Source: a virus | Lineage: Duplodnaviria; Heunggongvirae; Uroviricota; Caudoviricetes | Virus record (IMG/VR): IMGVR_UViG_2923292180_000001 | Reading direction: 5' to 3' (one strand) | Length of the DNA stretch: 24,956 nt | Part shown: positions 1 to 24,956 of the stretch, one piece after another | How positions within the stretch are numbered: the first letter of the stretch is position 1 | Layout of the letters: each line of letters opens with the position of its first letter | Made by a program: the position numbers and the translations under genes | Notes under the pieces: model-generated | The model's database searches: none | What the model saw: the letters and a program-made list of their open reading frames with translations, nothing else | What the model was told of the DNA's origin: nothing

Positions 1-19
1 CTATTTGATAAATATTAAA

Positions 20-1315
20 TTAATTTTTCATTGCTTCGTTATGGGGCATGGTTGGGGCAAACTCGCTTAACTGTGTATTTAACAAAGCTACCTGTGCATT
101 ATTGTTTTCAGACATCCATTTTCCGTATACCTGAAATACCATTTGCGCATCTGCATGGCCCATCTGGTTTGCTATAAATGCCGGGTTAGCACCAGCTGTC
201 AGCGACCAGCAGGCATAAGTATGTCTCGACTGATATGATTTTCGATGGCGGAGTCCGGCACGTTTTATCGCTGCGTCCCACATCTGCCTTATTGAGTCAA
301 CGGTAAAATGGTCACCATAATTTTTTACTCTCGCTGACACTTCAGGTTGAAAAACAAAGGTGCATTTTTGTTTTTCTGTTCTGCCATACTCTCTGAGGTG
401 AACATCAATGATATGCTCTTTGCTCAGTCTCGTTAATGTCATCTGACTCCGGAGAGCGTCGATTGCTGGCTTAATAAGATGAATGACCCGATTGGTTCCC
501 GCCTGTGTTTTTGGTACCGTGAAACGGTCTTTTGCTAAATTTCTCCTGATCATCATTGTTCCATTTTTCAGATCTATGTCCTCCCATCCAAGTGCACACA
601 GCTCACCAGGGCGAACTCCAGTATAAACAGAAACACACCATAAATTTTTTGCTTGCTGATTTCTGCACGCATCGATAAGACGGATAAATTCTTCCCGCGA
701 AAGAGGATCCGGAATGGTTCTTGATTCCTTTAATGGCGAGATCCCCTTAAACGGATTATCTGCCAGGTAACCGTTATCAACACCAAACTGGAACACGGCG
801 TTAAGATTTGTCATGTAATTATTTACAGTTACAGCCGATCTCCCTGGTTGTGTAACAATATAGTTACTTTTGGGGATCTGGTATCCAGTCAGTAACTCTT
901 TACGAACCTCCAGTAATTTTTCTTTATTAATCGATGAGGCAAGATTTTTTTCACCGATTATGCTCAGGATATTTTTGATGACGGCACGGTATGTGTTGAG
1001 TGATGTTTTGGCGACTTCAGTTTCTTTCAGTGCCAGAAATTTTTCAGCCAGTTCTTTTATGGTTAAATCTTGTCGGGCCTCACCAAATTTTTCCAGATTG
1101 CGTGAGGAGGGAAACTGTTTTGCATAGTCGAAAACACCAGTTTTTATTGCGTAACAAACAGAGGAGCGTAGTTCACCTGCAACGCGCCTGTTTTTTGCTG
1201 TGTCAGGAACCCCCAGATTTTCCCTGACTCTTACGTCTTTATAAACAAACCAGATACGTAATTTCCCTCCATGGTTTTCCACGCCTGTCGGATATTTCAT
1301 TTCAACTTCTCTCAT
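20..1315 (-). CDS. Phage-type tyrosine integrase (site-specific recombinase), apparently full length
   Basis: 431-aa ORF at the prophage edge; C-terminal region has the R...H..R...Y pattern of tyrosine recombinases (..SRHTYACW..HADAQMVFQVYGKWM..); an excisionase-like gene lies immediately upstream on the same strand. Confidence 0.85.
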   Translation of the reverse strand: MREVEMKYPTGVENHGGKLRIWFVYKDVRVRENLGVPDTAKNRRVAGELRSSVCYAIKTGVFDYAKQFPSSRNLEKFGEARQDLTIKELAEKFLALKETEVAKTSLNTYRAVIKNILSIIGEKNLASSINKEKLLEVRKELLTGYQIPKSNYIVTQPGRSAVTVNNYMTNLNAVFQFGVDNGYLADNPFKGISPLKESRTIPDPLSREEFIRLIDACRNQQAKNLWCVSVYTGVRPGELCALGWEDIDLKNGTMMIRRNLAKDRFTVPKTQAGTNRVIHLIKPAIDALRSQMTLTRLSKEHIIDVHLREYGRTEKQKCTFVFQPEVSARVKNYGDHFTVDSIRQMWDAAIKRAGLRHRKSYQSRHTYACWSLTAGANPAFIANQMGHADAQMVFQVYGKWMSENNNAQVALLNTQLSEFAPTMPHNEAMKN

Positions 1316-1334
1316 TAGTTAGTGTGGCTTTTAG

Positions 1335-1586
1335 TCAAGTAAGATGACGTCTTGGTCTCGCTGATGCCTGGCGCTCAATCCAGCGATCAATTTCTTCCAG
1401 GTTGTAAAAGCATGGACTGTTATCCCATGGCATACCGTCATGAGCGACATGCTTATATTCCCTTCCTTCCATAAACGATTTTTCCCGGGCCTTTTTTAAC
1501 GTACCTTTTTTTATTCCTTTCAGCGCAATTAACTGCTCTTCGGATACCCATTTGCCGGGAGAGACAATCATGATTACTTCGCTCAT
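1335..1586 (-). CDS. Excisionase-like small DNA-binding protein
   Basis: 83-aa ORF 20 bp upstream of the integrase, same strand; basic; resembles lambdoid-prophage Xis-like proteins from memory (MSEVIMIV..GREYKHV..IDRWI). Confidence 0.6.
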   Translation of the reverse strand: MSEVIMIVSPGKWVSEEQLIALKGIKKGTLKKAREKSFMEGREYKHVAHDGMPWDNSPCFYNLEEIDRWIERQASARPRRHLT

Positions 1587-1658
1587 CGATTTCTTTATCT
1601 CTTACATCAGACGAGCGCCGGTTGCAGAATACCAGTCACAACCGGCGACAGTTGAACA

Positions 1659-3692
1659 TTAAGAATCAGCCTGACTCGGGATCAGTTTTTGCCAGATAAC
1701 TGAAACGTATTTTGCCTGGTAACGGGCGTCATCAAGTGCATTATGGCGCTCACCTTCGAATGGAATAGCCGTTCTGGCATCGAAGTCTATGGCTTTCCCC
1801 AGCTCAACGATTGTGCGTACATCGCGATCGTTGTAGTAACGCCACGGGCAGGGGATCCCCTGCCGTTCGTATGAACGGCGCAAAATCGTGTTGTCGAAGT
1901 TGGCTCCATTTCCCCAAACCTGAACAAAAAATTCACCGGAGTTTTCGTCGATAAATTCTCGCAATTGTAACAGTGCATCATCTAACGGGATTTCATCGGT
2001 CATAATGGCAGATTGCGCTTCGCGTGATTGCTTAAGCCACCATTTAATGGTGTCCCGATCAATGACTCCGCCAGCAGTTTCCAGATCGATAGTCTTACTA
2101 AATTCCGGTCCCATATCTCCGGTTTGCGGATCGAAAAATATTGCACCTATTGAGATGATCGGGGCATCAGGATTTTTTCCCATGGTTTCAAGGTCGATCA
2201 TTAGATGGTCACACGTCCTGCTGGTGGATGTGATTTCGTGATGACCGTTCACCTTAATTGGGTGATCTGCCGTCTCGCCAGTTTCATTATCGCTATTGTG
2301 ATGCTGATTGCCGCCAGTGTTCTCCTTGTGTGGATGTTCAGCGCCTTCCATTTCCTCCGGATCATCTTCCTGAACTTCAACCTGATACTCTTCATCGAAT
2401 GTTTCTTGGTATGTTGCGTCGCCCATCACCGCGCCACAATCAGGGCAGTTGCCGCCGCCGGTCTGACCGCAGGCGGTGCAGACTTTTTCCACTTCCTGTT
2501 GCGCTACTGGTTCAGGCTGTTTCGTTTCTGGCTCGTTTTGTAACGCATTTGGACTGTTTTGTTCCGCTTTTTGGTAGTTCCGTTCCGATTCATGCTGGTT
2601 CTGGTTCACAGAATCGCGGGTCTGGAGCCCCTTAACCCATTTCGGATCATTCGGGTCACTAATCCCTTCAACAAATTCACCACGTGATGCAGCAAGCAAC
2701 TTATCGGCGTCAGGCTGGCTGATATTGGCTGCCTGCATAATTTTGTTTACTTCGTCAGCGGTAACTTTTATCGGCTCTGGTTGTTCTGAATCTTCAGCGG
2801 TATCTACATTTTGCGGTAAGCCCGTGTATGTGCCATTTTTTCGGGCAAAATATTCTTCTTTTGTGATTTCAGTGGCGCCAGCAGCCAGTGCCTTATCCAG
2901 ACCAGAGAGTTTGTTTGCGCGACCGTATTTTTCTCCGTCCTTATCTGCGAAGAGGAAATAGAACGGCCCCTCACGCTCTACAGATGGTTCAGCTTCCGGC
3001 GCGGTTTCATTTTTTGGGATATCAGATACCTCAGTTTCCACTGCATCAGTTTGTGTTTCTGATGACTGGAGAACATCAACAGTGCCCAGGTCTGTTTCTT
3101 CATTCTCAAACACGCCCTTTGTCGTCAGGTATTCGCAGATATATTTGTTCAGTGCTACGGGATCTTTGTGAATGTCGATCGGACGCTCACGGACAAGGCC
3201 AAAAATAGTTTGGCGGTCGTAGCGAAGGGCATCAGGCTGTTTGCGCATTGATGCCGAGATACGCTTCCAGTCTTCGCGGTCGTTGTCGATAACTTCTTTT
3301 TTTGCCCAGCGATGGATGCTGCCGTCAATGTTTCCGGCATCCACATCACTAGGCCAGAGAGCGTAGGCCAGTTCGTCATCCAGTGTTTTCCATGTCTGCT
3401 TGTATTCGCGATGAATGGCAGCAATGACCGGGCTGATTTTTCCTGTTGAATTTTCAGTGTACTGTTGATTGGCTCTGGCGCGGGCGAGATCAACAACAGA
3501 CGTGTATTTTCCGGTTTCCTTGCGTTCACCTTCGCGACGTTTTTTCCAGATGCGCATCTCTGCCTGAATTTCGGGCCATTTAGCACCAGGAATACATTTA
3601 TGCTTAACCCACCCAATGGCGTGCAACTTAAGCTCCGGATACGGGTTATTCCCCTCTGAACAGGCGCGTAAGGACTGGCAAAACGCCCGCAA
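1659..3692 (-). CDS. RecE-like (exodeoxyribonuclease VIII-like) protein with C-terminal DEDDh (DnaQ-like) 3'-5' exonuclease domain
   Basis: 677-aa ORF. C-terminal region carries Exo I (MIDLETMG), Exo II (WGNGANFDNTIL) and Exo III (HNALDDARYQ) motifs; central acidic His-rich low-complexity linker; CxxC-x8-CxxC zinc ribbon (CTACGQTGGGNCPDCG); middle segment (DKLLAASRGEFVEGISDPNDPKWVKG) resembles RecE from memory. Confidence 0.75.
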   Translation of the reverse strand: MRAFCQSLRACSEGNNPYPELKLHAIGWVKHKCIPGAKWPEIQAEMRIWKKRREGERKETGKYTSVVDLARARANQQYTENSTGKISPVIAAIHREYKQTWKTLDDELAYALWPSDVDAGNIDGSIHRWAKKEVIDNDREDWKRISASMRKQPDALRYDRQTIFGLVRERPIDIHKDPVALNKYICEYLTTKGVFENEETDLGTVDVLQSSETQTDAVETEVSDIPKNETAPEAEPSVEREGPFYFLFADKDGEKYGRANKLSGLDKALAAGATEITKEEYFARKNGTYTGLPQNVDTAEDSEQPEPIKVTADEVNKIMQAANISQPDADKLLAASRGEFVEGISDPNDPKWVKGLQTRDSVNQNQHESERNYQKAEQNSPNALQNEPETKQPEPVAQQEVEKVCTACGQTGGGNCPDCGAVMGDATYQETFDEEYQVEVQEDDPEEMEGAEHPHKENTGGNQHHNSDNETGETADHPIKVNGHHEITSTSRTCDHLMIDLETMGKNPDAPIISIGAIFFDPQTGDMGPEFSKTIDLETAGGVIDRDTIKWWLKQSREAQSAIMTDEIPLDDALLQLREFIDENSGEFFVQVWGNGANFDNTILRRSYERQGIPCPWRYYNDRDVRTIVELGKAIDFDARTAIPFEGERHNALDDARYQAKYVSVIWQKLIPSQADS

Positions 3693-3711
3693 AAAACTCT
3701 CGAGGGCAAAG

Positions 3712-3882
3712 GTGAAGAAACCTGCTGTGGTTGATCCGGACCTTATCTGGTCATCACCTGACGGAGAAATACGTCGCTACGACAGTCGCCTAAACATAAT
3801 CTGTCGCGAGTGCCGGAAGAGCGAAGTTATGCAGCGCATACTGGCTTTCTATCAGGGTAATTTTCAGGACGTGGCGCAGTGA
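3712..3882 (+). CDS. Small hypothetical protein (about 56 aa from GTG at 3712), coupled to the downstream methyltransferase remnant
   Basis: Open frame 3616..3882; GTG at 3712 is the first start that does not overlap the divergent exonuclease gene; its stop TGA (3880-3882) overlaps the GTG start of the next ORF (GTGA). Start choice uncertain. Confidence 0.3.
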   Translation: MKKPAVVDPDLIWSSPDGEIRRYDSRLNIICRECRKSEVMQRILAFYQGNFQDVAQ

Positions 3883-4325
3883 GTGCACCGGCAACCATTC
3901 TTGATATGTGCTGTGGCAGCCGCATGTTCTGGTTCGATAAGTCTGACGAACGGGCGATATTCAGCGATATCAGAAAAGAAGGATACACATTACGCAATGG
4001 GAGACGCTTGATTATCAGCCCTGACATTATCGCAGATTTTCGTGCATTATCATTTGCAGACGCATCTTTTTCGATGGTTGTATTAGACCCTCCGCATCTT
4101 GAGAGTGTTGGTGATAACGCCTGGATGGGAAAGAAATATGGACGGCTGAATAAAGATGCCTGGCGTGATGATTCGCGACAGAGATTTAAAGAAGCCTTTC
4201 GGGTGTTGAGGCCGCACGGCGTTCTGATTTTTTAATGGAATGAAACGCAAATACCGGTAAGCCAGATTCTGGCACTGACAGACAGAAAACCTGTTATCTG
4301 TCAACGAACAGGGAAAAAACGATAA
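3879..4325 (+). pseudogene. SAM-dependent DNA methyltransferase remnant (DPPH motif) broken by an in-frame TAA
   Basis: 118-aa ORF with a glycine-rich SAM-binding-like segment (LDMCCGS) and catalytic-type motif VVLDPPHL; in-frame TAA at 4233-4235 is followed by 29 further sense codons (WNETQIPVSQILALTDRKPVICQRTGKKR) ending at 4325. Confidence 0.55.
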
Positions 4326-4497
4326 AACCCACTGGATTATTTTTATGAAAGAGGCATCCAGTGAGTAGATTCGTAAGGCTACAGATACGTATATCTGAAT
4401 AATTAAATTCAGTTCTGTAAATAAAATTTAATCCTTAACCGGATGGATTTCTGCACCCTCAGAACATCAGGAGGCCGCCCGAAAGGGCGGTAGTGAA

Positions 4498-4680
4498 ATG
4501 CGAAAGTTCAAAATTATTATTGAAACGGGAATAGCTGGTGGAGATTTTGAGGATGTATTCGAAGTGGACGATGACGCAACACCTGAGGAAATTCATGACG
4601 GAGCATAAGAAATTTTCTTTAACTACTGCAATTACTCATACCACGAAATAAAAGACGATGAGGAAGAACAAAGTGGCTGA
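4498..4680 (+). pseudogene. Short ORF broken by an in-frame TAA (35 codons, TAA, 23 codons); possible decayed prophage gene
   Basis: ATG 4498; MRKFKIIIETGIAGGDFEDVFEVDDDATPEEIHDGA, TAA at 4606-4608, then EIFFNYCNYSYHEIKDDEEEQSG and TGA at 4678-4680; preceded by AGGAGG plus an 18-nt GAAA-loop hairpin. Confidence 0.3.
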
Positions 4681-4845
4681 TTTTTGTTAAGCTAAATATA
4701 ACATCAGTTTTGAAGAGCGGGATGAACTATTAATGGACTATGGTGAGTTACGCGGTGGAAGTGCTGCTGATGTCGAATCCTAGCGTGATGACTATGAAGC
4801 GGGAAAAACTCCGGTCGAAGCATATTGTGATGAGTGGGGCGATGA

Positions 4846-5133
4846 ATGAGCGAGATTAATTATCAGGAAGGGCATGAAACGGCGGGGCAAGCAAAACCAG
4901 TGGCATGGCGATATCGCTACGTGAAAAAAGGCGTTACGGACTTTCAGGGGAAGTAGTGGTCTGGTGACTGGAAATATGTACCGAAAAAAGAGGATTGTAA
5001 CGACAGGCCGAACTATCAAATTCAGGCCTTATTCACTGCCTCACCAGTCCCAGTTACATCAGAAGAACTGGTTAAAGCTGTGCACTTTTATGAACAACTA
5101 AAACGCGAAAATCCACCAACATCCGGCAACTAG
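4846..5133 (+). pseudogene. Hypothetical prophage ORF (95 codons) broken by a single in-frame amber codon
   Basis: ATG 4846; 36 sense codons (MSEINYQEGHETAGQAKPVAWRYRYVKKGVTDFQGK), TAG at 4954-4956, then 58 sense codons in the same frame (WSGDWKYVPKKEDCNDRPNYQIQALF...ENPPTSGN) to TAG at 5131-5133. Confidence 0.4.
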
Positions 5134-5387
5134 ATTAATGGATTAACTATGTCGGTTAAACGACCAGCCAACTGAAAAAGCGGAAACCTGATTACAGGTT
5201 GCCAGATAAGGCAATGAGCTACCTGGCGCGGAACGGACTGATAAGTATGGGGAATGTTTTACGATGAACCTTTAGACTAAAGAGTTTGTAACGCTATGTA
5301 AGTGATTTTTTCTGGTTTAGATATTTATATGTCCGGCCAAATTGAGGTGTGTTTAAATGTAATTGCACATTGATTGTAGGAGGAATA

Positions 5388-5567
5388 ATGAAAAACGCAT
5401 TGCAGTTTTTGTTTGTTGCGTTCTGGTTGTTCGCATCATGTATGCCCATCATCTTCACAGCAAGGTATATGGAAAAAGTTGATGTTTTGATATTAATATT
5501 TGGATATATAAATGCCCTTTTTTTAGGGGTGTTCATGGCGGTCATGTGCATTGAATACTGGCGGTAA
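5388..5567 (+). CDS. Small hydrophobic protein (59 aa, two predicted transmembrane segments) in an AT-rich islet
   Basis: ATG 5388 preceded by SD-like TAGGAGGA at 5377-5384; product MKNALQFLFVAFWLFASCMPIIFTARYMEKVDVLILIFGYINALFLGVFMAVMCIEYWR; surrounding DNA is markedly AT-rich. Confidence 0.45.
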   Translation: MKNALQFLFVAFWLFASCMPIIFTARYMEKVDVLILIFGYINALFLGVFMAVMCIEYWR

Positions 5568-5840
5568 ATACAGCGAACTCCATTGGTTTAGTTGGATATT
5601 TACTGTGCTGGACAAAAACGGTTTGCGGGGAAATCTTAGTTAAGTAGAATGACTGCGGGTGCTTGAGGCTATCTGCCTCGGGCATGGACACCAACGGCAG
5701 ATAGAGAAAAGCCCCAGTTAACATTACGCGTCCTGCAAGACGCTTAACATTAATCTGAGGCCAATTTCATGCTAGACACATGTAGGTTAGCCTCTTACGT
5801 GCCGAAAGGCACGGAGAAGCAGGCTATTGTTAACACCAAG

Positions 5841-7458
5841 CTGTAATGTCCCCTTTGAACCATTCTAAAATGTCCCCAGACAATTCTCTGGGGGATTTTT
5901 CATGATCAAAGAGACTGTTACGATGAGTCATAAGGAACTCCACCGACTTCAGATTATTCAGGAACAAGCTGCGGCACGCATTGGCATTTCTATTCGGCAG
6001 GTTAAACGTCTGGTGCAACGGTATAGAAATGAAGGGCCTTCTGGTCTGGTTTCCCACCGACGTGGAAAGCGTCCTAATAATTCCTTTTCTACTGAATTCA
6101 GAGCAACAGTAATTTCACTCCTCAAAGGCCGTTACGCTGATTTTGGACCTACGTTTGCGTGCGAAAAATTGCGCGAGATACACGGTTTATCTTTATCCGT
6201 TGAAACTCTCAGAAAGTGGATGATAGAAGAGGGGTTATGGCGTGAACGCCGTCGTAAAATTGCCCGTATATATCAACGCCGCATGCGACGACCATCTTAC
6301 GGTGAACTGATCCAGATTGATGGCTCACCTCATGACTGGTTTGAAAATCGAGGCCCCAGATGTACACTGATCGTTTTCATTGATGATGCCACCAGTGCGT
6401 TGATGGCGTTGCGTTTTGTGCCTGCTGAAACAACCCGGGCTTACATGGAAACCCTCCGGGGTTACCTTAATGATCATGGCGTACCGCTCGCTCTCTACTC
6501 TGATAGACACAGTATATTCAGGGTAAATAACCCAGAGCGGGAAGGTGAGCTGACCCAGTTCACTCGTGCGATAAAGACACTGGGCATCGAGCCAATCCAT
6601 GCCAACAGCCCGCAGGCAAAAGGGCGGGTAGAGCGCGCCAATCAGACACTACAGGACAGGCTGGTCAAAGAAATGCGGCTTCAGAATATCAGTGATATTG
6701 AAACAGCAAATGCATGGTTGCCGACCTTTATTGAAGCCTATAACAACCGGTTCGCTACGTCGCCTCGTACTACTGATAATGCTCATCTTGATGTGCACCA
6801 TTCTGAAGAGGAACTGGGTTATATCTTCAGCCTACAGGCGAAGCGCGTTCTGTCTAAAAATCTCACTTTCCAGTACAAAAGCAGTGCGTTTCAGGTACGC
6901 AGTGAGGGCCGGGGATATCGACTTAGGCATTCGGTTGTTACTGTATGCGAGAACTTTGACGGTGAAATTAACGTTCTGTATGACGGGAAAGCGCTGGGCT
7001 GGGAAAAGTATGTTGATGGCCCGGAGCCTATACCACTGGATGATGAAAAGAGTGTCCATGAACGAGTGGATAATGCCCGTATTGATTTACGCTCAAAATA
7101 CTATGTTAAACCTAAAGCTGACCATCCCTGGCTTACGCGCCGAACGCAAAGTCATCAGCAAGTTAAGCCCCCGAAGTTACCTAAAAAGAAGCCTGATCCC
7201 GATAAAAAAGATTGAAACCAAGATCGATTCGGTTGAGTGCATATCCATTCATAGGGTAGATTCTTAAGTCGCGTTTCTGGTGTTCATTTTCGGGTGGTTT
7301 GTTACTTGTTTTACCGGGGATATGCCAGAAACGCGCTGAGTCAGTCTGGGCGGTGCGCGTAATGAGGCGTTATGGTAAATAGCCTATGCTAATGTCCGCT
7401 AAGAGCAAGAAGCGGAAGTTGGCAGTTTTGTGGACTGTCCCCACAAAAGTGACTACAG
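5841..7458 (+). mobile_element. Insertion sequence carrying the ISNCY-like transposase; boundaries approximate
   Basis: Single transposase ORF flanked by non-coding arms with short palindromes (CCCCAGA..TCTGGGG near 5875-5893; TTTGTGG..CCACAAA near 7427-7449). No convincing terminal inverted repeats or target duplication could be defined by eye. Confidence 0.3.
5902..7215 (+). CDS. DDE (rve-type) transposase, ISNCY/IS1202-like
   Basis: 437-aa ORF with N-terminal helix-turn-helix (ISIRQVKRLVQRY) and integrase-core signature (..DGSPHDWF.., ..YSDRHSIF.., ..SPQAKGRVERANQTLQD..). Family assignment is from memory. Confidence 0.75.
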   Translation: MIKETVTMSHKELHRLQIIQEQAAARIGISIRQVKRLVQRYRNEGPSGLVSHRRGKRPNNSFSTEFRATVISLLKGRYADFGPTFACEKLREIHGLSLSVETLRKWMIEEGLWRERRRKIARIYQRRMRRPSYGELIQIDGSPHDWFENRGPRCTLIVFIDDATSALMALRFVPAETTRAYMETLRGYLNDHGVPLALYSDRHSIFRVNNPEREGELTQFTRAIKTLGIEPIHANSPQAKGRVERANQTLQDRLVKEMRLQNISDIETANAWLPTFIEAYNNRFATSPRTTDNAHLDVHHSEEELGYIFSLQAKRVLSKNLTFQYKSSAFQVRSEGRGYRLRHSVVTVCENFDGEINVLYDGKALGWEKYVDGPEPIPLDDEKSVHERVDNARIDLRSKYYVKPKADHPWLTRRTQSHQQVKPPKLPKKKPDPDKKD

Positions 7459-7610
7459 AAATAGTTGCAATTCATAATTGATCATGGGTTGTCAGTTAAA
7501 CTCGTGGCGATTTAAATAGACTAATTGGGAGTGCGTCCATTACTTATATCTTGTAATGTTAACTATCAGAAATGATACAAAGATAATATGTCTTTAAAGA
7601 AAAGGCTGAT

Positions 7611-7637
7611 GGCGAAAAGTGGCCCGATGAGGGCCAC
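7611..7637 (-). terminator. Rho-independent terminator downstream of flxA
   Basis: Perfect 7-bp stem GTGGCCC/GGGCCAC (7619-7625, 7631-7637) with 5-nt loop, followed on the minus-strand transcript by UUUUCGCC; 15 bp beyond the flxA stop. Confidence 0.55.
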
Positions 7638-7651
7638 AATACGGCTGTCAC

Positions 7652-7984
7652 TTAGACGTAAATATCAATGGTGCCAGCGGTATTTGTATCGTCTTTTTTC
7701 TCTTCTTTTTTATCAGGCTGAACTGTCGCGTCTTCATTCTTTTTCTCTGCCTGCTGCCTTAACAACTGCTCCAGTTGAGCCCAGAGGCTTTCAATTTGCT
7801 TCTGTACCAATGCAGCCATTTCTTTTTTCTGCTGTGTCGTCATCCCCTCTTCCGATGAGATTTTCCCAAGCTTTTCAGTCAGCACCTGAATTTGTCTTGT
7901 GATTTTGGCTATTTCTGATGTTCCTTCCGGGGCGGAGTTGTTTGAAATAACGGTTGAGGTATTTCCCTGAATTGTGACAGACAT
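7652..7984 (-). CDS. flxA: FlxA (sigma-28-dependent prophage protein)
   Basis: 110-aa product MSVTIQGNTSTVISNNSAPEG...TIDIYV recognised as FlxA; a canonical sigma-28 promoter lies immediately upstream. Confidence 0.9.
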   Translation of the reverse strand: MSVTIQGNTSTVISNNSAPEGTSEIAKITRQIQVLTEKLGKISSEEGMTTQQKKEMAALVQKQIESLWAQLEQLLRQQAEKKNEDATVQPDKKEEKKDDTNTAGTIDIYV

Positions 7985-8006
7985 AGATTTCTCCTTTTAA
8001 AAAAGC

Positions 8007-8033
8007 ACTATCGGCATGCACAAAAAAATCTTT
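8007..8033 (-). promoter_or_regulatory. Sigma-28 (FliA) promoter of flxA
   Basis: Minus-strand sequence TAAAGATT-N11-GCCGATAG (-35 at 8026-8033, -10 at 8007-8014) matches the FliA consensus TAAAGTTT-N11-GCCGATAA with correct spacing; sits 23-49 bp upstream of the flxA ATG. Confidence 0.75.
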
Positions 8034-8186
8034 AATCGTATTTCTTGTGTCATTAATTGTTTGATGTTCAGATTGTTTTCCTCGCGGGCTGGCGCGCCTC
8101 AGAAAGTAAAGCTTGTTGACAGGGGTAAACGTTCGGCAATAATTTTCTGCCGCATGCGGGTGTTGCATAAAACGTGTTACGTTCCT

Positions 8187-8492
8187 TTATCGACAGGTCA
8201 GGTCACCGCTCACCCGCCGACGAGAAAGCAACACTGACATGCTAAAGCAAAAAATAGATGAATAAGTTGAGTTGTGCATATGTAGCCTGACCGTCACAAA
8301 GTATATGGTGTCTGTACCAGTAAGATGATGGCCGGACTCTTTAAAAACGAGCTGACCTGCACAATACAGGATGGACTTAGCAATGGCTGCTCCTGGCACA
8401 AAGCGGACAGTGATCACCGTTCTTACGACTACTTTCTGACTTCCTTCGTGACTTGCCCTAAGCATGTTGTAGTGCGATACTTGTAATGACAT
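8187..8492 (-). CDS. ydfV: Hypothetical prophage protein YdfV-like (101 aa)
   Basis: ORF of the length and position expected between flxA and relB in Qin; its start codon overlaps the relB operator, so the true start and expression are uncertain. Confidence 0.45.
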   Translation of the reverse strand: MSLQVSHYNMLRASHEGSQKVVVRTVITVRFVPGAAIAKSILYCAGQLVFKESGHHLTGTDTIYFVTVRLHMHNSTYSSIFCFSMSVLLSRRRVSGDLTCR

Positions 8493-8504
8493 TTGTAATT
8501 ACAA
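8481..8504 (+). promoter_or_regulatory. relBE operator (relO-like inverted hexad repeats)
   Basis: TTGTAATgacaTTTGTAATTACAA immediately upstream of the relB SD and ATG (8517); the TTGTAAT/ATTACAA repeats are those of the RelB-RelE operator. Confidence 0.6.
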
Positions 8505-8516
8505 GAGGTGTAAGAC

Positions 8517-8756
8517 ATGGGTAGCATTAACCTGCGTATTGACGATGAACTTAAAGCGCGTTCTTACGCCGCGCTTGAAAAAATGGGTGTAACTCCTTCT
8601 GAAGCGCTTCGTCTCATGCTCGAGTATATCGCTGACAATGAACGCTTGCCGTTCAAACAGACACTCCTGAGTGATGAAGATGCTGAACTTGTGGAGATAG
8701 TGAAAGAACGGCTTCGTAATCCTAAGCCAGTACGTGTGACGCTGGATGAACTCTGA
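8517..8756 (+). CDS. relB: RelB antitoxin
   Basis: 79-aa product MGSINLRIDDELKARSYAALEKMGVTPSEALRLMLEYIADNERLPF... recognised as RelB; stop overlaps relE start (TGATG). Confidence 0.95.
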   Translation: MGSINLRIDDELKARSYAALEKMGVTPSEALRLMLEYIADNERLPFKQTLLSDEDAELVEIVKERLRNPKPVRVTLDEL

Positions 8757-9043
8757 TGGCGTATTTTCTGGATTTTGACGAGCGGGCACTAAAGGAATGG
8801 CGAAAGCTGGGCTCGACGGTACGTGAACAGTTGAAAAAGAAGCTGGTTGAAGTACTTGAGTCACCCCGGATTGAAGCAAACAAGCTCCGTGGTATGCCTG
8901 ATTGTTACAAGATTAAGCTCCGGTCTTCAGGCTATCGCCTTGTATACCAGGTTATAGACGAGAAAGTTGTCGTTTTCGTGATTTCTGTTGGGAAAAGAGA
9001 ACGCTCGGAAGTATATAGCGAGGCGGTCAAACGCATTCTCTGA
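8756..9043 (+). CDS. relE: RelE mRNA interferase toxin
   Basis: 95-aa product MAYFLDFDERALKEWRKLGSTVREQLKKKLVEVLESPRIEANKLRG... recognised as RelE; translationally coupled to relB. Confidence 0.95.
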   Translation: MAYFLDFDERALKEWRKLGSTVREQLKKKLVEVLESPRIEANKLRGMPDCYKIKLRSSGYRLVYQVIDEKVVVFVISVGKRERSEVYSEAVKRIL

Positions 9044-9114
9044 ACCAAAGCATGACATCTCTGTTTCGCACCGAAGGTGACACTTCTGCTTTGCGTTGAC
9101 AGGAGAAGCAGGCT

Positions 9115-9270
9115 ATGAAGCAGCAAAAGGCGATGTTAATCGCCCTGATCGTCATCTGTTTAACCGTCATAGTGACGGCACTGGTAACGAGGAAAGACCT
9201 CTGCGAGGTACGAATCCGAACCGGCCAGACGGAGGTCGCTGTCTTCACAGCTTACGAACCTGAGGAGTAA
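9115..9270 (+). CDS. hokD: Hok-family membrane toxin HokD (RelF); below the ORF-track size cutoff
   Basis: 51-aa ORF MKQQKAMLIALIVICLTVIVTALVTRKDLCEVRIRTGQTEVAVFTAYEPEE: single transmembrane segment plus conserved Hok C-terminus; immediately downstream of relE. Confidence 0.85.
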   Translation: MKQQKAMLIALIVICLTVIVTALVTRKDLCEVRIRTGQTEVAVFTAYEPEE

Positions 9271-9339
9271 GAGACCCGGCGGGGGAGAAATCCCTCGCCA
9301 CCTCTGATGTGGCAGGCATCCTCAACGCACCCGCACTTA

Positions 9340-9370
9340 ACCCGCTTCGGCGGGTTTTTGTTTTTATTTT
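9340..9370 (+). terminator. Rho-independent terminator of the relB-relE-hokD operon
   Basis: AACCCGC-TTCG-GCGGGTT hairpin followed by TTTTGTTTTTATTTT, about 70 bp after the hokD stop. Confidence 0.7.
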
Positions 9371-9486
9371 CAACGCGTTTGAAGTTCTGGACGGTGCCGG
9401 AATAGAATCAAAAATACTTAAGTAGCGCGCAGGGATAAGAGGGATGGTCCCTTAAAGGGGAGAGCTAATTATCCGGAAGGATTCTG

Positions 9487-9738
9487 ATGATGAACATCGA
9501 AGAACTGCGTAAAATTTTTTGTGAAGATGGCCTCTATGCTGTGTGCGTTGAAAATGGAAATCTTGTTAGTCATTACCGCATTATGTGTTTGCGAAAGAAT
9601 GGGGCTGCGTTAATTAATTTTGTGGATGCTCGGGTCACGGACGGATTTATCTTGCGCGAAGGTGAGTTTGTCACTTCATTACAGGCATTGAAAGAGATCG
9701 GAATAAAAGCTGGCTTTTCTGCTTTTTCAGGAGAATAA
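9487..9738 (+). CDS. rem: Rem (prophage protein, 83 aa)
   Basis: Product MMNIEELRKIFCEDGLYAVCVENGNLVSHYRIMCLRKNGAALINFVD... matches Rem from memory in length and position between hokD and ydfU. Confidence 0.75.
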   Translation: MMNIEELRKIFCEDGLYAVCVENGNLVSHYRIMCLRKNGAALINFVDARVTDGFILREGEFVTSLQALKEIGIKAGFSAFSGE

Positions 9739-9804
9739 ACTCATCTACAATCTTGCGCGGGGCTGAACTCCCGCTGAGTAACACCGTGCCACCGGAGAAA
9801 ACCG

Positions 9805-10083
9805 ATGGCACGCAACGCAAAATATTACAATTCTGATAATTCGCCCGTTCTTGCCTGCACGCACGGGCGGTATTCTCACGCATTCAAGTCTGAATGGTTC
9901 CAGCACCCTCCATGCACTGCAGAACAGGCCGAATGGCTGATTCATTCTTACCGCAGGCGCGGGTTCGAGGTTAAGAAAGCTCTCAGTCTCGACTATCGGC
10001 ACTGGATAATCTCTGTCAGGCTGCCTTATTCCGAACGCCCACCACGTGCGTCCCGCACTTTCCAGCAACGGATCTGGAGGTAA
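9805..10083 (+). CDS. Hypothetical 92-aa protein between rem and ydfU
   Basis: ATG 9805 with upstream GGAGAAAA; its TAA stop (10081-10083) lies inside the SD (GGAGGT) of ydfU, 1 nt before the ydfU GTG start. No recognisable domain. Confidence 0.4.
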   Translation: MARNAKYYNSDNSPVLACTHGRYSHAFKSEWFQHPPCTAEQAEWLIHSYRRRGFEVKKALSLDYRHWIISVRLPYSERPPRASRTFQQRIWR

Positions 10084-10084
10084 C

Positions 10085-11134
10085 GTGCGGGTATTACTTA
10101 GACCTGTTCTGGTGCCTGAGCTTGGGCTGGTGGTCCTTAAGCCGGGCCGTGAATCCATACAGATATTTCATAATCCTCGAGTGCTGGTGGAACCGGAACC
10201 AAAAAGCATGCGTAATCTGCCATCCGGAGTCGTTCCTGCCGTTCGCCAGCCGCTGGCGGAAGACAAAACATTGCTGCCGTTTTTTAGTAACGAACGGGTG
10301 ATTCGTGCTGCTGGCGGCGTTGGCGCATTGTCCGACTGGCTATTACGTCATGTTACATCCTGCCAGTGGCCTAATGGCGATTACCATCACACTGAAACAG
10401 TCATTCACCGTTATGGTACCGGCGCAATGGTGTTGTGCTGGCACTGCGACAACCAACTGCGTGACCAGACATCGGAATCACTGGAGCTGCTTGCTCAACA
10501 AAATCTGACAGCATGGGTGATTGACGTCATCCGTCACGCAATAAGCGGTACGCAGGAGCGGGAATTATCTTTGGCTGAATTATCCTGGTGGGCGGTCTGC
10601 AATCAGGTGGTGGATGCACTACCTGAGGCTGTATCGCGTCGTTCGCTGGGATTACCAGCGGAAAAAATCTGCTCGGTGTACCGCGAAAGCGACATCGTAC
10701 CGGGAGAGCAGACCGCCACCAGCATATTGAAACAACGCACAAAAAATCTTGCACCGTTGCCTTACGCCCACCAGCAACAAAAATCACCACAGGAAAAGAC
10801 GGTGGTAAGCATCACCGTTGATCCAGAGTCTCCGGAATCTTTCATGAAGCTGCCTAAACGTCGCCGCTGGGTTAAGGAGAAATACACACGTTGGGTTAAG
10901 ACACAGCCGTGTGCTTGCTGCGGTATGCCAGCCGACGATCCGCATCATCTGATTGGTCACGGGCAGGGCGGAATGGGAACAAAAGCACATGATCTCTTTG
11001 TGTTGCCTTTGTGCAGAAAGCATCACAACGAGCTGCATACGGATACAGTGGCATTTGAAGATAAGTATGGCTCCCAACTGGAGCTGATATTTCGTTTTAT
11101 CGATCGCGCGCTGGCAATTGGCGTACTGGCGTAA
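10085..11134 (+). CDS. ydfU: YdfU (DUF968-family protein with C-terminal Cys/His cluster)
   Basis: GTG 10085 preceded by GGAGGT gives 349 aa (the ORF-track frame extends to GTG 10046); C-terminus has CACCGMPADDPHHLIGHGQGGMGTKAHDLFVLPLCRKHHNELH. Confidence 0.8.
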   Translation: MRVLLRPVLVPELGLVVLKPGRESIQIFHNPRVLVEPEPKSMRNLPSGVVPAVRQPLAEDKTLLPFFSNERVIRAAGGVGALSDWLLRHVTSCQWPNGDYHHTETVIHRYGTGAMVLCWHCDNQLRDQTSESLELLAQQNLTAWVIDVIRHAISGTQERELSLAELSWWAVCNQVVDALPEAVSRRSLGLPAEKICSVYRESDIVPGEQTATSILKQRTKNLAPLPYAHQQQKSPQEKTVVSITVDPESPESFMKLPKRRRWVKEKYTRWVKTQPCACCGMPADDPHHLIGHGQGGMGTKAHDLFVLPLCRKHHNELHTDTVAFEDKYGSQLELIFRFIDRALAIGVLA

Positions 11135-11147
11135 GTGGAGAACGAGC

Positions 11148-11900
11148 ATGAACCTTGAAGCCTTACCAAAATATTACTCCCCAAAATCTCCAAAATTGAG
11201 CGATGACGCTCCAGCGACAGGCACCGGTTGTTTAACAATTACGGATGTAATGGCAGCGCAGGGGATGGTGCAGTCGAAAGCACCACTTGGGTTGGCCTTA
11301 TTTCTGGCAAAAGTTGGTGTTCAGGACCCTCAGTTTGCGATTGAAGGCCTGCTAAATTACGCGATGGCACTGGATAACCCGACATTGAACAAATTGAGTG
11401 AAGAAATCCGGTTACAGATTATTCCTTACCTCGTGAGTTTTGCCTTTGCTGATTACTCCAGGTCTGCGGCAAGTAAGGCTCGCTGTGAGCATTGTTCAGG
11501 TACGGGATTTTATAATGTATTGCGCGAAGTGGTGAAACACTACAGACGCGGGGAATCTGTAATCAAGGAAGAATGGGTGAAGGAACTATGTCAGCATTGC
11601 CATGGTAAGGGCGAAGCCAGCACAGCGTGCAGAGGGTGTAAGGGTAAAGGGATTGTTCTGGATGAAAAAAGAACCCGGTTTCATGGCGTACCGGTATATA
11701 AGATTTGTGGGCGTTGTAATGGAAACCGGTTTAGTCGTTTACCGACCACGCTGGCACGACGTCATGTCCAGAAGCTGGTACCAGACCTGACCGATTATCA
11801 GTGGTATAAGGGGTATGCGGACGTCATTGGTAAACTGGTAACAAAGTGCTGGCAGGAAGAAGCATACGCGGAAGCGCAATTGAGGAAGGTGACGAGATAA
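11148..11900 (+). CDS. quuQ: Late-gene antitermination protein Q
   Basis: 250 aa from ATG 11148 (ORF frame opens at 11118); Cys/His-rich zinc-finger region (CEHCSGTG..CQHCHGKG..CRGCKGKG..CGRCNG); lies upstream of a PR'-like promoter and terminator. Confidence 0.85.
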   Translation: MNLEALPKYYSPKSPKLSDDAPATGTGCLTITDVMAAQGMVQSKAPLGLALFLAKVGVQDPQFAIEGLLNYAMALDNPTLNKLSEEIRLQIIPYLVSFAFADYSRSAASKARCEHCSGTGFYNVLREVVKHYRRGESVIKEEWVKELCQHCHGKGEASTACRGCKGKGIVLDEKRTRFHGVPVYKICGRCNGNRFSRLPTTLARRHVQKLVPDLTDYQWYKGYADVIGKLVTKCWQEEAYAEAQLRKVTR

Positions 11901-11930
11901 ATGATTTTTGCTGAAGATGGCGACATGATG

Positions 11931-11960
11931 TTTGCATTTTTCAAAAAATATGGATAAAAT
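11931..11960 (+). promoter_or_regulatory. Late promoter PR'-like element with downstream pause/qut-like CAACGATGGG
   Basis: TTTGCA (-35, 11931-11936), 18-bp spacer, TAAAAT (-10, 11955-11960), followed by TTTTCAACGATGGG, which closely parallels the lambda PR' initial transcribed region (...TGACTCAACGATGGG). Confidence 0.55.
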
Positions 11961-12005
11961 TTTTTCAACGATGGGCTTTGTATACCCGACGTTAAGAAAA
12001 AGTAG

Positions 12006-12034
12006 AAAACCCGCTGATGAGCGGGTTTTGTGCT
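12006..12034 (+). terminator. tR'-like rho-independent terminator downstream of the late promoter
   Basis: AAAACCCGCT-gatg-AGCGGGTTTTGTGC: 6-bp GC-rich stem with a T-run, about 50 nt downstream of the putative PR' start. Confidence 0.65.
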
Positions 12035-12321
12035 TTAAATGGGGCAATGGTAATGTTGAATCTCATCCCGGGACTCATGTCTGTTAACTTATTATTTAGC
12101 TGGTGACTTGGTTATTTGCCTGATGTTTAAAATGTTTTCTTCCAGTACAATGTCCCTAAACACAATGAGTCTGCTTATTATATTATTAGCAGAGCTATTA
12201 CGGCCAAAGTACAGCATAAGCTTTTAAAGCCAATCAACCAGTCATCAAGACAGACGGGGTTATTCATAAAAACTCTCCATGTGTGATCCGATGGGGCCTG
12301 AAATTAAAGCTTTAATATAGC

Positions 12322-12534
12322 TCATGAAAGGTAAACATTGGCAGCTGAAGGGCCACGCAGACCATTTATCCGGCAAAATTCCACGCGTAATCCGGTGGTA
12401 ATTTCTTCTGCATCGCGGAGATTGAGCGCTGAAACATGAAGCTGGACATCGATACGACCATCGGATGGGGTGATAAGACCCTTGCCGCTTTTGCCGTCAA
12501 AGGTTTTGACAATTCCTGTCATTTTACGGGACAA
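12322..12534 (-). CDS. cspF: Cold-shock-like protein CspF
   Basis: 70-aa product [70 protein letters not shown]; divergent from cspB. Confidence 0.9.
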
Positions 12535-12684
12535 AAAAATTCCTTAATACTGATAACTTGGCGCACTATACACACGTTCCTGAAGAAAGCTATAGTTTTT
12601 TGATGGGGTTGAAGATGGCTGGATGTCTAAAATAAACATTGCTTCATATGTTCAACTATGCGTTAATGATTGCGTCGGTTTGAA

Positions 12685-12834
12685 GAACAGACGATATACG
12701 AAGTAGTTTACTAAAGCAGTTCTCATTTCAGGTGTTATTCACTTATTCCTTCTTTGAGTCTCTCCAATTAAGTACGAAGTCGTTTCTGTTATGCAAACCA
12801 TTTATGCCGAAAGGCTCAAGTTAAGGAATGTAGA
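12685..12834 (+). promoter_or_regulatory. cspB 5' untranslated leader with cold-box-like element and cspA-type upstream box
   Basis: AACAGACGATATACGAAGTAGTTTACTAAAGCAG resembles the cspA cold box (TGACGTACAGACCATTAAAGCAG); GCCGAAAGGC lies just upstream of the SD (AAGGAATG) before the cspB ATG, as in cspA. Recalled from memory, not aligned. Confidence 0.4.
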
Positions 12835-13050
12835 ATGTCAAATAAAATGACTGGTTTAGTAAAATGGTTTAACGCTGATAAAGGTTTCGGCTTTATTTCT
12901 CCTGTTGATGGTAGTAAAGATGTGTTTGTGCATTTTTCTGCGATTCAGAATGATAATTATCGAACCTTATTTGAAGGTCAAAAGGTTACCTTCTCTATAG
13001 AGAGTGGTGCTAAAGGTCCTGCAGCAGCAAATGTCATCATTACTGATTAA
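12835..13050 (+). CDS. cspB: Cold-shock protein CspB
   Basis: 71-aa product [71 protein letters not shown] with RNP1/RNP2 motifs. Confidence 0.95.
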
Positions 13051-13331
13051 AATTCATCGCTCGTCTGTATACGATAACGAAGAAGGCTGATGCCTGAGTA
13101 GAGATACGGACAGAGTAGTGAATATTGGATCTCTTTAATAAAAAGTAAGGAGGTCCAATACATGAAACAATGGCTAGCATATTTGGCAAAATCTTAATCA
13201 GGAAAAGTATGCTAACCATTGTGGTGAAGTGCAGGTTTGCTGCATGAATAGTTTTACAGCAGAAGCTAACTGCTGGCATGGCAAAACAAAGTGCGTAAGT
13301 GGATGACTCCCACAAAAAGCACCACAATCTC

Positions 13332-13357
13332 AAACCCGCTCAGGCGGGTTTTTTATT
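13332..13357 (+). terminator. Hairpin terminator between cspB region and the convergent small zinc-ribbon gene
   Basis: AAACCCGC-TCAG-GCGGGTTTTTTATT; strong on the plus strand, weaker but possible for the minus-strand gene ending at 13414. Confidence 0.5.
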
Positions 13358-13413
13358 ATCTGCTTTAAATATATTATTAAAATATAAAAAATACTTGTTA
13401 CTAATAAAATCAA

Positions 13414-13584
13414 TCAGGCTACAGCTTTAAGATTTGTCTGGAATACTTTGTTGCAATGAGGGCAGATCAAAAGGGCACCTTTTTGTACTCTTGAAAAACT
13501 GTGTTCTGACTCTTGGGTGCAGTTTGGGCAGGAACATTTAACGAGATAATTACGGCGTGATTTTGAGTTTTTACGTTCTGACAT
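13414..13584 (-). CDS. Small zinc-ribbon protein (56 aa, two CxxC pairs); possibly YnfU-like
   Basis: ATG at 13584 with upstream AGGAAAAG; product MSERKNSKSRRNYLVKCSCPNCTQESEHSFSRVQKGALLICPHCNKVFQTNLKAVA (CPNC...CPHC). Gene name is a guess from memory. Confidence 0.5.
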   Translation of the reverse strand: MSERKNSKSRRNYLVKCSCPNCTQESEHSFSRVQKGALLICPHCNKVFQTNLKAVA

Positions 13585-13803
13585 AGGCTTTTCCTGTATA
13601 AATGGCCGTATACAGTACACTAAATATGAAAACATTTCTCGTATTATTATTTTATATATGACTTTCTTTCAAAATAATTACCCACATTTTTAATGTGTAT
13701 GTTTTTTTAGCGCCGTTGAGAACAACGTGTGCTGTCAAAACTCCCCCGTAGACTCCGATCTTTTCAAACATATTGCACCATCCGTGTACATCGGGGTGAG
13801 GAT

Positions 13804-14019
13804 ATGAAATCAATGGATAAGTTAACAACAGGTGTTGCCTATGGCACATCGGCGGGTAATGCTGGTTTCTGGGCATTGCAGTTACTCGATAAAGTAACTC
13901 CGTCACAGTGGGCTGCAATCGGTGTGCTGGGTAGCCTGGTTTTTGGCCTGCTGACGTATCTGACAAATCTTTATTTCAAGATTAAAGAAGACAGGCGTAA
14001 GGCTGCGAGAGGAGAGTAA
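13804..14019 (+). CDS. essQ: Class II holin (phage 21 S21 pinholin type) with dual-start motif
   Basis: 71 aa from ATG 13804 ([10 protein letters not shown]..., second Met at codon 4 as in holin/antiholin dual starts); two transmembrane segments and charged C-terminus ([13 protein letters not shown]). Confidence 0.85.
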
Positions 14020-14023
14020 TCCA

Positions 14024-14331
14024 ATGACTCAAGACTATGAACTGGTTGTGAAAGGAGTCCGTAATTTTGAGAATAAAGTTACGGTAACTGTAGCCTTACA
14101 GGACAAAGAACGCTTTGACGGTGAAATTTTTGACCTGGATGTCGCCATGGACCGTGTTGAAGGAGCTGCGCTGGAGTTTTATGAGGCAGCAGCCAGAAGG
14201 AGCGTCCGGCAAGTCTTCCTGGAAGTAGCAGAAAAATTGTCAGAAAAAGTTGAGTCTTATCTGCAGCATCAGTACTCCTTTAAGATTGAAAATCCTGCCA
14301 ATAAGCACGAGCGTCCTCATCATAAATATCT

Positions 14332-14335
<4 letters not shown>
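14024..14335 (+). CDS. ydfR: YdfR (DUF1327 prophage protein, 103 aa)
   Basis: Sits between holin and endolysin; stop overlaps the endolysin start (ATGA). Confidence 0.75.
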
Positions 14336-15359
<1,024 letters not shown>

Positions 15360-15721
15360 GGTAATATTAAATCGGAACATTTACATCGCGGAATGTAAAA
15401 TTTAAATAAAAAGGACTCTTCCATGAGCCAAAATTCCTGAAATCTTAAGGGTAAGATAAAAGGTCTTAATCAGAATGACACGTTTTATTAATAAATAAAG
15501 CCATTCTTTCATTGCTGTGTTTTTCTTTACAAAAGTAATCCTTGCTATGGGTGGTTAATCATGCGTTAATGGTGTTCTGGTTTGTTACAAATTTATCTGA
15601 AGCAGTCATTGTTATAATTTTATTATTTGTACCTCTTGAGATTTCCTTGTTGGTTTTTCTCTCTGATATTTTTTTTCGGACCATTCTGCCCAAGGGCTAA
15701 TTTCTTCAAAAGGTAATAATT

Positions 15722-15934
15722 ATGTCTAACAAAATGACTGGTTTAGTGAAATGGTTTAACCCTGAAAAAGGTTTTGGTTTCATCACGCCGAAAGATGGCA
15801 GCAAAGATGTGTTTGTCCATTTCTCAGCAATTCAGAGCAACGATTTCAAAACATTAACTGAGAATCAGGAAGTTGAATTTGGTATTGAGAACGGACCTAA
15901 AGGTCCTGCCGCTGTTCATGTAGTGGCGCTTTGA
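15722..15934 (+). CDS. cspI: Cold-shock protein CspI
   Basis: 70-aa product [70 protein letters not shown]; long AT-rich leader upstream. Confidence 0.95.
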
Positions 15935-16138
15935 GGTAGACAATATTACAAACCATATTCACTTTAGATGCCCGTGTTGTCATGGTTCCCAGTATAGAAC
16001 ATCATCTTTTGATGTTTCTGACATGAATCCTTTCGGGGCAAAATGTATCTTTTGTAAATCAATGATGATTACATTTGATAATATTTCACAATACTTAAAT
16101 GCCAGCCGTCTGTCGTTGGATTTAAAAAAGTGAAAATG

Positions 16139-16162
16139 AAGGCTCCTTCGGGAGCTTTTTTG
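16139..16162 (+). terminator. Rho-independent terminator downstream of the cspI region
   Basis: AAGGCTCC-TTCG-GGAGCTTTTTTGC; placed 6 bp after the stop (16131-16133) of a zinc-ribbon reading frame. Confidence 0.55.
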
Positions 16163-16205
16163 CTTGGTGTCTATTCGATGGATACTCACATACTACGGTA
16201 ACATC

Positions 16206-16436
16206 ATGAAAAAAATCATAGTTTTTTTTAACTCTGAACCAGCAGTGGTAGTGCCAGCGATGACTGGAGTTAACACCATCATGCGTGAATATCCAAATGG
16301 CGAAAAAACACACCTTACTGTAATGGCCGCAGGGTTTCCATCTCTGACCGGAGATCATAAAGTCATTTATGTAGCCGCGGATCGACATGTTACTTCAGAA
16401 GAAATTCTGGAAGCAGCAATAAGGCTCTTGAGTTGA
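16206..16436 (+). CDS. Hypothetical 76-aa protein
   Basis: ATG 16206 (ORF-track frame opens at 16164); product MKKIIVFFNSEPAVVVPAMTGVNTIMREYPNGEKTHLTVMAAGFPSLTGDHKVIYVAADRHVTSEEILEAAIRLLS; no recognisable domain. Confidence 0.4.
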   Translation: MKKIIVFFNSEPAVVVPAMTGVNTIMREYPNGEKTHLTVMAAGFPSLTGDHKVIYVAADRHVTSEEILEAAIRLLS

Positions 16437-16579
16437 TTTGATGCTATTGCATTGATAATTCAGGAAAATTCTCTTTGTCTGTTTGTGTAAAATTTAGACT
16501 ATCGTATGTTGATTATTGCGATGTTTCATCTTATCTTTTACACGTTTGCTGATCCTACCCACGTAATATGGACACAGGC

Positions 16580-17446
16580 CTAAGCGAGGTTCTTGTTTTC
16601 AAATTGTTCCGGACTGAGGCCGCCACACCAACTGTGCCGCCGCCACCGATTGTAATCACATTCGATATAATTAAACACCGTTGCCCGCATTATTTCCCGG
16701 CTGATAAAGTGTTCTCCATGGATACATTCCACTTTCAGCGAATGAAAGAAGCTTTCCACGCAGGCATTATCGTAGCAGCAACCTTTTGCGCTCATACTTC
16801 CACGCAGATTATGCCGCTTCAGTTGCGCCTGATAATCTGCTGAACAGTACTGGCCTCCACGGTCCGTGTGAACGATAACGTTCCGGGGCCTCTTACGCCG
16901 CCACAGCGCCATCTGCAGGGCATCGCAGGCCAGTTGCGCCGTCATGCGTGGCGACATTGACCAGCCAATAACGGCACGTGACCACAGGTCAATGACCACT
17001 GCCAGATACAGCCAGCCTTCATCTGTACGTAAGTACGTGATGTCTCCTGCCCACTTCTGGTTCGGGCCACTGGCGTAAAAATCCTGCTCCAACAGATTTT
17101 CTGACACAGGCAGGCCGTGTGCGCGGTAGCTGACCGGGCTGAACTTCCGGGAGGCCTTTGCCCTCAGTCCCTGACGGCGCAGGCTTGCCGCCACGGTTTT
17201 TACGTTAAAGGGGTAACCCTGAGCACGCAGTTCATCCGTCAGGCGTGGGGCACCGTAACGCTGTTTTGACCGGGTAAAAGCCGCGAGGACAACGCTGTCG
17301 CAGTGTTGGCGGAACTGCTGACGCGTGCTTATCCTTGTCCGCCGCTGACACCACGTATACCAGCCGCTGCGGGCCACCCGGAGCACGCGGCACATTGCTT
17401 TGATGCTGAACTCAGCCTGATGTTTTTCAATAAAGACATACTTCAT
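16580..17446 (-). CDS. insF: IS3 transposase OrfB (InsF), DDE catalytic domain
   Basis: 288-aa product [38 protein letters not shown]... recognised as IS3 InsF; overlaps the orfA stop (ATGA), as in the frameshift-fused IS3 arrangement. Confidence 0.9.
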
Positions 17447-17751
17447 TTCAGGCGCTTCGCGAAGTATGTCGCGGCCTTTTGGAGGATAGCCAGCTCTTCA
17501 TCCCGTTCTGCCAGCTGGCGTTTGAGACGTGCAATCTCGGTAGACATCTCCAGTTCACGTTCAGAAGACGTCTGCTGATTTTGCTGTTTACTGCGCCAGT
17601 TGTAGAGTTGTGATTCATACAGGCTGAGTTCACGGGCTGCGGCAGTAACACCGATGCGTTCAGCAAGCTTCAGGGCTTCACTGCGAAATTCAGGCGAATG
17701 CTGTTTACGGGGTTTTTTACTGGTTGATACTGTTTTTGTCATGTGAGTCAC
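17443..17751 (-). CDS. insE: IS3 transposase OrfA (InsE), helix-turn-helix / leucine zipper
   Basis: 102-aa [58 protein letters not shown]... recognised as IS3 InsE. Confidence 0.9.
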
Positions 17752-17868
17752 CTCTGACTGAGAGTTTACTCACTTAGCCGCGTGTCCACTATTGCTGGGT
17801 AAGATCATGCACCATATAATCGACTTACTGTGTAACTGGAAAGTCATAACAGACTAAAAGAGGAAATG

Positions 17869-18042
17869 ATGAATATTGAAAACTTAAAAACAAAAGCAGA
17901 AGCAGATATTTCTGAATATATAACAAAAAAAATTATTGAACTTAAGAAAAAGACCGGGAAAGAAGTTACCAGTATTCAGTTTACCGCACGGGAAAAAATG
18001 ACGGGTCTTGAAAGCTATGATGTCAAGATTAATTTAATCTGA
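17869..18042 (+). CDS. gnsB: GnsB-like small protein (57 aa); below the ORF-track size cutoff
   Basis: ATG 17869 with upstream AAGAGGAAA; product MNIENLKTKAEADISEYITKKIIELKKKTGKEVTSIQFTAREKMTGLESYDVKINLI matches the GnsA/GnsB family pattern. Confidence 0.8.
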   Translation: MNIENLKTKAEADISEYITKKIIELKKKTGKEVTSIQFTAREKMTGLESYDVKINLI

Positions 18043-18159
18043 TGTATTCAATAATAAAATTTATCCATAAACCTCGTTTTTACGGGGTTTTGTTATATTT
18101 GAATGGTTCCGAATATCTAAATCACAATTGTTGATGGTTTTTATTAAACCAATGCAGTC

Positions 18160-18193
18160 CGGCTCAGGAGTGAGAGAAGCCGGACGTTATGGT
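18160..18193 (-). terminator. Terminator downstream of ydfO
   Basis: GTCCGGCT...AGCCGGAC hairpin immediately after the ydfO stop (18194), followed on the minus strand by an A/T-rich tract. Confidence 0.45.
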
Positions 18194-18619
18194 TTAGCGT
18201 GGTAAGATCTGTGTAGTTTTCTGGATGCTTTCAGTAAATAGTAATGAATTATCAAAGGTATAGTAATATCTTTTTTGTTCGTGGATATTTGTAACCCACC
18301 GAAAAACTCCTGCTTTAGCAAGGTTTCTTCTGTATTCCTGAAATGTGATCTCTCTGGATTTCAGCTTATTAGAGGTCGTTTCTATAAGATGCCTATCCTT
18401 TGAAAATTTGACAGACACAATGTTTTTTAGGCCCTTTAATAACACTGTATTATCATTTTTTAATACAATATGAACATTCTCTGTGGCTAAATAGTAAATG
18501 TAATGTGAGACATTGTGACGTTTTAGCTCAGAATAAAACCATTGATAGTTTAAATCGTTTCGAACTTTATCAAATATTTGTTTAAAAATGACTACCTGAT
18601 CCATAGATAAACCTTCCAT
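18194..18619 (-). CDS. ydfO: YdfO (DUF1398 prophage protein, 141 aa)
   Basis: Product [54 protein letters not shown]... in the position expected between gnsB and the packaging remnant. Confidence 0.75.
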
Positions 18620-18661
18620 GTGATATGAGGGGGCGTAGTCTGCACGATTATCTAAATTGCT

Positions 18662-18895
18662 TCAATCTGGTCTGACCTGTTTTCTGAGCAATTCAGTAAT
18701 GTCACTCTTTTCTTTGTTTGCTTCAGAAGAAACTCTTTTTTCTGAGCACAGTCTCCGGCGGCAGGCTTCAATGACCCAGGCTGAGAAATTCCCGGACCCT
18801 TTTTGCTCAAGAGCGATGTTAATTTGTTCAATCATTTGGTTAGGAAAGCGGATGTTGCGGGTTGTTGTTCTGCGGGTTCTGTTCTTCGTTGACAT
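18662..18895 (-). CDS. ynfO: Small ribbon-helix-helix-like prophage protein (77 aa), YnfO-like
   Basis: Basic N-terminus then IRFPNQMIEQINIALEQKG, resembling an Arc/CopG-type RHH fold; position matches ynfO of Qin. Name from memory. Confidence 0.5.
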   Translation of the reverse strand: MSTKNRTRRTTTRNIRFPNQMIEQINIALEQKGSGNFSAWVIEACRRRLCSEKRVSSEANKEKSDITELLRKQVRPD

Positions 18896-19029
18896 GAGGT
18901 TGCCCCGTATTCAGTGTCGCTGATTTGTATTGTCTGAAGTTGTTTTTACGTTAAGTTGATGCAGATCAATTAATACGATACCTGCGTCATAATTGATTAT
19001 TTGACGTGGTTTGATGGCCTCCACGCACG

Positions 19030-19283
19030 TTGTGATATGTAGATGATAATCATTATCACTTTACGGGTCCTTTCCGGTGATCCGACAGGTTACGGGGCGG
19101 CGACCTCGCGGGTTTTCGCTATTTATGAAAATTTTCCGGTTTAAGGTGTTTCCGTTCTTCTTCGTCGTAACTTAATGTTTTTATTTAAAATACCCCCTGA
19201 AAAGAAAGGAAACGACAGGTGCTGAAAGCGGGCTTTTTGGCCTTTGTCGTTTCCTTTCTCTGTTTTTGTCCGTGGAATGAACA
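19030..19283 (+). other. Lambda-type cos site (cosQ-cosN-cosB); cosN 12-nt cohesive-end sequence at 19095-19106
   Basis: ...TGATATGTAGATGATAATCATTATCACTTTACGGGTCCTTTCCGGTGATCCGACAGGTTACG | GGGCGGCGACCT CGCGGGTTTTCGCTATTTATGAAAATTTTCCGGTTTAAGG... is essentially the joined right and left ends of phage lambda; the nu1 ATG follows 189 bp after cosN. Confidence 0.85.
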
Positions 19284-19541
19284 ATGGAAGTCAACAAAAA
19301 GCAGCTGGCTGACATTTTCGGTGCGAGTATCCGTACCATTCAGAACTGGCAGGAACAGGGAATGCCCGTTCTGCGAGGCGGTGGCAAGGGTAATGAGGTG
19401 CTTTATGATTCTGCCGCCGTCATAAAATGGTATGCCGAAAGGGATGCTGAAATTGAGAACGAAAAGCTGCGCCGGGAAGTTGAAGAACTGCGGCAGGCCA
19501 GCGAGACAGATCTCCAGCCACCCGCGCTACGGCATGGGTAA
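19284..19541 (+). pseudogene. nohA: Terminase small subunit Nu1 N-terminal fragment (homology ends near 19520)
   Basis: MEVNKKQLADIFGASIRTIQNWQEQGMPVLRGGGKGNEVLYDSAAVIKWYAERDAEIENEKLRREVEELRQASE is the lambda Nu1 N-terminus; after about codon 79 the sequence departs from nu1 and continues as a J fragment in another frame. Confidence 0.85.
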
Positions 19542-20799
19542 ACGTCTTGGTGCGGCAGATGTGGATAAATGGGCGCTGTATGTCATCGGCCAGTGTTGCG
19601 ACCAGTCGGTGCCGGACGGTTTTGGCGGCACGGAGCCGCGCATCACCTGTAATGCCTGGCTGACCACACAGCGTAAGGCGTGGGATGTTCTCAGTGATTT
19701 CTGCTCGGCGATGCGCTGTATGCCGGTATGGAACGGGCAGACGCTGACGTTCGTGCAGGACCGACCATCAGATAAGGTGTGGACCTATAACCGCAGTAAT
19801 GTGGTGATGCCGGATGATGGCGCGCCGTTCCGCTACAGCTTCAGCGCCCTGAAGGACCGCCATAATGACGTTGAGGTGAACTGGATTGACCCGGATAACG
19901 GCTGGGAGACGGCGACAGAGCTTGTGGAGGACACGCAGGCCATTGCCCGTTACGGTCGTAACGTCACGAAGATGGATGCCTTTGGCTGTACCAGGCGGGG
20001 GCAGGCGCACCGAGCCGGGCTGTGGCTGATTAAAACGGAACTGCTGGAAACGCAGACCGTGGACTTCAGCGTGGGTGCCGAAGGGCTTCGCCATGTACCA
20101 GGTGATGTCATTGAAATCTGTGATGATGACTATGCGGGGATCAGCATCGGCGGGCGCGTGCTGGCGGTGAACAGCCAGACGCGGACACTGACGCTCGACC
20201 GTGAAATCACGCTGCCATCCTCCGGCACCACGCTGATAAGCCTGGTTGACGGGCAGGGTAATCCGGTGAGCGTGGAGGTCCAGTCCGTCACCGACGGCGT
20301 GAAGGTGAAAGTGAGCCGGGTTCCTGACGGCGTTGCCGAGTACAGCGTGTGGGGGCTGAAGCTGCCGACGCTGCGTCAGCGCCTGTTCCGCTGTGTGAGT
20401 ATCCGTGAGAACGATGACGGTACGTATGCCATCACTGCCGTGCAGCATGTACCGGAGAAAGAAGCCATCGTGGATAACGGGGCGCACTTTGACGGTGACC
20501 AGAGCGGCACGGTGAATGGTGTCACGCCGCCAGCAGTTCAGCACCTGACCGCAGAAGTCACCGCAGACAGCGGGGAATACCAGGTGCTGGCGCGCTGGGA
20601 CACGCCGAAGGTGGTGAAGGGGGTGAGCTTTATGCTTCGCCTGACCGTGGCAGCGGACGACGGCAGTGAGCGGTTGGTCAGCACGGCCCGGACGACGGAA
20701 ACCACATATCGCTTCACGCAGCTGGCGCTGGGAAATTACAGGCTGACAGTCCGGGCGGTAAATGCATGGGGACAGCCGGTGCACATACCCATTCGATGA
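19521..20799 (+). pseudogene. Internal fragment of tail tip/host-specificity protein J (about 420 codons), no native start
   Basis: The 455-aa ORF (19432..20799) reads ..PRYGMGKRLGAADVDKWALYVIGQCCDQSVPDGFGGTEPRITCNAW...[12 protein letters not shown], collinear with the central part of lambda J; it begins exactly where nu1 homology stops and ends at a second junction with stf. Confidence 0.85.
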
Positions 20800-21074
20800 C
20801 ATTTGTTTCAGGTGGTTCCAGTGGTGCTCCGGGAAGTGGATCACCTGATTATTCTAAATACAGTGTTAACACTTCTTCTGCAGGCGCTCATACGCACTCT
20901 GTATCGGGTACTGCTGCAAGCGCAGGTGCACACGCATATACTGTCGGTATTGGTGCTCATACGCACTCCGTTGCGATTGGTTCACATGGACATACCATCA
21001 CCGTTAACGCTGCTGGTAACGCGGAAAACACCGTCAAAAACATCGCATTTAACTATATTGTGAGGCTTGCGTAA
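20766..21074 (+). CDS. stfQ: Side tail fibre (Stf) C-terminal fragment, 102 aa, with HxH repeat motifs
   Basis: ..[63 protein letters not shown] matches the lambda Stf C-terminus; the ATG at 20766 lies in J-derived sequence; stop overlaps the tfa start (TAATG). Confidence 0.75.
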
Positions 21075-21649
21075 TGGCATTCAGAATGAGTGAACAACCA
21101 CGGACCATAAAAATTTATAATCTGCTGGCCGGAACTAATGAATTTATTGGTGAAGGTGACGCATATATTCCGCCTCATACAGGTCTGCCAGCAAACAGTA
21201 CCGATATTGCACCGCCAGATATTCCGGCAGGCTTCGTGGCTGTTTTCAACAGTGATGAGGCATCGTGGCATCTCGTTGAAGATCATCGGGGTAAAACGGT
21301 TTATGACGTGGCTTCCGGCGACGCGTTATTTATTTCTGAACTCGGTCCGTTACCGGAAAATGTTACCTGGTTATCGCCGGGAGGGGAATATCAGAAGTGG
21401 AACGGCACAGCCTGGGTGAAGGATACGGAAGCAGAAAAACTGTTCCGGATCCGGGAGGCGGAAGAAACAAAAAACAGCCTGATGCAGATAGCCAGTGAGC
21501 ATATAGCGCCGCTTCAGGATGCTGTGGATCTGGAGATCGCAACGGAGGAAGAAACCTTGTTGCTGGAAGCCTGGAAAAAGTATCGGGTGTTGCTGAACCG
21601 TGTTGATACATCAACTGCACCGGATATTGAATGGCCAGCACTGCCGTAG
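21074..21649 (+). CDS. tfaQ: Tail fibre assembly protein Tfa
   Basis: 191-aa product [71 protein letters not shown]... is nearly identical to lambda Tfa from memory. Confidence 0.9.
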
Positions 21650-21746
21650 GGTAAAACATATAAATTCTATAATTAGATGTATCTCTCCATTTACGGCAAG
21701 GAAGGGGGCTTGGAAGACGTAAAGCATCTCACACCGAGATTATTTT

Positions 21747-22337
21747 TTATATGTCAGGTGTCTGAAGTTTTGCTTTGGCTCTTAAAATGGTTTGCCGCGA
21801 GGTTTTGAATTCCCGGGCAATGGCACTTATACTTACACCTGACTTAATTCGTTCGAATACCACCTGTTTCTGTTCTTCATTTAACACAGGTGGTCGACCA
21901 AAACGTTTCCCTGCGCCGCGGGCTCTTACTATCCCGGAATGAGTGCGTTCAAGTAAAAGGTCTCGTTCAAATTCAGCGACTGCTGAAATTACGTGCATCA
22001 TCATTTTTCCTGTTGGACTGGTCAGGTCAATGCCCCCCAATGCTAAGCAATGCACTCTGATACCTGTTTCGGTCAGTTGTTCCACTGTTTTCCTGATATC
22101 CATTGCATTACAACCAAGGCGATCCAGTTTTGTCACAATCAATTGATCACCACATTTCAGGCGAGCAAGCAACCGGTTAAAACCAGGACGCTCACTGGTT
22201 GCTGCTGAGCCGCTAATGTGTTCTTCGATTATTTGCTGAGGTTTGATTTTAAAACCTGCACTTTCGATTTCCCGGCGTTGATTTTCGGTGGTCTGATCCA
22301 GCGTTGATATCCGACAGTAAGCAAAAATTCGAGACAT
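21747..22337 (-). CDS. pinQ: Serine DNA invertase of the Pin/Gin/Hin family
   Basis: 196-aa product [29 protein letters not shown]... has the catalytic Ser motif (YCRIST) and a C-terminal helix-turn-helix; convergent with tfaQ. Confidence 0.9.
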
Positions 22338-22653
22338 AGTGAGACTCTATACGAAATTGGTGTTCATATCATAATGCATCTCAGAAAATAATTTTGATTA
22401 TTTTTGTGCATATTTGTATGTACACGTTCGAAAATAAACGAATGCGTATGCAACCCCGTAACTTTGGTGAGACCCAAAATCGATTTTGTGAAAAATGGCT
22501 TTAACTCGGTTTGTTTTTCGAGTTCCGGGCGGACTCAAGGAAGAAGAATAGTGTTGCGTGTTATTTTAACCAGATTTCAAGTTGTTTGGTCGTGGAAAAG
22601 TGGAGCAAAATGTTGTTAAAGTGGAAAAATGATAAAAAAGTAAGTTTATTATA

Positions 22654-22887
22654 TTACATTTTACCATTTAAATTTTGGTTGTCTTTAAGAACTGATATCG
22701 CTGTTTGTAATAATTCTTTGTTATCCAGCCATGATTTTTTCTTTATGTTTCCTTCAATGTAATCAAGCAATGTTCTGGTATTGATAGGTCTTCCCTGTTT
22801 TGCTACTTCCACTACAGCATCCCCTAGGATAATTCTGACTTCAGGAAGCTGCGCAGGGAACCACTTTAGGGTGTCTTTTGATTTCAT
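22654..22887 (-). CDS. ydfK: YdfK/YnaE-family cold-shock-induced protein (77 aa)
   Basis: From the internal Met of the 88-aa ORF: MKSKDTLKWFPAQLPEVRIILGDAVVEVAKQGRPINTRTLLDYIEGNIKKK...; long AT-rich upstream leader. Confidence 0.8.
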   Translation of the reverse strand: MKSKDTLKWFPAQLPEVRIILGDAVVEVAKQGRPINTRTLLDYIEGNIKKKSWLDNKELLQTAISVLKDNQNLNGKM

Positions 22888-23672
22888 GAATATATTCCTT
22901 AAAATATTATTGATTTTCATTGCGATATTGTATGTCTGATTCAGGATATGTTGACTTATACATCGGTTTTGTCTGGGTTATTGGATATGCCAATCCCTAA
23001 TTTTATTAGAGCATGACTAAAAATGCTGAATATGATAAGGAGCGAAGTGATTATCAGTATGCTGTTCATATAGCCTCGAATTAGTAATGTGTTATATATG
23101 ATATAGTTGACAATTTTTATCCTGGGTGTTCTTAAAGTTCGTAGATAAACATTGTCGTTTCAGGTATACAGGAATGCTAACAGATGGCGGCAAAAATCAG
23201 GCGGTTTATGGCGCAAGCTGAAGTGGCAACTGCAAACTATCTTATGCAGAGACTCTACACGGATTGGGTTTAAAAGTATACATAGATAACAGTTTTTATC
23301 TGAAGAAGAAAAATATCAAGGTGATATAGCCTATATGCCTTTGATGTGGAGGAATGAATGTGATGGGAGTGATGTATCTGAATAGTTGAAAAACCGCAGA
23401 CACGCCTTATGCAAGAACGTGCTGCGGTTGGCTGGTAAATTTTTCGATAGTGCGAGTATTGAATGATTTCCAGCCGTTATTGATTTTACGCGTAACTCCA
23501 TGAAAAAACTACTTATCTGTTGAGGAGTTTTTTTGGGGCATATATGGGACAGAAATGGGCCCCAGATAGACACTGAGATCGAACTTAGGATGCTTTTTAA
23601 AAAATGCAACTATCTGAAAAAACCTAGAAAACGCCAAGGAAACCACAGGATGGGAAAAAACACCTGTGAATT

Positions 23673-24956
23673 ATGGATTTCCAGTTATATTCGCTCGGCG
23701 CAGCGTTAGTGTTTCATGAAATATTTTTTCCTGAATCATCAACGGCAATGGCGTTAATTCTGGCAATGGGAACCTATGGTGCAGGTTATGTGGCGCGTAT
23801 TGTCGGAGCATTTATTTTCGGCAAAATGGGCGACAGAATAGGGCGTAAAAAAGTGCTCTTTATTACCATCACCATGATGGGGATCTGTACCACCTTAATT
23901 GGTGTGTTACCGACCTATGCACAGATTGGTGTTTTTGCACCCATCTTGCTGGTGACGTTGCGTATTATTCAGGGGTTGGGTGCAGGTGCGGAAATTTCCG
24001 GTGCCGGTACGATGCTGGCGGAATATGCGCCAAAAGGTAAGCGCGGAATTATCTCCTCATTTGTGGCTATGGGAACTAACTGCGGAACCTTGAGCGCAAC
24101 GGCAATCTGGGCCTTTATGTTCTTCATTCTCAGTAAAGAGGAACTGCTGGCGTGGGGATGGCGTATACCGTTCCTGGCGAGTGTTGTCGTGATGGTCTTT
24201 GCTATCTGGTTGCGTATGAATCTGAAAGAAAGCCCGGTCTTTGAGAAGGTTAACGACAGTAACCAACCGACAGCAAAACCTGCACCTGCTGGTAGCATGT
24301 TCCAGAGCAAATCCTTCTGGCTGGCAACAGGGCTGCGTTTTGGTCAGGCGGGTAACTCCGGGTTAATTCAGACTTTCCTTGCAGGCTATTTAGTGCAGAC
24401 GTTATTGTTTAACAAAGCAATTCCAACAGATGCATTGATGATCAGTTCGATTCTCGGCTTTATGACCATTCCGTTCCTTGGTTGGTTATCCGATAAAATT
24501 GGTCGCCGGATCCCGTATATTATTATGAATACCTCCGCGATTGTGCTGGCATGGCCAATGCTTTCTATCATTGTAGATAAAAGCTATGCCCCGAGCACCA
24601 TTATGGTTGCACTGATTGTGATTCATAACTGTGCAGTGCTGGGATTATTTGCTCTGGAAAACATTACCATGGCAGAAATGTTCGGCTGTAAAAACCGCTT
24701 TACCCGGATGGCTATTTCTAAAGAAATTGGTGGTCTTATCGCTTCCGGTTTTGGTCCTATCCTGGCGGGTATTTTCTGCACCATGACGGAATCCTGGTAT
24801 CCGATCGCCATTATGATCATGGCATATTCAGTGATTGGTTTAATCTCTGCGCTGAAAATGCCAGAGGTGAAAGACCGTGATTTAAGTGCGCTGGAAGACG
24901 CTGCGGAAGATCAACCGCGTGTTGTAAGAGCTGCGCAACCTTCCAGAAGTCTGTAA
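23673..24956 (+). CDS. ydfJ: MFS metabolite:H+ symporter-family transporter, N-terminally truncated at the prophage junction
   Basis: 427-aa ORF with multiple transmembrane segments and MFS motifs (GKMGDRIGRKK, ..LSDKIGRR..); an in-frame TGA sits 2 codons upstream of the first ATG and the reading frame starts partway into the conserved N-terminal helix, consistent with interruption by the prophage. Confidence 0.85.
   Translation: MDFQLYSLGAALVFHEIFFPESSTAMALILAMGTYGAGYVARIVGAFIFGKMGDRIGRKKVLFITITMMGICTTLIGVLPTYAQIGVFAPILLVTLRIIQGLGAGAEISGAGTMLAEYAPKGKRGIISSFVAMGTNCGTLSATAIWAFMFFILSKEELLAWGWRIPFLASVVVMVFAIWLRMNLKESPVFEKVNDSNQPTAKPAPAGSMFQSKSFWLATGLRFGQAGNSGLIQTFLAGYLVQTLLFNKAIPTDALMISSILGFMTIPFLGWLSDKIGRRIPYIIMNTSAIVLAWPMLSIIVDKSYAPSTIMVALIVIHNCAVLGLFALENITMAEMFGCKNRFTRMAISKEIGGLIASGFGPILAGIFCTMTESWYPIAIMIMAYSVIGLISALKMPEVKDRDLSALEDAAEDQPRVVRAAQPSRSL

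Follow-up and report, generated by a model that had tools for sequence, protein, structure and literature searches.

Positions 3,712 to 5,133 of the window (the whole stretch of viral DNA that we analysed, 24,956 nucleotides, IMG/VR record IMGVR_UViG_2923292180_000001) contain plus-strand reading frames that continue in frame beyond a stop codon, and the question is how these genes came to be interrupted. The original prediction, made from the letters alone, was that three consecutive reading frames had each been broken by one nonsense codon with no frameshifts, reflecting recent inactivation of a small plus-strand module (a small protein, a DNA methyltransferase and two hypothetical proteins) opposite an int-xis-exonuclease operon. 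The positions of the stops and their internal nature are borne out here, as are inactivation by nonsense and the methyltransferase label. The simple pattern is not: the region holds frameshifts, a fourth gene and further stops, and the recency, the intact frames, the separate module and the small protein all have to be given up. The frames are very probably decayed accessory genes of a Qin-type prophage, in which lesions accumulated stepwise under relaxed selection.

Over its full length the window is 100% identical to E. coli chromosomes in RefSeq records of the Qin locus (rspB - int ... ydfJ'), starting just past rspB and ending at a truncated ydfJ. It is a Qin-type lambdoid cryptic prophage located between rspB and ydfJ in non-K-12 E. 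coli. The gene order annotated by PGAP begins with int, xis, a 5'-truncated 3'-5' exonuclease gene (exo), a 5'-truncated DUF977 gene, the methyltransferase gene (MT), a DUF7167 gene and a hypothetical gene; continues with an ISNCY remnant, ydfW, flxA, ydfV, relBE, hokD, rem, ydfU and the antitermination protein Q gene (ydfT); and ends with csp genes, lysis genes, a Nu1'/'J fusion, tfaQ, pinQ, ydfK and ydfJ'. Qin is a grounded lambdoid prophage, strongly variable in size and content among strains, and the mutational 'grounding' of prophages has been described (PMC6379469).

The Qin prophage of K-12 occupies the same chromosomal site (rspB-ydfJ) and shares with the window ydfW, flxA, ydfV, relBE, hokD, rem, ydfU, ydfT (Q) and cspF/B, as well as the essD-rrrQ-rzpQ lysis genes, cspI, gnsB, ydfO, tfaQ, pinQ, ydfK and the truncated ydfJ. 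The left arms differ: in the window, int-xis-exo' is fused to 'lygF, MT and three small pseudogenes, with the immunity region (dicA/dicC/dicB) deleted. K-12-sized genomes match the query only at its exonuclease end, over approximately 40 nt.

Escherichia phage PhiR42_1 (PV340562, 48.7 kb, host ECOR13) is near-identical to the window. In a k-mer map, positions 1-3642 of the window correspond to 1046-4687 of PhiR42_1, and positions 3640-16549 to 9305-22214; the two are collinear except for deletions (exo/lygF and Nu1/J) and one IS. By this map, the window derives by deletion from a full-length prophage such as PhiR42_1. The two have in common the TAA and +1 G of MT, the TAA of the DUF7167 gene, the TAG of a 58-aa gene, and the TAG and deletion of the last gene. 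In contrast to the window, PhiR42_1 keeps the immunity region, O, an intact lygF, a complete exo and the full head and tail module, has TCA at 4688, and is without the IS3-size insertion at 16550-17807 of the window. A literature search for PhiR42 and LygF yielded nothing relevant.

Positions 3631-5267 are the accessory (nin-like) region that follows O and lygF in the rightward early operon, and contain the following features:

3631-3882, plus strand: 3' fragment of lygF/DUF977 with the N-terminal part deleted (Pfam DUF977, E=6e-15, profile positions 62-134 of 134)
3633-3642, no strand: junction of a 4,617-bp deletion, fusing exo' (minus strand) to 'lygF (plus strand) (k-mer map against PhiR42_1)
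3879-4368, plus strand: MT pseudogene, a 162-aa class I SAM-dependent methyltransferase of phrog_954 (homologue alignment; phrog E=1e-78)
4233-4235, plus strand: MT nonsense codon, AAA>TAA at the invariant Lys119 (39 homologues aligned)
4311-4313, plus strand: MT insertion of 1 nt, GG>GGG, which leaves the 3' end frameshifted (DNA alignment)
4498-4680, plus strand: DUF7167 (PF23768) pseudogene of 60 codons, AAA>TAA at 4606-4608 (Lys37) (Pfam E=3e-13)
4673-4849, plus strand: pseudogene of a 58-aa protein, phrog_519, between DUF7167 and the last gene (alignment of relatives and phrog match)
4846-5267, plus strand: last gene, pseudogene of a 171-aa protein, phrog_660 (alignment to the intact gene of strain 95-3322)

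The three stop codons are located as predicted: TAA 4233-4235 in MT is followed by 29 sense codons and TAA 4323-4325, TAA 4606-4608 in the DUF7167 gene by 23 sense codons and TGA 4678-4680, and TAG 4954-4956 in the last gene by 58 sense codons and TAG 5131-5133. At these sites the intact homologues have AAA (Lys119), AAA (Lys37) and CCG (Pro37), and homology continues past each; the stops are truly internal rather than natural ends, and the genes are dead by nonsense. Intact full-length homologues align over the lesions, and the prophage that carries these lesions is defective and occupies a known attachment locus. Relaxed constraint is visible in multiple lesions and in the loss of conserved residues, both beyond what the first lesion had done.

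The MT family comprises 6,689 homologues with a full length of approximately 157-162 aa and the source name 'class I SAM-dependent methyltransferase', and intact members are common in E. coli (clusters of 256, 1,099 and 271 member sequences). The 'DNA methyltransferase' profile phrog_954 matches residues 5-157 (E=1.1e-78), making the earlier label of methyltransferase remnant a reasonable one. Pfam Methyltransf_11 reaches 20.3 bits, under its cut-off of 21.2, and no NCBIfam model scores above its cut-off. Two motifs, D-x-CCGS and D70-P-P72-H73, are conserved in a 39-member alignment of the family and kept in the window (D70, P72 and H73 are invariant; P71 occurs in at least 90%); they are similar to motifs I and IV as known from amino-methyltransferases. 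The best hit of a PDB sequence search had an E value of 0.95, and an AlphaFold2 model of the intact homologue P0001 (39 sequences) had a pLDDT of 59, too poor for a fold search. A role in anti-restriction or orphan modification, with DNA as the putative substrate, would be a guess.

The MT stop falls within F118-K119-W120, where Lys is invariant in the 39 intact members. The claim that the frame is otherwise intact fails with the extra G at 4311-4313: when one base is dropped there, the MT frame gives GKNDKTHWIIFMKEASSE*, which is the C-terminus of the intact proteins P0001 and P0002, so the stop at 4323 is a product of out-of-frame reading. In addition, six of the 63 family-invariant residues are replaced in the window (C39R, D40N, P58S, F69L, R76S and G102R), compared with none in the recently killed O157:H7 copy, which has a nonsense codon of its own (W95*). 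R76S is younger than the MT stop, since relatives with the same TAA and +1 G keep R76. A stop-loss in this gene (TAG>GAG) was considered and rejected: GAG is the normal codon in the 162-aa P0001 and P0002, and the O157 copy stops earlier.

Independent MT nonsense codons are found in three lineages: K119* (window), W95* (O157:H7) and R100* (L002, a relative of the window). This recurrence counts against neutral decay in that it could hint at selection for loss. PGAP flags MT as a pseudogene in some records and often calls an intact 118-aa protein, WP_001310834.1; this protein, called intact in many sampled E. coli genomes, is a truncated, frameshifted remnant. That PGAP still names the stump a protein is a second observation counting against neutral decay.

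The DUF7167 gene scores 50 bits against a cut-off of 24.4, above the gathering score, and intact 60-aa forms are present in strains AST20, noe1104 and 95-3322. PGAP flags the gene with 'internal stop', and both it and the 171-aa gene are already marked as pseudogenes in RefSeq records of identical sequence. It is not directly followed by the last gene, as three consecutive frames would have it: a fourth gene, 4673-4849, lies between the two and is itself damaged three times, with its start changed from ATG to GTG and with two stops (TCA>TAA at 4688-4690 and TGG>TAG at 4781-4783). This 58-aa gene is without annotation in three PGAP records (L001, L004 and L009). Neither it nor the 171-aa gene has an above-threshold match to a Pfam or NCBIfam family.

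The last gene likewise departs from the expectation of one stop per gene. Its supposed natural end, TAG 5131-5133, is a premature stop where the intact 171-aa form has CAG (CAG>TAG), in addition to the CCG>TAG change at Pro37. There is also a 90-nt in-frame deletion at 5109/5110, flanked by AATCC(G/A)CCA repeats, and a loss of 4 nt at 5164/5165 puts the rest of the gene out of frame, with more stops before the original TGA (5265-5267) is reached. The PGAP call is 'frameshifted; internal stop', at a length of 422 nt (516-90-4). With noe1104 (L007) as the reference, an 89-nt frameshifting deletion would be read instead of the 90-nt one; this was ruled out, as L007 is itself 1 nt short relative to 95-3322 (L012). 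In noe1104, the 129-aa last gene called 'intact' is the product of a frameshift in the 171-aa gene.

The nin-like regions of 95-3322, noe1104 and AST20 (from the replication genes to hok/Q) have the same gene order as the window: DUF977, variable genes, DUF7167, the 58-aa gene, the 171-aa gene and hok. The copies in 95-3322 are intact (60, 58 and 171 aa), whereas no copy in the window is intact, and the ISNCY element cuts off hok.

The opposed orientation of these genes and the int-xis-exo genes had been taken as the mark of a separate plus-strand module. It is instead the result of the 4,617-bp deletion, which repositioned part of the early operon: the plus-strand block stands head-to-head with the leftward exo because the immunity region between both early operons was deleted. 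Lost in the deletion are the 5' end of exo, ydfD, cI/dicA, cro/dicC, cII, O and the 5' part of lygF, and the junction at 3633-3642 is a 10-bp microhomology (CTCCGG.TAC). The small protein at the head of the supposed module is by Pfam a 3' fragment of DUF977/lygF, labelled by PGAP as 'DUF977 family protein, incomplete, missing N-terminus'. In lambdoid phages the divergent early promoters sit in the immunity region; both PL and PR are thus presumably gone, and the dead genes have probably been transcriptionally silent since the deletion. A scan of 3300-5950 for promoter-like sites found four, against 4.5±1.7 in shuffled sequences, and is no enrichment. The Rfam scan gave no match within 3712-5133; the sole match nearby is the downstream sok RNA at 5657-5828.

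Over the four genes, the lesions amount to six nonsense codons, two indels that shift the frame and a single in-frame deletion, plus the truncated lygF. We estimated the frequency of four of the stops as the occurrence of exact 61-mers, centred on the lesion, in 5,426 complete E. coli genomes. TAG 4954 is found in 879 genomes, MT TAA 4233 in 472 and DUF7167 TAA 4606 in 382, with one to three mismatches in a further 221 genomes for the last of these; in one relative with a single mismatch (L013) the TAA is kept and the difference is elsewhere in the 61-mer. TAA 4688 is exact in only eight genomes, with 483 more having one to three mismatches, and the codon is TCA in all four near-identical relatives that were read (L001, L002, L003 and L013). 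E. coli W likewise combines the MT TAA allele with TCA at 4688. A 65-mer across the deletion junction is present at a coverage of at least 80% in 90 of the 5,426 genomes.

The number of stops is close to what undirected mutation would produce. Of 1,098 coding nucleotides that align with the closest intact references, 120 are different in the window; by codon, the changes are synonymous in 44 cases, missense in 53 and nonsense in 6. In these Lys-, Glu- and Trp-rich genes, nonsense makes up 3.4-6.1% of all possible substitutions. When 120 random substitutions were scattered over the intact references, all differences being counted as unconstrained, 4.5-5.0 stops were expected; the observed six (P=0.30-0.38 for at least six) are thus no excess over chance. 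Part of the divergence arose under purifying selection, as a third-position bias indicates; fewer of the differences are then truly neutral, and stops could still be in modest excess. The changes that made the six stops are mixed (A>T twice, C>A, G>A, C>T and one double change), and point to no single mutagenic process or hypermutation signature.

These observations make the following course very probable, in which we infer the process to be neutral. The four accessory genes (the 162-aa MT, DUF7167, 58-aa and 171-aa genes) gained stops and indels stepwise under relaxed selection, the 90-nt in-frame loss in the last gene being probably a slippage deletion. Five of the six stops preceded the large deletion, having been there already in a full-length prophage of approximately 49 kb. 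A later, microhomology-mediated deletion of 4.6 kb then removed the immunity region and the genes flanking the divergent early promoters, setting the dead genes head-to-head with the truncated exo, and the final stop, TAA 4688, arose in a small clade.

The same stops might have been favoured, in that an orphan MT or the neighbouring small proteins could be costly or toxic to the lysogen. This would be host-driven domestication by gene silencing, with MT and the adjacent small early-operon genes repeatedly lost. Such adaptive silencing could account for K119*, W95* and R100* as three independent hits on one MT gene, and for the presence of the three counted stop alleles in 7-16% of the complete genomes. 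The stop count equals the neutral expectation, however, and intact MT homologues abound in E. coli; together these make selection unneeded as an explanation. The frameshifts, deletions and IS insertions of the same region fit undirected decay, and hitch-hiking with the prophage can explain the allele frequencies. We consider adaptive silencing improbable.

Stepwise decay also has to be weighed against the course first proposed, a recent and clean knockout with one nonsense codon per gene, the frames otherwise intact and each gene easily revertible. The three stops are indeed real single-codon interruptions, and a public MT allele, P0005, reads GAA where the MT stop stands. That allele nevertheless keeps the +1 frameshift, and the other damage described above is no more compatible with a clean event: the last gene has its 90-nt deletion, second stop and 4-nt frameshift, the fourth gene has two stops, and MT has lost six invariant residues. 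Nor are the stops recent as a group. All but TAA 4688 are present in PhiR42_1 and in sampled relatives at least 99% identical to the window, the three counted alleles are spread over 382-879 genomes, and TAG 4954 and the 90-nt deletion also occur in a more divergent prophage lineage, of only 92% identity. Only TAA 4688 is recent. Sister lineages have been damaged in other ways, by R100* with a 1-nt deletion (L002), by an ISEc52 insertion (L004) and by an IS66 insertion (L011). The ages of inactivation are heterogeneous, and the decay is long-running and ongoing; a recent clean knockout is very unlikely.

Programmed readthrough or recoding, in which a suppressor tRNA or the sequence context decodes the stops and the genes stay functional, has nothing in its favour beyond the in-frame continuation after the stops. 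A search with ARAGORN gave no tRNA in the 24,956 nt of the window, the stops comprise TAA as well as TAG codons, and the intact homologues have ordinary sense codons (Lys, Lys and Pro) at the stop sites; frameshifts and further stops follow downstream, and invariant MT residues are lost. We regard it as hardly credible. A sequencing or assembly artefact can be dismissed, as hundreds of complete genomes, each sequenced independently, and one phage record have the same alleles.

Decay by stepwise loss is ordinary, already known prophage biology, and the locus matters little beyond annotation hygiene. The small additions made here are the 58-aa pseudogene, the recognition of WP_001310834.1 as a stump and of the 129-aa noe1104 allele as frameshifted, and an order of the lesions by frequency. 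The nested frequencies (879, 472, 382, 90 and 8 genomes) provide a relative timeline from a full-length Qin-type prophage to a cryptic remnant, and the nested lesions could act as lineage markers.

The methyltransferase gene has been inactivated independently outside the window, in a prophage of O157:H7 and in a lineage that is sister to the window allele. The two copies and their nonsense changes are as follows:

L006 1503-1976: methyltransferase copy in E. coli O157:H7 strain 2159, TGG>TAG (W95*)
L002 1792-2236: methyltransferase copy in the sister lineage of the window allele, an additional CGA>TGA (R100*)

In an alignment with P0005, a public methyltransferase protein allele from an ENA contig (99% identical), GAA (Glu) occupies the position of the TAA at 4233-4235 in the window. 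The downstream +1 frameshift is retained in this allele, which has the C-terminus ...GKKR. The GAA codon is either a pseudo-reversion or the intermediate in an AAA>GAA>TAA series.

A GC-rich hairpin (GCCGCCC-GAAA-GGGCGG) is present at 4473-4491, overlapping GGAGG, the ribosome-binding site for DUF7167. Divergent relatives keep this hairpin; in the related E. coli record L005, one arm carries a single change that is not compensated. The operon could use the hairpin as a translational or processing element. At the last accessory gene, the 129-aa hypothetical protein annotated as intact in strain noe1104 (L007 3514-3903) is a frameshifted form of the 171-aa protein found in strain 95-3322; the shift comes from the loss of 1 nt in GGTAAAGCC.

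Several further features lie to the right of this region in the window:

5657-5828 (+): sok antitoxin RNA (Rfam; 104 bits, E=6e-23)
from 5902: ISNCY transposase ORF
12674-13066 and 15576-15961: two 5' UTRs of the cspA thermoregulator type, which are the leaders of cspB and cspI (Rfam)
~19520-19567 and 20705-20938: more deletion junctions relative to PhiR42_1, a full-length Qin-type prophage
21417-21615: IS009 RNA (Rfam)

Both cspA-type 5' UTRs and the IS009 RNA are expected Qin residents. The sok match is accompanied by a short mok-like ORF (5769-5846), after which there is no hok ORF. Because relatives have hokD immediately 3' of the 171-aa gene, this hok/sok copy appears to have been severed by the ISNCY element. 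Another hokD, which is intact, is found farther right in the window, adjoining relBE.

A 1,258-bp insertion at 16550-17807 (flanks overlapping by 3 bp) is not found in PhiR42_1 and contains minus-strand ORFs of 102 aa and 288 aa; its size and layout are those of IS3. In L009, an otherwise identical genome, IS3 is located elsewhere, between ydfW and flxA. The different site indicates that IS3 is moving within this prophage.

One of the fusions seen against PhiR42_1 joins the terminase small-subunit gene to the mid-part of the tail-tip gene J, with the loss of head and tail genes amounting to about 16 kb. In a second fusion, the tail-fibre gene is joined to J.

Follow-up and report, generated by a model that had tools for sequence, protein, structure and literature searches.

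Small membrane proteins encoded by prophages often prove to have a part in the exclusion of phages, the control of lysis or the physiology of the host. The class II holins and pinholins (e.g., S21 of phage 21) have about 60-70 residues and two transmembrane (TM) segments in an N-in/C-in topology, with helix faces of glycine and other small residues. GhoT, a type V toxin, is also a small membrane protein with two TM segments. Cor (of phages phi80 and N15) and Llp (of T5) are superinfection-exclusion lipoproteins; their mature domains are soluble and extend to the outer membrane. The subject of this report is ORF59, a small gene found in the window (the whole 24,956-nucleotide stretch of DNA that was analysed). 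From its sequence and surroundings we consider ORF59 very probably a genuine gene; with moderate confidence we read it as one of the nin-like accessory class that would encode a 59-residue inner-membrane protein and act as a membrane-acting phage factor.

ORF59 is read on the plus strand from an ATG at 5388-5390 to a TAA stop at 5565-5567 and encodes the 59-residue product MKNALQFLFVAFWLFASCMPIIFTARYMEKVDVLILIFGYINALFLGVFMAVMCIEYWR. Its Shine-Dalgarno (SD) sequence, TAGGAGGA, occupies 5377-5384 with the AGGAGG core at 5378-5383, and the ATG lies 4 nt further on; a common allele, A5381G, converts the SD to TAGGGGGA. The 59-residue ORF with a strong SD reported by the initial annotation was thus confirmed by both the sequence read and the list of open reading frames. 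The combination of AGGAGG plus a start codon occurs three times on the two strands of the window, and only at ORF59 is it followed by a sizeable ORF. Many GenBank records carry a 72-residue version that begins at GTG 5349; we favor ATG 5388 as the probable start because of the alignment with the paralog described below and the SD. The features of the locus are as follows.

5290-5387, plus strand: AT-rich non-coding leader 5' of ORF59 (GC 32.7%).
5377-5384, plus strand: ORF59 SD, from the sequence read.
5388-5567, plus strand: ORF59 coding sequence for a 59-residue hydrophobic protein (from the ORF list, the clade alignment and the SD).
5400-5456, plus strand: hydrophobic segment 1 (residues about 5-23), which would be TM helix 1 or serve as the signal peptide of a lipoprotein; contains the invariant S17-C18-x-P20.
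5427-5441, plus strand: lipobox-like motif L-F-A-S-C (Cys18), which is I-V-I-S-C in the paralog clade.
5484-5552, plus strand: hydrophobic segment 2, residues about 33-55, with the conserved F38-G39-x-x-N42-A43-L44-x-x-G47-V48-F49.
5568-5656, plus strand: spacer from ORF59 to the hok mRNA start; no terminator; contains the hok/sok mosaic boundary (5610-5657).
5657-5828, plus strand: hok/sok locus 5' leader (Rfam RF01794, 104 bits); the remnant of a Mok-like start lies at 5769, and the insertion severs the leader at the hok SD/ATG.
5828-9101, plus strand: IS1202-family (ISNCY) transposon-like insertion of 3274 bp, with a transposase (5902-7215), flxA, ydfV, relB and relE.
9115-9270, plus strand: hokD coding sequence, the other half of the hok locus originally 3' of ORF59.

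The evidence that ORF59 encodes a protein comes from a second clade (clade B; P0037/P0042), also found in E. coli. Its paralog likewise has exactly 59 residues and aligns without gaps to the ORF59 clade (clade A) at 41% amino acid and 59% nucleotide identity with 23 invariant residues, and the alignment extends into the flanks of the ORF by no more than about 25 nt on the upstream side and 45 nt on the downstream side. Differences between the clades are distributed 25/17/31 over the three codon positions, and the NG86 method gave dN 0.45, dS 2.3 and an omega of about 0.19. Comparison of the two clades in frame +1 of ORF59 gave 24 identities, a BLOSUM62 score of 153 and zero stops, whereas the remaining five frames gave 13-18 identities, scores of -6 to 62 and 2-12 stops each. 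The score of 153 was reached in none of 20,000 column permutations and none of 20,000 random-mutation simulations. By these comparisons ORF59 is conserved as a protein, and its frame is the only one open in both clades. Conservation of the ORF, as opposed to mere DNA, was the point on which the initial annotation had been prepared to be refuted, and the ungapped retention of 59 codons in the paralog bears the ORF out. A shuffling analysis, in which the longest open frame of 5280-5620 was surpassed in 1.8% of shuffles, is no test of ORF59, as that figure concerns a 97-codon stop-to-stop antisense frame containing an 85-residue minus-strand ORF, the stop-to-stop frame of ORF59 itself being 73 codons.

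An exhaustive HMMER search through 1.84 billion representatives, together with a profile search against 5.8 billion proteins and a scan of metagenomes, recovered family members from two Escherichia/Shigella clades only, and the comparative coding evidence consists of this single deep split. A candidate third clade from E. coli ECMA0423 (L087, a 53%-identical 'homolog') was rejected: its DNA is 91% identical with 13 gap openings in 388 bp, and we treated it as an indel-ridden assembly.

At a threshold of at least 95% nucleotide identity clade A is present in 1569 of 5426 complete E. coli genomes (about 29%). Clade B is present in 1043 genomes. ATCC 8739 and PK6 are among the strains that carry the element. 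The gene is prophage-borne, as the initial annotation had supposed, and escapes RefSeq (PGAP) annotation: it is missing from the annotation in 60 of 60 sampled genomes, as well as in a genome identical to window positions 1-9000, and GenBank records label it "hypothetical protein". Its statement that the ORF is unannotated in the K-12 Qin layout was mistaken in its premise. MG1655 lacks window positions 3643-7030; the segment with ORF59 is deleted in K-12 and the window is not K-12 Qin. A full-text literature search with ORF59 peptide fragments matched no paper, nor is an upstream ORF mentioned in papers on the diversity of Hok or on hokW-sokW.

The initial annotation had also described the locus as an AT-rich islet and a separately acquired moron. 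Comparison of base composition upheld the first description: GC content is 35.2% over 5290-5570, against 43.4% over 5000-5289, 47.2% over 5571-5860 and a window average of 45.5%. The ORF59 segment is at only the 7th percentile among 281-bp windows, and about ten further stretches of the window equal or exceed it in AT-richness. The inference of separate acquisition was not supported. GC3 of ORF59 is 51%, GC1 34% and GC2 29%, and T occupies 53% of the second codon positions. The AT-richness of the coding part is that of hydrophobic codons, with the deficit in codon positions 1 and 2, and probably not a foreign composition; because GC3 is 51% it gives no sign of separate acquisition.

Nor was the architecture of a moron found. 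A scan of 4900-5950 on both strands found no sigma-70-like promoter (the scan also reported nothing upstream of the hok leader, where a hok promoter is expected, and is thus insensitive), inspection of 5284-5387 by eye found no TAnnnT hexamer, and no terminator-like hairpin lies between the ORF59 stop (5567) and the hok leader (5657). The two terminator-like sites in the scan, one a minus-strand hairpin at 5200-5185, are not significant against 0.8 expected. As neither a sigma-70-like promoter nor a terminator was found to flank ORF59, its status as a moron is unproven; a moron property that was seen is presence or absence at one site among closely related phages. The locus has more the look of a nin-region gene that runs with the early-right operon. 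Intact relatives include vB_EcoS-640R1 and PhiR42_1. In intact relatives the gene order is cI-cro-cII-O-DUF977-small ORFs-ORF59-hok-ydfU-rusA-Q. This order shows that ORF59 belongs to the accessory genes of the nin-like region in Qin-type lambdoid phages, has the orientation of the early-right operon and directly precedes hok/sok. The hok leader begins 90 nt past the ORF59 stop. In the window the hok/sok locus is split by the 3.27-kb IS1202-like element with relBE, the ends of which are 22/30 imperfect inverted repeats flanked by a 15-bp direct repeat, GGAGAAGCAGGCTAT (5813-5827 and 9102-9116).

The ORF59 product has a GRAVY of 1.27 with two hydrophobic peaks, and the AlphaFold2 model (pLDDT 72) gave helices at residues 2-24 and 30-58. 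Hydropathy and model thus agree with the initial annotation that the product consists of two hydrophobic helices and scarcely any soluble sequence. The charge is +1/+2 at the N-terminus and 0/-2 in the loop, and the invariant I55-E56-x-W58-R59 C-terminus comes after segment 2. We infer that the positively charged N-terminus would stay in the cytoplasm, that segment 1 (residues about 5-23) would span the membrane outward to place the nine-residue loop TARYMEKVD on the periplasmic side, and that helix 2 (residues about 33-55) would return, leaving only E-Y-W-R in the cytoplasm. The likely functional surface would be S17-C18-x-P20, FGxxNALxxGVF and the IExWR tail. The FGxxNALxxGVF sequence of helix 2 forms a small-xxx-small face with a buried Asn. 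Because these residues are conserved in both clades, they suggest a helix-packing or oligomerizing membrane hairpin that would be active within the membrane with no soluble domain involved.

A different use of segment 1 is possible, although we consider it doubtful. ORF59 could be a micro-lipoprotein in which signal peptidase II cuts before Cys18 and residues 1-17 are the signal peptide. The predicted product would have 42 residues, with an acylated N-terminal Cys on the periplasmic side and a single TM helix (33-55). It could act as certain small phage lipoproteins do, by blocking receptors or the entry of DNA. The remainder of the protein would be oriented as in the hairpin. The PROSITE-type lipobox rule is {DERK}(6)-[LIVMFWSTAG](2)-[LIVMFYSTAGCQ]-[AGS]-C with the Cys at 15-35 and a K/R within the first seven residues, and it fits both the LFVAFWLFASC of clade A and the LCISIWIVISC of clade B. 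Although the clades are otherwise just 41% identical, neither S17 nor C18 varies between them, and C18 is the sole conserved cysteine. The rule is also obeyed by 5-7% of shuffles of segment 1, a chance rate that is not compelling given that the motif is present in both clades by descent and counts once. Moreover, the usual polar linker of lipoproteins is missing, as MPIIF (or VPIIL) after Cys18 prolongs the hydrophobic stretch, and AlphaFold gives an unbroken helix 2-24.

It is unlikely, though a reading of some weight, that ORF59 is a relic, no longer expressed or selected in cryptic prophages and open merely because its copies are young. Within-clade variation bears on this directly. Our first within-clade samples were biased by protein-based retrieval, and the test was redone on loci retrieved through a flanking DNA pattern. 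The clade A polymorphisms inside ORF59 are 10 nonsynonymous and 0 synonymous (34 synonymous versus 143 nonsynonymous sites), a pattern compatible with neutrality (P about 0.12) and not with an omega of 0.2 (P about 0.0004), and those of clade B are 3 nonsynonymous and 0 synonymous. Because of these 10:0 and 3:0 ratios present-day purifying selection on ORF59 is unproven. The relic is also consistent with the at least 95% identity of copies within each clade, with the empty promoter scan, with the deleted early promoters and upstream pseudogenes of the window prophage and with the occasional but recurrent disruption of ORF59 by IS1 or frameshifts, which has no obvious consequence. Arguing against it, ORF59 is found in inducible, complete phages as well, and its density of variable sites is 6.1% compared with 16% upstream and 8.6% downstream in the adjacent non-coding DNA. 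The replacements are mostly conservative (A/V, V/I, I/M, M/I, L/I, Y/H), the exceptions being two singleton V-to-G changes and M53T in 9 of 113 copies, and several (I37M, Y40H, Y57C) match the state of the other clade.

Of the 117 evaluable copies in the sample picked by the flanking DNA pattern, 112 encode an intact 59-residue product; another two, with variant SDs, were left untranslated in this count. Such intactness is expected anyway at 1-4% divergence. Between clades the nucleotide identity of ORF59 is 59% versus 80% for the neighboring hok remnant, and ORF59 has thus diverged much faster. Taken with the 10:0 and 3:0 ratios and the strict conservation of the lipobox and IExWR tail, this divergence hints that selection on a retained scaffold may be diversifying rather than purifying.

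The initial annotation had likened the ORF59 product to small membrane toxins, holins and superinfection-exclusion peptides. Homology searches lent this no support. Pfam, NCBIfam, PHROGs and PADLOC searched with both clades gave no match, toxin, holin and defense families included. A DUF4212 match to the paralog was below threshold (E 0.07, 13.9 bits versus a cut-off of 30) and was discarded. A PDB profile search with the ORF59 product gave no match, and Foldseek of the AlphaFold model against BFVD found nothing at E <=0.001, only generic helical hairpins; for SieB, Imm, Cor and Llp in particular there was no PHROG hit and no BFVD fold match at that threshold.

It seems improbable that ORF59 is a membrane-damaging toxin or holin-like peptide, which would depolarize or permeabilize the inner membrane on accumulation and be restrained either by an antisense RNA not seen here or by lying untranscribed in the lysogen. 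The size and extreme hydrophobicity of the product are those of small membrane toxins, the SD is very strong and a type I toxin locus adjoins the gene in the prophage. As to holins, the product has the size and two TM segments by which class II holins are recognized (about 60-75 residues). Most other type I toxin and holin characters are lacking. After helix 2 there is only EYWR (net charge 0) in place of a charged C-terminal tail, no dual start is present and ORF59 lies between the replication genes and Q rather than in a lysis cassette. In this area Rfam matched nothing but the hok/sok leader, which lies 3' of ORF59; no RNA family covers ORF59 itself and no antisense promoter was found. Finally, the clade B paralog is still intact in its 1043 genomes although the remnant around it has decayed and no partner gene survives there, which is hard to square with an unguarded potent toxin.

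Still more dubious, and in our view very unlikely, is that ORF59 acts on Hok at the protein level, as a modulator or an immunity factor, and forms a three-part cassette with hok/sok. ORF59 lies directly upstream of hok in both deeply diverged clades with no terminator between the two genes, and in other phage contexts unrelated tiny hydrophobic ORFs occupy the same spot directly upstream of the same hok leader. However, the adjacency in two clades is one evolutionary observation, and in loci that lack ORF59 the homology to the window begins at 5610-5657, downstream of ORF59, which leaves it outside the hok/sok unit. By our own tally ORF59 is present in about 25 of 120 IMG/VR contigs sampled by the hok-leader pattern, the rest having unrelated upstream DNA, and in none of the 88 evaluable newly fetched contigs, the upstream sequences of which fall into 34 different clusters. 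ORF59 also persists where hok is destroyed (clade B, in which a hok remnant follows the paralog) or disconnected (the window).

We give next to no credence to the 85-codon minus-strand ORF (5551 to 5294) as the true gene, and rejected it: although longer than ORF59, annotated in three phage records ('hypothetical protein', 'hornerin') and followed by the terminator-like hairpin at 5200-5185 (one of the two non-significant sites), it lacks an SD, its frame is interrupted by two stops in the paralog clade, with a score of 62 versus 153, no minus-strand ORF of at least 40 residues overlies the paralog in L090, and its SNPs are non-conservative (T>I, Y>C, R>M, T>P).

In the preferred reading, an inner-membrane hairpin, ORF59 would most probably depend on transcripts that read through from the phage early promoters, and not on its own promoter. 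In the defective prophage of the window it may be poorly expressed or silent, as the early promoters are missing there and the genes upstream have decayed to pseudogenes. As there is no homolog of known function, the role is deduced from size, topology and neighborhood only. Our best guess is a non-essential membrane-acting phage accessory factor that might, for example, exclude other phages or modulate membrane integrity or lysis timing alongside Hok. A bolder proposal, to which we attach little probability, is that ORF59 and its paralog could represent a novel, fast-evolving micro-lipoprotein family (mature peptides of 42 residues, each with an acylated Cys and one TM helix), which lambdoid phages would use at the inner membrane to counter competing phages or in concert with Hok.

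Should the protein be made, the standard RefSeq annotation misses a conserved gene for a small membrane protein in roughly 29% of complete E. coli genomes, plus the paralog in a further 19%, and the growing set of uncharacterized prophage-encoded small membrane proteins would gain one more member. The fixed adjacency to hok/sok makes ORF59 an easy candidate for the tools already used on Hok. On present evidence it would alter no established concept.

How does ORF59 compare with the known systems? The Hok/Gef toxins (hokD type) are, like ORF59, very small, very hydrophobic, prophage-borne inner-membrane proteins of the same accessory region. The sequences are not similar, and ORF59 has two hydrophobic segments whereas Hok has one TM segment and a periplasmic tail. 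ORF59 also lies outside the hok module, and no mok-type leader ORF, fold-back mRNA elements or Sok-like antisense RNA were detected for it. Pinholins share with the ORF59 product size, two TM segments, N-in/C-in topology (predicted for ORF59) and small-residue faces; ORF59 differs in having no charged tail, no dual-start motif and no PHROG or Pfam holin match, and the ORFs at about 14,000-15,400, which we take to be the lysis genes by size and collinearity with K-12 essQ-ydfR-rrrQ, are about 9 kb away. GhoT is of similar length (57-59 residues) and has the same two-helix hydrophobic architecture. However, no Pfam or NCBIfam family matched ORF59 at E <=1 and no antitoxin gene adjoins it. Cor and Llp are small and prophage-encoded, and share with ORF59 an N-terminal lipobox-like motif with a conserved cysteine. 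In contrast to theirs, the mature ORF59 product would have just 42 residues, mostly TM helix, and neither sequence nor fold matches. The remaining comparison is with the uncharacterized ORFs of lambdoid nin regions. ORF59 differs from these in being a membrane protein of an orphan family without a PHROG, and resembles them in its position between the replication genes and Q, its early-right orientation and its mosaic presence.

ORF59 encodes a conserved hydrophobic protein of 59 residues. The coding sequence and its surroundings in the window are as follows:

5377-5384, plus strand: Shine-Dalgarno (SD) sequence TAGGAGGA, preceding ORF59
5388 (ATG) to 5565-5567 (TAA), plus strand: ORF59, product of 59 aa, MKNALQFLFVAFWLFASCMPIIFTARYMEKVDVLILIFGYINALFLGVFMAVMCIEYWR
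5657-5828: hok/sok leader (Rfam RF01794, 104 bits), beginning 90 nt past the ORF59 stop codon
5828-9101: transposon-like insert of 3274 bp, between the hok leader and hokD

The ORF at ATG 5388, its SD sequence and the two hydrophobic helices described by the initial annotation are all present: hydropathy has two peaks (GRAVY 1.27) and the AlphaFold2 model gives helices at residues 2-24 and 30-58 (pLDDT 72). Three times on the two strands of the 25-kb window AGGAGG precedes a start codon by 3-10 nt, and only at ORF59 does a sizeable ORF follow. A perfect AGGAGG also stands 8 nt before ATG 13162, a start codon that opens an ORF of only 11 codons (13148-13197), in an AT-rich stretch just past the first cspA-type leader (12674-13066). 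Further Rfam matches in the prophage were two cspA-type thermoregulator 5' UTRs (158.8 and 112.8 bits) and an IS009 sRNA (221.5 bits), at 12674-13066, 15576-15961 and 21417-21615.

Close relatives were uninformative on coding status: of the 5426 complete E. coli genomes, 1569 carry the ORF59 DNA, and every copy was at least 95% identical. An exhaustive HMMER scan found a paralog clade (clade B, proteins P0037 and P0042; clade A is the window form) with a protein also of exactly 59 aa, which aligns gaplessly with ORF59 from end to end at 41% identity. The 23 invariant residues are M1, L5, L8, W13, S17, C18, P20, I21, I22, T24, L36, F38, G39, N42, A43, L44, G47, V48, F49, I55, E56, W58 and R59. 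Clade B keeps the 59 codons at a DNA identity of 59%, with 25, 17 and 31 differences at the three codon positions, and hence the ORF is conserved beyond mere DNA; NG86 gave dN 0.45, dS 2.3 (saturated) and omega of about 0.19. Alignment of the flanks breaks down past roughly 25 nt on the upstream side and 45 nt on the downstream side. When the same nucleotide alignment was translated in all six frames, the ORF59 frame had 24 identities, a BLOSUM62 score of 153 and no stops; the other five had 13-18 identities, scores of -6 to 62 and 2-12 stops. Neither the 20,000 column permutations nor the 20,000 random-mutation simulations produced a single case with the ORF59 score, and both clades' sequences were open together in only 0.07% of the permutations. 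We conclude that the plus-strand frame from ATG 5388 has in all probability been kept as a protein. Clade B conservation together with the two helices bears out the earlier proposal of a membrane protein from a real gene.

Clade B is found within the remnant of a decayed prophage, at the attachment site ttcA (Rac), in the order integrase fragment, ORF, sitD fragments, uspF (6001-6180 in comparison locus L091; 5001-5180 in L090, directly downstream of cdtABC). P0042 is present in at least 1000 contigs and in 1043 complete genomes, and among the matches listed, nine full-length RefSeq ones, PGAP places no feature under the ORF. Nor does it under ORF59 in any of 60 sampled RefSeq genomes or in strain PK6. 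Many GenBank records give ORF59 as a 'hypothetical protein', often in a 72-aa form from GTG 5349, and three phage records annotate an antisense ORF of 85 codons instead; the latter is broken in the clade B paralog and was rejected as a real gene. HMMER, profile and metagenome searches found the family in Escherichia and Shigella only.

The initial annotation read 5290-5570 as an AT-rich islet, suggesting a moron. Its GC content is indeed low (35.2%; the two flanks have 43.4% and 47.2%, the window 45.5%), but among segments of 281 bp it ranks only at percentile 7, and about ten other stretches are equally AT-rich. GC3 of ORF59 is 51%, with GC1 34%, GC2 29% and T at 53% of second positions. The AT-richness of the coding part thus results from encoding Phe, Ile, Leu, Val and Met, with the deficit in GC1 and GC2, and does not point to foreign DNA. 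A moron architecture was not supported, since the promoter/terminator scan detected neither a promoter nor a terminator belonging to ORF59. The gene lies in a nin-like region, oriented as the early-right operon, and would be expressed by read-through from phage early promoters.

The window is a Qin-type cryptic prophage adjoining rspB of a non-K-12 E. coli, and positions 1-9000 are 100% identical to several genomes (e.g., strain PK6). K-12 MG1655 matches 3364-3642 and 7031 onward and lacks 3643-7030; hence ORF59 is missing from K-12 and is not, as had been supposed, just an unannotated part of K-12 Qin. The two prophages differ in internal deletions. That of the window (about 3633-3650) has brought an exonuclease pseudogene and a DUF977 fragment together, with loss of the dicB-dicF-dicA-dicC-O region and its early promoters; K-12 Qin retains those genes. 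The genes immediately upstream of ORF59 in the window are pseudogenes.

Present-day selection was assessed in 119 IMG/VR loci retrieved by a flanking DNA pattern, a sample unbiased as to the ORF. Of 117 evaluable copies, 112 had an intact 59-aa product, three were disrupted and two had SD variants that the script left untranslated. Clade A had 10 nonsynonymous and no synonymous polymorphisms (143 versus 34 sites) and clade B had three and none; the 10:0 ratio fits neutrality (P ~0.12) and not an omega of 0.2 (P ~0.0004). Pure decay is opposed by a low variable-site density (6.1% versus 16% and 8.6% in adjacent non-coding DNA), by the conservative nature of most replacements (the exceptions being two singleton V-to-G changes and M53T in 9 of 113 copies) and by some replacements (I37M, Y40H and Y57C) that yield the residue of the opposite clade. 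The polymorphism may reflect relaxed or diversifying selection, which these data do not separate.

Repeated IS1 insertions have hit ORF59 or its vicinity in different strains (equivalents of 5100-5800 in aligned genomes H1-H8), and chimeric predicted proteins across both clades (P0038 and P0048) terminate in GDAANLLI, a peptide encoded by the IS1 end. The copy of the GTDB representative E. coli ECMA0423 (L087 2887-3266) shows 91% identity and 13 gap openings across 388 bp; this copy looks like long-read homopolymer error, and the '53% identical' protein match that it produced was discarded as spurious.

The window hok locus is split, with the leader (containing a Mok-like start remnant at 5769) running to 5827 and the remainder, hokD, from 9102 to 9270, 3.3 kb apart. 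The parts are contiguous in intact phages (e.g., L004 5270-5595), and in intact phage vB_EcoS-640R1 a complete mok-hok gene follows ORF59. The window leader is the regulatory half that K-12 hokD is 'missing'. Both insert edges (5813-5827 and 9102-9116) bear an exact 15-bp direct repeat resembling a target duplication, GGAGAAGCAGGCTAT, the terminal inverted repeats match at 22 of 30 positions and begin with TGT, and a subterminal motif is duplicated (5835-5853 and 5859-5877). The insert encodes a 437-aa HTH and rve transposase and carries flxA, ydfV, relB and relE. Compared with the features of the IS1202 family (PMC10132070), it fits an element of that family (ISNCY) with passenger genes. The insertion point is exactly the hok SD/ATG, and relBE-hokD co-transcription would therefore be a by-product. 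An earlier article noted that relBE had entered hokD (PMC6379469, citing Ramisetty and Santhosh 2016); no description of the transposon structure was found in it. The transposase is a single unbroken ORF of 437 codons (5902-7215), which PGAP splits into a C-terminally truncated pseudogene (5923-6945) and 'protein YdfW' (7066-7215). K-12 ydfW is just the last 49 codons of the transposase, left over from the K-12 deletion.

A hok-leader pattern matched 120 IMG/VR contigs, 95 of them newly fetched and 88 of these evaluable; the remaining matches, already fetched by the ORF59-flank pattern, were counted as ORF59 carriers. None of the 88 had ORF59, and by our tally about 25 of the 120 carry it. In contigs lacking it, homology to the window begins at 5610-5657 and the upstream sequences form 34 clusters. 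On this evidence ORF59 is not part of the hok module. A hok fragment (80% identity to the hok CDS) also lies 55 nt past the clade B stop codon, so the adjacency is ancestral, yet hok/sok moves independently. Some phage contexts without ORF59 have unrelated small hydrophobic ORFs preceding the hok leader by some 100-250 nt (L305, L315 and L324), two encoding related 34-aa single-TM peptides ending in LMDRLGN or LMDRLSD and one a 108-aa multi-TM protein. The arrangement may recur as a pattern, or may be coincidental in nin regions rich in small ORFs.

Given the charges (+1/+2 at the N-terminus, 0/-2 in the loop), ORF59 would have both termini inside and a periplasmic loop. Its functional surface would comprise S17-C18-x-P20, the small-xxx-small/Asn face of helix 2 and the IExWR tail. 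Cys18 is the sole conserved cysteine and sits within a lipobox-like motif in both clades, as a micro-lipoprotein processed by signal peptidase II would have it; however, such a motif also arises in 5-7% of shuffles and the residues after Cys18 are hydrophobic, and we consider this notable alternative the less likely reading. Readings of ORF59 as a holin, a type I toxin or a Hok partner all miss at least one defining feature, and the toxin and holin-like profile suggested by the initial annotation is not supported. No known family matched ORF59 by sequence (Pfam, NCBIfam, PHROGs, PADLOC and PDB profile), Foldseek found no fold match for the model in BFVD at E ≤0.001, and the sequence had no match in the literature searched by full text. 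ORF59 is best placed among the prophage-encoded small membrane proteins, a broad class of which it would be a new and uncharacterised member.

Follow-up and report, generated by a model that had tools for sequence, protein, structure and literature searches.

Does a prophage gene of unknown function really answer to the flagellar regulon of its host, and, if so, did the prophage itself create that link? Both questions are raised by flxA, for which a sequence-only reading had proposed a near-consensus sigma-28 (FliA) promoter and hence flagellar class 3 control. The window, that is, the whole stretch of 24,956 bases analyzed here, is a Qin-type lambdoid prophage in ydfJ and encodes an integrase, an excisionase, relBE, hokD, rem, ydfU, antiterminator Q, cspB/F/I, a lysis cassette, and pinQ. 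Positions 7400 to 8700 are 100% identical to the flxA locus in the Qin prophage of Escherichia coli K-12 MG1655, where flxA, ydfV, and relB are annotated. The flxA product matches Pfam family PF14282 at 53.8 bits (gathering threshold, 26.3), with residues 7 to 101 aligned to profile positions 2 to 96 of 101, and is annotated in matching genomes as WP_001301033.1. The gene therefore is flxA and does lie on a prophage, as had been proposed.

A pattern search with the FliA consensus (TAAAGTTT-N11-GCCGATAA) located the 27-mer TAAAGATTTTTTTGTGCATGCCGATAG, composed of TAAAGATT-N11-GCCGATAG, on the minus strand at 8008..8034. The corresponding plus strand (8000..8039) is aaaaagcactatcggcatgcacaaaaaaatctttaatcgt, whose reverse complement includes TAAAGATT-TTTTTGTGCAT-GCCGATAG. 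The motif agrees with the consensus at 14 of 16 positions, with two mismatches and a spacer of exactly 11 nt, which bears out both the degree of match and the exact spacing first read from the sequence; its location had been given as 8007..8033, one base off and with the strand unnamed. Nowhere else in the window, on either strand, does a site come within three mismatches of the consensus. The -10 block retains its CGA core, and the promoter lies on the same strand as flxA, with 23 nt from the end of the -10 block to the ATG and a Shine-Dalgarno sequence between them (Table 1).

Table 1. Features of the flxA locus, with positions in the window
Feature	Position	Strand	Remarks
-35 block TAAAGATT	8027..8034	-	Consensus TAAAGTTT, 1 mismatch; TAAA core conserved across the homologue alignment
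Spacer TTTTTGTGCAT	8016..8026	-	11 nt; length conserved, sequence variable
-10 block GCCGATAG	8008..8015	-	Consensus GCCGATAA, 1 mismatch
Predicted transcription start	7999..8001	-	About 7 to 9 nt past the -10 block; predicted leader of about 15 to 17 nt
Shine-Dalgarno sequence AAGGAG	7991..7996	-	Read from the sequence; 6 nt before the ATG
flxA coding sequence	7652..7984	-	110 aa, PF14282
Terminator-like hairpin GUGGCCC-UCAUC-GGGCCAC, then UUUU	7615..7637	-	Begins 14 nt past the flxA stop codon
Segment common to the window and Enterobacter sp. HG048	7641..8122	-	88% identity (blastn)

The site might be a chance resemblance within an AT-rich intergenic region that has no promoter function. Many bioinformatically predicted FliA sites lack an experimental test, as Fitzgerald et al. 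point out (PMC4183435), and when three mismatches are allowed, the chance expectation is 0.37 sites per window, with at least one match in 30 of 100 window shuffles. At the two mismatches actually observed, however, base composition predicts only 0.020 sites, and 1000 shuffles that preserve dinucleotides predict 0.028. A two-block weight matrix was derived from 19 other E. coli FliA promoters validated by ChIP (PMC4183435, Table 2), with flxA excluded. It gave the flxA promoter 19.5 bits, compared to 11.9 to 25.9 bits for the training promoters; this score was unsurpassed by any 150-nt tile of the window on either strand and was attained in 0 of 1000 shuffles. The position and orientation of the site also fit flxA, the motif footprint is conserved among diverged homologues (see below), and published ChIP-seq, transcriptome sequencing (RNA-seq), and SELEX data on the identical sequence refute an accidental match, which we consider vanishingly improbable.

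Fitzgerald et al. (2014) list the 28-mer TAAAGATTTTTTTGTGCATGCCGATAGT, which is the same in the window, as an in vivo FliA ChIP-seq site with a value of 16 in the FAT column of their Table 2, and report flxA expression of 280 in motile MG1655 compared to 2 in a fliA deletion, a significant difference (PMC4183435). Zhao et al. (2007) found flxA reduced 28.4-fold in a fliA deletion and increased 8.2-fold five minutes after induction of FliA (there called sigma-F) (PMC1935009). Ide and Kutsukake (1997; Gene 199:19-23, PMID 9358034) are cited by these papers and by Shimada et al. (see below) for the original discovery and, according to the citing papers, had already compared reporter activity in fliA+ and fliA- backgrounds; the title of their article describes the gene as FliA dependent yet dispensable for motility. 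Across unrelated transcriptomes, flxA co-varies with fliC, tar, cheW, and ycgR. A candidate link between flxA and LysR regulators (PMC9068703) was rejected as merely flagellar-regulon co-variation in knockout transcriptomes. Few E. coli genes depend on FliA as strongly as flxA, which in 2024 was listed among uncharacterized genes (PMC11551758). The published FliA dependence was established in K-12, with which the window strain shares an identical 1.3 kb around the promoter within otherwise different surroundings.

An alternative hypothesis is that most flxA transcripts originate elsewhere, either by read-through of ydfV transcription or at a sigma-70 promoter, so that the dependence of flxA on FliA is indirect. 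The gene ydfV is encoded on the same strand 202 nt upstream, and a strict scan called no terminator between ydfV and flxA; from this arrangement, some ydfV transcripts may indeed continue into flxA. Against read-through as the main source, a sigma-70 scan of the minus strand over 7300..8600 returned no promoter, expression falls about 140-fold without FliA, and FliA sits on the exact motif (PMC4183435). Moreover, Shimada et al. (2017) showed by genomic SELEX in vitro that the reconstituted sigma-28 (RpoF) holoenzyme alone, with no other factor needed, binds the ydfV/flxA spacer (PMC5493296), and homologues located behind wholly different upstream genes retain the sigma-28 motif. Indirect control is thus very unlikely. 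The feature is almost certainly flxAp, the FliA-dependent class 3 promoter of flxA in a Qin-type prophage, within a cassette that was most likely captured by the phage and whose control is most likely ancestral. The proposal of flagellar class 3 control is supported by the ChIP-seq, fliA-deletion expression, and SELEX results on the identical sequence, but such control is already known for K-12 flxA, and the promoter finding is not new because the identical sequence has been published as a FliA target.

At flxAp, FliA-containing RNA polymerase recognizes TAAAGATT as the -35 block and GCCGATAG as the -10 block, 11 nt apart, and would begin transcription about 15 to 17 nt 5' of the ATG, a start predicted from the usual geometry of sigma-28 promoters. 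The resulting mRNA would be short and probably monocistronic, with a likely end at the hairpin just past the stop codon. This 7-bp GC-rich hairpin was first noticed by eye and folded afterwards, with a minimum free energy of -15.6 kcal/mol (z = -2.57; 2 of 200 shuffles were equally stable); a strict terminator scan called none on the minus strand and passed over the hairpin because its U-run is only 4 nt. FlgM keeps FliA inactive until the hook-basal body is complete. Since FliA is freed from FlgM only then, flxA would be expressed late, with class 3 timing, alongside the flagellin and chemotaxis genes, from a repressed prophage and regardless of the state of that prophage. The gene and its promoter act as one cassette, and flxA lies on the strand opposite to that of the neighboring genes relBE, hokD, rem, ydfU, and Q. 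Within the spacer between ydfV and flxA there is also a near-consensus sigma-70-like promoter on the plus strand (8116..8143, TTGACA-16-AATAAT, 11 of 12 positions), which heads towards relB, antisense to ydfV and away from flxA, and whose -35 hexamer forms the edge of the segment conserved in Enterobacter.

The architecture of flxAp is that of class 3 promoters such as those of fliC, tar, tsr, flgMN, and motAB, with which it has the two blocks TAAAGTTT-N11-GCCGATAA in common, and its -35 block is identical to that of the flgMN promoter (PMC4183435, Table 2). In contrast to those promoters, the last base of its -10 block is G rather than A. Unlike class 3 flagellar genes, flxA is prophage-borne, lies outside the flagellar clusters, and, going by the title of the 1997 report, is dispensable for motility. 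A similar case is ykfB in the cryptic prophage CP4-6, another prophage gene of unknown function, which has a site detected by FliA ChIP-seq and is expressed less strongly when fliA is deleted. Compared with flxAp, this site fits the consensus less well, with GATGAATG in the -35 block, and the effect of FliA on ykfB is small relative to that on flxA (118 versus 42 units, or a 3.7-fold reduction [PMC4183435, PMC1935009]).

The promoter in K-12 MG1655 (Qin prophage, b1566) is identical in sequence to that in the window. The two loci differ only in their surroundings: the prophage end in the window strain encodes an integrase and an excisionase that look intact, and downstream of flxA the window carries a 437-aa ORF for an ISNCY-type transposase, at a place where K-12 retains nothing but the remnants ydfX and ydfW. 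Because of this ORF, the window is not K-12 itself. The ORF is unbroken (5902..7215, plus strand), and its product has domains of the helix-turn-helix and rve_3 integrase-core types. K-12 and RefSeq annotate the final 49 codons (7066..7215), read in the same frame, as a separate small protein, YdfW; as YdfW is the in-frame end of the transposase ORF, K-12 ydfW and ydfX look like transposase remnants. On the other side of the flxA cassette lies a toxin-antitoxin cluster of relB, relE, and hokD (8517..9270, plus strand), with ydfV diverging from relB.

Of 5,426 complete E. coli genomes, about 1,200 (about 22%) carry flxA with its upstream region, nearly always at 99% identity or more, and the setting within E. 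coli was always a Qin-type prophage. The gene is present in only one of 50,697 phage records, Escherichia phage PhiR42_1, in which the gene order is as in the window and the product is annotated as "Protein FlxA (FliA regulated)". The relB/relE/hokD block is also present in that phage. IS1 or IS3 elements lie beside or within flxA in several E. coli genomes (H1-H4, H19, H24, and H47), and in two of them (H24 and H47) flxA is annotated as two FlxA-like fragments around an IS1A, which suggests either a hotspot for insertions at this locus or a gene that cells can do without. In E. coli ECGI0523, a second, degraded flxA copy (L006 2934..3010; about 66% protein identity) has ATA in place of ATG and carries frameshifts, and its promoter 27-mer is still identical to that of the window.

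Phage morons are independently transcribed accessory genes of lambdoid prophages, such as bor and lom of phage lambda. Like morons, flxA is small and accessory, has a promoter to itself, and is followed by a terminator-like hairpin; it is situated between phage modules and expressed from a repressed prophage. Its sigma-28 promoter is independent of early and late phage transcription, and the cassette is found in differing genomic contexts and in a single phage record. Unlike that of morons, its promoter uses an alternative host sigma factor and is shared with chromosomal relatives, which points to a captured member of the host regulon rather than a gene that evolved in phages.

E. coli copies of the flxA promoter are too alike for footprinting, and divergent homologues were therefore gathered. 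A contig scan with a four-sequence alignment yielded only four loci, all from Escherichia or Shigella, and the matches from a word-indexed protein search for FlxA were almost all from E. coli; the distant loci came from an exhaustive HMMER search (48 representatives, E <= 0.001) combined with exact-sequence contig look-ups. The homologue in Shigella (100% protein identity) differs from the window promoter by one spacer change (G to T), whereas that of Enterobacter sp. HG048 (85% protein identity) reads TAAAGATA-TTTTATTGCGT-GCCGATAG. Two metagenomic homologues carry TAAAGTCT-N11-GCCGATAC (L011, 65% protein identity, with upstream DNA that is otherwise unrelated) and TAAATTTC-N11-GCCGATAT (L013, 64% protein identity). 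These close relatives retain both blocks, the 11-nt spacing, and a distance of 23 to 24 nt to the ATG, while the spacer sequence and the flanks vary. In a six-sequence alignment of upstream regions, drawn from homologues of 45 to 100% protein identity, the conserved islands are TAAA, G[C/A]CGATA, the Shine-Dalgarno sequence, and the ATG, within surrounding DNA that has diverged; in the -10 block, 7 of the 8 positions of G[C/A]CGATA are invariant, and a purine-rich block is retained at the position of the Shine-Dalgarno sequence.

The same pattern extends to most of the wider family. For each independent locus, the 150 nt upstream of the gene were scored with the 19-promoter weight matrix against 1000 shuffles and against all other 150-nt tiles of that locus. 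A clear sigma-28-type match was found in 11 of 13 independent FlxA-family loci spanning 30 to 100% identity, at 11.5 to 23.4 bits, with p = 0.001 in nine of them and 0.008 and 0.019 in the other two. All 11 matches lie 23 to 32 nt from the start codon, and no rival tile in the respective locus scored as high. Of the remaining loci, one on a contig of 67% GC (L025) was marginal, at 11.4 bits and an unusual distance of 48 nt upstream (p = 0.007), and the other (L027) had no sigma-28 match in the 150 nt upstream (4.5 bits, p = 0.23). The searchable literature contained no description of this family-wide sigma-28 pattern, and the term "FlxA-like" was not found there.

Most of the 11 promoter-bearing loci are chromosomal, in contigs related to Enterobacter, Pantoea, and Erwinia, and several adjoin tRNA-Lys; the distant clusters of the family are named from [Erwinia] mediterraneensis, Pantoea, Enterobacter roggenkampii, and an unclassified Enterobacteriaceae bacterium. 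Many of the distant loci share a non-prophage neighborhood in the order gltX, three tRNA-Val genes, tRNA-Lys, the flxA-like gene, a LysR-type regulator, an SBF-type transporter, QSregVF_b, and ligA, in which the LysR gene is convergent. The chromosomal flxA-like genes (31 to 43% identity) are preceded by sigma-28 motifs of 11.5 to 22.0 bits at 27 to 32 nt from their start codons. With such promoters in front of most FlxA-family genes, chromosomal ones included, sigma-28 control, on this comparative sequence evidence, most likely goes back to the ancestor of the family, and flxA and its promoter most likely entered the phage together as a moron-like cassette.

Alternatively, the promoter may have arisen within the prophage as a phage-specific co-option of the flagellar regulon, rather than being inherited with the gene. 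This would fit the confinement of E. coli flxA to Qin-type prophage contexts, and integrase or transposase genes are neighbors of the closest homologues as well (85% and 65% protein identity). It fits poorly, however, with the sigma-28 motifs of the 31 to 43% identity relatives in their conserved chromosomal neighborhood and with the near absence of flxA from phage records. For many lineages to have gained this promoter independently, each time at an equal distance from the gene, would also be less parsimonious than inheritance, and we regard an origin within the prophage as unlikely. The prophage probably did not itself invent the flagellar-regulon link, because FlxA-family genes on the chromosomes of other Enterobacterales carry such promoters.

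Acquisition of the gene together with its promoter is also consistent with the extent of DNA shared with Enterobacter sp. HG048. This 482-bp segment comprises the 138 nt 5' of the ATG, including the promoter, together with flxA and the 11 nt past its stop codon. It resides in different islands: the Enterobacter copy is flanked by an integrase and an IS3-type ORF, and the copy in the window is flanked by ydfV/relBE and the ISNCY-type transposase ORF. The segment appears to be the unit that moves together. Chromosomal FlxA-like genes were observed directly downstream of the three tRNA-Val genes and tRNA-Lys beside gltX in three contigs (L018 1787..2189, L019 2..77, and L026 1678..2060). Genes for tRNAs are frequent phage attachment sites. 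We speculate that adjacency to tRNA-Lys provided a route for capture of the cassette by a phage, for example, through aberrant excision.

For the field, the motif finding as first stated adds nothing: since 1997, flxAp has been a textbook case of a FliA target outside the flagellar genes, and flxA routinely appears as a class 3 marker in transcriptomes of E. coli. A small additional result of modest weight is that the sigma-28 promoter is conserved across the family and that the gene has chromosomal relatives. The retention of this promoter across Enterobacterales, at a chromosomal location that is itself conserved, speaks for a genuine function that is both conserved and tied to the flagellum. 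The chromosomal relatives and their conserved promoter make the question of FlxA function more tractable and suggest a testable hypothesis, namely, export through the flagellar apparatus.

Structural modeling of FlxA with AlphaFold2 (mean pLDDT of 67) predicted a confident helical hairpin, formed by helices at residues 24 to 42 and 50 to 87, between disordered tails at residues 1 to 21 and 88 to 110 (pLDDT below 50). In the family alignment, a Ser/Thr/Gly-rich N terminus is followed by two helices that flank a conserved G-M-T-x-E-Q-K turn, and the C-terminal part comprises a charged linker and then a conserved I-D-I-Y-V/I. A Foldseek search of the model against the PDB gave no match at E <= 0.001, and a profile search of PDB sequences and an NCBIfam scan with FlxA returned generic coiled-coil similarity only. 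The hairpin itself is of a generic kind, and none of these results pointed to a function.

We tentatively propose, as a possibility that we put well below even odds, that FlxA-like proteins are ancestral chromosomal members of the sigma-28 regulon across Enterobacterales and late substrates of flagellar type III export, and that a Qin-type phage took up gene and promoter from a locus adjoining tRNA-Lys. By analogy with FlgM, FlxA may be secreted after completion of the hook-basal body. Several observations point in this direction: the conservation of the sigma-28 promoter in 11 of the 13 family loci, the disordered, Ser/Thr/Asn-rich N terminus that precedes the helical hairpin, and the presence of FlxA in an E. 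coli culture exoproteome alongside FlgK, FlgL, FliD, FliC, and FlgM (PMC6391000). In addition, FlxA protein and flxA mRNA change oppositely to each other at 42°C, a temperature that destabilizes the flagellar export apparatus and impairs export (PMC6551532). The cytoplasmic protein CheY was also recovered in that exoproteome (PMC6391000), and lysis together with induction of the regulon could therefore explain the presence of FlxA there. No report of FlxA secretion was found in the searchable literature. Two giant proteins, P0131 (3361 aa) and P0147 (2729 aa), match FlxA residues 8 to 50, approximately, in 17 and 7 stretches, respectively; both are repetitive, with a unit that resembles the N-terminal and first-helix segment of FlxA.

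Follow-up and report, generated by a model that had tools for sequence, protein, structure and literature searches.

The relB-relE-hokD (relBEF) operon of the Qin prophage in Escherichia coli K-12 is, as such, textbook knowledge. Two reports on this system describe RelB as an RHH repressor acting with conditional cooperativity and RelE as a ribosome-dependent mRNA-cleaving toxin (PMC2812701; PMC3507626). K-12 transcribes the three genes together, and within that transcript the relF portion accumulates as the most stable fragment (PMC3598666). HokD, the product of relF, is toxic on over-expression (bioRxiv 10.1101/2025.08.07.668861). A second group of relatives comprises the hok/mok/sok loci, such as R1 parB, hokW/sokW of the Stx phage Sp5 and MokW of mEp460, and hokW/sokW is a working toxin-antitoxin system (PMC8621323). 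The third is the IS1202 family of insertion sequences, in which the transposase carries Q seven positions beyond the catalytic E and the dif/xrs group inserts in one orientation (PMC10132070), and in which the element ends start with TGT and hold a conserved block near position 20 (bioRxiv 10.1101/2022.12.17.520857). Neither of the last two reports has anything on hok, relBE or other toxin genes.

In the 24,956-nucleotide Caudoviricetes sequence analysed here (the window), these three systems meet at one place. Sequence comparison makes it very likely that the known relB-relE-hokD operon is a chimera, made by an IS1202-family transposon that landed in the start region of a hok gene. The operon consists of the following parts:

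8453-8458 and 8476-8481: plausible relBE promoter, read by eye (-35 TTGCCC, 17-nt spacer, -10 GATACT)
8481-8504, plus strand: relO operator, TTGTAATGACATTTGTAATTACAA, two 12-bp half-sites with four RelB hexads
8517-8756, plus strand: relB antitoxin gene, 79 aa (Pfam RelB PF04221, 1e-32; NCBIfam NF008412, 133 bits against a cut-off of 96)
8756-9043, plus strand: relE toxin gene, 95 aa (PF05016, 2e-13; TIGR02385, 54.7 bits against a cut-off of 27.9)
9115-9270, plus strand: hokD (relF), Hok-family membrane toxin gene, 51 aa (Pfam HOK_GEF PF01848, E=1.2e-23)
9339-9365, plus strand: intrinsic terminator, a 7-bp GC-rich stem (9339-9356) and then a T-run ending at 9365

Together they make up the relBEF operon of a Qin-type prophage. 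E. coli K-12 MG1655, C600 and many other strains are 100% identical to window positions 8400-9480, a match for which chance is no issue, and relB, relE, hokD and ydfV are all annotated in them; relO, promoter, genes and terminator are those of K-12. Letter for letter, the operator equals the one that Overgaard et al. 2009 analysed in detail (PMC2812701). It is palindromic, with four [A/T]TGT[A/C]A hexads, and overlaps the relBE promoter, which a consensus promoter scan of the window did not list. The type II module has the expected layout, with a RelB-family RHH antitoxin directly upstream of an overlapping toxin of the RelE/ParE superfamily, the relB stop and relE start sharing one base at 8756. 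RelE retains all of K52, K54, R61, R81 and Y87 and is identical to K-12 WP_000323025.1; by analogy with these identical proteins, it should cleave mRNA on the ribosome and be neutralised by Lon-labile RelB. The earlier note had read relO, relB, an overlapping relE, hokD and a terminator off the letters, and each lies where it had placed it. Its reading hinged on hokD belonging to the Hok family, and the HOK_GEF match covers profile positions 1-42 of 42, so the third gene is a genuine family member; its length below 60 aa is the only reason for its absence from the ORF track. At Tyr46, hokD carries a TACG site, which is A-to-I edited according to work in K-12 (PMC12214031). The co-transcription of the three genes proposed in the note agrees with the K-12 experiment (PMC3598666).

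The origin of this arrangement is visible in the window because the window keeps a complete element and an orphaned hok leader. K-12, in contrast, lacks everything to the left of window position 7031, namely the hok leader, the left inverted repeat (IRL) and 1.2 kb of the transposase, and this loss hides the origin there. The element and its borders are laid out as follows:

5813-5827: left copy of the target-site duplication, GGAGAAGCAGGCTAT, 15 bp, a perfect direct repeat
5828-9101: transposon, 3,274 bp, comprising IRL, ISEsa1-type transposase, flxA, ydfV, relBE and the right inverted repeat (IRR)
5828-5877: IRL, TGTTAACACCAAGCTGTAATGTCCCC..., with a second, subterminal ..AATGTCCCC repeat (internal repeat)
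5902-7215, plus strand: transposase of the IS1202 family, ISEsa1 type, 437 aa (NCBIfam NF033594 ISNCY_2, 456 bits against a cut-off of 250)
7652-7984, minus strand: flxA, passenger gene (Pfam FlxA, 2e-14)
8187-8492, minus strand: ydfV ORF, reaching the conserved right arm with only its first ~38 codons
8389-9101, plus strand: conserved right arm, 713 bp, with relBE promoter, relO, relB, relE and IRR
9072-9101: IRR, ...GGTGACACTTCTGCTTTGCGTTGACA, the only IRL-complementary site inside the element
9102-9116: right copy of the target-site duplication, GGAGAAGCAGGCTAT, 15 bp

IRL and the reverse complement of 9072-9101 match at 22 of 30 positions, a value reached by none of 200,000 random window pairs. 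The two ends open with TGTTAAC... and TGTCAAC..., have the conserved block near position 20 in common, and IRL is identical in every other copy of the element. The transposase, named 'IS1202-like element ISEsa1 family transposase' in RefSeq, has Pfam HTH domains and a weak rve_3 match, with catalytic residues D140, D201 and E244 and with Q251 at E+7. A DDE transposase with Q at E+7, TGT inverted repeats of ~22-30 bp and a target duplication together place the element in the IS1202 family. It resembles the ISAjo2/ISAba32 (dif/xrs) group of that family in these residues, in the N-terminal HTH, in its imperfect TGT repeats and in oriented insertion beside a specific sequence, and its duplications of 13-16 bp come near the 16-17 bp of the ISTde1 group. 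It differs from the ISAjo2/ISAba32 group in its target, the hok ribosome-binding region rather than dif, and in being 3.3-7.3 kb long with a type II toxin-antitoxin module fixed at the right end and variable cargo.

Size and content set the Enterobacterales copies apart both from a simple insertion sequence of 1.3-2 kb and from a transporter insertion sequence with a single passenger gene; all of them carry relBE plus variable cargo, and simple 1.36-1.44-kb relatives with a 15-bp duplication occur in Chromatiales MAGs (L034, L035). An internal right end that would delimit a 1.6-kb insertion sequence was searched for, allowing up to 11 mismatches in 30, and none was found. In all 13 other Enterobacterales copies examined the right arm is 90-99.7% identical and relBE stands at a fixed distance from IRR, with RelB and RelE 93-100% identical, while the cargo varies; flxA is missing from the other copies, which hold different cargo. 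With its constant place at the right end, relBE looks like the transposon's own addiction or stabilisation module. The first ~38 ydfV codons overlap the relBE promoter. The earlier note had placed a type II and a type I-like toxin together in a prophage; the prophage is of Qin type, but relBE is part of a transposon within it and not of its backbone.

The right copy of the duplication holds the hokD Shine-Dalgarno (SD) sequence (GGAG, 9102-9105) as well as the first two bases of the hokD ATG. The remainder of the hok locus is distributed over both sides of the element:

5623-5650, plus strand: putative promoter of the ancestral hok (hokD) mRNA (-35 TTGCGG, 16-nt spacer, -10 TAGAAT)
5657-5827, plus strand: orphaned hokD mRNA leader (Rfam RF01794 'sok', 104.1 bits, E=6e-23, gathering score 59)
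5657-5668, plus strand: tac, in the orphaned leader
5757-5760, plus strand: mok SD, GAGG, in the orphaned leader
5769, plus strand: mok ATG, in the orphaned leader
5769-5846, plus strand: truncated mokD' ORF, 25 aa, which runs into IRL and stops there
5788-5798, plus strand: dcb/TAGCCTCTTAC box, in the orphaned leader
9320-9332, plus strand: fbi element in the hok 3' UTR, complementary to tac 5657-5668 with one bulge

The putative promoter lies 6 nt upstream of the first base of the leader; the consensus scan is silent on it because the -35 hexamer matches at only three of six positions. The leader match spans model positions 1-157 of 157 and ends in AUU where the model has AUG, the hok start codon having been broken by the insertion. 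By analogy with R1 hok/sok, the Sok target and an opposite-strand sok gene are expected within this leader; the consensus scan located no sok promoter in the window, nor in an intact locus. A hairpin at 5873-5894 stands between the leader and the transposase gene. The earlier note had left mok/sok-like control of hokD undecided and proposed looking for mok overlap and fold-back elements around it. Of these, fbi is present near hokD, whereas the mok start and tac lie 3.3 kb upstream. Between relE and hokD there is no RF01794 match, the sole match in the window (5657-5828) being 3.3 kb upstream. The mok frame opened at 5769 is a 25-codon stump uncoupled from hokD, and tac and fbi are now 3.6 kb apart on different transcripts. 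Downstream of relE, the SD, coding sequence, fbi and terminator are all that is left of hok, and the terminator is that of the ancestral hok mRNA, now serving the relBEF transcript. Because the operon is a transposon-target junction, and not an ancestral unit, hokD is, on this sequence comparison, without mok/sok control in cis.

Once the element is removed, the parts of a canonical hok/mok/sok locus, namely Hok peptide, RF01794 leader, in-frame upstream mok, tac/fbi and terminator, come together. In the reconstructed locus, ATG 5769 is in frame with hokD and opens a 70-codon ORF, and the reconstructed hok mRNA is predicted to fold at -175.8 kcal/mol (z=-7.4) with the canonical pairing of 5' tac and 3' fbi, which occurs only in this reconstructed form. 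By comparison with such loci, the locus in the window is split by 3,274 bp, and hokD is transcribed from the relBE promoter in an mRNA that lacks mok coupling and the Sok target. Empty sites of this kind exist. The sequence excised in silico (512 nt) corresponds to single contiguous 'hokD' loci at 98.8% identity, with the leader directly joined to hokD, and at least 80% of it is covered at one place in 3,826 of 5,426 E. coli genomes. A 2.5-kb excised version is contiguous in H99, in the order hypothetical genes, hokD, rem and ydfU, and is covered to at least 80% in 882 genomes. In the phages mEp460 and HannyBb, the uninterrupted counterpart is 98.9% identical and annotated as MokW. The target duplication, the terminal inverted repeats and these empty sites together show insertion, against an ancestral operon.

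We therefore propose the following course of events, on comparative grounds throughout. At the outset, a lambdoid (Qin-type) prophage would have had a normal type I locus (hok/mok/sok) resembling hokW/mokW. An IS1202-family transposon with IRL, transposase, passengers, relBE and IRR would then have entered the translation-initiation region of hok, doubling the 15 bp that begin at the SD and end with the T of the ATG. The sequence shows the outcome: tac, the start of mok, the expected Sok target and the putative hok promoter remain on the IRL side, and the hok coding sequence with a copy of its SD, fbi and terminator stands 72 nt downstream of relE. Since no terminator separates relBE from IRR, transcription from its RelB/RelE-autoregulated promoter passes through IRR into hokD and ends at the old hok terminator, giving the relBEF mRNA seen experimentally in K-12. 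Freed from Sok and from mok coupling, hokD would now be under relO at the level of transcription, and relBE would act as in K-12, with RelB repressing via relO and RelE cleaving ribosome-bound mRNA once RelB is degraded. Folding prediction (z=-2.7) suggests that hokD is probably poorly translated from the relBEF mRNA, because its start would stay in the conserved hok stem-loops with no mok ribosomes to open them.

The same element occurs in other replicons. Salmonella and Enterobacter plasmids of the IncI1 and IncF types carry the entire 3.27-kb unit at 99.8% identity, flanked by local duplications that differ; one plasmid copy measures 3,301 bp. Near-identical copies (99.8%) at different chromosomal and IncI1/IncF sites suggest that it is mobile. 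Copies interrupt at least 12 different hok genes or Hok N-termini, including IncI1 pndA, IncF hok and hokE-like genes, although some copies at hok sites may descend from a common insertion and have changed later, so that the number of independent events is approximate. Each hok insertion has its own duplication, and over more than 12 sites these measure 13-16 bp, most often 15, and are taken from the local sequence between SD and ATG: TGGAGGGGCTATGAT in IncI1 pndA, GGAGAAGAAGGCCA and GGAGAAGAAGGCCATG in IncF hok, and GATATGCTGACAAA in a hokE-like gene. Inverted repeats and a duplication were present at every relBE-hok junction checked in other replicons. Among distinct flanks, ~24 of 42 on the right and ~24 of 32 on the left are of hok type, and ~15 of the 42 right flanks are not hok, so the specificity for hok is a preference and not absolute. 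From the many insertions we infer that the transposase selects hok leaders through the conserved segment TAGCC(T/C)...GGCAA just 5' of the duplicated bases and that it inserts almost always in one orientation.

Near-random insertion, with hok starts over-represented through survival (a harmless or beneficial outcome, the toxin being disarmed) or through ascertainment, is an unlikely alternative to such targeting. It draws on the non-hok sites (L011, L019, L039 and L079), at least the first three of which show clean 15-16-bp duplications, and on the location of hok loci on heavily sampled plasmids and prophages. However, selection for hok inactivation would take any position and orientation across the ~400-bp locus, whereas GGCA(A/C) directly precedes the left cut in most hok-site insertions with two flanks (the cut is shifted by 1-5 nt in L015, L026 and L023) and a single hok-site copy, L022, departs from the common orientation. 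At three non-hok sites, too, the duplication is preceded by GGCAA or GGCAT. Moreover, the same site has been re-entered, giving tandem IRR-duplication-IRL arrays in hok sites (L006, L023, L232 and L240), which would fit re-use of a target signal on the leader side, and oriented, site-specific insertion is documented in relatives of the same family (PMC10132070).

Less probable still is that the three genes are an ancestral integrated operon, in which hokD is a co-regulated second toxin with mok/sok-type control nearby. Their co-transcription (PMC3598666), the toxicity of over-expressed HokD (bioRxiv 10.1101/2025.08.07.668861) and the occurrence of the same arrangement in 1,161 E. coli genomes speak for it. 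As an account of origin, it is already contradicted by the duplication, inverted repeats and empty sites; the mok start and Sok target lie 3.3 kb away, beyond the far side of the element, relBE also adjoins unrelated hok genes and non-hok DNA, and in some copies the 5' part of hokD is gone. That illegitimate or homologous recombination during prophage decay made the junction is scarcely credible: K-12, where homology to the window begins at 7031 inside the transposase, does show no repeats or duplication and the literature speaks of a genomic rearrangement (PMC12214031), but the window and hundreds of genomes retain the left and right ends, the duplication and a transposase ORF without interruption, and target duplications at many loci, including those of the plasmid-borne units, already contradict it.

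Returning to transposition into hok, our delimitation of the element differs from the ISfinder entry for ISEsa1, which gives 1,609 bp, terminal repeats of 15/22 and no target duplication found (PMC10132070). The segment from IRL that is conserved among all copies measures 1,583-1,629 bp, matching the listed length, and a right end placed after relE gives good inverted repeats and a duplication of 13-16 bp, contradicting the absence of a duplication. Judged by this length match rather than by comparison with the ISfinder sequence, the listed ISEsa1 is probably the left arm only and its limits are probably wrong. A second annotation can be corrected, as K-12 'ydfW' is the last 49 codons of the transposase and hence a transposase fragment.

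Our literature search on ISEsa1/IS1202-family elements with relBE, hok or pndA returned no description, although an earlier one may exist. We have high confidence, on the sequence evidence, in the structural part of this reading, a relBE-bearing transposon inserted into hok. The full reading is that relBE is the built-in addiction module of a transposon that recognises hok/sok leaders and enters, in a fixed orientation, precisely between leader and hok start codon; that this is both correct and not yet published, we rate as somewhat better than even. Lima-Mendez et al. reportedly described, in mBio in 2020, Tn3-family transposons carrying toxin-antitoxin pairs. These likewise have a type II module as an integral, conserved part, but their transposase family is unrelated, and the element in the window lacks a resolvase. 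We know of no Tn3-family element of this kind that targets another toxin-antitoxin system.

Our reading offers a mechanistic reason why relBE precedes a Hok gene that lacks any Hok regulation. It would make the best-studied relBE locus a piece of transposon cargo, which bears on the debate over chromosomal toxin-antitoxin loci as stress regulators or selfish stabilisers, and would add a new target specificity to the IS1202 family, the translation-initiation region of a type I toxin. If true, one toxin-antitoxin system rides a transposon that decapitates another and captures its toxin gene, so that the resident hok killer of a plasmid (IncI1 pndA, IncF hok) or prophage is silenced and relBE stands in its place; such disarming, a natural case of one addiction system acting on another, could influence how stable plasmids are and how they compete. 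On this view the orphan gene ydfW and the 'relF' oddity, 40 years old, would be by-products, and ISEsa1 would be mis-delimited in ISfinder.

Several other features near the junction were considered and set aside. A perfect TTGACA ends IRR, and no -10-like hexamer follows it at 16-18 nt as an outward hybrid promoter would need. A TTG-initiated ORF at 9096-9263, overlapping hokD in another frame, was rejected as a mok remnant: it starts inside IRR, has no Pfam match, and its frame is closed by a stop in the reconstructed locus. In the 3' UTR of hokD, matches to isrK (25 bits, 9279-9360) and rsmX (20.5 bits, 9255-9360) fall far under the Rfam gathering scores and were taken as chance. The GCGUUGA end of IRR pairs with fbi in the predicted fold of the window, as if mimicking tac; we regard this as coincidence, because of seven other hok contexts that were folded at least five lack the pairing. 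One of those seven contexts, L026, does pair near its 3' end.

The relB-relE-hokD operon that the earlier note placed at 8481-9370 is present with all its parts, operator and terminator included, and over 8400-9480 the window shares 100% identity with E. coli K-12 MG1655, with C600 and with many further strains, whose annotation names the genes relB, relE, hokD and ydfV. Protein assignments for the three operon genes were made with Pfam and NCBIfam.

Parts of the operon
8481-8504, relO operator, 24 bp, TTGTAATGACATTTGTAATTACAA, the same sequence as the operator that Overgaard et al. analysed (PMC2812701)
8517-8756, relB, 79 aa (RelB, Pfam 1e-32; NF008412)
8756-9043, relE, 95 aa, overlapping relB by one base (RelE/ParE, Pfam 2e-13; TIGR02385)
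between relE and hokD, a spacer of 72 nt
9115-9270, hokD, 51-codon ORF (Hok/Gef, 1.2e-23, entire 42-position profile covered)
9339-9365, GC-rich hairpin and T-run (terminator)

The end-to-end profile match places the 9115-9270 ORF in the Hok family, as had been proposed. Northern blots in K-12 demonstrated co-transcription of relB, relE and relF/hokD (PMC3598666), as a single transcript under relO, RelB and RelE control (PMC3598666; PMC2812701), whose most stable fragment is the relF part (PMC3598666). Given the profile assignments, the K-12 identity and this published co-transcription, the initial observation and identification were correct, and the operon itself is already known. The hokD Tyr46 codon, TAC followed by G, forms a TACG motif (9250-9260) at which low-level A-to-I editing, recoding Tyr to Cys, is reported in K-12 (PMC12214031).

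Whether hokD retains mok/sok-like control had been left undecided. Scanning the entire window with Rfam returned no hok/sok-type match adjoining hokD, but RF01794 ('sok') matched the same strand 3.3 kb upstream, at 5657-5828 (104 bits, gathering score 59), beyond a putative mobile element. The alignment covers the hok mRNA leader from its 5' end, GGGUGCUUGAGG, through the hok AUG, the final codon reading AUU in the window, and IS-like sequence starts directly after this AUU. The 15 bases GGAGAAGCAGGCTAT at 5813-5827 are repeated perfectly at 9102-9116, where they form the hokD Shine-Dalgarno (SD) sequence and the A and T of its start codon. Between the duplicates lie 3,274 bp that start with TGTTAACACC and end with TGCGTTGACA. 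As inverted repeats the two ends agree at 22 of 30 positions, a level that no pair among 200,000 random ones from the window attained; both carry a second subterminal ATGTC block, and the relE stop falls 58 nt before the last base of the element. Siguier et al. (bioRxiv 10.1101/2022.12.17.520857) describe the IS1202 family as having TGT-initial ends and a conserved block around position 20, and the ends found here fit on both counts. All canonical hok parts are thus in the window, split across the element.

Left of the element: putative hok promoter, tac, mok SD and start, dcb box
Right of the element: SD copy, hokD coding sequence, fbi, terminator

By analogy with R1 hok/sok, the Sok target should fall in the left leader. 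As read from these junctions, the insertion has cut hokD off from its promoter, mok and the remaining leader, the expected Sok target included. Just upstream of the leader, a 72-aa hydrophobic ORF (5349-5567) is kept in prophages with an uninterrupted hok locus.

Joining 5600-5827 to 9117-9400 in silico gave a 512-nt empty site that is 98.8% identical to single contiguous loci annotated hokD and is covered over at least 80% at one place in 3,826 of 5,426 complete E. coli genomes. Extended to 2.5 kb, the joined sequence is found unbroken in H99 (96.1% identity; gene order hypothetical genes, hokD, rem, ydfU) and is covered over at least 80% in 882 genomes. The uninterrupted locus also occurs in phages mEp460 and HannyBb (98.9% identity, annotated MokW) and in Stx2 phages (about 90%), and for the related hokW/sokW pair, function as a type I system has been shown by experiment (PMC8621323). 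In the reconstructed locus, ATG 5769 shares the hokD reading frame and opens a 70-codon mok-type ORF; the 415-nt hok mRNA is predicted to fold at -175.8 kcal/mol (z=-7.4), with tac at its 5' end (5657-5668) paired with the 3' fbi (9320-9332). Homology of K-12 to the window starts only at 7031; by this comparison the left repeat, 1.2 kb of transposase and the hok leader are gone from K-12, which is why K-12-based work saw hokD only as the product of a 'genomic rearrangement' (PMC12214031).

The element carries the following genes and sites, in order.

5902-7215, uninterrupted 437-codon ORF, IS1202/ISNCY transposase (NF033594, 456 bits; RefSeq 'IS1202-like element ISEsa1 family')
7652-7984, minus strand, flxA, passenger cargo missing from other copies
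then ydfV (minus strand), the relBE promoter, relO, relB and relE

In K-12, flxA is a FliA-dependent Qin gene. The transposase has residues D140, D201 and E244, with Q at E+7, the family signature according to Harmer and Hall (PMC10132070). The K-12 orphan gene ydfW (alias intK) corresponds to its last 49 codons (window 7066-7215; 4667-4816 in the K-12 locus, L002), and the RefSeq annotation of strain 160-11H1 breaks this uninterrupted 437-codon ORF up into a 'partial ISNCY transposase' and ydfW. A hairpin and T-run (5873-5894) immediately precede the transposase ATG, with the likely SD, GGGGGA, in the 3' arm of the hairpin; the structure could act as a block to read-through from the hok promoter, or mask it, ahead of the transposase.

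Two arms are conserved between copies: a left one of about 1,583-1,629 bp, made up of the left repeat, the transposase and a further ~200 bp, and a right one of 713 bp (8389-9101: relBE promoter, relO, relB, relE, right repeat), in which RelB and RelE are 93-100% identical. The middle varies: flxA and ydfV in this window; elsewhere cytochrome b561 and a CDF cation-efflux protein with nested IS110 or IS30, a LysR regulator with YdcZ exporters, or a DUF2158 protein. Metal-efflux or exporter genes replace flxA in three comparison loci (L009, L019, L026), and Chromatiales MAGs hold simple relatives of 1.36-1.44 kb with a 15-bp duplication. ISEsa1 is listed at 1,609 bp, with terminal repeats that match weakly (15/22) and without a target duplication (Harmer and Hall, PMC10132070). 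As this length matches the left arm, we infer that the listed ISEsa1 covers no more than the left arm of the full element.

Plasmids of Salmonella, Enterobacter and E. coli carry the full 3.27-kb unit at 99.8% identity. Junctions were read in those plasmids, in a transposase-based scan of species-representative genomes, and in exact right-end scans of viral and metagenome contigs.

IncI1 plasmid: pndA locus, adjoining trbA, duplication TGGAGGGGCTATGAT
IncF plasmids: R1-type hok, adjoining psiA/psiB, duplication GGAGAAGAAGGCCA or GGAGAAGAAGGCCATG
Kluyvera: hokE-like gene, duplication GATATGCTGACAAA

In these examples the duplication is the local hok SD-to-ATG sequence every time, with the local hok leader (..TAGCC(T/C)...GGCAA) on the left and the local Hok coding sequence on the right. 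A hok SD followed by an ATG and a Hok-like peptide opens about 24 of 42 distinct right flanks, with no fewer than 12 different Hok N-termini among them; tandem arrays of right end, duplication and left end account for 4 and other sequences for about 15. On the left, about 24 of 32 distinct flanks are hok leaders. The count of independent insertions is approximate, since some flanks may share ancestry. Across these junctions, the element appears to be mobile and to have inserted repeatedly at hok genes.

Random insertion followed by selection could also concentrate copies at hok sites, but the insertion pattern disfavours it. The left cut lies directly after GGCA(A/C) in most hok sites (3 are shifted by 1-5 nt), and nearly all copies share one orientation. 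Tandem copies at L006 (2187-2253), L023, L232 and L240, each with a right end, a single hok-site duplication and the left end of another element, suggest that the same target was used repeatedly. The largely fixed cut point, near-uniform orientation and tandem re-use together point to target selection by the transposase. Three non-hok sites (L011, L019, L039) have clean 15-16-bp duplications with GGCAA or GGCAT directly before. In Citrobacter portucalensis (L022) the element is inverted in the hok start region, its left end abutting the reverse complement of GGAGAAGAAGGCCATG; this copy may have inserted that way round or been inverted afterwards. Other IS1202-family members also insert in an oriented, site-specific manner, but at dif/xrs sites (PMC10132070; bioRxiv 10.1101/2022.12.17.520857). 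Those two family-defining papers mention neither toxins nor hok, and we found no paper tying ISEsa1, IS1202 or ISNCY to relBE, hok or pndA, although an earlier description in older papers is possible; a 2026 preprint surveying Hok loci mentions nearby IS elements in general terms only.

No terminator lies between relBE and the right repeat, the first one downstream being the old hok terminator, and after insertion hokD would have become a transcriptional passenger of relBE. It is probably translated only weakly from the relBEF mRNA, because in the predicted fold of 9044-9365 its SD and start lie partly within the conserved hok hairpins, which mok translation can no longer open. In L116 and three other viral or metagenome loci the right end is fused into mid-hokD (..CTGCGAGGTACGAATCC..), deleting the first ~30 codons; hokD is thus dispensable for keeping relBE. 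We propose that relBE may serve as the stabilisation module of the transposon, and that insertion at hok loci would open plasmids and prophages to the element and at the same time disarm their resident killer gene. In the predicted relE-hokD RNA fold, the right-repeat end (9092-9103) pairs with the orphaned fbi (9320-9332), like the lost tac/fbi stem; this pairing is missing in at least 5 of 7 other hok contexts, and the resemblance of the right repeat to a tac substitute is probably coincidence.

Elsewhere in the window, the exonuclease, DUF977, DUF7167, terminase and TipJ genes are truncated or frameshifted, and the prophage is therefore defective. An IS3 copy (21069-22231; Rfam IS009 at 21417-21615) lies between a tail-fibre assembly remnant and pinQ. 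Two cspA-type thermoregulator 5' UTRs (RF01766; 12674-13066 and 15576-15961, 159 and 113 bits) sit upstream of the prophage cspB and cspI genes.

Follow-up and report, generated by a model that had tools for sequence, protein, structure and literature searches.

A small nin-region gene of the phrog_1212 family between rem and ydfU in the Qin prophage of Escherichia coli and its likely translational coupling to ydfU

What is the open reading frame that fills the space between rem and ydfU in the Qin cryptic prophage of E. coli: a protein-coding gene, a leader of the gene that follows, or a chance interval devoid of stop codons? The window in which this question arises, i.e., the whole stretch of 24,956 nucleotides analysed here, was identified as Qin in reverse orientation, its positions 7031–14389 being 99.97% identical to MG1655 1,640–1,647 kb, and its genes follow one another in the order relB, relE, hokD, rem, the 92-aa ORF, ydfU, ydfT (a homologue of the Q antiterminator), cspF and cspB. 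The upstream neighbor rem (9487–9738, + strand; PGAP/MG1655 annotation) encodes the antirepressor of DicA in Qin (PMC10448788), and the downstream partner ydfU (10085–11134, + strand) encodes a 349-aa DUF968 protein, as indicated by its annotation and by a match to Pfam PF06147 (E 1.4e-76), that belongs to the His-Me finger nucleases (His-Me finger group 7; PMC5714182). Rem being an antirepressor, the ORF sits between a regulator and a nuclease–Q pair. Beyond positions 7031–14389 no collinear alignment of the window with the MG1655 Qin is obtained, and for the 1179–7031 region just short blocks match it (728–1179 and 3364–3642); the left part of the prophage is apparently arranged differently in the source strain and in MG1655. 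In E. coli W an ISNCY transposase fragment is found near ydfW.

The ORF extends from the ATG at 9805 to the TAA at 10081–10083 and is open throughout (CDS 9805–10083, stop included, + strand, as given in the ORF list). Its initiation triplet lies 66 nt after the end of rem (9738) and is preceded, at a distance of 7 nt, by a Shine–Dalgarno-like GGAG (9794–9797, + strand, read from the sequence) that is kept as GGAG or AGAG among the variants, whereas its termination triplet is embedded in GGAGGTAAcGTG, which also contains the GTG start of ydfU at 10085. The original prediction, which had described an ORF with its own SD sequence, starting 66 bp past rem and ending within the ydfU ribosome-binding site, is therefore confirmed in all these elements by the sequence. 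The same prediction had called the ORF unannotated, and this holds for the curated MG1655 record NC_000913.3, in which the 346 bp between rem and ydfU carry no feature whatsoever, but not for other genomes, in which PGAP calls a hypothetical protein; thus, the identical ORF is WP_012304870.1 in E. coli W and an 84%-identical version is WP_010917803.1 in O157:H7. At least 1000 contigs encode the exact 92-aa protein, which goes by names that include “hypothetical protein” and “Prophage protein”, and 4312 of the 5426 complete E. coli genomes carry the DNA region, with one to seven copies each. What is missing in one curated genome is the annotation, and no new kind of element is involved, since thousands of other genomes already list the gene as a predicted “hypothetical protein”. 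Small prophage genes that are hypothetical or lack an annotation abound, so that a finding of this kind is in itself unsurprising; yet MG1655, whose annotation is the reference of bacteriology, lacks a gene kept by selection and found in ~80% of complete E. coli genomes, and its addition alters the reading of the 346-bp “intergenic” region, which is relevant to the studies that treat this region as an untranslated Rho-terminator leader.

Evidence that the frame is translated into a protein of selective value comes from its evolution. In a collection of ~250 homologous loci gathered from species genomes and viral contigs the frame is intact (92 or 90 aa) in 245, and the variation in length consists of whole codons and is confined to the N-terminal part, an 89-aa form being also present among database proteins. 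Selection statistics computed on the 100 distinct nucleotide versions of the ORF yielded codon-position entropies of 0.25, 0.26 and 0.60 for positions 1, 2 and 3, respectively, a pooled pN/pS of 0.27 and a median pairwise dN/dS of 0.20 over the whole ORF, with abundant synonymous change (pS 0.36), the other five frames giving 0.29–1.75 as against 0.20 in the sense frame. Constraint is unevenly distributed along the protein: dN/dS is 0.45 over the N-terminal 28 codons, 0.11 over the core (residues 29–92) and 0.05 over the last 20 codons; since pS still amounts to 0.25 in this last segment, the C-terminus is constrained as protein and does not correspond to simply frozen DNA. To judge from these sequence comparisons, the ORF is a genuine protein-coding small phage gene under purifying selection. 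The earlier suggestion of a real gene is thus borne out by a frame that in homologous prophages is conserved, not lost, and changes with a bias for synonymous substitutions. Frameshifts or stops break the ORF only in E. coli ECMA0423 and ECGI0523 (L011 and L013, genome_contigs) among the ~250 loci, and these two look like decaying prophage copies.

To which family does the product belong? An hmmscan against PHROGs assigns it to phrog_1212 (E 1.7e-35, 121.9 bits), residues 27–92 covering profile positions 1–66 of 66, so that the protein consists of a conserved core of ~66 aa (residues 27–92) preceded by a variable, disordered N-terminal extension (residues 1–26). A profile search of 1.84 billion representative proteins returned 75 matches, mostly proteins of 66 aa, which align from their residue 2 onward to positions 28–92 of the 92-aa ORF. 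Homologues of ~66 aa occur in phages of Salmonella, Klebsiella, Yersinia, Erwinia, Hafnia and Edwardsiella, with a core identity of 35–50% across genera; the members include Gifsy-2, SPN3UB, mEp237, mEp460_ev081, PY54, phiES15, Chris1, GF-2, Pocitis76, vB_EhrS_59 and several Klebsiella phages, and those found in characterised or inducible phages all carry the label “hypothetical protein”. The family consensus reads MKxxWFxHxxxTxEQAxELxxRYRxRGxxxxKxLSxDxxxWxVSVxLPESxxxPRxSRxYQQRIW[RG], and five residues (F32, Y49, L73, P74 and W91) are invariant or nearly so throughout the family (alignments A2 and A3). On the other hand, the His and Cys residues that the original prediction had mentioned, together with Trp, in describing the product do not constitute a conserved motif; C18 and C37 are not kept across the wider family.

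The 92-aa ORF is, on the strength of this homology, the Escherichia (Qin-type) variant of a broader family of Enterobacterales temperate phages. It shares with the 66-aa phrog_1212 proteins (Gifsy-2 STM1021.1n, mEp237 gp51, SPN3UB_0061, PY54 ORF47 and phiES15_017) the F, Y, LP and W residues and the QQRIW[RG] tail, as well as a slot just upstream of a nuclease and Q and a stop placed equally tightly against the next start. Unlike its relatives, the Escherichia form has Phe27-Lys28 in place of Met-Lys, starts 26 codons further upstream, precedes DUF968 instead of NinG, RusA or YbcO, and follows the antirepressor gene rem instead of DUF1367. An internal start near residue 27, that would fit the 66-aa relatives, was considered and discarded, no in-frame ATG, GTG or TTG being read in the sequence after codon 1 and up to the core, and M1 of the 92-aa form is invariant. 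The ancestral start has disappeared in the Escherichia lineage, where an upstream ATG contributes the poorly constrained, disordered 26-aa N-terminus.

The structure predicted by AlphaFold2 from an alignment of 48 sequences has a mean pLDDT of 79, which rises to 93–96 over residues 31–70 and falls below 50 at residues 7–10 and 12–18. The predicted fold is a compact β-α-β-β domain, with strands at 28–33, 56–60 and 67–75 and a helix at 39–52, followed by an extended basic tail; the invariant Phe is located in strand 1, the Tyr in the helix, the Leu-Pro pair after strand 3 and the Trp near the C-terminus. The basic C-terminal tail (PRxSRT[FY]QQRIWR) is strongly conserved. Pfam-A (E up to 1) and NCBIfam (E up to 0.1) gave no match for the ORF, NinE, NinF and NinH being among the families covered, nor did the PADLOC anti-phage defence HMMs for the ORF, YdfU, Rem or a 66-aa relative; the best hit of a profile search against PDB sequences (E 0.47) is noise and Foldseek found nothing below E 0.17 in the PDB. 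The sole Foldseek match among viral structures is “Orf QD1” of N15 (32% identity), a homologue that offers no clue to function. With low confidence, a role within the phage recombination/nuclease module, either accessory or in nucleic-acid binding, might be envisaged.

The gene is regularly placed immediately before the recombination-nuclease slot of its phage and before Q. In the order rem–ORF–ydfU (DUF968)–ydfT (Q) the ORF occupies the nin slot upstream of a nuclease and Q, as do its relatives in Gifsy-2, mEp237, SPN3UB, GF-2, phiES15 and Chris1; the ORF belongs to the lambdoid “nin” region, which extends from the replication/immunity genes to the late antiterminator Q, and phrog_1212, which is not in Pfam, is among the most regularly placed unknowns of this region and thereby a reasonable target for functional work. 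The downstream gene, on the other hand, varies. In ~58 Klebsiella-type viral contigs it encodes RusA, with the junction TGGAGG-TGA-(A/T)T-GTG; in Gifsy-2, SPN3UB and GF-2 it encodes NinG/Rap after a gap of 1–2 nt; in mEp237 it is YbcO/DUF1364 after a gap of 2 nt; in one more locus (L318) it gives a weak, sub-threshold match to YbcO; in Chris1 RusA is followed by DUF968, and in Erwinia the next gene is a cytosine methyltransferase. The idea of a dedicated two-gene unit made of a protein of obscure function and its DUF968 partner is thus too narrow, relatives preceding NinG, RusA, YbcO/DUF1364 or a cytosine methyltransferase. As to whether DUF968 genes elsewhere have a similar upstream partner, this is the case in two loci (L307 and L309), in which the small gene is joined to DUF968 by an ATGA or TGATG overlap and which are independent recurrences of the coupling geometry, but not in mEp460, Stx2a_WGPS2 and YeP2, where the gene before DUF968 encodes a KilA-N protein, nor in Klebsiella phage 1 LV-2017, where it is an unannotated RusA-like ORF. 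Within the phage collection DUF968 is present in 186 records and the full-length 92-aa form in just 20, in agreement with the 20 records that encode a YdfU with at least 60% identity to that of the window. Tight pairing is therefore fixed within the Qin-type module and is a property of the small-gene family, whose W-R/G-stop end also provides the next gene with its SD, and of the packing of the nin region. The RusA-like ORF of Klebsiella phage 1 LV-2017 (locus L329; KY271401.1, 1057–1434), recognised by eye (MKLTLPFPPSVNSYWR...), is 125 aa long, lies in a 400-bp gap and appears to be a gene missed in the GenBank record.

How intimate is the connection with ydfU? The 3′ end of the ORF reads TGG AGG TAA C GTG (10073–10087, + strand), in which the junction GGAGG-TAA-C-GTG occupies 10076–10087 according to the sequence and to the ydfU coordinates of PGAP and MG1655. 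The ydfU Shine–Dalgarno GGAGG (10076–10080) is encoded by the last two sense codons of the ORF (Trp-Arg) and the GTG at 10085 is found 1 nt past the TAA and 4 nt past GGAGG. All the E. coli-type loci examined share TGGAGG TAA N GTG without variation, the N-terminus of ydfU coming next. Ribosomes finishing the 92-aa ORF would deliver or unmask the ydfU start, and this geometry makes translational coupling between the two cistrons moderately likely, with the proviso that genes of nin regions are as a rule tightly packed, their SDs being embedded, and that geometry alone therefore does not prove a functional dependency. A hairpin is also predicted over the ydfU start (10052–10091, + strand), in which codons 83–87 of the ORF (CCCGCAC.UUCCAG) would pair with the ydfU SD and GTG (CUGGAG...GUGCGGG). 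The model recurs in nearly all of 45 variants, with 97.4% of the cells paired; its stability (MFE −21.1 kcal/mol, z −1.4) is not significant and the covariation analysis revealed no compensatory change, every shuffle doing as well, so that this structure is offered as a prediction.

A second RNA structure involves the start of the ORF itself. RNA folding and covariation point to a hairpin over its initiation region (9785–9812, + strand) with a 7-bp stem (9785–9791/9806–9812) that contains the UG of the AUG and a 14-nt loop that contains the SD. Its stability (−16.4 kcal/mol, z −4.3) is equalled by none of 200 shuffles and, over 33 distinct upstream variants, 99.1% of the cells are paired. Two pairs are compensatory (C-G → U-A and U-A → C-G), one of them making use of the synonymous GCA/GCG of Ala2, the other changes are compatible with wobble pairing, and the covariation score observed is reached by no shuffle. 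Both double changes occur in the same three Qin-type sequences, which makes the support moderate, and the two pairs may reflect a single event in one lineage. Such a hairpin would hold the start of the ORF closed, and translation would probably be poor unless something opens it. In the same spacer, 19 nt past the rem stop, lies a G+C-rich 6-bp hairpin (GCGGGG-cugaac-uCCCGC; 9757–9774, + strand) without a T-run, and the 92-nt spacer comprising both hairpins folds better than its shuffles (z −3.2).

The interval upstream of ydfU is also known from studies of transcription termination. An RT-qPCR analysis found the terminator that precedes ydfU to be one of the strongest Rho-dependent ones in MG1655 (PMC9160355), and the array and RNA-seq data compiled in the same study (table, Fig. 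S1) indicate that ydfU goes up by 1.4–2.8 under bicyclomycin and in nusG and rho mutants, rem being unchanged (−0.5 to +0.5; PMC9160355). Since ydfU rises and rem does not, the termination zone lies after rem; the published data locate termination within ~1.2 kb, from an assumed transcription start to a probe inside ydfU, and not specifically within the ORF (PMC9160355). A stretch with more C than G (9740–10100, + strand) coincides with the ORF and represents a candidate Rho utilisation/termination zone upstream of ydfU; here the GC skew ranges from −0.02 to −0.30 in all windows of the scan but one (0.00), as opposed to the flanks, with values of +0.23 to +0.40 over rem and of +0.21 for the first ydfU window. 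This skew fits a scheme in which the resident prophage translates the ORF poorly and Rho loads and terminates there: in a lysogen-like state of K-12 the untranslated C-rich RNA of the ORF would be where Rho terminates, thereby keeping ydfU and the Q homologue ydfT silent. A search for evidence of expression in K-12 (Ribo-seq, proteomics) retrieved none, a literature search finding no paper on ydfU and ribosome profiling, and the PIRT-Seq and Stringer supplements contained nothing at coordinates 16443xx/16445xx nor under ydfU; the lack of a start-site entry at these coordinates fits silencing and is no proof of translation.

In phage lambda the terminators tR2–tR4 lie in the nin region and nin-region terminators make the expression of Q dependent on antitermination. 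A C-rich ORF placed immediately upstream of ydfU and two genes before a Q homologue resembles this arrangement, as well as that of Rho-silenced cryptic-prophage genes, although no lambda nin terminator is known to be located inside a conserved ORF having a structured start. It is conceivable, albeit rather improbable in our estimate, that in Qin-type lambdoid phages the translation of the small gene gates the commitment to late-gene expression. With the start hairpin closed, the C-rich ORF RNA would be free of ribosomes and Rho would stop transcription before ydfU and Q; were the hairpin to open through the action of a factor, of temperature or of upstream translation, ribosomes would cover the rut region and hand over to ydfU through the embedded SD, and transcription could then reach Q. 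If this were true, the conserved Trp-Arg/Gly-stop C-terminus would be under dual selection, as a protein tail and as an SD.

Three other explanations must be weighed against that of a genuine gene. The interval could be noncoding, i.e., a chance open frame in the 5′ leader/Rho-terminator region of ydfU, or the real gene could be the 137-aa ORF of the opposite strand (9745–10158, minus strand); the empty curated MG1655 annotation, the earlier treatment of the region as a terminator zone upstream of ydfU and the very presence of this long antisense ORF speak in favor of such a reading, to which we attach almost no credence, as the comparative sequence data appear to have effectively refuted it already. 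Indeed, the antisense ORF displays a pN/pS of 1.3 in its own frame and is ruled out as a gene, compared with the dN/dS of 0.20 of the sense frame, the indels are exclusively frame-preserving with nearly all loci intact, protein homologues exist across genera and the fold is confidently predicted. A regulatory leader cistron is another possibility, in which just the act of translating the ORF matters, gating ydfU and Q via coupling and Rho polarity, and the peptide is functionless. The ydfU SD embedded in the last codons with its 1-nt spacer, the conserved hairpin over the ORF's own start and the overlap with the Rho-sensitive zone would all be accounted for, and a precedent exists in orf45-anrP of the related prophage Gifsy-1, at whose isrK locus translation of orf45 is required for that of anrP and initiation of orf45 is controlled by RNA structure (PMC4825925). 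The 92-aa ORF resembles orf45 in being a small upstream prophage ORF whose stop abuts or overlaps the next start; the coupling of orf45 to anrP is experimental, whereas for rem–ORF–ydfU, where no trans-acting sRNA is known, coupling is deduced from geometry and a predicted hairpin. Furthermore, the purely regulatory orf45 conserves nucleotides and not amino acids (PMC4825925), a pattern that the 92-aa ORF, conserved as a protein, does not follow in view of its dN/dS (0.20 overall and 0.11 in the core, where the amino acid sequence is strongly constrained) and of its pS of 0.36. A confidently folded domain of 66 aa would be superfluous in a uORF that served regulation alone, and in this case the fold-forming core is kept at 35–50% identity across genera before unrelated downstream genes; a mere leader function is consequently judged quite improbable.

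Finally, the 92-aa protein could be the dedicated partner of the adjacent nuclease (DUF968, YbcO or the junction resolvases), as a specificity, inhibitor or immunity subunit. A DNA nuclease (DUF968, YbcO/DUF1364, RusA or NinG/Rap) is encoded by the next gene in nearly all contexts sampled, and the protein is basic (pI 10.2) with a conserved Arg/aromatic tail. However, the downstream nucleases have unrelated folds, which makes one specific partner unlikely, some members precede a methyltransferase or genes of unknown function, many DUF968 genes are found without the small gene, the samples are phylogenetically non-independent and the conserved gene order of the nin region explains the pattern equally well; we hold this partnership to be unlikely, if somewhat less so than the leader cistron. 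Overall, the explanation that we favor with considerable confidence is that of a genuine nin-region gene of the phrog_1212 family, with the coupling, the closed start and the Rho zone proposed above as its less certain parts. What is added here, namely the fixed pre-nuclease place of the 66-aa core family, the start hairpin and the coincidence with the Rho zone, constitutes a set of leads and not of demonstrated mechanisms.

Upstream of rem, in the gap that separates it from hokD, positions 9279–9360 (+ strand) match, below threshold, the Rfam model of isrK, an sRNA of Salmonella Gifsy-1; the match spans the full length of the model (25.1 bits vs a gathering score of 50; E 0.0014–0.006) and ends in a strong intrinsic terminator (stem 9339–9356 followed by a T-run). 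The isrK gene of Gifsy-1 immediately precedes an antirepressor operon, as the match in the window immediately precedes rem, itself an antirepressor gene; equally possibly, the match may be merely the structured 3′ end of the hokD mRNA, and it was set aside as sub-threshold. A LexA box of the type preceding the Gifsy antirepressor genes was sought near rem and not found, the matches being at chance level, and a scan of the locus for promoters and terminators gave counts not above those of shuffles, the promoter-like site at 9724–9751 remaining unsupported.

Two observations concern related phages. In Gifsy-1 the late antiterminator gene antQ is the last of a four-gene operon, SL2582–SL2579 (PMC4825925, supporting information); by analogy with Gifsy-2, where the order is DUF1367, 66-aa gene, NinG and Q, this operon may contain a member of phrog_1212. 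In mEp460_ev081 (LR597641.1) positions 36605–36880 carry a 92%-identical copy of the 92-aa gene, at a place where the reference mEp460 (NC_019716.1) has the KilA-N gene; mEp460_evo81 being an active phage endowed with Qin-like dicB, dicF, dicAC and rem (PMC10448788), this copy points to a circulation of the Qin-type module among live phages.

Follow-up and report, generated by a model that had tools for sequence, protein, structure and literature searches.

Gene content of the Qin late region

The 24,956-nt stretch analysed here (the window; coordinates are positions of the whole stretch, and + and - are its strands) was identified as the E. coli Qin cryptic prophage. The features from the antiterminator gene quuQ to the lysis genes are collected in Table 1. 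In a Pfam search QuuQ matched PF03589 at E = 3.6e-54 and also PF00684, and it aligned end to end with lambda Q at 33% identity (E = 2e-40). The Q proteins of SfV, 2H10, mEp460 and an Stx2c phage showed 90-94% identity to QuuQ. Relative to lambda Q, QuuQ carries a 48-aa insertion with extra CXXCXGXG zinc motifs. Because this insertion falls in the zinc-ribbon arm, which is the DNA-contacting arm of lambda Q, DNA recognition by QuuQ may differ from that by lambda Q.

Table 1. Features of the Qin late region in window coordinates.
Feature	Position	Strand	Description and basis
quuQ (ydfT)	11148-11900	+	lambda-family antiterminator Q, 250 aa; Pfam PF03589 and K-12 annotation
PR'(Qin) -35 hexamer TTGCAT	11932-11937	+	promoter scan and alignment with lambda
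PR'(Qin) spacer, 17 nt, TTTTCAAAAAATATGGA	11938-11954	+	position of lambda Q-binding element; presumed QuuQ site
PR'(Qin) -10 hexamer TAAAAT	11955-11960	+	promoter scan and alignment with lambda
Predicted +1 (A at 11967) and predicted sigma70-dependent pause element	11967-11975	+	AACGAT plus GGG (AACGATGGG)
tR'(Qin)	12006-12037	both directions	10-bp stem hairpin (12006-12029) and U-tract TTTTGTGCTTT
Variable cargo (moron) slot	12030-13790		between tR' and holin ribosome-binding region
ynfS	12178-12267	-	29-aa small protein, downstream of cspF, antisense to late transcription; K-12 annotation and translation
cspF	12322-12534	-	antisense to late transcription; PF00313 and annotation
cspB with cspA-type 5'UTR thermoregulator	12674-13066 (CDS 12835-13050)	+	sense to late transcription; Rfam RF01766 (158.8 bits), PF00313
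Second GC-rich hairpin	13332-13351		followed on the + strand by TTTTTTATTAT
ynfU	13414-13584	-	zinc-ribbon small protein, convergent with late transcription; PF23499
Likely ynfU promoter TTGAAA-18-AATAAT	13672-13643	-	promoter scan
Lysis cassette	13804-15359	+	PF04971, PF07041, PF00959 and annotation
essQ (holin)	13804-14019	+	PF04971
ydfR	14024-14335	+	
rrrQ	14332-14865	+	
rzpQ	14862-15359	+	

A preliminary description of this DNA had placed a PR'-like promoter (11931-11960), a lambda-like pause element and a tR'-type terminator (to 12034) after quuQ, with cspF (-), cspB (+) and a convergent zinc-ribbon gene, here ynfU, lying between this module and a holin gene starting at 13804, about 1.8 kb away. 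Every element named was found, either exactly there or within 1-2 bases. The genes were confirmed by Pfam and K-12 annotation, and the separation was measured as 1,903 nt from the quuQ stop to the essQ start and ~1,770 nt from the terminator to essQ. The small gene ynfS was absent from that earlier list.

This gene order is already in the public K-12 annotation, and the cargo slot is a textbook moron position, also that of Shiga toxin genes. In the literature searched on quuQ/ydfT with cspB/cspF/essQ, neither a late promoter of Qin nor csp expression driven by Q was described, and transcriptome papers mentioning these genes were uninformative. Because no paper describing the cassette was found, the Qin cassette is at most an unreported example of a type that is very well known. 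Most of what follows is of little importance and its value is modest: the late promoter, pause element and terminator of Qin, which had no annotation, now have base-level positions and a link to an in vivo 3' end in published data, and the exact cargo-swap junction of the QuuQ-type Q family is marked by the terminator hairpin.

Promoter, pause element and terminator downstream of quuQ

PR'(Qin) lies 32 nt past the quuQ stop. The promoter scanner returned TTTGCA-18-TAAAAT at 11931-11960, and the register matching lambda is TTGCAT-17-TAAAAT at 11932-11960. The -35 hexamer TTGCAT is kept in 10 of 11 related modules. The spacer, identical to that of lambda at 11/17 positions and nearly invariant across QuuQ-type modules, is presumed to be the QuuQ binding site. 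The 10-mer CAACGATGGG was found at 11966-11975, and the start of AACGATGGG lies exactly 6 nt past the -10 hexamer, a register shared with lambda PR'. AACGAT at +1 to +6 and the following GGG are identical to lambda +1 to +9 and are also conserved in the relatives. The 10-mer CAACGATGGG is not significant alone (1.5 matches expected with one mismatch allowed); the weight for the pause element is carried by the register and by the full-module alignment. An ungapped alignment from -35 to +9 with lambda PR' gave 32/44 matches, and this was the sole position among 49,824 in the stretch to reach that score.

An accessory feature of the lambda loading complex is a -35-like TTGACT that lies 1 nt upstream of the -10-like element that induces the pause. 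This is missing in Qin, which has TTTTTT-C-AACGAT where lambda has TTGACT-C-AACGAT (3/6 match). Repositioning of sigma region 4 has been described for the lambda-type loading complex (PMC9388147). Because the initially transcribed sequence past +9 differs from lambda, the pause position in Qin is not predictable. The terminator is also closer to +1 in Qin (~40-70 nt) than in lambda (~180-190 nt).

The RNA from +1 to the terminator folded at -30.4 kcal/mol (z = -6.7), the hairpin with its U-tract gave z = -6.7 to -7.0, and the predicted PR' RNA ending at tR' is ~67 nt. In published K-12 Term-seq data a 3' end was present at 1,642,356 (-), corresponding to window 12033 (+), in all three growth conditions. 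RNA with this 3' end could be quuQ mRNA instead of a PR' transcript. The equivalent hairpin of SfV is annotated as a terminator. For covariation in the tR' stem, no signal above shuffles was obtained, the stem being merely conserved.

The terminator scanner reported the hairpin only for the minus strand, on which the tail reads TTTTCTACTTTTTC. Moreover, the hairpin folds equally well on either strand and ynfS ends ~150 nt before it, all of which favours a role mainly in terminating the convergent cspF-ynfS transcript, with the promoter-like sequence upstream being coincidental. We consider this reading very improbable, for the reported in vivo 3' end lies on the late-transcription strand, the reverse of what this reading would predict, and coordinate searches of the curated K-12 list found no minus-strand (window) 3' end near the hairpin. 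A K-12 Rho region antisense to quuQ at window 11374 (-) may reflect minus-strand transcripts that pass the hairpin. Both promoter and pause element agree with lambda, in exact register, and the hairpin accompanies the Q module in SfV, mEp460, an Stx2c phage, SCU-123 and 7_15_5C, all of which are without cspF/ynfS and lose homology right after the hairpin. Because the minus strand was reported by the scanner and a U-tract is also present on the + strand, the hairpin can act in both directions, and we retain it as tR'(Qin).

The Q-dependent regulatory cassette of the Q-lambda type is defined in PMC9388147. Its components are present here by sequence, namely a PF03589 Q, a sigma70 promoter directly downstream, a pause element and an intrinsic terminator, with lysis genes downstream on the same strand. 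Together with the lambda alignment, they support the view that what follows quuQ is a true Q-dependent cassette of the lambda family, with promoter, -10-like pause element and terminator.

Variable cargo between the terminator and the holin gene

The Q-promoter-terminator module was recovered as 11 conserved copies in phages of E. coli, Shigella and Salmonella, including SfV, mEp460 and Stx2c phages, with unrelated sequence past the hairpin. In five relatives homology breaks exactly at window 12029, at the terminator, and in three of them it restarts at 13776-13809, at the holin. Four resolved Q-to-holin gaps hold 0.67-3.0 kb of unrelated cargo. The tR' hairpin marks the exact mosaic junction where cargos swap in the QuuQ-type Q family.

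The module of SfV is 87.6% identical to that of Qin over 11700-12029 and 91.1% over 11100-12029; the corresponding values for mEp460 are 86.1% and 90.4%. As in Qin, the holin of both phages is preceded by 1.7-2.3 kb of cargo; in SfV the terminator is annotated at the equivalent position and a second one just before S. Their cargo differs from that of Qin, comprising a DNA methylase and small ORFs in sense and no cold-shock genes. In Stx-converting phages, accessory genes (stx, tRNAs, nanS-p) occupy the same slot between Q/PR'/tR' and S, and the Stx2c phages have the same module and a Q 94% identical to QuuQ. In the Stx2c locus examined, however, all large ORFs are in sense and are toxin or metabolic genes, whereas two of the three cargo units of Qin are antisense and cold-shock-domain genes are present. 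Morons, stx among them, classically sit between Q/PR'/tR' and S, and the accessory genes of Stx phages are co-transcribed from PR' on induction (PMC8065619).

The cspF(-)/cspB(+) cargo between Q and holin was also found in the deposited phages 2H10, Tritos, HannyBb, PhiR42_1 and PhiR63_1 with 95-99.9% identity. Deposited phage genomes thus retain the layout, among them at least one ICTV-classified species (2H10). We take 2H10 to be a plaque former isolated from wastewater. Among 5,426 E. coli genomes, 2,302 carried the module, which in 1,400 of these runs on into the cspF/cspB cargo; the ~900 with the module but without the full junction had other cargo, a 258-bp deletion variant or truncated matches.

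The GC content of the cargo is 38.2%, versus 50.5% for ydfU-quuQ and 47.1% for the lysis genes. Features by which morons are described (PMC8065619) were compared with the insert. Its base composition differs from that of the surrounding phage genome, its DNA is missing from otherwise homologous phages, and its units have their own signals, cspB having a full-length 5'UTR and 3' ends and ynfU the hairpin at 13332-13351, with promoters that are predicted; expression would thereby not depend on induction. Because related modules carry unrelated cargo and the five phages share the cold-shock cargo, the 1.75 kb is read as a moron of low GC content inserted at the classic site between tR' and S. These units would have been acquired independently, as self-contained pieces, in a recombination-permissive tR'-holin slot: an antisense cspF-ynfS pair, a sense cspB equipped with a promoter, 5'UTR and 3' ends of its own, and an antisense ynfU.

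The preliminary description had implied that the gap is remarkable and that S normally follows tR' directly, and had proposed a comparison with lambdoid phages. That comparison, once carried out, did not bear the premise out. In lambda, the Q stop is 676 nt from S. With QuuQ-type modules the Q-to-holin gap is 553 nt in Salmonella phage 118970_sal3, 672 nt in SCU-123, 1,722 nt in SfV, 1,796 nt in F1055, 2,340 nt in mEp460, 3,024 nt in 7_15_5C (nanS-p) and >3.9 kb in an Stx2c phage (methylase, tRNAs, stx2c). Cargo between tR' and S is thus commonplace, and the gap in Qin, with 1.77 kb of cargo before the holin versus ~0.4 kb in lambda (from coordinates), is not unusual. Of the earlier interpretation, the genuine lambda-family Q-dependent cassette stood and the remarkable separation did not; the layout of a late control switch followed by cold-shock genes is real but ordinary. 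We regard it as likely that this segment represents a late regulatory cassette from a lambdoid prophage of the Qin type, with an ordinary moron insertion 3' of it. A host-benefit gene also lies between Q and holin in the cryptic lambdoid prophage DLP12 (quuD-nmpC-essD) and in phage PA-2 (lc porin gene), with nmpC antisense to late transcription; both the Q family and the cargo differ from those of Qin.

Two candidate features in the distal part of the cargo were rejected. An isrK match at 13276-13354 scored 18 bits against an Rfam threshold of 50 and was attributed to chance terminator similarity. The possibility that 13055-13805 is the leftover of a second, holin-linked Q cassette was dropped, as distant BLAST against phages returned nothing beyond the five cargo-bearing phages already named and some unrelated fragments.

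Proposed late transcription and a probable short PR'-tR' RNA

The sequence elements, lambda homology, conservation, mosaic boundaries and in vivo 3' end at tR' are observed, and from them we infer that the promoter is active, that the complex pauses, that QuuQ loads and that transcription reads through to the lysis genes. RNA polymerase would start at PR'(Qin) at ~11967, and sigma70 would re-bind the -10-like AACGAT on the non-template strand, so that the complex pauses. When QuuQ is absent, termination at 12006-12037 would release the ~67-nt RNA. When present, QuuQ would bind the conserved -35/-10 spacer and load onto the paused complex, which would become resistant to termination. The modified polymerase would then pass tR' and ~1.75 kb of low-GC cargo, with its Rho-dependent sites near the 5' end of cspB and its hairpin at 13332-13351, and go on to transcribe essQ-ydfR-rrrQ-rzpQ. 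This proposal shares with the lambda Q/PR'/qut/tR' system (PF03589) a Q gene followed directly by a sigma70 promoter and an intrinsic terminator followed by lysis genes.

Upstream of essQ, only ~28 nt are common to other holin contexts, so no conserved promoter is apparent between the cassette and essQ. For that reason QuuQ-modified transcription would have to cross cspF, ynfS and ynfU in antisense and cspB in sense, which supports the course of late transcription through cspF and cspB proposed earlier. The further idea that cold-shock expression is coupled to late transcription follows from the architecture and is doubtful. cspB has its own cspA-type 5'UTR and, in K-12, Rho-dependent attenuation at its 5' end, which bears on this idea; its own 3' ends are present in uninduced K-12.

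The cargo may instead have uncoupled the lysis genes from Q, with PR'-tR' left vestigial or as a mere source of small RNA and essQ, if expressed, served by a local promoter. In this proposal transcription is blocked by tR', by Rho-dependent sites, by the hairpin at 13332-13351 and by head-on transcription of cspF and ynfU. In K-12, a Rho-dependent 3' end lies at window 12755, inside the cspB 5'UTR, and a region of Rho termination at window 12852, at the start of cspB. The second hairpin is strong on the + strand and, because TTTTTTATTAT comes after its stem there, an obstacle for late transcription; on the - strand it terminates ynfU in vivo, with a K-12 3' end at 1,641,060 (+), equal to window 13329 (-). 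A promoter-like AT-rich site was returned by the promoter scan upstream of essQ at 13651-13678. Moreover, the prophage is cryptic, and dicA, dicC and dicB were searched for within the stretch and were not present, so no prophage lytic switch is here to drive quuQ; QuuQ may never be produced via the phage switch in this host. Nevertheless we judge uncoupling to be improbable. The same layout is carried by the five cargo-bearing phages, phages with the same Q bear from 1.7 kb to >3.9 kb of cargo, in SfV even with the second annotated terminator before S, and the ~28 nt common to holin contexts leave no conserved holin promoter apparent. Once loaded with Q, complexes disregard terminators for thousands of base pairs (PMC9388147). 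Read-through from PR'(Qin) to the lysis genes is thus kept as the preferred reading.

K-12 probably produces a short RNA, running from PR' to tR', that has so far gone undescribed. Its main role in the lysogen could be that of a constitutive ~67-nt regulatory RNA, like StxS/lambda 6S RNA, regardless of late-gene activation. The "orphan" 3' end at tR' is abundant across the three K-12 growth conditions (counts of 55,000-123,000), the K-12 annotation has no gene at PR'-tR', and the predicted RNA has an A-rich, ARN-like stretch followed by the terminator hairpin. StxS, of the same origin and acting in trans, provides a precedent (PMC7547250), and like StxS and lambda 6S RNA the Qin RNA is predicted to be constitutive, short and ended at tR'. 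It has no sequence similarity to them, however; the segment between pause element and hairpin is not conserved among relatives, and no Rfam family matched either at the gathering threshold or at E <= 1. A regulatory function as the main role is held to be somewhat unlikely, and it is compatible with, not exclusive of, the cassette reading.

Two further possibilities concern related phages. Since QuuQ-type modules hardly differ in their QBE-like spacer, the late region of cryptic Qin could be activated in trans by a phage of the SfV, mEp460 or Stx2c type, whether resident in the same host or superinfecting it. If so, cspB would be fired in sense, cspF, ynfS and ynfU would be silenced by antisense transcription, and the Qin lysis proteins would be added. 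In 2H10-like phages, retention of the cold-shock cargo may reflect a benefit of CspB, made from the late transcript, to the expression of late genes at low temperature. These two possibilities and that of the PR'-tR' RNA as an abundant unannotated K-12 regulatory sRNA, the Qin counterpart of StxS, are taken together as unlikely.

Locus identity and the Q-dependent cassette

The window is a cryptic lambdoid prophage of Qin type from E. coli; its positions 7031-16549 are 99.96% identical to the reverse complement of Qin in K-12 MG1655. Gene names were taken from the K-12 annotation, and a Pfam scan of ydfU, quuQ, cspF, cspB, ynfU, essQ, ydfR and rrrQ confirmed each of them. This copy differs from that of K-12 in being without dicC, dicA, ydfABC, dicF, dicB and ydfD. 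Other prophage remnants replace these genes (1180-7030 and 16550-17807), annotated in a near-identical genome as integrase, excisionase, truncated exonuclease, methyltransferase and an ISNCY fragment. At 16550-17807 lies an IS3-like stretch; its match to an IS3-like element annotated in a different locus points to an IS3 insertion. The sok match, in the non-K-12-like part of the window, would make a second hok/sok-type locus besides hokD.

Features of the locus (window positions)
Feature	Position	Strand	Remark
sok antitoxin RNA	5657-5828	+	104 bits, above Rfam gathering threshold
ydfU	10085-11134	+	
quuQ/ydfT	11148-11900	+	
predicted tR' hairpin	12006-12029		10 bp, GC-rich
ynfS	12178-12267	-	
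cspF	12322-12534	-	
cspA-type 5'UTR of cspB	12674-13066		RF01766, 158.8 bits; complete, thermoregulatory
cspB	12835-13050	+	
mini-ORF	13162-13197	+	11 codons, MKQWLAYLAKS
hairpin between cspB and ynfU	13332-13351		good T-tract on + strand
ynfU	13414-13584	-	
essQ	13804-14019		followed by ydfR, rrrQ, rzpQ, cspI
second cspA-type 5'UTR	15576-15961		Rfam, 112.8 bits
IS009 RNA	21417-21615	+	221.5 bits, above Rfam gathering threshold; close to tfaQ/pinQ

QuuQ belongs to the Q-lambda family (PF03589, E = 3.6e-54) and is 33% identical to lambda Q in a full-length alignment. Unlike lambda Q, it carries a 48-aa insertion (residues about 125-172) with two extra CXXCXGXG motifs (Pfam DnaJ_CXXCXGXG match), at the position of the zinc-ribbon 'arm' region. 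In lambda Q that arm contacts DNA and sigma region 4. The zinc-ribbon arm contacts Q binding element positions 11-13 (PMC9388147). The Qs of QuuQ-type phages were 90-94% identical to QuuQ, all intact and likewise of 250 aa.

In the published definition a Q-dependent cassette comprises a Q gene, then PR', an element for sigma-dependent pausing, a terminator and the genes downstream (PMC9388147), and each sequence-defined part of it has a putative counterpart here. The promoter, pause element and terminator that the preliminary description had placed after quuQ were all found. While the promoter scanner called TTTGCA-18-TAAAAT (11931-11960), the register matching lambda is TTGCAT (11932-11937), a 17-nt spacer and TAAAAT (11955-11960), with AACGATGGG at 11967-11975, 6 bases beyond the -10 hexamer; lambda PR' reads TTGACT-17-TAAATT-6-AACGATGGG. 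From -35 to +9 the two were identical at 32/44 positions without gaps, a score reached at 1 of 49,824 positions when both window strands were scanned. The 10-mer pause element by itself was not significant, and the -35-like TTGACT beside the pause element in lambda is not conserved, its Qin counterpart being TTTTTT-C. The RNA that runs from the predicted +1 as far as the T-tract (-30.4 kcal/mol, z = -6.7) contains the tR' hairpin, with UUUUGUGCUUU behind it. Since the hairpin folds well on either strand and the scanner called the minus strand only, it can, by prediction, act in both directions.

RNA ends at this site were found in published data. A Term-seq study of K-12 (Adams et al., 2021; PMC7815308, Supplementary file 1) lists an 'orphan' 3' end at 1,642,356 on the minus strand; it was seen in 3/3 growth conditions, its read scores being 103,591, 55,368 and 123,305. 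This corresponds to window 12033, on the late-transcription strand and within the U-tract (...GCGGGUUUUGUGC); therefore an RNA of the expected strand has its 3' end at the predicted tR' when K-12 is uninduced. As a 3' end only, it fits either a PR' transcript or quuQ mRNA.

A further + strand 3' end lies at window 12201 (K-12 1,642,188, -), after a small hairpin (12170-12194) and antisense to ynfS. It appeared in 1/3 Term-seq conditions, with a score of 87,904 against 55,368 for tR' in the same condition. This implies transcription past tR' without induced Q, through leakage at tR' or from another start site. On the other strand, DirectRNA-seq with and without bicyclomycin gave a Rho termination region antisense to quuQ (window 11374, -; K-12 1,643,015, +). 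Minus-strand transcripts, possibly from the cspF/ynfS side, may pass the hairpin and be stopped by Rho in quuQ.

A variable slot between tR' and the holin gene

The last 200 nt of quuQ together with the module were found in 35 phage records, among them SfV, mEp460, Ayreon, Lys8385Vzw, fifteen Stx2c-converting phages, phiSTEC1575-Stx2k, 2H10, Tritos, HannyBb and Salmonella phages. In an 11-copy alignment the -35, spacer, -10, CAACGATGGGCTTTGTAT and the AACCCGC...GCGGGTTTT hairpin were conserved; the hairpin loop and all sequence 3' of the T-tract were unrelated. BLAST of window 11100-14400 against such loci showed homology stopping exactly at 12029 in SCU-123, 7_15_5C, SfV, Stx2c phage and mEp460, and restarting at 13776-13809 in three of the loci, those with a related holin (L004, L005 and L009). 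A variable slot is thus bounded on the left by the tR' hairpin and on the right by the holin ribosome-binding region.

Distance from Q stop to holin start
Genome	Distance	Content
Salmonella phage 118970_sal3	553 nt	one small ORF
E. coli SCU-123	672 nt	one small ORF
lambda	676 nt	reference
SfV	1,722 nt	methylase; second annotated terminator just before S
F1055	1,796 nt	two ORFs annotated as hypothetical proteins
2H10	1,896 nt	cold-shock cargo as in window
window	1,903 nt	cold-shock cargo
mEp460	2,340 nt	methylase and small ORFs
7_15_5C	3,024 nt	nanS-p type esterase
HannyBb	3,606 nt	extra AT-rich segment and cold-shock cargo
Stx2c phage	>3.9 kb	lipoprotein, methylase, two tRNAs, stx2cAB

The separation of the module from the lysis genes had been taken as notable against phages in which S directly follows tR'. 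This is not supported: across these relatives the 1.9 kb of the window is mid-range for the QuuQ-type Q family, and the Q-to-holin separation is ordinary. It is in this Q-to-S slot that stx and further morons classically sit (PMC8065619).

The cargo has a GC content of 38%, compared with 47-50% in the flanks, and it is not peculiar to a decayed prophage. Segment 12040-13790 lies whole between Q and holin at 96-99.9% identity in PhiR42_1, PhiR63_1, HannyBb and 2H10, the last an ICTV-classified species, and is present minus 258 bp in Tritos. With the same layout in deposited phage genomes, late transcription would cross cspF (antisense) and cspB (sense) there too. Among 5,426 E. coli genomes the module occurred in 2,302, of which 1,400 run on into the cargo. 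A total of 1,611 genomes hold 80% or more of the entire 11100-14400 arrangement.

The Tritos deletion is clean (window 12074-12331) and removes ynfS along with the final 10 nt of cspF, stop codon included, so ynfS and an intact cspF 3' end are dispensable for the cargo. The same deletion is suggested for E. coli genomes such as ATCC 25922, whose homology breaks off at window 12073 and which have cspF annotated under the match. In HannyBb the module occurs twice (positions 1844-2034 and 3501-3778 of the HannyBb locus). The degenerate copy directly follows Q and has a mutated -10 and pause element and a weak hairpin; the intact copy, 1.7 kb downstream behind a 57-nt Q 3'-end fragment, opens into the cspF/cspB cargo. 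The two are separated by an AT-rich segment in which a 94-aa ORF lies on the minus strand.

The proposed route of late transcription to the lysis genes

Upstream of essQ only ~28 nt are common to other holin contexts, which argues against a conserved holin promoter; the proposed read-through over the csp genes stands as the necessary route to the lysis genes. Several barriers lie on it. In K-12 a Rho-dependent 3' end falls inside the cspB 5'UTR (window 12755). The cspB ORF start coincides with a strong region of Rho termination (window 12852; Rho score 5.6, p = 1e-57), and a very abundant 3' end follows 113-115 nt past the cspB stop (window 13163-13165). For the hairpin at 13332-13351 the in vivo report is only as ynfU terminator, on the opposite strand (window 13329, -). 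QuuQ-modified polymerase would therefore need to cross tR', one further strong intrinsic terminator, one or more Rho-dependent regions and three units transcribed head-on. Q-loaded complexes disregard pause and termination sites across thousands of base pairs, so crossing such barriers is possible by published Q biology (PMC9388147). SfV and Stx phages have comparable barriers.

The end at 13163-13165 (K-12 1,641,224/6; Term-seq scores 0.6-2.5 million, class 'orphan') is among the most abundant locally. It coincides with the start codon of the mini-ORF, which is preceded by a strong AAGGAGG Shine-Dalgarno, and no U-rich terminator is present at the site; the RNA may be a processed cspB 3'UTR species.

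The cold-shock 'coupling' put forward in the preliminary description is putative and would be transcriptional only. By the cspA model, the thermosensor 5'UTR makes it doubtful that a long late transcript would yield CspB at 37 degrees C. This genome has no lytic switch upstream of quuQ, and activation through QuuQ would depend on a different promoter or on a related Q acting in trans. Public annotation already gives the gene order, and the arrangement belongs to a textbook class; our literature search found no paper on the Qin PR' cassette itself. Only the base-level placement of the cassette, its match to the published orphan 3' end and a possible StxS-like short RNA, for which StxS is the precedent (PMC7547250), are mildly new.

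Over 12332-12949, intergenic region included, the divergently oriented cspF and cspB are ~77% identical to the chromosomal cspH-cspG pair. The second cspA-type 5'UTR drives cspI, right behind the spanin genes, and with the cspF-cspB pair the late operon thus holds two separate cold-shock inserts.

What the first reader, a model, noticed from the sequence alone, without database searches (positions are those of the whole stretch)
13145..13260. Mini-ORFs with a perfect Shine-Dalgarno in a hairpin-rich non-coding stretch downstream of cspB
TAAGGAGGT at 13145-13153 is followed at optimal spacing by ATG (13161) opening an 11-codon ORF (MKQWLAYLAKS); a second 12-codon ORF starts at 13209 (MLTIVVKCRFAA). 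The region contains paired inverted repeats (TGCAG..CTGCA, CAGCAG..CTGCTG) and ends in a terminator at 13332-13357. This looks like a leader-peptide/attenuator or small-RNA unit rather than random spacer, and nothing in the annotated gene set explains it.
Basis: seen in the sequence. Interest (0 to 1): 0.4.

Follow-up and report, generated by a model that had tools for sequence, protein, structure and literature searches.

The report
Conserved structured 3' UTR of cspB
The "perfect ribosome-binding site with mini-genes" downstream of the prophage cold-shock gene cspB is one arm of a stable RNA hairpin inside a long, conserved, highly folded tail of the cspB messenger RNA that matches no Rfam family; the mini-genes are most likely by-products of that fold.

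Summary
The window is the E. coli K-12 Qin prophage. The finding lies in the unannotated 363 nt between cspB and ynfU.

The SD and ORF1 coordinates are 1 nt off.

**The leader-peptide reading does not hold.**
- TAAGGAGGT is the 3' arm of a 14-bp hairpin, H2 (-16.4 kcal/mol). Its predicted unpaired probability is 0.006.
- Published Term-seq places a very abundant RNA 3' end at 13163/13165, inside the ORF1 start codon.
- All three ORF1 polymorphisms change the peptide.
- An 82-nt stretch holding the SD arm, ORF1 and the second ATG is cleanly deleted in close relatives and absent in other genera.
- Changes in ORF2 follow RNA pairing, not codons.

**What is conserved is RNA structure.** In roughly 220 homologues from E. 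coli, five other enterobacterial genera, several phage types and phage-plasmids, always directly 3' of a cspB-like gene, I find:
- a K-turn-like hairpin (H1);
- a long hairpin (H3);
- a four-way junction. 97% of cells are paired, 9 of 25 pairs show compensatory changes, and 0 of 500 shuffles reach that.

No Rfam family matches. No RefSeq E. coli genome row shown has a feature here, and the papers searched describe nothing here.

The most likely role is control of cspB mRNA 3'-end processing and stability. That role is inferred, not shown.

The parts
12835..13050 (+). cspB coding sequence (71 aa). The element is its 3' UTR.
   Evidence: ORF list. MG1655 annotation b1557. The Rfam cspA thermoregulator RF01766 covers 12674-13066 at 158.8 bits.
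13052..13123 (+). H1: a long hairpin immediately after the stop codon, with a K-turn-like internal loop. By sequence: C13078=G13098; bulge G13079-A13081; G13082.A13097; A13083.G13096; A13084.U13095; tip GGC-UGAU-GCC at 13085-13094.
   Evidence: MFE fold. RNAalifold on 17 homologues: 13 pairs, 10 with compensatory double changes. The signature C-GAW-GA-N-[hairpin]-Y-GA-G recurs in the Qin, Cyrano, L225, L274, Kluyvera, Kosakonia and Phytobacter types. The K-turn reading is by sequence only.
13124..13159 (+). H2: a 14-bp hairpin (AUUGGAUCUCUUUA / UAAGGAGGUCCAAU, 8-nt loop). Its 3' arm is the 'perfect SD'.
   Evidence: Inverted repeat I3. dG -16.4 kcal/mol at 37 C and -23.8 at 15 C. Within the Qin type, variation is in the loop or converts G-C to G.U. 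Cyrano- and L225-type relatives carry a different stable hairpin at the same position.
13146..13154 (+). TAAGGAGGT, the Shine-Dalgarno-like sequence.
   Evidence: Single occurrence in the window, 0.10 expected. Mean predicted unpaired probability is 0.006 at 37 C and 0.001 at 15 C.
13163..13165 (+). Experimentally mapped, very abundant RNA 3' ends (MG1655 minus strand 1641226 and 1641224), 4-6 nt after H2 and inside the ORF1 start codon.
   Evidence: Adams et al. 2021 (PMC7815308), Supplementary file 1. Average read counts: 604,404 (LB OD 0.4), 1,233,565 (LB OD 2.0), 2,464,295 (M63). Class 'orphan'.
13162..13197 (+). ORF1 (MKQWLAYLAKS*), judged incidental.
   Evidence: Alleles MKQWLAYLAKS / MKQWPAYLAKS / MKQWPAYLAIT; all three polymorphic sites are nonsynonymous. 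Absent in the deletion variants and in other genera.
13170..13247 (+).
   Evidence: The ATG at 13209 is paired with probability about 0.999. Homologues lack a consistent start codon, and the differences (ATT>GAT, GTG>ATG) are the covarying positions of helix P1. No Pfam match.
13167..13222 (+). H3: a long hairpin (ACAAUGGCUAGCAUAUUU / AAGUAUGCUAACCAUUGU). Its basal 5 bp use the same nucleotides (13218-13222) as the outer part of P1.
   Evidence: Inverted repeat I1. MFE fold. RNAalifold on 23 homologues: 15 pairs, 5 with compensatory changes.
13218..13328 (+). Four-way junction domain. P1 13218-13226/13320-13328; P2 13229-13234/13240-13245; P3 13257-13262/13270-13275 (7-nt loop AAGCUAA); P4 13299-13302/13310-13313.
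   Evidence: RNAalifold on 35 distinct homologues independently predicts the four helices. 97.1% of cells are paired, 9 of 25 pairs have compensatory changes, 0 of 500 shuffles reach this, and slid controls give 21-60% paired. The covariance model finds a single copy in the window at 136 bits.
13332..13357 (.). Intrinsic terminator hairpin (AAACCCGC-TCAG-GCGGGTTT) plus a T tract. It is used bidirectionally.
   Evidence: Terminator scan. A Term-seq 3' end on the ynfU strand at MG1655 1641060 equals window 13329. No cspB-strand 3' end is listed here in the three conditions.
13137..13218 (+). The roughly 82-nt segment (H2 loop and SD arm, ORF1, most of H3) that is cleanly missing in otherwise near-identical E. 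coli-type relatives.
   Evidence: MAFFT alignment of the window-type UTR with L167 and L273.

Best explanation
The region is the middle of a long (about 310 nt), modular, highly structured 3' untranslated region of the prophage cold-shock gene cspB. It is a conserved RNA, not a coding or leader-peptide unit.

Its modules, in order:
- H1, a hairpin with a K-turn-like internal loop;
- H2, a variable stable hairpin that in the Qin type happens to be built from an SD-like arm and its complement;
- H3, a long hairpin;
- an intrinsic terminator.

**Shown.**
- The folds are conserved with compensatory changes on the cspB-sense strand in many enterobacterial phages and prophages.
- The element always sits directly 3' of a cspB-like gene.
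- In K-12 at 37 C the dominant RNA 3' end lies 4-6 nt after H2.

**Inferred.**
- H1-H2 act as a barrier that arrests 3'-to-5' exonucleolytic trimming, or follows an endonucleolytic cut. This leaves a stable cspB RNA, or cspB 3' fragment, that ends at H2.
- H3, the junction and the terminator form a removable, regulatory distal domain. Its folding may be tuned by temperature or a bound factor, and by the mutually exclusive H3-base and P1-outer pairings. That folding would decide how long full-length cspB mRNA survives.
- The mini-ORFs are by-products of the helices. The SD is buried, and most transcripts end inside the ORF1 start codon.
For: **Identity and context.** The window is Qin, and nothing is annotated between cspB and ynfU.

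**Structure.**
- z = -6.0 for the 315-nt fold.
- Junction: 97.1% of cells paired, 9 of 25 pairs with compensatory changes, 69 such cells, 0 of 500 shuffles, slid controls at most 60% paired. RNAalifold finds the same helices on its own.
- H1: 10 of 13 pairs are compensatory.
- H3: 5 of 15 pairs are compensatory.
- G.U pairs (columns 20-36: GU in 23 sequences, AU in 10, GC in 2) show that the cspB-sense strand is the one selected.

**Linkage to cspB.** Every homologue with enough upstream DNA has a cspB-like CDS directly 5'. The exceptions have IS insertions or a damaged CDS. This includes an unannotated csp gene in phage Cyrano.

**In-vivo 3' end.** It lies at the base of H2, with 0.6-2.5 million Term-seq reads in three conditions.

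**Against coding.**
- SD unpaired probability is 0.006.
- ORF1 variants are all nonsynonymous.
- The 82-nt deletion removes the SD arm, ORF1 and most of H3 in close relatives.
- Subfamilies differ by indels that are not multiples of 3.
- The antisense 97-aa ORF is open only in the Qin type.
- There are no Pfam hits.

**From established knowledge, not from a tool.**
- csp mRNAs are controlled mainly through stability.
- They are cleared by PNPase and RNase R after acclimation.
- Stable 3' stem-loops arrest these exonucleases.
Against: - The function is inferred. No experiment links this UTR to cspB mRNA half-life.
- The 5' end of the abundant RNA that ends at H2 is unknown, so it could be a separate small RNA rather than cspB mRNA.
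- The Term-seq data are from 37 C only, and cspB is a cold-induced gene.
- A simple exonuclease barrier would not need a four-way junction with highly conserved joints or a K-turn-like motif. This argues for a more specific ligand or partner that I could not identify.
- No cspB-strand 3' end is listed at the terminator, so the distal domain was not seen as a stable RNA under the conditions available.
- The homologue set was collected with two exact motifs (GAAGCTAAC and AAGTGCGTAAG). Invariance of those loops and joints is therefore by construction.
- SD and ATG are invariant across all 24 Qin-type haplotypes. These are very close relatives, so this says little either way.
Confidence: 0.6

Rival explanations
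1. Trans-acting RNA. Either the abundant H1-H2 fragment, or the junction plus terminator, is a 3'-UTR-derived small RNA or a protein/sRNA sponge. It would act on other transcripts or on an RNA-binding protein such as Hfq, ProQ or a Csp protein.
For: - A very abundant, discrete 3' end sits at H2, at a level comparable to sRNA and tRNA ends in the same table.
- The junction is directly followed by a hairpin and U tract in the Qin, Cyrano, L225 and L041 types.
- The junction has A-rich and conserved single-stranded joints.
- 3'-UTR-derived sRNAs are a common class (general knowledge).
Against: - No cspB-strand 3' end is listed at the terminator in three conditions.
- Many subfamilies have no clear terminator after P1.
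- No 5' end, target or binding-protein data were found.
- There is no Rfam match: isrK scores 18.3 bits against a gathering score of 50.
- The strict linkage to a csp CDS fits a cis role at least as well.
Confidence: 0.2
2. ORF1 (and/or the second ORF) is translated from the strong SD. It acts as a leader peptide or attenuator, or yields a cold-induced micropeptide.
For: - A perfect 9-nt SD with a 7-nt spacer to ATG is rare (0.10 expected per window).
- SD and ATG are invariant in 24 Qin-type haplotypes.
- There is a precedent in the same prophage: YnfR (21 aa), next to cspI, is strongly cold-induced (PMC6001520).
- Translation of ORF1 would unzip the 5' arm of H3 and could shift the competition between H3 and P1.
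Against: - The SD is buried in a -16.4 kcal/mol hairpin (unpaired probability 0.006, lower in the cold).
- The major RNA 3' end is inside the start codon.
- ORF1 is not in the Ribo-RET sORF supplement, and the peptide appears in no held paper.
- All three ORF1 polymorphisms are nonsynonymous, including L>P.
- The segment is deleted in close relatives and absent elsewhere.
- The ORF1 stop is 135 nt from the terminator.
- There are no regulatory codon runs.
- No downstream co-oriented gene lies before the convergent ynfU.
- Trp_leader scores 21.7 bits against a gathering score of 41, over the terminator only.
Confidence: 0.07
3. Riboswitch-like or thermosensor read-through control. Folding of the junction decides whether the terminator forms, gating transcription from cspB (or from the late promoter) toward the lysis genes.
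For: - GCAGGTTTG (13231-13239; P2 5' strand plus loop) is complementary to the terminator 5' arm CAAACCCGC (13331-13339) at 8 of 9 positions.
- By eye, the complementarity is as good or better in the Cyrano and L225 types, where P2 is GCGGG.
- The H3 base and outer P1 are mutually exclusive, and both pairings have compensatory support.
Against: - P2 is a local hairpin made about 90 nt before the terminator, so it is kinetically favoured.
- Many subfamilies keep P2 but lack this terminator.
- The gene immediately downstream is convergent.
- The complementarity may simply reflect the GC-rich GCGGG/CCCGC composition of terminators.
- No ligand or sensor was identified.
Confidence: 0.07
4. Nothing functional: a decayed gene remnant or spacer whose hairpins and SD are chance, or an unannotated protein gene on the minus strand (97-aa ORF 13040-13333).
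For: - A 97-codon ORF is open on the minus strand in the Qin type.
- Prophage Qin is cryptic and decaying.
Against: - The covariation statistics and cross-genus conservation argue against chance.
- z = -6 for the fold.
- The minus-strand ORF is broken in the deletion variants and in every other subfamily, where the longest stop-free stretch is 45-65 codons.
- There is no Pfam family, and no RefSeq genome row shown has a CDS here.
Confidence: 0.03

Closest known systems
3'-terminal stem-loop barriers to exonucleases in bacterial mRNAs (REP and terminator hairpins; the ProQ-protected cspE 3' end in Salmonella). From general knowledge.
   Same: A stable hairpin in a 3' UTR sits a few nucleotides upstream of the mapped, abundant RNA 3' end. 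The gene belongs to a family regulated through mRNA stability.
   Different: Here the barrier is part of a roughly 300-nt multi-domain structure (K-turn-like hairpin, long hairpin, four-way junction) conserved with covariation across genera. That is much more than a simple hairpin. No protein partner is known.
cspA thermoregulator (Rfam RF01766)
   Same: Same mRNA. The cspB 5' UTR and CDS match this family at 158.8 bits (12674-13066). Both are structured RNA parts of cold-shock transcripts.
   Different: The Rfam model ends 16-28 nt after the stop codon. H1-H2-H3 and the junction lie outside it. They have no counterpart downstream of cspI in the same window.
Leader-peptide transcription attenuators (e.g. 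trp leader, RF00513)
   Same: A short ORF with an SD, hairpins, and a terminator downstream.
   Different: The SD is sequestered. The ORF is not conserved and has no regulatory codons. The terminator is 135 nt away, beyond a four-way junction. The unit is 3' of a gene and is followed by a convergent gene. The Rfam score is 21.7 against 41.
SD-sequestering RNA thermometers (FourU RF01795, ROSE)
   Same: A U-rich strand (CUCUUUA) pairs with AAGGAGG.
   Different: The hairpin is far too stable (still fully formed in silico at 50 C). It sits in a 3' UTR in front of an 11-codon, non-conserved ORF. FourU scores 16.6 against 60. The gene is cold-induced, and a cold shift would close the hairpin further.
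3'-UTR-derived small RNAs (CpxQ, SdhX, MalH type)
   Same: A structured RNA at the end of an mRNA shares its terminator, and a discrete abundant end lies within the 3' UTR.
   Different: The abundant end is at H2, not at the terminator. No seed, target or chaperone data exist. The conserved core is a four-way junction rather than a linear seed plus terminator.
Kink-turn motifs (Kt-7, box C/D). From general knowledge.
   Same: H1 carries C=G, a 3-nt bulge (GAA or GAU), tandem G.A/A.G, then a short helix. By eye, the Qin version (C-GAA-GA-A-GG / CC-U-GA-G) closely resembles Kt-7.
   Different: This was recognised only by sequence. To my knowledge E. coli has no L7Ae-type K-turn-binding protein. 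One subfamily (L093) replaces the motif with a regular helix, and the PHB10 type lacks H1.

Membership tests
Leader-peptide attenuator (trp-type) | A leader ORF that is efficiently translated (accessible SD and start codon) | tested here: not met
   SD unpaired probability is 0.006 at 37 C. The major in-vivo RNA 3' end is inside the AUG. ORF1 is absent from the held Ribo-RET supplement. This rests on in-silico and 37 C data only.
Leader-peptide attenuator (trp-type) | The ribosome position on the leader selects between overlapping antiterminator and terminator hairpins | tested here: not met
   The ORF1 stop (13195-13197) is 135 nt upstream of the terminator (13332), with H3 and a four-way junction in between.
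Leader-peptide attenuator (trp-type) | Located upstream of the co-oriented genes it controls; leader conserved with them | tested here: not met
   The element lies 3' of cspB, and the next gene (ynfU) is convergent. ORF1 is absent in relatives. Rfam Trp_leader scores 21.7 against 41 bits.
RNA thermometer (FourU/ROSE) | The SD is paired in a hairpin of marginal stability that melts in the physiological range | tested here: not met
   The SD is paired, but the hairpin is -16.4 kcal/mol at 37 C and still fully formed at 50 C in silico. FourU scores 16.6 against 60 bits.
RNA thermometer (FourU/ROSE) | Controls translation of a genuine downstream protein gene | tested here: not met
   The only ORF behind it is an 11-codon ORF with no sign of constraint on the peptide.
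cspA thermoregulator RF01766 | Match to the covariance model | tested here: not met
   The model match covers 12674-13066. With the permissive search it extends to 13078. The finding (13145-13260) lies outside it.
3'-UTR-derived sRNA | A stable RNA species whose 3' end is the mRNA's terminator | tested here: not met
   No cspB-strand 3' end is listed near MG1655 1641026-1641032 in LB OD 0.4, LB OD 2.0 or M63. Cold conditions were not available.
3'-UTR-derived sRNA | Chaperone binding and a conserved seed with targets | not testable with these tools
   No RIL-seq or CLIP tables were accessible. Conservation of the joints is biased by the search motifs.
Conserved structured RNA (generic criterion: covariation-supported secondary structure) | Helices maintained by compensatory substitutions beyond controls | tested here: met
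   Junction: 9 of 25 pairs, 69 cells, 0 of 500 shuffles, slid controls at most 60% paired. H1: 10 of 13 pairs. H3: 5 of 15 pairs.
Kink-turn | C helix ending in C=G, a 3-nt bulge, tandem sheared G.A/A.G, then an NC helix | tested here: inconclusive
   The sequence pattern is present and recurs in seven subfamilies, with covarying flanking helices. It is lost in L093 and absent in the PHB10 type. Geometry was not tested.
Kink-turn | Sharp kink in 3D, or binding by an L7Ae-family protein | not testable with these tools
   No RNA 3D tool is available here.
Type I toxin-antitoxin (hok/sok-like) | A small hydrophobic toxin ORF plus an antisense RNA, with fold-back control | tested here: not met
   No Rfam TA family matches here, whereas sok is found elsewhere in the window at 5657-5828. 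ORF1 is 11 aa and not hydrophobic. The 25-aa ORF lacks an SD at a usable spacing and is not conserved.
Intrinsic terminator | A GC-rich hairpin followed by a U tract | tested here: met
   13332-13351 plus TTTTATTAT. In vivo, a 3' end is recorded for the opposite (ynfU) strand at window 13329.

The most novel reading that the evidence does not exclude
This is an undescribed family of phage-borne structured RNA: a K-turn-like hairpin, a long hairpin and a four-way junction with two competing closing helices. It is fused to the 3' end of cspB-type cold-shock genes across Enterobacteriaceae phages, prophages and phage-plasmids. It would work as a specific sensor or switch, responsive to temperature or to a protein or RNA ligand. 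That switch would decide whether the cold-shock mRNA is kept, trimmed to a stable H1-H2-ended RNA, or read through. The very abundant K-12 RNA ending at 13163-13165 would be its processed product.
Probability: 0.3. Interest if true: 0.65.

Novelty: new variant of a known kind. Interest (0 to 1): 0.45.

Why it matters
Cold-shock genes of the cspA family are textbook examples of RNA-level regulation, but attention has been on their 5' UTRs. The cspB-type genes carried by phages have a covariation-supported, roughly 300-nt structured 3' UTR. In K-12 it produces one of the more abundant unassigned RNA 3' ends in a published Term-seq set. Together these point to an unstudied layer of control, or a new RNA-protein partnership, in the best-studied bacterium. 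The case also warns small-ORF hunters that a perfect Shine-Dalgarno plus ATG can be nothing more than one arm of a structural hairpin.

Tried and rejected
- **Rfam.** At gathering and at E<=10, only the cspA thermoregulator matches, and it ends at 13066-13078. Trp_leader, isrK, FourU and rsmX all score far below their thresholds and sit mostly on the terminator.
- **tRNA-like reading of the cloverleaf-shaped junction.** ARAGORN finds nothing, and the linkers are far too long.
- **Protein-coding readings.**
  - ORF1, the 25-aa ORF and the antisense 97-aa ORF have no Pfam family.
  - The antisense ORF's frame is not conserved across subfamilies, and ORF1 is absent outside the Qin type.
  - The frame that gives MQVCCMNSFTAEANC... 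is shared by Qin and PHB10 but broken by a 1-nt indel in Cyrano.
- **A second copy of the element downstream of cspI.** None.
- **The first collection scan with a bare 15-mer** (genome contigs). Most hits were chance. Only the enterobacterial loci were real, selected by a second motif.
- **The search for related loci with CspB**. It returned only 100%-identical genes, so it gave no unbiased sample of divergent csp 3' UTRs.
- **Literature.**
  - No held paper contains the ORF1 peptide.
  - Papers mentioning cspB deal with the 5' UTR, the protein, or Rho termination in the leader.
  - Supplements of the RIL-seq, VanOrsdel and Weaver papers are not held.
  - The Cappable-seq supplement had no entry for the expected coordinates. 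The 5' end of the abundant RNA therefore remains unknown.
- **Own promoter for the junction.** No promoter-like site on the + strand between 13051 and 13330.
Full report
**Where we are.** The window is the cryptic prophage Qin of E. coli K-12, reverse-complemented relative to NC_000913.3 (MG1655 coordinate = 1654389 minus window coordinate). cspB is 12835-13050 (+), cspF is 12322-12534 (-), ynfU is 13414-13584 (-), and essQ and the lysis genes follow on the + strand. Nothing is annotated in MG1655 between cspB and ynfU (window 13051-13413). None of the E. coli RefSeq genome rows shown has a feature under 13051-13365, out of about 1,640-1,730 matching records.

**Check of the observation.**
- TAAGGAGGT is at 13146-13154. 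It occurs once in the window, against 0.10 expected.
- The ATG is at 13162, with a 7-nt spacer. ORF1 is MKQWLAYLAKS (13162-13197).
- The ATG at 13209 opens MLTIVVKCRFAA, but it is internal to a 25-codon ORF (13170-13247) in another frame.
- TGCAG/CTGCA, CAGCAG/CTGCTG and the terminator (13332-13351 plus T tract) are confirmed.

- The SD is itself the 3' arm of a 14-bp inverted repeat, H2 (13124-13137 / 13146-13159).
- ORF1 runs into an 18-nt inverted repeat, H3 (13167-13184 / 13205-13222).
- ATTGTGGTG (13218-13226) pairs with CACCACAAT (13320-13328) around the two small repeats.

The 315-nt stretch folds with z = -6.0 relative to dinucleotide shuffles.

**What is conserved.**
- Blast found the region in about 30% of complete E. 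coli genomes, in six lambdoid phages, and partially in phage Cyrano and phage PHB10.
- In both of those phages the match lies directly 3' of a cspB-like gene. The one in Cyrano is unannotated.
- Motif scans of genome, viral and metagenome collections gave about 220 true homologues in 33 clusters at roughly 97% identity. They come from Escherichia, Enterobacter, Kosakonia, Kluyvera, Phytobacter and Superficieibacter, from viral contigs, and from roughly 100-kb plasmids that carry dnaE (probable phage-plasmids). All are immediately downstream of a cspB-like CDS wherever upstream DNA is present and intact.

The common architecture is H1 - variable linker (often a hairpin, H2) - H3 - four-way junction (P1-P4) - terminator or U-rich tract.

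**Covariation.**
- Junction (35 distinct sequences). RNAalifold independently predicts P1-P4. For my structure, 97.1% of cells are standard pairs, 9 of 25 pairs show changes on both sides (69 cells), and no shuffle of 500 reaches the observed values. Sliding the partners gives only 21-60% pairing.
  - Example, P1: GUGGUG/CACCAC (Qin), GUGAUG/CAUCAC (most others), GUGGCG/CGCCAU (Cyrano).
  - Example, P2: UGCAG/CUGCA against UGCGG/CCGCA.
  - Example, P4: GUGG/CCAC against GAGG/CCUC.
- Frequent G.U pairs identify the cspB-sense strand as the selected one.
- H1 has 10 of 13 pairs with compensatory changes. H3 has 5 of 15.
- A covariance model finds exactly one copy in the window (13211-13337, 136 bits) and nothing near cspI.
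- Rfam has no family for any of this. The cspA thermoregulator model stops at 13066-13078.

Caveat: the homologues were retrieved with GAAGCTAAC and AAGTGCGTAAG as exact anchors. The invariance of the P3 loop and of the joint before P4 is therefore by construction. The helices were not anchored.

**The SD and the mini-ORFs.**
- In silico, the SD is almost never free. Mean unpaired probability is 0.006 at 37 C and 0.001 at 15 C. H2 is -16.4 kcal/mol and still intact at 50 C. The ATG at 13209 is paired with probability about 0.999.
- The Term-seq atlas of Adams et al. 2021 (PMC7815308, Supplementary file 1) lists an 'orphan' minus-strand 3' end at MG1655 1641226 (LB OD 0.4; 604,404 reads) and at 1641224 (LB OD 2.0, 1,233,565; M63, 2,464,295). 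These equal window 13163 and 13165, which is 4-6 nt after H2 and inside the ORF1 start codon.
- Those counts are in the range of sRNA and tRNA ends in the same table. No cspB-strand end is listed at the intrinsic terminator. The ynfU-strand end is at window 13329, so the terminator works bidirectionally.
- Most RNA molecules detected under those conditions therefore cannot encode ORF1.
- The held supplement of the Ribo-RET study by Stringer et al. has no entry at these coordinates. No held paper contains the peptide.

Evolution agrees.
- Among 24 Qin-type haplotypes the three polymorphic ORF1 sites are all nonsynonymous (L/P, K/I, S/T).
- Near-identical relatives (L167, L273) have a clean 82-nt deletion. 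It removes the H2 loop and SD arm, ORF1 and most of H3, but keeps H1 and the junction.
- Other genera have unrelated sequence in place of H2 and ORF1.
- The differences in the second ORF (ATT>GAT, GTG>ATG) are exactly the P1 positions that covary with the distant 3' strand outside the ORF.
- The 97-codon antisense ORF is open only in the Qin type and has no Pfam family.

**Details that may matter for mechanism.**
- H1 contains C13078=G13098, a GAA bulge, G13082.A13097, A13083.G13096 and A13084.U13095, then GGC-UGAU-GCC. This pattern, C-GAW-GA-N-[hairpin]-Y-GA-G, is the sequence signature of a kink-turn. It recurs in seven subfamilies with covarying flanking helices. It is replaced by a regular helix in L093 and is absent in the PHB10 type. 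This is a resemblance by sequence, not a test.
- The five basal pairs of H3 (ACAAU 13167-13171 with AUUGU 13218-13222) and the five outer pairs of P1 (AUUGU with ACAAU 13324-13328) are mutually exclusive. Both sets change in a compensatory way between subfamilies. This could be a branch-migrating junction or a switch.
- The P2 5' strand plus loop is 8/9 complementary to the terminator 5' arm. I could not decide whether that means anything.

**Best explanation.** The finding sits in a conserved, modular, structured 3' UTR of phage-borne cspB-type genes.
- *Shown:* conserved RNA folds on the sense strand, strict linkage to the csp CDS, and a very abundant in-vivo RNA end at the base of H2.
- *Inferred:* H1-H2 arrest 3'-to-5' decay, or mark a processing site. 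H3, the junction and the terminator form a distal regulatory domain that influences the lifetime of full-length cspB mRNA. This fits the known dependence of csp expression on mRNA stability and on PNPase and RNase R after acclimation (established knowledge, not tested here).
- I put 0.6 on this cis-acting processing and stability role. I put about 0.85 on the narrower claim that this is a conserved structured RNA and the mini-ORFs are incidental.

**Rivals.**
- A trans-acting RNA or sponge derived from the UTR: 0.2.
Its best support is the rarity of the SD and the precedent of cold-induced YnfR next to cspI (PMC6001520).
- A riboswitch-like read-through switch: 0.07.
- Chance or a gene remnant: 0.03.

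**Novelty and score.**
- 3'-UTR hairpin barriers and structured cis-elements are known kinds of things. This particular multi-domain family has no Rfam model, no annotation, and no description in the papers I could search. I rate it a new variant of a known kind.
- The literature accessible here is incomplete, and the function is not demonstrated.
- As a mini-ORF or attenuator finding it is ordinary and mostly wrong. As a pointer to an unstudied structured RNA in K-12, with an abundant processed product, it is moderately interesting (0.45).

Noticed in passing
window 13329 and 13332-13357: The cspB terminator is used from the other side. Term-seq lists a ynfU-strand 3' end at MG1655 1641060 (window 13329), but no cspB-strand end at this terminator in three 37 C conditions.
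   Followed up: partly
window 13167-13171, 13218-13222, 13324-13328: ACAAU occurs twice and competes for the same AUUGU. The base of H3 and the outer half of P1 are therefore mutually exclusive. Both pairings change in a compensatory way between subfamilies, which suggests a sliding junction or a switch.
   Followed up: partly
window 13231-13239 and 13331-13339: GCAGGTTTG (P2 5' strand plus loop) is 8/9 complementary to the 5' arm of the terminator (CAAACCCGC). By eye, the match is as good or better in Cyrano- and L225-type relatives, where P2 is GCGGG. This may be an antiterminator pairing or a composition effect.
   Followed up: no
window 13078-13098: A kink-turn-like sequence signature (C | GAA | GA | A ... 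U | GA | G) lies in hairpin H1. By eye it is close to Kt-7. It is conserved in seven subfamilies, but to my knowledge E. coli has no L7Ae-type binder.
   Followed up: partly
window 13263-13269: The 7-nt loop of P3 (AAGCUAA) contains the self-complementary AGCU, which could allow loop-loop dimerisation. Its invariance cannot be judged because it was a search anchor.
   Followed up: no
window 13040-13333 (-): A 97-codon ORF with a TTG start spans the whole element on the minus strand. It is open only in the Qin type, is frameshifted or broken in all other subfamilies, and has no Pfam match.
   Followed up: yes
L200 about 2990-3010; L141 about 1700-1760 (reverse strand): Natural 'mutants'. In L200 an IS element ends exactly at the 5' edge of P1, removing cspB, H1-H2 and most of H3. 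In L141 an insertion truncates the cspB CDS but keeps the whole UTR.
   Followed up: no
L002 2631-2845 (phage Cyrano OV696614.1); about 91 E. coli plasmids (e.g. NZ_CP025894.1): An unannotated cspB-like gene with its own cspA-type leader and this 3' element lies between hicAB and dnaE in a 108-kb phage, and in roughly 100-kb plasmids that are probable phage-plasmids.
   Followed up: partly
L003 2184-3308 (phage PHB10): The whole cassette (cspF-like (-), cspB-like (+), structured UTR, ynfU-like (-)) is kept at about 75% identity in an unrelated integrase-bearing phage. The three genes and the RNA may travel as one moron.
   Followed up: no
window 12755: Term-seq also lists a cspB-strand 3' end in the cspB 5' UTR (MG1655 1641634). 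Adams et al. infer Rho termination in the cspB 5' UTR or ORF from a reporter fusion.
   Followed up: no
window 15576-15961, 5657-5828, 21417-21615: Other Rfam hits in the window: a second cspA thermoregulator (cspI, 112.8 bits), sok antitoxin RNA (104.1 bits) and IS009 (221.5 bits). cspI has no copy of the 3' element. It is followed instead by the translated small ORFs ynfQ and ynfR.
   Followed up: partly

Follow-up and report, generated by a model that had tools for sequence, protein, structure and literature searches.

A small open reading frame (ORF) on the minus strand of a Caudoviricetes sequence (IMG/VR record IMGVR_UViG_2923292180_000001; 24,956 nt, hereafter the window) raised the question of which protein it encodes, where translation of that protein starts and whether it serves the phage. 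The ORF listing of the window gave a single minus-strand frame at this place (13414..13635, 73 aa, ATG start). As the original prediction had pointed out, a shorter frame lies inside it, which begins at an internal ATG (13584..13582), ends with TGA (13416..13414) and encodes a 56-aa product, MSERKNSKSRRNYLVKCSCPNCTQESEHSFSRVQKGALLICPHCNKVFQTNLKAVA. Of the window's 111 ATG-initiated ORFs with 40 aa or more, this was the sole one of 100 aa or less with two CxxC motifs, CPNC (19-22) and CPHC (41-44). The two CxxC pairs and the basic N-terminus had been described correctly: residues 1-16 contain six Lys or Arg residues versus one Asp or Glu, and the entire chain has a pI of 9.6 and a net charge of about +6.6. 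The number of cysteines had to be corrected from four to five (positions 17, 19, 22, 41 and 44), four of which lie within the CPxC knuckles.

A 401-nt query around the ORF was 100% identical to E. coli K-12 MG1655, in which the corresponding feature is ynfU (b4776; WP_211180497.1), annotated in RefSeq as "putative zinc-binding protein YnfU". The surrounding 6.2 kb were 99.94% identical to the MG1655-derived record. At the RefSeq locus, ynfU is located between cspB and the Qin holin gene (D8B36_RS11130, named essD there). The protein matched the Pfam family PF23499 ("YnfU") over its full length (1-49 of 49; 107.3 bits, gathering score 27) and the NCBIfam family NF038384 ("YnfU family zinc-binding protein"; 1-51 of 52; 79.4 bits, cut-off 36). 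It is near certain that the ORF is ynfU of the E. coli K-12 Qin prophage, the type member of PF23499 and NF038384; the sequence in the window is identical to it, the locus between cspB and the Qin holin gene is the same, and the comparison showed no difference. The guess that the ORF might correspond to a small protein known from K-12 Qin was right. The ynfU locus was present, normally as a single copy, in 1650 of 5426 complete E. coli genomes (~30%).

The name of the gene, its b-number, its Pfam and NCBIfam families and its translation are already on record. Weaver et al. (2019) identified ynfU in ribosome-profiling data on stalled initiation complexes, and their chromosomal SPA-tag immunoblots indicated that YnfU was the most abundant among their new small proteins, with high levels in stationary phase at normal temperature (bioRxiv 10.1101/511675). 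They also drew attention to its two CPXC zinc knuckles and to PA0128 as a moderate match in threading (bioRxiv 10.1101/511675). PIRT-seq redetected ynfU independently in 2025 (PMC12350097). The check that the original prediction had proposed, against the small-protein set of E. coli K-12 and start-site Ribo-seq data, is positive in published data (bioRxiv 10.1101/511675). None of the papers found to mention ynfU reports a function. A silver-nanoparticle evolution study recorded an intergenic ynfU/cspB polymorphism at a frequency of 0.28 in one population, which is uninformative in this respect. The narrow Enterobacterales family, the purifying selection, the chromosomal setting and the csp linkage described below go beyond the literature.

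Table 1. Location of ynfU, its flanking elements and the associated cold-shock genes in the window.
Feature	Position	Strand	Remark
cspF	12322..12534	minus	third gene of the recurrent ynfU/cspB-like/cspF-like module
cspB	12835..13050	plus	convergent with ynfU; stops 363 nt apart
GC-rich hairpin and T-run between the convergent genes	13332..13351	plus	cspB terminator (terminator scan, sequence)
ynfU CDS	13414..13584	minus	56 codons and TGA; identity to MG1655 ynfU, family scores, dN/dS
Upstream in-frame extension giving the 73-aa ORF	13585..13635	minus	most likely promoter and 5' UTR, non-coding
Shine-Dalgarno AGGA	13592..13595	minus	7 nt 5' of the ynfU ATG; read from the sequence
Family-conserved GTGTAnnGT block	13612..13620	minus	at least 80% conserved in 64 non-redundant upstream regions from more than 15 genera
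Weak -35-like GAGAAA	13635..13640	minus	putative; 17 nt 5' of TACTGT; aligns with GAGCTA/AAGCAA of other genera
Alternative sigma-70-like promoter TTGAAA-18-AATAAT	13643..13672	minus	consensus scan, 10 of 12 matches; predicted start near 13636
ynfQ (RefSeq 'cold-shock protein')	15945..16133	plus	second small C4 zinc ribbon, directly after cspI

For the start codon, 88 homologous loci were compared. Opposite M1 of YnfU, 86 of them have ATG and the other two GTG, and an SD-like AGGA/GGAG/GAGG motif was found at -14..-5 in all 88, in keeping with the Shine-Dalgarno sequence that had been assigned to the gene. An in-frame stop occurred within 17 codons upstream of the YnfU start in 40 of 80 non-identical homologous upstream regions, and profile matches to the 73-aa form began at its residue 18. 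As judged by these comparisons, the conserved start of ynfU is that of the 56-aa protein and not that of the 73-aa one. Because of the stops, the profile matches from residue 18 and the two candidate promoters, both of which have their transcription start at or after ATG 13635, the upstream extension was read as non-coding. We see practically no chance that the true product is a 73-aa protein starting at ATG 13635: the frame is indeed open there and some homologue database entries are annotated with N-terminal extensions, but stops break the extension in half of the homologues, it has no Shine-Dalgarno sequence and overlaps the conserved promoter-like block, the family profiles leave it out, and start-site profiling and RefSeq alike give 56 aa. 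The stops were the ground on which the 73-aa frame was rejected, and it is effectively refuted already. It is near certain that ynfU stands alone as a gene, has a promoter region and a Shine-Dalgarno sequence of its own and is translated from ATG 13584 into a basic protein of 56 residues. The claim of a real small gene at the internal ATG thus held, given the conservation of the start and of the Shine-Dalgarno motif, the upstream stops and the published start-site profiling and immunoblot.

The region upstream of ynfU had the same layout in more than 15 genera: a GAGCTA-like hexamer, a spacer of ~17 nt, GTGTAnnGT and then CC..CAGGA. In the window, TACTGT (13617..13612, minus) reads as a -10-like hexamer in which T1, A2 and T6 are kept, and its predicted transcription start is near 13605. 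Going by the sequence, the conserved block would consist of a weak -35 element, a -10-like TAnnGT and a short 5' UTR, and is a putative promoter. The alternative TTGAAA-18-AATAAT site was found only in Escherichia-type loci and was absent from other genera. The consensus scan found no excess of sigma-70-like sites in the ynfU upstream region over shuffled sequences. Downstream of ynfU, the hairpin at 13332..13351 is followed on the minus strand by TTTGAG only, making it a weak ynfU terminator at best.

Further elements of the upstream region were considered and rejected. The palindrome CTGTATA-N8-TATACAG (13615..13594), which overlaps the Shine-Dalgarno sequence, was a candidate for a regulatory hairpin or operator in the 5' UTR; its fold z-score was just -1.09, it was absent from other genera, and its spacing, judged by eye, is unlike that of a LexA box. 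For a Zur box, the left half alone looked similar in E. coli by eye, and it was not conserved across genera.

The YnfU family is tiny. A word-indexed search of 5.8 billion sequences gave 49 clusters, and 41 were obtained from 1.84 billion representatives in an exhaustive profile search. Credible relatives were stand-alone proteins of ~55 aa or read-through/fused gene calls. Long multi-stretch matches to the profile were rejected as repetitive zinc-finger proteins, and none was a revealing domain fusion. All named sources were Enterobacterales, with the exception of a few records under the names Veillonella, Kocuria, Vagococcus and Azospira, for which a contaminated or mis-binned assembly is the simplest reading. 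Among the contigs with ynfU, the labels on L008, L030, L040 and L042 are Veillonella parvula MAG, Vagococcus, Kocuria sabuli and Bacillota MAG. L008 was 98-99% identical to the Qin sequence of the window over ~7 kb, and L040 and L042, 0.7-1.6 kb long, contain a cspB-like gene as well. These odd labels most likely stem from contamination or mis-binning, not from true hosts.

The median dN/dS of the ynfU homologues was 0.136 (947 pairs), and the family is under strong purifying selection. C22, C41, C44, P20, S29 and L39 were invariant down to 30% identity, and C19 (at least 90%), H28, S26, P42 and F48 were near-invariant over the same range. C17 was lost in distant members (30-42% identical), and the predicted zinc ligands are therefore C19, C22, C41 and C44. 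SEHSF, a surface motif between the knuckles, was invariant in close relatives; the most distant members keep S29, and H28 nearly so. The C-terminus was variable in the family alignment. Of two AlphaFold models, the one built with the more diverse alignment had a pLDDT of 75 (80-86 in the core) and the other 66; in the former, YnfU has four short strands (14-18, 25-29, 38-40, 47-49), one helix and disordered ends. A single C4 zinc ribbon, predicted to bind one Zn2+ via Cys19, Cys22, Cys41 and Cys44, is well supported, and so is a flexible Lys/Arg-rich tail formed by the first ~13 residues. The original assignment to a zinc-ribbon type was borne out by the family models, the conserved cysteines and the four modelled strands, with zinc binding as a prediction.

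With four conserved cysteines as predicted ligands in 56 residues, and given its abundance, YnfU could be imagined to buffer or deliver zinc, and the literature speaks of it as possibly metal-binding and nothing further. We consider this role very improbable. One structural zinc per chain makes a poor buffer, the invariant non-ligand SEHSF motif and the purifying selection on the whole core point to a binding surface, and there was no conserved Zur-box-like site upstream of the gene.

In the window, ynfU lies between the Q antiterminator gene (quuQ/ydfT) and the lysis genes, on the opposite strand, and is convergent with cspB as originally stated (Table 1). The functional phage Tritos has the same layout. 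Lambdoid phages, Qin and Tritos among them, carry the ynfU module as cargo between Q and the lysis genes. The gene has the marks of prophage cargo (a 'moron'), namely a prophage location, a promoter-like block of its own and expression in uninduced K-12. It is not restricted to phages and prophages, as it occurs in non-phage chromosomal contexts in several genera. In Klebsiella, Enterobacter, Kluyvera, Kosakonia and more distant Enterobacterales, ynfU was found among metabolic or housekeeping genes, and its 5-6 kb flanks in these non-Escherichia genera contained no phage genes. Outside Escherichia, ynfU is mostly located in the ordinary chromosome rather than in a prophage. In Kluyvera its neighbour is the thrS-infC-rpmI-rplT-pheST cluster, beside which a YmcF-like gene, ynfU and two csp genes adjoin one another (L089/L090, 5403-7204).

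The original prediction had placed the protein among prophage regulators or anti-defence factors, and this framing was not supported. PADLOC gave 0 families for YnfU at E up to 1. The best PHROG match (E 0.0023) was partial and to a family of unknown function, and none was significant. The homologues in other genera lie mostly in the ordinary chromosome, and a csp gene is the recurrent neighbour. We regard it as improbable that YnfU serves the phage as a regulator, an anti-defence factor or a superinfection-exclusion factor. Such a service would suit its cargo position between quuQ/ydfT and the holin gene on the opposite strand and its expression in the lysogen (bioRxiv 10.1101/511675), and phage records that hold ynfU do exist, including Tritos, 2H10 and HannyBb; however, there are only 8 of them among 50,697, Qin-type lysis genes were present at just about a dozen of 87 ynfU loci, PADLOC had no match and PHROG none below E 0.002, and the surroundings in the genera named above are metabolic or housekeeping.

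The neighbour that recurred was a cold-shock gene. A csp gene lay within 1.5 kb of ynfU in 61 of 87 loci, a count inflated by shared ancestry, and the linkage was seen in at least 10 of 12 groups of loci with different flanking genes. The commonest layout (28 of 87 loci) is that of Qin, with ynfU, a convergent cspB-like gene and a divergent cspF-like gene. In phage PHB10 the ynfU/cspB-like/cspF-like trio is found next to umuDC, in the cargo end. The 4.6 Mb of E. coli K-12 contain nine csp genes, and at this density chance adjacency of ynfU and a csp gene would be below 1%. The 5' UTR and CDS of cspB matched the Rfam cspA thermoregulator model (12674..13066, plus), and cspI likewise matched it at gathering score (15576..15961, plus). 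A csp gene matching this model was present in 11 of 12 scanned ynfU loci, directly beside ynfU in 10. Approximately 30% of the ynfU loci, as well as the most distant family members, had no csp gene nearby. From the variety of flanks and orientations we argue that the module moves as a unit. These results showed that ynfU is not phage-specific and that it forms a small mobile module together with cold-inducible csp genes. Taking the identity, the fold and the genomic setting of YnfU together, and leaving its mechanism aside, we are highly confident in this description.

The second most frequent neighbour of ynfU was a 75-aa protein, MKKVIVFFNAEPCKVITV... (L068, 5408-5635, and 23 other loci; 24 loci), with no match in Pfam or NCBIfam. 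Apart from the csp genes, no conserved protein-coding neighbour of ynfU pointed to a partner.

Its charge, the csp linkage, Foldseek matches to proteins of archaeal ribosomes and weak profile matches to eL42 suggest that YnfU may bind RNA or a ribonucleoprotein such as the ribosome, alongside the cold-shock Csp RNA chaperones; we put this forward tentatively. Contact with RNA or the ribosome would be made through the basic tail and the ribbon's conserved face, and the protein would work beside these RNA chaperones in the cold or in stationary phase. The top Foldseek matches were small zinc fingers on archaeal ribosomes (probability 0.75-0.96), non-significant at E of 0.1 or more, and the profile matches to ribosomal protein eL42/L44e were likewise non-significant. 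A search of the PDB with the two AlphaFold models gave no Foldseek match at E of 0.001 or below, the best being 0.11. The HVO_2753-like zinc fingers bound to archaeal ribosomes (9o17_AZ, 9fhl_C, 6ydh) resemble YnfU in being basic proteins of 50-62 aa with CPxC motifs, and they were 26-33% identical to it over ~36 columns, at non-significant E of 0.1-0.9. They differ from it in having four CxxC motifs, where YnfU has two, and in belonging to a different domain of life.

Several observations weigh against an RNA or ribosome factor. The structural matches are non-significant and the zinc ribbon is a generic fold; some 30% of the loci and the most distant members are without a nearby csp gene; ynfU is on the strand opposite to cspB and has its own promoter, which leaves no link by co-transcription; and its linkage to csp genes may reflect shared mobility rather than shared function. 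The level of YnfU is also high in stationary phase at normal temperature, which indicates that cold is not required for its expression (bioRxiv 10.1101/511675).

The main rival to RNA or ribosome binding is that YnfU binds and modulates a larger protein, e.g. RNA polymerase, a chaperone or an enzyme, with the ribbon serving as a protein-protein module; this mode of action is common among bacterial small proteins, and for YnfU its sole lead is the likeness to DNL-type fingers. This is conceivable, though we consider it somewhat unlikely. Weaver et al. expect most of the new small proteins to bind larger ones (bioRxiv 10.1101/511675), and the best sequence-profile match of YnfU in the PDB was Tim15/Zim17 (2e2z; E 0.012, non-significant; Foldseek probability 0.92, E 0.14), the DNL-type finger that escorts mitochondrial Hsp70. 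The aligned motif, CxxC..S.H..S...KG..LI.CPHC, resembles the conserved core of YnfU, and the DNL-type fingers (Tim15/Zim17/Hep1, PF05180) have the core C-x2-C...S-x-H...K-G...L-I-x-C-P-H-C in common with it. These matches, however, are non-significant, and YnfU scored 13.5 bits against PF05180 (zf-DNL; gathering score 27), on which ground membership of that family was rejected. YnfU is half as long as a DNL-type finger, has no C-terminal D-N-L segment and has a variable C-terminus instead. The neighbourhood offers no conserved protein-coding candidate for such a partner besides csp.

Membership of the PhnA/YjdM family was rejected as well. The N-terminal ribbon of these proteins (PF08274; P. 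aeruginosa PA0128, PDB 2akl) was matched with a Pfam E of 1.3e-4 and a PDB profile E of 0.47, at 22.4 bits against a gathering score of 30.8; PhnA proteins have an extra C-terminal domain, which YnfU does not have.

The closest parallel in setting is the YmcF-like family (PF23641), whose members are, like YnfU, C4 zinc ribbons of ~60 aa encoded directly beside csp genes. YmcF adjoins cspG, and in the window the YmcF-like ynfQ of RefSeq (62 aa) follows cspI. Homology between the two families was undetectable when the window's own YmcF-like protein was compared with YnfU (hhalign probability 0.5%, E 0.11). Their knuckles differ, CPCC and CIFC in YmcF-like proteins versus CPNC and CPHC in YnfU, and so does their orientation: YmcF-like genes are located downstream of csp genes in the same orientation, whereas ynfU is usually convergent and has its own promoter. 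A more specific form of RNA or ribosome binding would make YnfU a zinc-ribbon factor for RNA or the ribosome that acts as dedicated partner to the cold-inducible Csp proteins and belongs to a mobile 'cold-shock module' formed with a cspB-like and a cspF-like gene. This module would move between chromosomal sites of Enterobacteriaceae and be taken up as cargo by temperate phages, and the YmcF/YnfQ ribbons beside cspG and cspI, which are unrelated to YnfU, would be a second, convergent case of such a pairing. We think this rather unlikely to hold in full. With csp genes linked to ynfU in ~70% of the loci, cold-shock and RNA-chaperone biology is favoured for testing over phage defence. YnfU is among the more abundant uncharacterised small proteins of E. 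coli, and the csp linkage is a lead to its function; the expected payoff is modest, namely a further minor accessory factor in a stress response that is already well studied.

Other features of the window were also recorded. A block of ~120 nt (13205-13326, plus), between the cspB stop and the hairpin at 13332-13351, recurred with 70-80% conservation in Kluyvera, Kosakonia, Enterobacter, Superficieibacter, Yokenella, Scandinavium, Citrobacter and phage PHB10, and its place was in every case between the cspB-like gene and ynfU. The stretch GTGCGTAAG within it was near-invariant. RNAalifold predicted several short helices, one of them with compensatory changes (AU:8, UA:2, GU:1, GC:1), and G-U pairs favoured the cspB strand. 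The block matched no Rfam family at gathering score. It is a candidate for a structured 3' UTR element or a 3'-derived sRNA of cspB. The annotators of PHB10 called a 41-aa ORF over its counterpart. Also in the 3' region of cspB, a perfect 9-nt Shine-Dalgarno sequence, TAAGGAGGT (13146-13154, plus), is followed after a 7-nt spacer by an 11-codon ORF, MKQWLAYLAKS (13162-13197). This ORF was confined to Qin-like loci of Escherichia, where it varied by one or two substitutions, and it is absent from the annotation of the RefSeq record.

The product of ynfQ matched PF23641 (YmcF-like) over its full length, and its first codon reads as Ile in straight translation. In the RefSeq record ynfR comes after ynfQ; VanOrsdel et al. 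(2018) used the name ynfQ for a different ORF of 37 aa. Compared with the MG1655-derived record and with other Qin-like loci, the window contains an insertion of 1258 bp (16550-17807), whose minus strand encodes an HTH_Tnp_1 protein of 102 aa and an rve integrase-core protein of 288 aa; it is therefore an IS3-family element. Rfam matches at gathering score were also obtained for the sok antitoxin RNA and IS009 (5657-5828, plus; 21417-21615, plus).

Follow-up and report, generated by a model that had tools for sequence, protein, structure and literature searches.

Directly downstream of the cold-shock gene cspI, the stretch of DNA analyzed here (24,956 nucleotides, hereafter the window) contains an open reading frame that encodes two cysteine motifs, ends just before a terminator-like hairpin, and offers no canonical start codon ahead of its first cysteine pair. 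Is this frame a gene and, if so, from which codon is it translated? The original prediction, made from the sequence of the window, had put forward three answers: a pseudogene with a mutated start codon, a gene with a noncanonical start, and, speculatively, frameshifted expression from cspI.

Identity of the open frame downstream of cspI

Translation of the window reproduced the peptide quoted in the original prediction and bore out its description of the frame. An in-frame TAG (15921 to 15923) is followed by a stop-free stretch of 69 codons at 15924 to 16133 (plus strand), which ends in a TGA at 16131 to 16133, lies in the +1 frame relative to cspI, shares the final 11 nucleotides of that gene, and encodes the CxCC...CxxC pattern. 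No ATG, GTG, or TTG precedes the first cysteine pair, the first canonical in-frame start being ATG 16023, and RNA folding confirmed the strong terminator that had been noted shortly past the stop codon. Taken by itself, a lone 69-codon open frame is within chance for an A+T-rich window of 25 kb, in which many comparable frames are found; its status as a gene is therefore derived from conservation across species, described below, and not from its length. The following features are referred to throughout.

15576 to 15721, plus strand: 5' untranslated leader of cspI, part of a cspA-type thermoregulator (Rfam RF01766).
15722 to 15934, plus strand: cspI coding sequence, 70 amino acids; last sense codon CTT at 15929 to 15931, stop codon TGA at 15932 to 15934 (RefSeq).
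15924 to 15944, plus strand: seven open, noncoding codons that comprise the 3' end of cspI, its stop codon, the Shine-Dalgarno (SD) sequence, and the spacer; outside the protein and without coding periodicity.
15933 to 15936, plus strand: ynfQ SD sequence GAGG, overlapping the cspI stop codon; invariant AGG core at 15934 to 15936, 8-nucleotide spacer to the ATT.
15945 to 16133, plus strand: ynfQ coding sequence, 62 codons; ATT start at 15945 to 15947, TGA at 16131 to 16133 (RefSeq, Pfam, and YNFQ_ECOLI match).
16136 to 16201, plus strand: ynfR, 21 amino acids; ATG 2 nucleotides after the ynfQ stop codon, open frame crossing the terminator hairpin (RefSeq).
16138 to 16161, plus strand: intrinsic-terminator-like hairpin and U tract, 4 to 6 nucleotides past the ynfQ stop codon (RNA fold).

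The frame is, very probably, the known small-protein gene ynfQ of the cryptic prophage Qin, translated from an AUU codon at 15945. A megablast search with positions 15700 to 16200 found this stretch in 2144 of 5426 complete Escherichia coli genomes, with a RefSeq gene order of cspI, ynfQ/ymcF (named "cold-shock protein" or "cold shock small protein YmcF"), and ynfR. The window is of the K-12 Qin type, with 99.9% identity to strain DH1 over positions 14200 to 16549, and the DH1 ynfQ coding sequence maps onto 15945 to 16133. In MG1655, ynfQ (b4724; YP_009518790.1; 189 nucleotides) is annotated within "cryptic prophage Qin," 10 nucleotides past the cspI stop codon; its first codon reads att, and the DNA around the start is the same as that in the window. 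At the protein level, an exact-sequence look-up of the 62-amino-acid product (with Met at position 1) returned UniProt entry YNFQ_ECOLI, a product present on at least 1,000 contigs, and residues 1 to 62 matched positions 1 to 62 of Pfam model PF23641 (YmcF-like) with 109.9 bits (cutoff, 27; E value, 6.9e-32). The score against NCBIfam model NF047912 (ECs_2282 family putative zinc-binding protein) stayed below the cutoff (17.8 versus 37 bits) and points to no more than a remote similarity in the CxxC motifs.

YNFQ_ECOLI of the K-12 Qin prophage and the gene in the window thus share an identical 62-amino-acid product, a gap of 10 nucleotides after cspI, an ATT start, and ynfR and ynfN downstream; whereas ynfQ itself shows no differences, the window departs from the K-12 prophage by a 1,258-bp insertion that separates ynfN from gnsB further downstream. 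The gene is, in other words, already known, being part of the K-12 reference annotation with its ATT start and belonging to a family represented in Pfam. The original prediction had seen the frame correctly but had not recognized it as a named gene with a paralog, ymcF, in the core genome. The gene order ynfN-ynfR-ynfQ-rzpQ has been given previously (PMC11551758). The "ynfQ" of VanOrsdel 2018 proved to be another gene, a 37-amino-acid small open reading frame between ydfJ and ydfK, and the evidence presented there is not transferable to the gene discussed here, although the data on ynfR in that paper do bear on the open frame next to it.

Conservation of the start codon and the coding frame

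We collected 132 homologs, all from Enterobacterales and all with PF23641 (120 among the matches listed). The comparative set comprised 80 genomic loci from approximately 80 species (311 loci were found) and six more distant loci, and 81 sequences made up the start codon alignment. The codon aligned to 15945 was ATT in 61 of these sequences, ATC in 4, and ATG in 16. The aligned position is therefore a bona fide ATG start in some lineages, and, judging from the alignment, most of the family has a conserved ATT or ATC, which is not a lesion of the strain represented by the window. An ATG at the corresponding position of orthologs, which the original prediction had suggested looking for, thus does exist, but only in a minority.

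Several further features of the alignment bear on this position. The open reading frame of ynfQ/ymcF, counted from the aligned codon, is 62 codons long in nearly all 81 loci, while the open frame upstream of it varies from 9 to 282 nucleotides. Among 76 unique sequences, the entropy at the first, second, and third codon positions was 0.36, 0.23, and 1.20 over codons 2 to 46 and 1.14, 1.49, and 1.34 over the seven codons directly upstream of the ATT, read in the ynfQ frame, such that codon periodicity sets in exactly at the codon at 15945. The A and T of the start codon are invariant in the same 76 sequences, as is the AGG at positions -11 to -9 (zero or near-zero entropy), and every locus contains TAAGG, TGAGG, or a related AGG at the same spacing. 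Where dS could be computed, dN/dS had a median of 0.05 and reached 0.11 at most; dS was mostly saturated, and dN amounted to 0.08 to 0.15 in the comparisons concerned. By these comparative measures, ynfQ is a genuine gene on which purifying selection acts strongly, and the same data support AUU initiation at 15945. Of the three answers offered at the outset, the noncanonical start was therefore the right one, as indicated by both the annotated ATT and the comparative data.

We also considered the second in-frame ATT (15957, codon 5) as a start codon, but rejected it: it is replaced by CTC in ymcF and is variable elsewhere, and the lineages with an ATG align at 15945. RNA structure that might mask the ribosome-binding site of ynfQ was not found either, as folds of 15900 to 15990 and 15915 to 15960 were no better than those of shuffled sequences (z scores of -0.95 and +0.45, respectively). 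As for earlier reports, the initiation-profiling preprint of Weaver et al. mentions neither ynfQ nor ATT starts, YmcF is absent from the text of "The Cryptic Bacterial Microproteome," and a literature search for ynfQ and ymcF returned expression tables and reviews only, with no primary report of the start site.

Many database entries of the family (P0008, P0010 to P0013, P0037, and others) are 70 to 71 amino acids long, having been extended at the 5' end by gene callers that chose an ATG or TTG within csp as the start, and show an isoleucine at the true start position; other entries are truncated. We attribute this systematic misannotation to the ATT start. Gene finders limited to ATG, GTG, and TTG will miss or truncate genes like ynfQ.

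Alternative explanations for the missing canonical start

A programmed +1 frameshift at the end of cspI would dispense with a separate start codon altogether. The +1 shift site of prfB has CUU UGA as its core, and the arrangement is similar here: cspI ends in GCG CUU UGA G (CTT TGA at 15929 to 15934), and the downstream frame is in the +1 frame and open across the CUU, a relation (distance of 13 nucleotides) that recurs in 43 loci. In such a prfB-like event, the CUU codon (15929 to 15931) would slip to UUU at the UGA, producing a CspI-EVDN-YnfQ fusion of approximately 136 amino acids instead of, or beside, the AUU-initiated product. We deem this highly improbable. Unlike prfB, cspI has no SD-like stimulator (GGAGG- or GGGGG-like) 3 nucleotides upstream of the CUU, where the sequence reads GUAGUGGCG, and the base following the UGA is G rather than C. 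The putative site is also poorly conserved; in the 58 loci in which csp and ynfQ/ymcF are coupled (csp stop codon 12 to 13 nucleotides upstream), the csp gene ends in CTT TGA only 8 times and in CTT TAA 7 times, while the remaining 43 loci have CTC, CGC, CGT, GTA, CTG, or CAT as the last codon, none of which allows re-pairing in the +1 frame. Nor is the spacing fixed, with a distance of 12 nucleotides (frame 0) in seven Kosakonia-type loci, 14 nucleotides in Dickeya, and 32 nucleotides in one other locus, and the gene is retained without any upstream csp in Pseudescherichia, Atlantibacter, Enterobacter, Leclercia, Shimwellia, and others. Moreover, the codons that would link the two proteins lack coding periodicity, and ynfQ has an invariant SD sequence of its own as well as a start position that is occupied by ATG in 16 loci; the distance of 13 nucleotides is explained equally well by the spacing between SD sequence and start. 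Frameshifting as a conserved mechanism is, thus, not supported by the comparison. That the Qin copy specifically, besides free YnfQ made from the AUU, yields a low level of a fusion between an RNA chaperone (CspI) and a zinc ribbon (YnfQ) by +1 frameshifting seems to us a very slim chance. If true, it would add a second +1 recoding site to the chromosome of E. coli, with an efficiency tied to the activity of RF2 in the cold.

Equally doubtful is translation from ATG 16023, the sole canonical start of the frame and the codon that gene callers barring ATT would choose. The resulting 36-amino-acid peptide would lack the first cysteine knuckle, and the 26 codons left out (HFRCPCCHGSQYRTS) are the best-conserved part of the family. 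In addition, Met27 is not conserved (the consensus has K at this position, as in EKNPF), no SD sequence precedes this ATG, and the Pfam model spans residues 1 to 62.

Finally, if the frame were a pseudogene, an ancestral ATG would have become ATT in the strain or lineage represented here, with loss of expression. This notion would fit the lack of a canonical start in the copy in the window, the ATG that some genera have at this position, and the location within a cryptic prophage that is decaying and has an insertion sequence (IS) nearby, but can be dismissed almost completely, since ATT or ATC is conserved (65 of 81 sequences, at least 12 genera, and both E. coli paralogs, among them the core gene ymcF, which is present in 5416 of 5426 genomes) and since purifying selection is evident from a dN/dS of approximately 0.05, a length of 62 codons kept almost everywhere, and Cys ligands that are invariant or nearly so.

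Start codon and state of the upstream csp gene

With initiation at the AUU as the preferred reading, we compared the identity of the start codon with the state of the upstream csp gene, which was classified for all 81 loci by tblastn and inspection. A csp stop codon was located 12 to 13 nucleotides ahead of the start in 50 loci, the distance being 13 (+1 relation) in 43. The start codons were distributed as follows.

Intact csp, stop codon 12 to 13 nucleotides before the start (49 loci): ATT, 45; ATC, 4; ATG, 0.
Decayed csp: ATT, 4 (one, L080, probably an artifact of a short flank of 210 nucleotides upstream, and another, L064, possibly an intact csp with a diverged C terminus); ATC, 0; ATG, 1.
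Absent csp: ATT, 12; ATC, 0; ATG, 15.

All 16 ATG loci, which belong to Klebsiella/Raoultella (with csp remnants ending in ...NVVAKRG*), Citrobacter sedlakii, and Silvania, therefore have a decayed or absent csp. Among the more distant members of the family, Enterobacter and Leclercia have an ATG and no csp, Kluyvera has an ATG and a csp remnant, and Dickeya has an ATT and an intact csp. An ATT despite the absence of csp is found in Pseudescherichia, one Citrobacter locus, and Shimwellia, as well as in Atlantibacter, where it is directly followed by an ATG (ATT-ATG); since the ATT persists in these lineages, coupling cannot be the sole reason for the AUU.

A scenario in which AUU or AUC is kept by selection where the gene is coupled to an intact csp, with drift to AUG once csp has been lost, would account for this distribution, and we consider the odds of the association being real to be about even. 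The upstream sequences group the ATG loci into only about four independent events, and the association is therefore suggestive rather than statistically firm. We found no earlier description of AUU or AUC being retained in connection with an intact upstream csp, and this observation may be new. If the association holds, ymcF/ynfQ would be a natural system in which to study how much product a second cistron yields under cold shock, as set by a near-cognate start codon, translational coupling, and IF3 levels.

Some individual loci deserve mention. The csp gene of C. sedlakii (locus L012, 1258 to 1686) is degenerate (KEFN for KWFN and FVPSS for FVHFS), has lost its stop codon, and reads in frame into ymcF, which starts with an ATG in this species. 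In Pseudescherichia (L018 to L026 and L048, around 1484 to 1510), where csp is missing and the ATT has been kept, the ATT is overlapped out of frame by a mini-open reading frame, ATG AAA AAA GGA TAC TAT TAT TAC TAA (MKKGYYYY*), the ATG of which is missing in L041.

Proposed mode of translation

We propose that the cold-shock mRNA of cspI would carry ynfQ as its second cistron, to be translated by ribosomes that arrive partly by termination-reinitiation after cspI and partly by de novo binding at the SD sequence. The AUU start, which is disfavored by IF3, would probably keep the output of YnfQ far below that of the very abundant CspI and may also make YnfQ synthesis respond to the ratio of IF3 to ribosomes, as is the case for infC. 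A connection between the AUU and coupling is supported by the co-occurrence of AUU/AUC with an intact upstream csp.

Published data provide several points of reference. Induction ratios for cspI, ynfQ, and ynfN RNA were nearly identical, and ynfQ was labeled "cold shock induced" (PMC11228462). A mixture of reinitiating and newly bound ribosomes is supported by reporter work on stop-SD-start junctions, in which an AUU yielded 6 to 8 times less product than AUG or GUG, and about half of the initiation at the infC junction (UAA GGU AUU) was reinitiation (PMC3592434). Translation of AUU mRNA is selectively repressed by IF3, and the ratio of initiation factors to ribosomes goes up in the cold; in vitro, mRNAs with an AUU compete worst at low temperature and high IF3 (PMC5499595). 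Such poor competition in the cold would be in tension with a role of the AUU in promoting cold expression, and a limiting role appears to fit better; the tension would be eased if the AUU serves to limit output or if reinitiation bypasses IF3 discrimination.

Both infC and pcnB resemble ynfQ in combining an AUU start with a normal SD sequence and in the conservation of AUU/AUC among orthologs (PMC3592434, PMC5499595). [quoted passage not shown] In contrast to infC, ynfQ is separated from the upstream gene by 10 rather than 3 nucleotides, follows a cold-shock csp gene, and encodes a product of only 62 amino acids, and its control by IF3 is putative.

The YnfQ protein

YnfQ contains a CPCC knuckle at residues 9 to 12 and a CIFC knuckle at residues 34 to 37. 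In an alignment of 46 sequences, C12 and C37 were invariant, C9, C11, and C34 were at least 90% conserved, and H6 and H13 were likewise invariant or at least 90% conserved. An AlphaFold2 model built from these 46 sequences (pLDDT of 74.5, with 82 to 89 in the core) consists of short beta-hairpins followed by a C-terminal helix. A Foldseek search of the PDB with this model gave no significant hit (best E value, 0.47), although the top ranks were taken by small Cys4 zinc-ribbon modules, namely, the MqsA N-domain, the TFIIE zinc finger, zinc-ribbon ribosomal proteins, and NrdR; a profile-based search of the sequences in the PDB yielded no significant match (E values of at least 0.049). YnfQ has been modeled as rubredoxin-like in a review (PMC13348028).

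With two cysteine knuckles approximately 22 residues apart and short beta-hairpins in the model, the protein resembles zinc-ribbon and rubredoxin-like modules, whereas its five conserved cysteines and two conserved histidines exceed the number of ligands required for a single Cys4 site. A putative small metal-binding module, of either the zinc-ribbon or the rubredoxin-like type, is a reasonable reading of the model. Separately, Rieske proteins were among the weak hits of the PDB profile search (E values of 0.06 to 0.2, not significant): the segment CPCCHGSQY (15969 to 15995; residues 9 to 17) resembles CPCHGSQY, the Rieske box II found in the iron-sulfur subunits of cytochrome b6f.

The paralog ymcF and related loci

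ynfQ is the prophage-borne paralog of ymcF, a gene of the core genome, and both genes are part of parallel loci, cspG-ymcF-ymcE-gnsA and cspI-ynfQ-ynfR-ynfN-gnsB. They have in common their length, Cys motifs, ATT start (behind TAAGG in ymcF), terminator hairpin, and gene order, and their products are approximately 65% identical (E. coli 62-amino-acid clusters P0042 and P0043). They differ in distribution, with ymcF being chromosomal and present in 5416 of 5426 E. coli genomes, compared to 2144 of 5426 for prophage-borne ynfQ, and in the last codon and stop of the upstream csp gene, which are CTC TAA in cspG and CTT TGA in cspI; furthermore, ynfR is found in the Qin copy only and not in the ymcF locus.

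In Tenebrionibacter (L088, 701 to 919), the aligned start is TCC, with a GTG at -3 and an ATG at -24 inside csp, and the first knuckle, CPRC, has lost one cysteine; this copy may be decaying or rewired. A gene of the YnfU family (PF23499) adjoins the csp/ymcF locus on the opposite strand in Shimwellia (L087, 404 to 571) and Tenebrionibacter (L088, 1 to 174), YnfU being a further Qin-associated, putative zinc-binding small protein.

Transcript context and neighboring features

The match to the cspA thermoregulator (RF01766) spans 15576 to 15961 and the full model (1 to 428) with 112.8 bits (gathering score, 78), thereby reaching the start of ynfQ, and the CspI protein was recognized by the NCBIfam CspG, CspA, and CspE models (E values of 1e-40 to 1e-35). 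From the cspI stop codon to the ynfQ start, the distance is 13 nucleotides (a gap of 10 nucleotides). At the other end of ynfQ, the terminator hairpin (16138 to 16159) has a G+C-rich core (16141 to 16146 paired with 16151 to 16156), a UUCG loop, and a U tract that extends to 16161; its minimum free energy is -14.9 kcal/mol (z = -2.85 versus shuffled sequences). A scan for promoter and terminator consensus sequences reported the hairpin on the minus strand only, but the plus-strand stem and U6 are plain in the sequence, and an aligned hairpin also follows ymcF in the cspG-ymcF locus.

The product of ynfR, MKAPSGAFLLGVYSMDTHILR, is identical to an entry in Table 1 of PMC6001520, and SPA-tagged YnfR rose strongly after cold shock in that study (PMC6001520). 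Given that the ynfR frame crosses the hairpin, this induction implies read-through of the terminator in the cold, possibly with coupling to ynfQ translation. An alternative ynfR start, GTG 16130, overlaps the ynfQ stop codon as GTGA.

Further downstream, the window contains an intact YnfN-type open reading frame of 76 codons (16206 to 16436). Gene models for ynfN disagree: the MG1655 annotation has 51 amino acids, PGAP calls the gene "frameshifted" in DH1 and BS90R-A, and 76-amino-acid "protein YnfN" entries exist. The insertion between ynfN and gnsB (16550 to 17807; 1,258 bp relative to the Qin prophage of K-12 DH1) has flanks that are collinear at 99.9 to 100%; it carries orfB of an IS3-family transposase (16580 to 17446, minus strand), and its size matches that of IS3. 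Other Rfam matches in the window (12674 to 13066, 5657 to 5828, and 21417 to 21615) comprise a second cspA thermoregulator (158.8 bits), presumably that of the Qin gene cspB, a sok antitoxin RNA of the hok/sok type, which is consistent with the Qin genes of the hokD/relBE region, and IS009 RNA.

Follow-up and report, generated by a model that had tools for sequence, protein, structure and literature searches.

The window, i.e., the whole stretch of 24,956 nt analysed here, is a Qin-type cryptic prophage, in which the genes follow from the integrase through relBE, hokD, ydfU and the Q antiterminator to cspF/cspB and the lysis genes, continue with the row cspI-ymcF-ynfR-ynfN-gnsB, and then pass into ydfO, ynfO, the tail remnants, pinQ, ydfK and a ydfJ fragment. 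According to the annotation transferred from identical sequence, the prophage is heavily decayed (1659-6945 and 19280-21070), the decayed genes being represented by a truncated exonuclease, the DUF977 and DUF7167 pseudogenes, a partial ISNCY transposase and truncated genes for the terminase, TipJ and the tail fibre; relBE, hokD, cspB/F/I, pinQ and the lysis genes are intact. Within this prophage, the genes ynfN (16206-16436, plus strand) and gnsB (17869-18042, plus strand), both placed by the RefSeq annotation of identical sequence, are split from each other by a copy of the insertion sequence IS3. The gene model of ynfN varies between 231 nt (76 aa) in the PGAP genomes and 156 nt in NC_000913.3 (b1551, 1637954-1638109). 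No Pfam or NCBIfam match was obtained for YnfN, and the possibility that it corresponds to YmcE, which is reported as a partner of GnsA and is encoded at the same position upstream of gnsA, was rejected in view of no detectable similarity. GnsB, with 57 aa as annotated, matches the Pfam family PF08178 (GnsAB_toxin; E = 3.3e-35) and is 67% identical to GnsA. The gene begins with a tandem in-frame ATG ATG (17866-17871), the mechanical ORF of 58 aa starting from 17866 and the RefSeq protein of 57 aa from the second codon. The overexpression of gnsA or gnsB was reported to raise unsaturated fatty acids and to suppress fabA6(Ts) and secG-null cold sensitivity (Sugai et al. 2001, as described in the papers citing that work).

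At the gnsA locus, ymcE overlaps gnsA, whereas here, the insertion apart, a spacer of 171 nt lies between ynfN and gnsB. A terminator scan found, beyond the 3' end of gnsB, a hairpin that resembles an intrinsic terminator and has a T-run after it (18069-18090, plus strand), which was the only terminator-like site of the plus strand from cspI to ydfO, with none from cspI to gnsB. Because no terminator is predicted between cspI and gnsB, the scan suggests that cspI-ymcF-ynfR-ynfN-gnsB could form one transcription unit.

The insertion is a complete IS3 of 1258 bp on the minus strand (16550-17807), and this block of the window begins TGATCCTACCCA and finishes TGGGTAAGATCA. The element is identical at 1258 of 1258 positions to the annotated copies in NZ_AP045777.1 and NZ_AP031375.1 (strains 23CRST021 and 160-11H1), both labelled in RefSeq as 'IS3-like element IS3 family transposase' with a 'programmed frameshift' and with the transposase WP_085947771.1; five further IS3 copies that were compared are either identical to it or differ by one base, and identity extends to the copies in the comparison loci L003, L005, L006 and L007. 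No second copy of IS3 was found within the window. The terminal inverted repeats located by a repeat finder are 39 nt long and imperfect, with 72% complementarity, and both start with TGATC (TGATC at one end, GATCA at the other). On the minus strand of the element, the right repeat IRR (16550-16588), at the orfB-distal end, is turned toward ynfN, and the left repeat IRL (17769-17807), upstream of orfA, is turned toward gnsB, with the ATG of orfA at IS position 66. The ORF list together with Pfam gave, also on the minus strand, orfA (17443-17742, with the ATG at 17742), which encodes 99 aa with the HTH_Tnp_1 domain, and orfB (16580-17446), which as a free-standing ORF encodes 288 aa with HTH_21 and rve, the DDE integrase core. 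The slippery site A-AAA-G (17476-17480, minus strand; AAAAG at IS positions 328-332), located in the overlap of orfA and orfB, is the candidate for the programmed -1 frameshift joining OrfA and OrfB, in agreement with the RefSeq label on the identical copies. By conceptual translation, a -1 shift at this site yields an uninterrupted OrfAB of 387 aa, which scores 392.7 bits against the NCBIfam model NF033516 'IS3 family transposase' (cut-off 160) and has Pfam matches to HTH_Tnp_1, HTH_21, rve and rve_2.

Both the imperfect terminal inverted repeats ending 5'-TG...CA-3' and the predicted arrangement of overlapping orfA (HTH) and orfB (DDE/rve core) with a motif of the A-AAA-G type are thus those that define the IS3 family. 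As far as it can be read from the nucleotides, the element is IS3 itself and intact, with every sequence-readable defining feature of IS3 and of its family present, and this copy is presumably transposition-competent. The first-pass annotation had named the element IS3 and had described terminal inverted repeats at both ends, with identical TGC triplets flanking them; the full-length identity and the family match of OrfAB bear out the former, and the 39-nt repeats with TGC on each side the latter.

The two TGC triplets, at 16547-16549 on the left and 17808-17810 on the right, were recognized by direct reading and were assessed against the uninterrupted sites of other genomes. The comparison of the whole window with many E. 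coli chromosomes gave approximately 100% identity at 95% coverage in two pieces, with a span in the matching record of 23,695 nt, which equals 24,956 - 1,258 - 3. The empty site was reconstructed by the removal of 16550-17810 (IS3 and one TGC), and the resulting 23,695 nt were compared base by base with strain EC24 (NZ_CM169477.1, 2265531-2289225): the two sequences are of equal length and colinear throughout, with 3 mismatches in the 23,695 nt. In EC24, the empty site reads ...acacgtttgc|accatataatcg and carries a single TGC. An empty-site construct of 600 nt was found in one piece at 600/600 in MG1655, C600, ATCC 8739 and many other strains, and at least 80% of it was covered in one place by 2,121 genomes; the target TGC of MG1655, likewise single, lies at 1637843-1637841 on the minus strand of NC_000913.3. 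In a control comparison, five further IS3 copies of independent origin carry 3-bp duplications of their own (GTC, AAA, AAT, ACT and TGG), and two rearranged copies with altered neighbourhoods, those of strains HUE1 (L004) and A10 (L007), have no matching flanks. Since the contiguous empty sites contain a single TGC, the TGC pair is, on the evidence of these alignments, a genuine 3-bp target-site duplication left by a simple insertion, and the flanks are unrearranged. The three single-base differences from EC24 (window 13743, 19868 and 23777), the only ones over 23.7 kb with IS3 removed, indicate that the source strain is a very close relative of EC24-like isolates.

A comparison with strains lacking the insertion had been proposed in the first-pass annotation, and the contiguous flanks with exactly one TGC in EC24 and MG1655 now supply it; the accompanying view of a simple insertion with no later rearrangement agrees with the colinearity to EC24 and with about 2,100 uninterrupted sites. 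The placement of the insertion in the intergenic region before gnsB, 58 nt from the gene, was also right, as counted with TGC to the first ATG at 17866, the distance to the RefSeq-annotated start at 17869 being 61 nt.

Accordingly, the presence of the element is almost certainly explained by ordinary DDE transposition of an intact IS3 into the interval between ynfN and gnsB of a Qin-type cryptic prophage, in the course of which a staggered 3-bp cut at TGC would have been repaired into the direct duplication, with no rearrangement since. An arrival in which two IS3 copies recombined, an adjacent deletion took place or a composite element carried IS3 in, with the TGC match being coincidental (about 1 in 64), would have its precedents in the non-simple IS3 copies that occur nearby in HUE1 and A10, with unmatched flanks and altered neighbours. 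However, the flanks of the present copy are contiguous, with exactly one TGC, in EC24, MG1655 and about 2,100 other genomes, and the 25-kb window is otherwise colinear with EC24 and contains no second IS3, so that the rearrangement or composite-element reading was rejected on the colinearity and on the lone IS3 copy and is regarded as extremely improbable.

The occupied junction, queried on each side as 150 nt of flank joined to 150 nt of IS, had no single-piece match in 5,426 complete RefSeq E. coli genomes, in searches that detect IS3 only if it is oriented as it is here; only two-piece matches were returned, which correspond to IS3 at other nearby positions. A 31-mer across the right junction was likewise absent, by exact match, from the GTDB representative genomes and the JGI metagenome contigs. 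This absence from all three collections is what might be expected of an assembly artefact, i.e., of a repeat misplaced by the assembler, but a misplaced repeat would not yield a precise 3-bp target duplication with perfectly contiguous flanks, and IS3 commonly occupies strain-specific sites, of which at least six further distinct ones are seen inside or close to this prophage among other strains; an artefact is hence considered very unlikely. Judged from the junction searches, the transposition event is strain- or lineage-specific, and it is presumably recent, given an IS copy that does not differ from others and flanks that are almost the same as in EC24. The insertion site is the only new fact in this respect, the element itself being well known.

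Insertions in the same part of the prophage are found in other strains, where independent IS3 copies occupy at least five positions within about 2 kb, including sites inside ynfN, in the gnsB-ydfO interval and upstream of cspI. Expressed in window-equivalent positions (loci L003-L009 compared with 15700-18160), these sites are at ~15699, 16288-16290, ~16305, 16337 and ~18157, their number being a lower bound. IS1 has entered at ~18032-18044, at or after the 3' end of gnsB, in two events of opposite orientations in other strains, and IS5 follows gnsB in strain A10. In strain 23CRST024 (NZ_AP045783.1; L005, locus 1-2150), two identical and directly oriented IS3 copies enclose cspI-ymcF-ynfR together with the 5' portion of ynfN, a layout that resembles a composite transposon around the cold-shock gene cluster. 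The GC content of the cspI-ydfO stretch is 36-37% vs 53.6% in IS3. The stretch may be either often hit or freely tolerant of insertions, i.e., a regional hot spot or tolerant A/T-rich DNA of a dead prophage.

The element is antisense to the row cspI-ymcF-ynfR-ynfN-gnsB, with the transcription of its transposase heading away from gnsB. It is IRL, the end with the transposase promoter, that adjoins gnsB, which does not support the first-pass description of an outward end pointing toward gnsB. The two promoters of IS3, P3L and P3R, share one direction, and the outward one is P3R, as stated by Kanai et al. 2022 (PMC8860574) with reference to Charlier et al. 1982. From its name and from its being outward in the direction of the transposase, we infer that P3R is located at the right end of IS3; it would then leave the element through IRR at 16550, antisense into ynfN and away from gnsB. 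A consensus scan revealed a sigma-70-like TGGAGA-18-AATAAT in the 3' part of orfB (16689-16718, minus strand), which reads out through IRR toward ynfN and may be the published P3R. Fuqua and Wagner 2025 (PMC12095673) selected the 150-bp ends of IS3 because promoter activity could not be detected in them by themselves; in their study, a promoter emerged on the outward strand of the left end, 3L(-), once a -10 box arose downstream of the -35 boxes already there.

The sequence between the insertion and gnsB contains, by direct reading and a hexamer scan, a native TATAAT (17815-17820, plus strand), located 4 bp beyond the right TGC, with the annotated ATG 49 nt further downstream; this hexamer is a candidate -10 box of gnsB and is kept in strains HUE1, H2 and A10, whose alleles are ~91% identical. 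At the -35 position, with an equal 17-bp spacing to TATAAT, the empty site has TTATCT vs TTGCTG in the occupied one. The latter hexamer (17792-17797, plus strand) lies in IRL, reads outward and, by consensus in the hexamer scan, is -35-like and a candidate half of a hybrid promoter. The consensus matches amount to 9 of 12 in both the occupied and the empty site, with 3+6 for TTGCTG-TATAAT; the stricter scan, with at least 4 of 6 matches required per hexamer, returned no plus-strand promoter upstream of gnsB in either state. Other candidate promoters upstream have been shifted by IS3 1.26 kb away from gnsB. No promoter, transcription-start or expression data for gnsB were found in the literature searched, nor was there a gnsB entry in the Cappable-seq, SMRT-Cappable-seq and Conway 2014 operon supplements as far as these were obtainable. 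The gnsA paralogue is uninformative on the conservation of the promoter, its homology starting no more than about 15 nt ahead of the ATG, with ymcE overlapping gnsA.

If TATAAT is the -10 box of gnsB, IS3 sits in the promoter spacer, and the -35 element would have been replaced by an equivalent or, because the TTG is retained in TTGCTG, slightly better one. With TATAAT kept and TTGCTG in place of TTATCT, a weak hybrid promoter that matches the consensus about as well would probably persist, while gnsB would be cut off from everything upstream of -58, including the read-through from cspI/ynfN and the A/T-rich DNA upstream of the putative promoter. Since 1.26 kb of antisense IS3 is interposed and no terminator is predicted from cspI to gnsB, any co-transcription with the cold-shock genes would be disrupted; P3R, for its part, would fire antisense into ynfN and not into gnsB. 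An effect on gnsB expression is plausible from these features, and the more general part of the first-pass claim, that IS3 could alter gnsB expression, may still hold by way of the replacement of the -35 hexamer and the interruption of upstream transcription, not by the route through an outward end. This effect is likely to be near-neutral or to consist in a modest reduction or an uncoupling from the upstream control. A change toward reduction or uncoupling is more likely than activation, and in a decaying prophage the insertion is probably close to neutral.

An activation of gnsB by IS3 would require that the left end supplies a better -35 element, TTGCTG with its highly conserved TTG, and so gives rise to a raised or constitutive hybrid promoter. 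The geometry of the hexamers fits, at 17 bp from the genomic TATAAT, and hybrid promoters composed of IS and genomic halves have been documented, the outward -35 boxes of the IS3 left end being functional once a -10 box is present (PMC12095673). Nevertheless, the equal consensus score of the native and hybrid pairs predicts no clear gain, the IS takes away from gnsB the A/T-rich DNA ahead of it and whatever promoters lie upstream, and TTGCTG may not be among the -35 boxes of PMC12095673; activation is therefore held to be unlikely, though still conceivable. A wider proposition would hold that IS3 has landed between the real -35 and -10 elements of gnsB, that the cold-shock unit is cut, gnsB is driven by a constitutive hybrid promoter and P3R runs antisense to ynfN, and that the nearby IS3, IS1 and IS5 insertions reflect selection on gnsB/ynfN expression and not tolerance; taken as a whole, this is a distinctly doubtful proposition. 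The significance of this clean, recent and strain-specific event goes little beyond strain typing, in which it might serve as a lineage marker. If the expression of gnsB were altered, slight shifts in membrane lipid unsaturation or in cold adaptation might follow; gnsB, however, is not essential, belongs to a cryptic prophage and has a paralogue on the chromosome, gnsA. The site also presents a natural test of whether the left end of IS3 can substitute for a -35 element.

In comparison with the type element of the IS3 group, E. coli IS3, the copy described here has the same length of 1258 bp, the same sequence, TGATC ends and A-AAA-G overlap, and the same 3-bp duplication; it differs from the E. 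coli copies only in the insertion site, the ynfN/gnsB junction having been found in none of the 5,426 complete E. coli genomes from RefSeq. The insertion resembles those known elsewhere in the cspI-ydfO stretch of Qin-type prophages, such as IS3 in ynfN (23CRST024 and H2) and between gnsB and ydfO (2013C-4991 and its relatives), and it follows the same 3-bp rule; unlike it, each of those is at a different nucleotide, and the TGC at 58 nt from gnsB is not the target in any of them. With the IS3 'mobile promoter' of Charlier, Piette and Glansdorff 1982, as it is cited in PMC8860574, the locus shares an IS3 end immediately upstream of a gene, but, in contrast to that system as presented there, the left end faces gnsB, and P3R, presumably at the right end, would point away from it. 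It likewise resembles in layout the IS-derived hybrid promoters, in that a putative genomic -10-like hexamer is correctly spaced from a -35-like hexamer borne by the IS.
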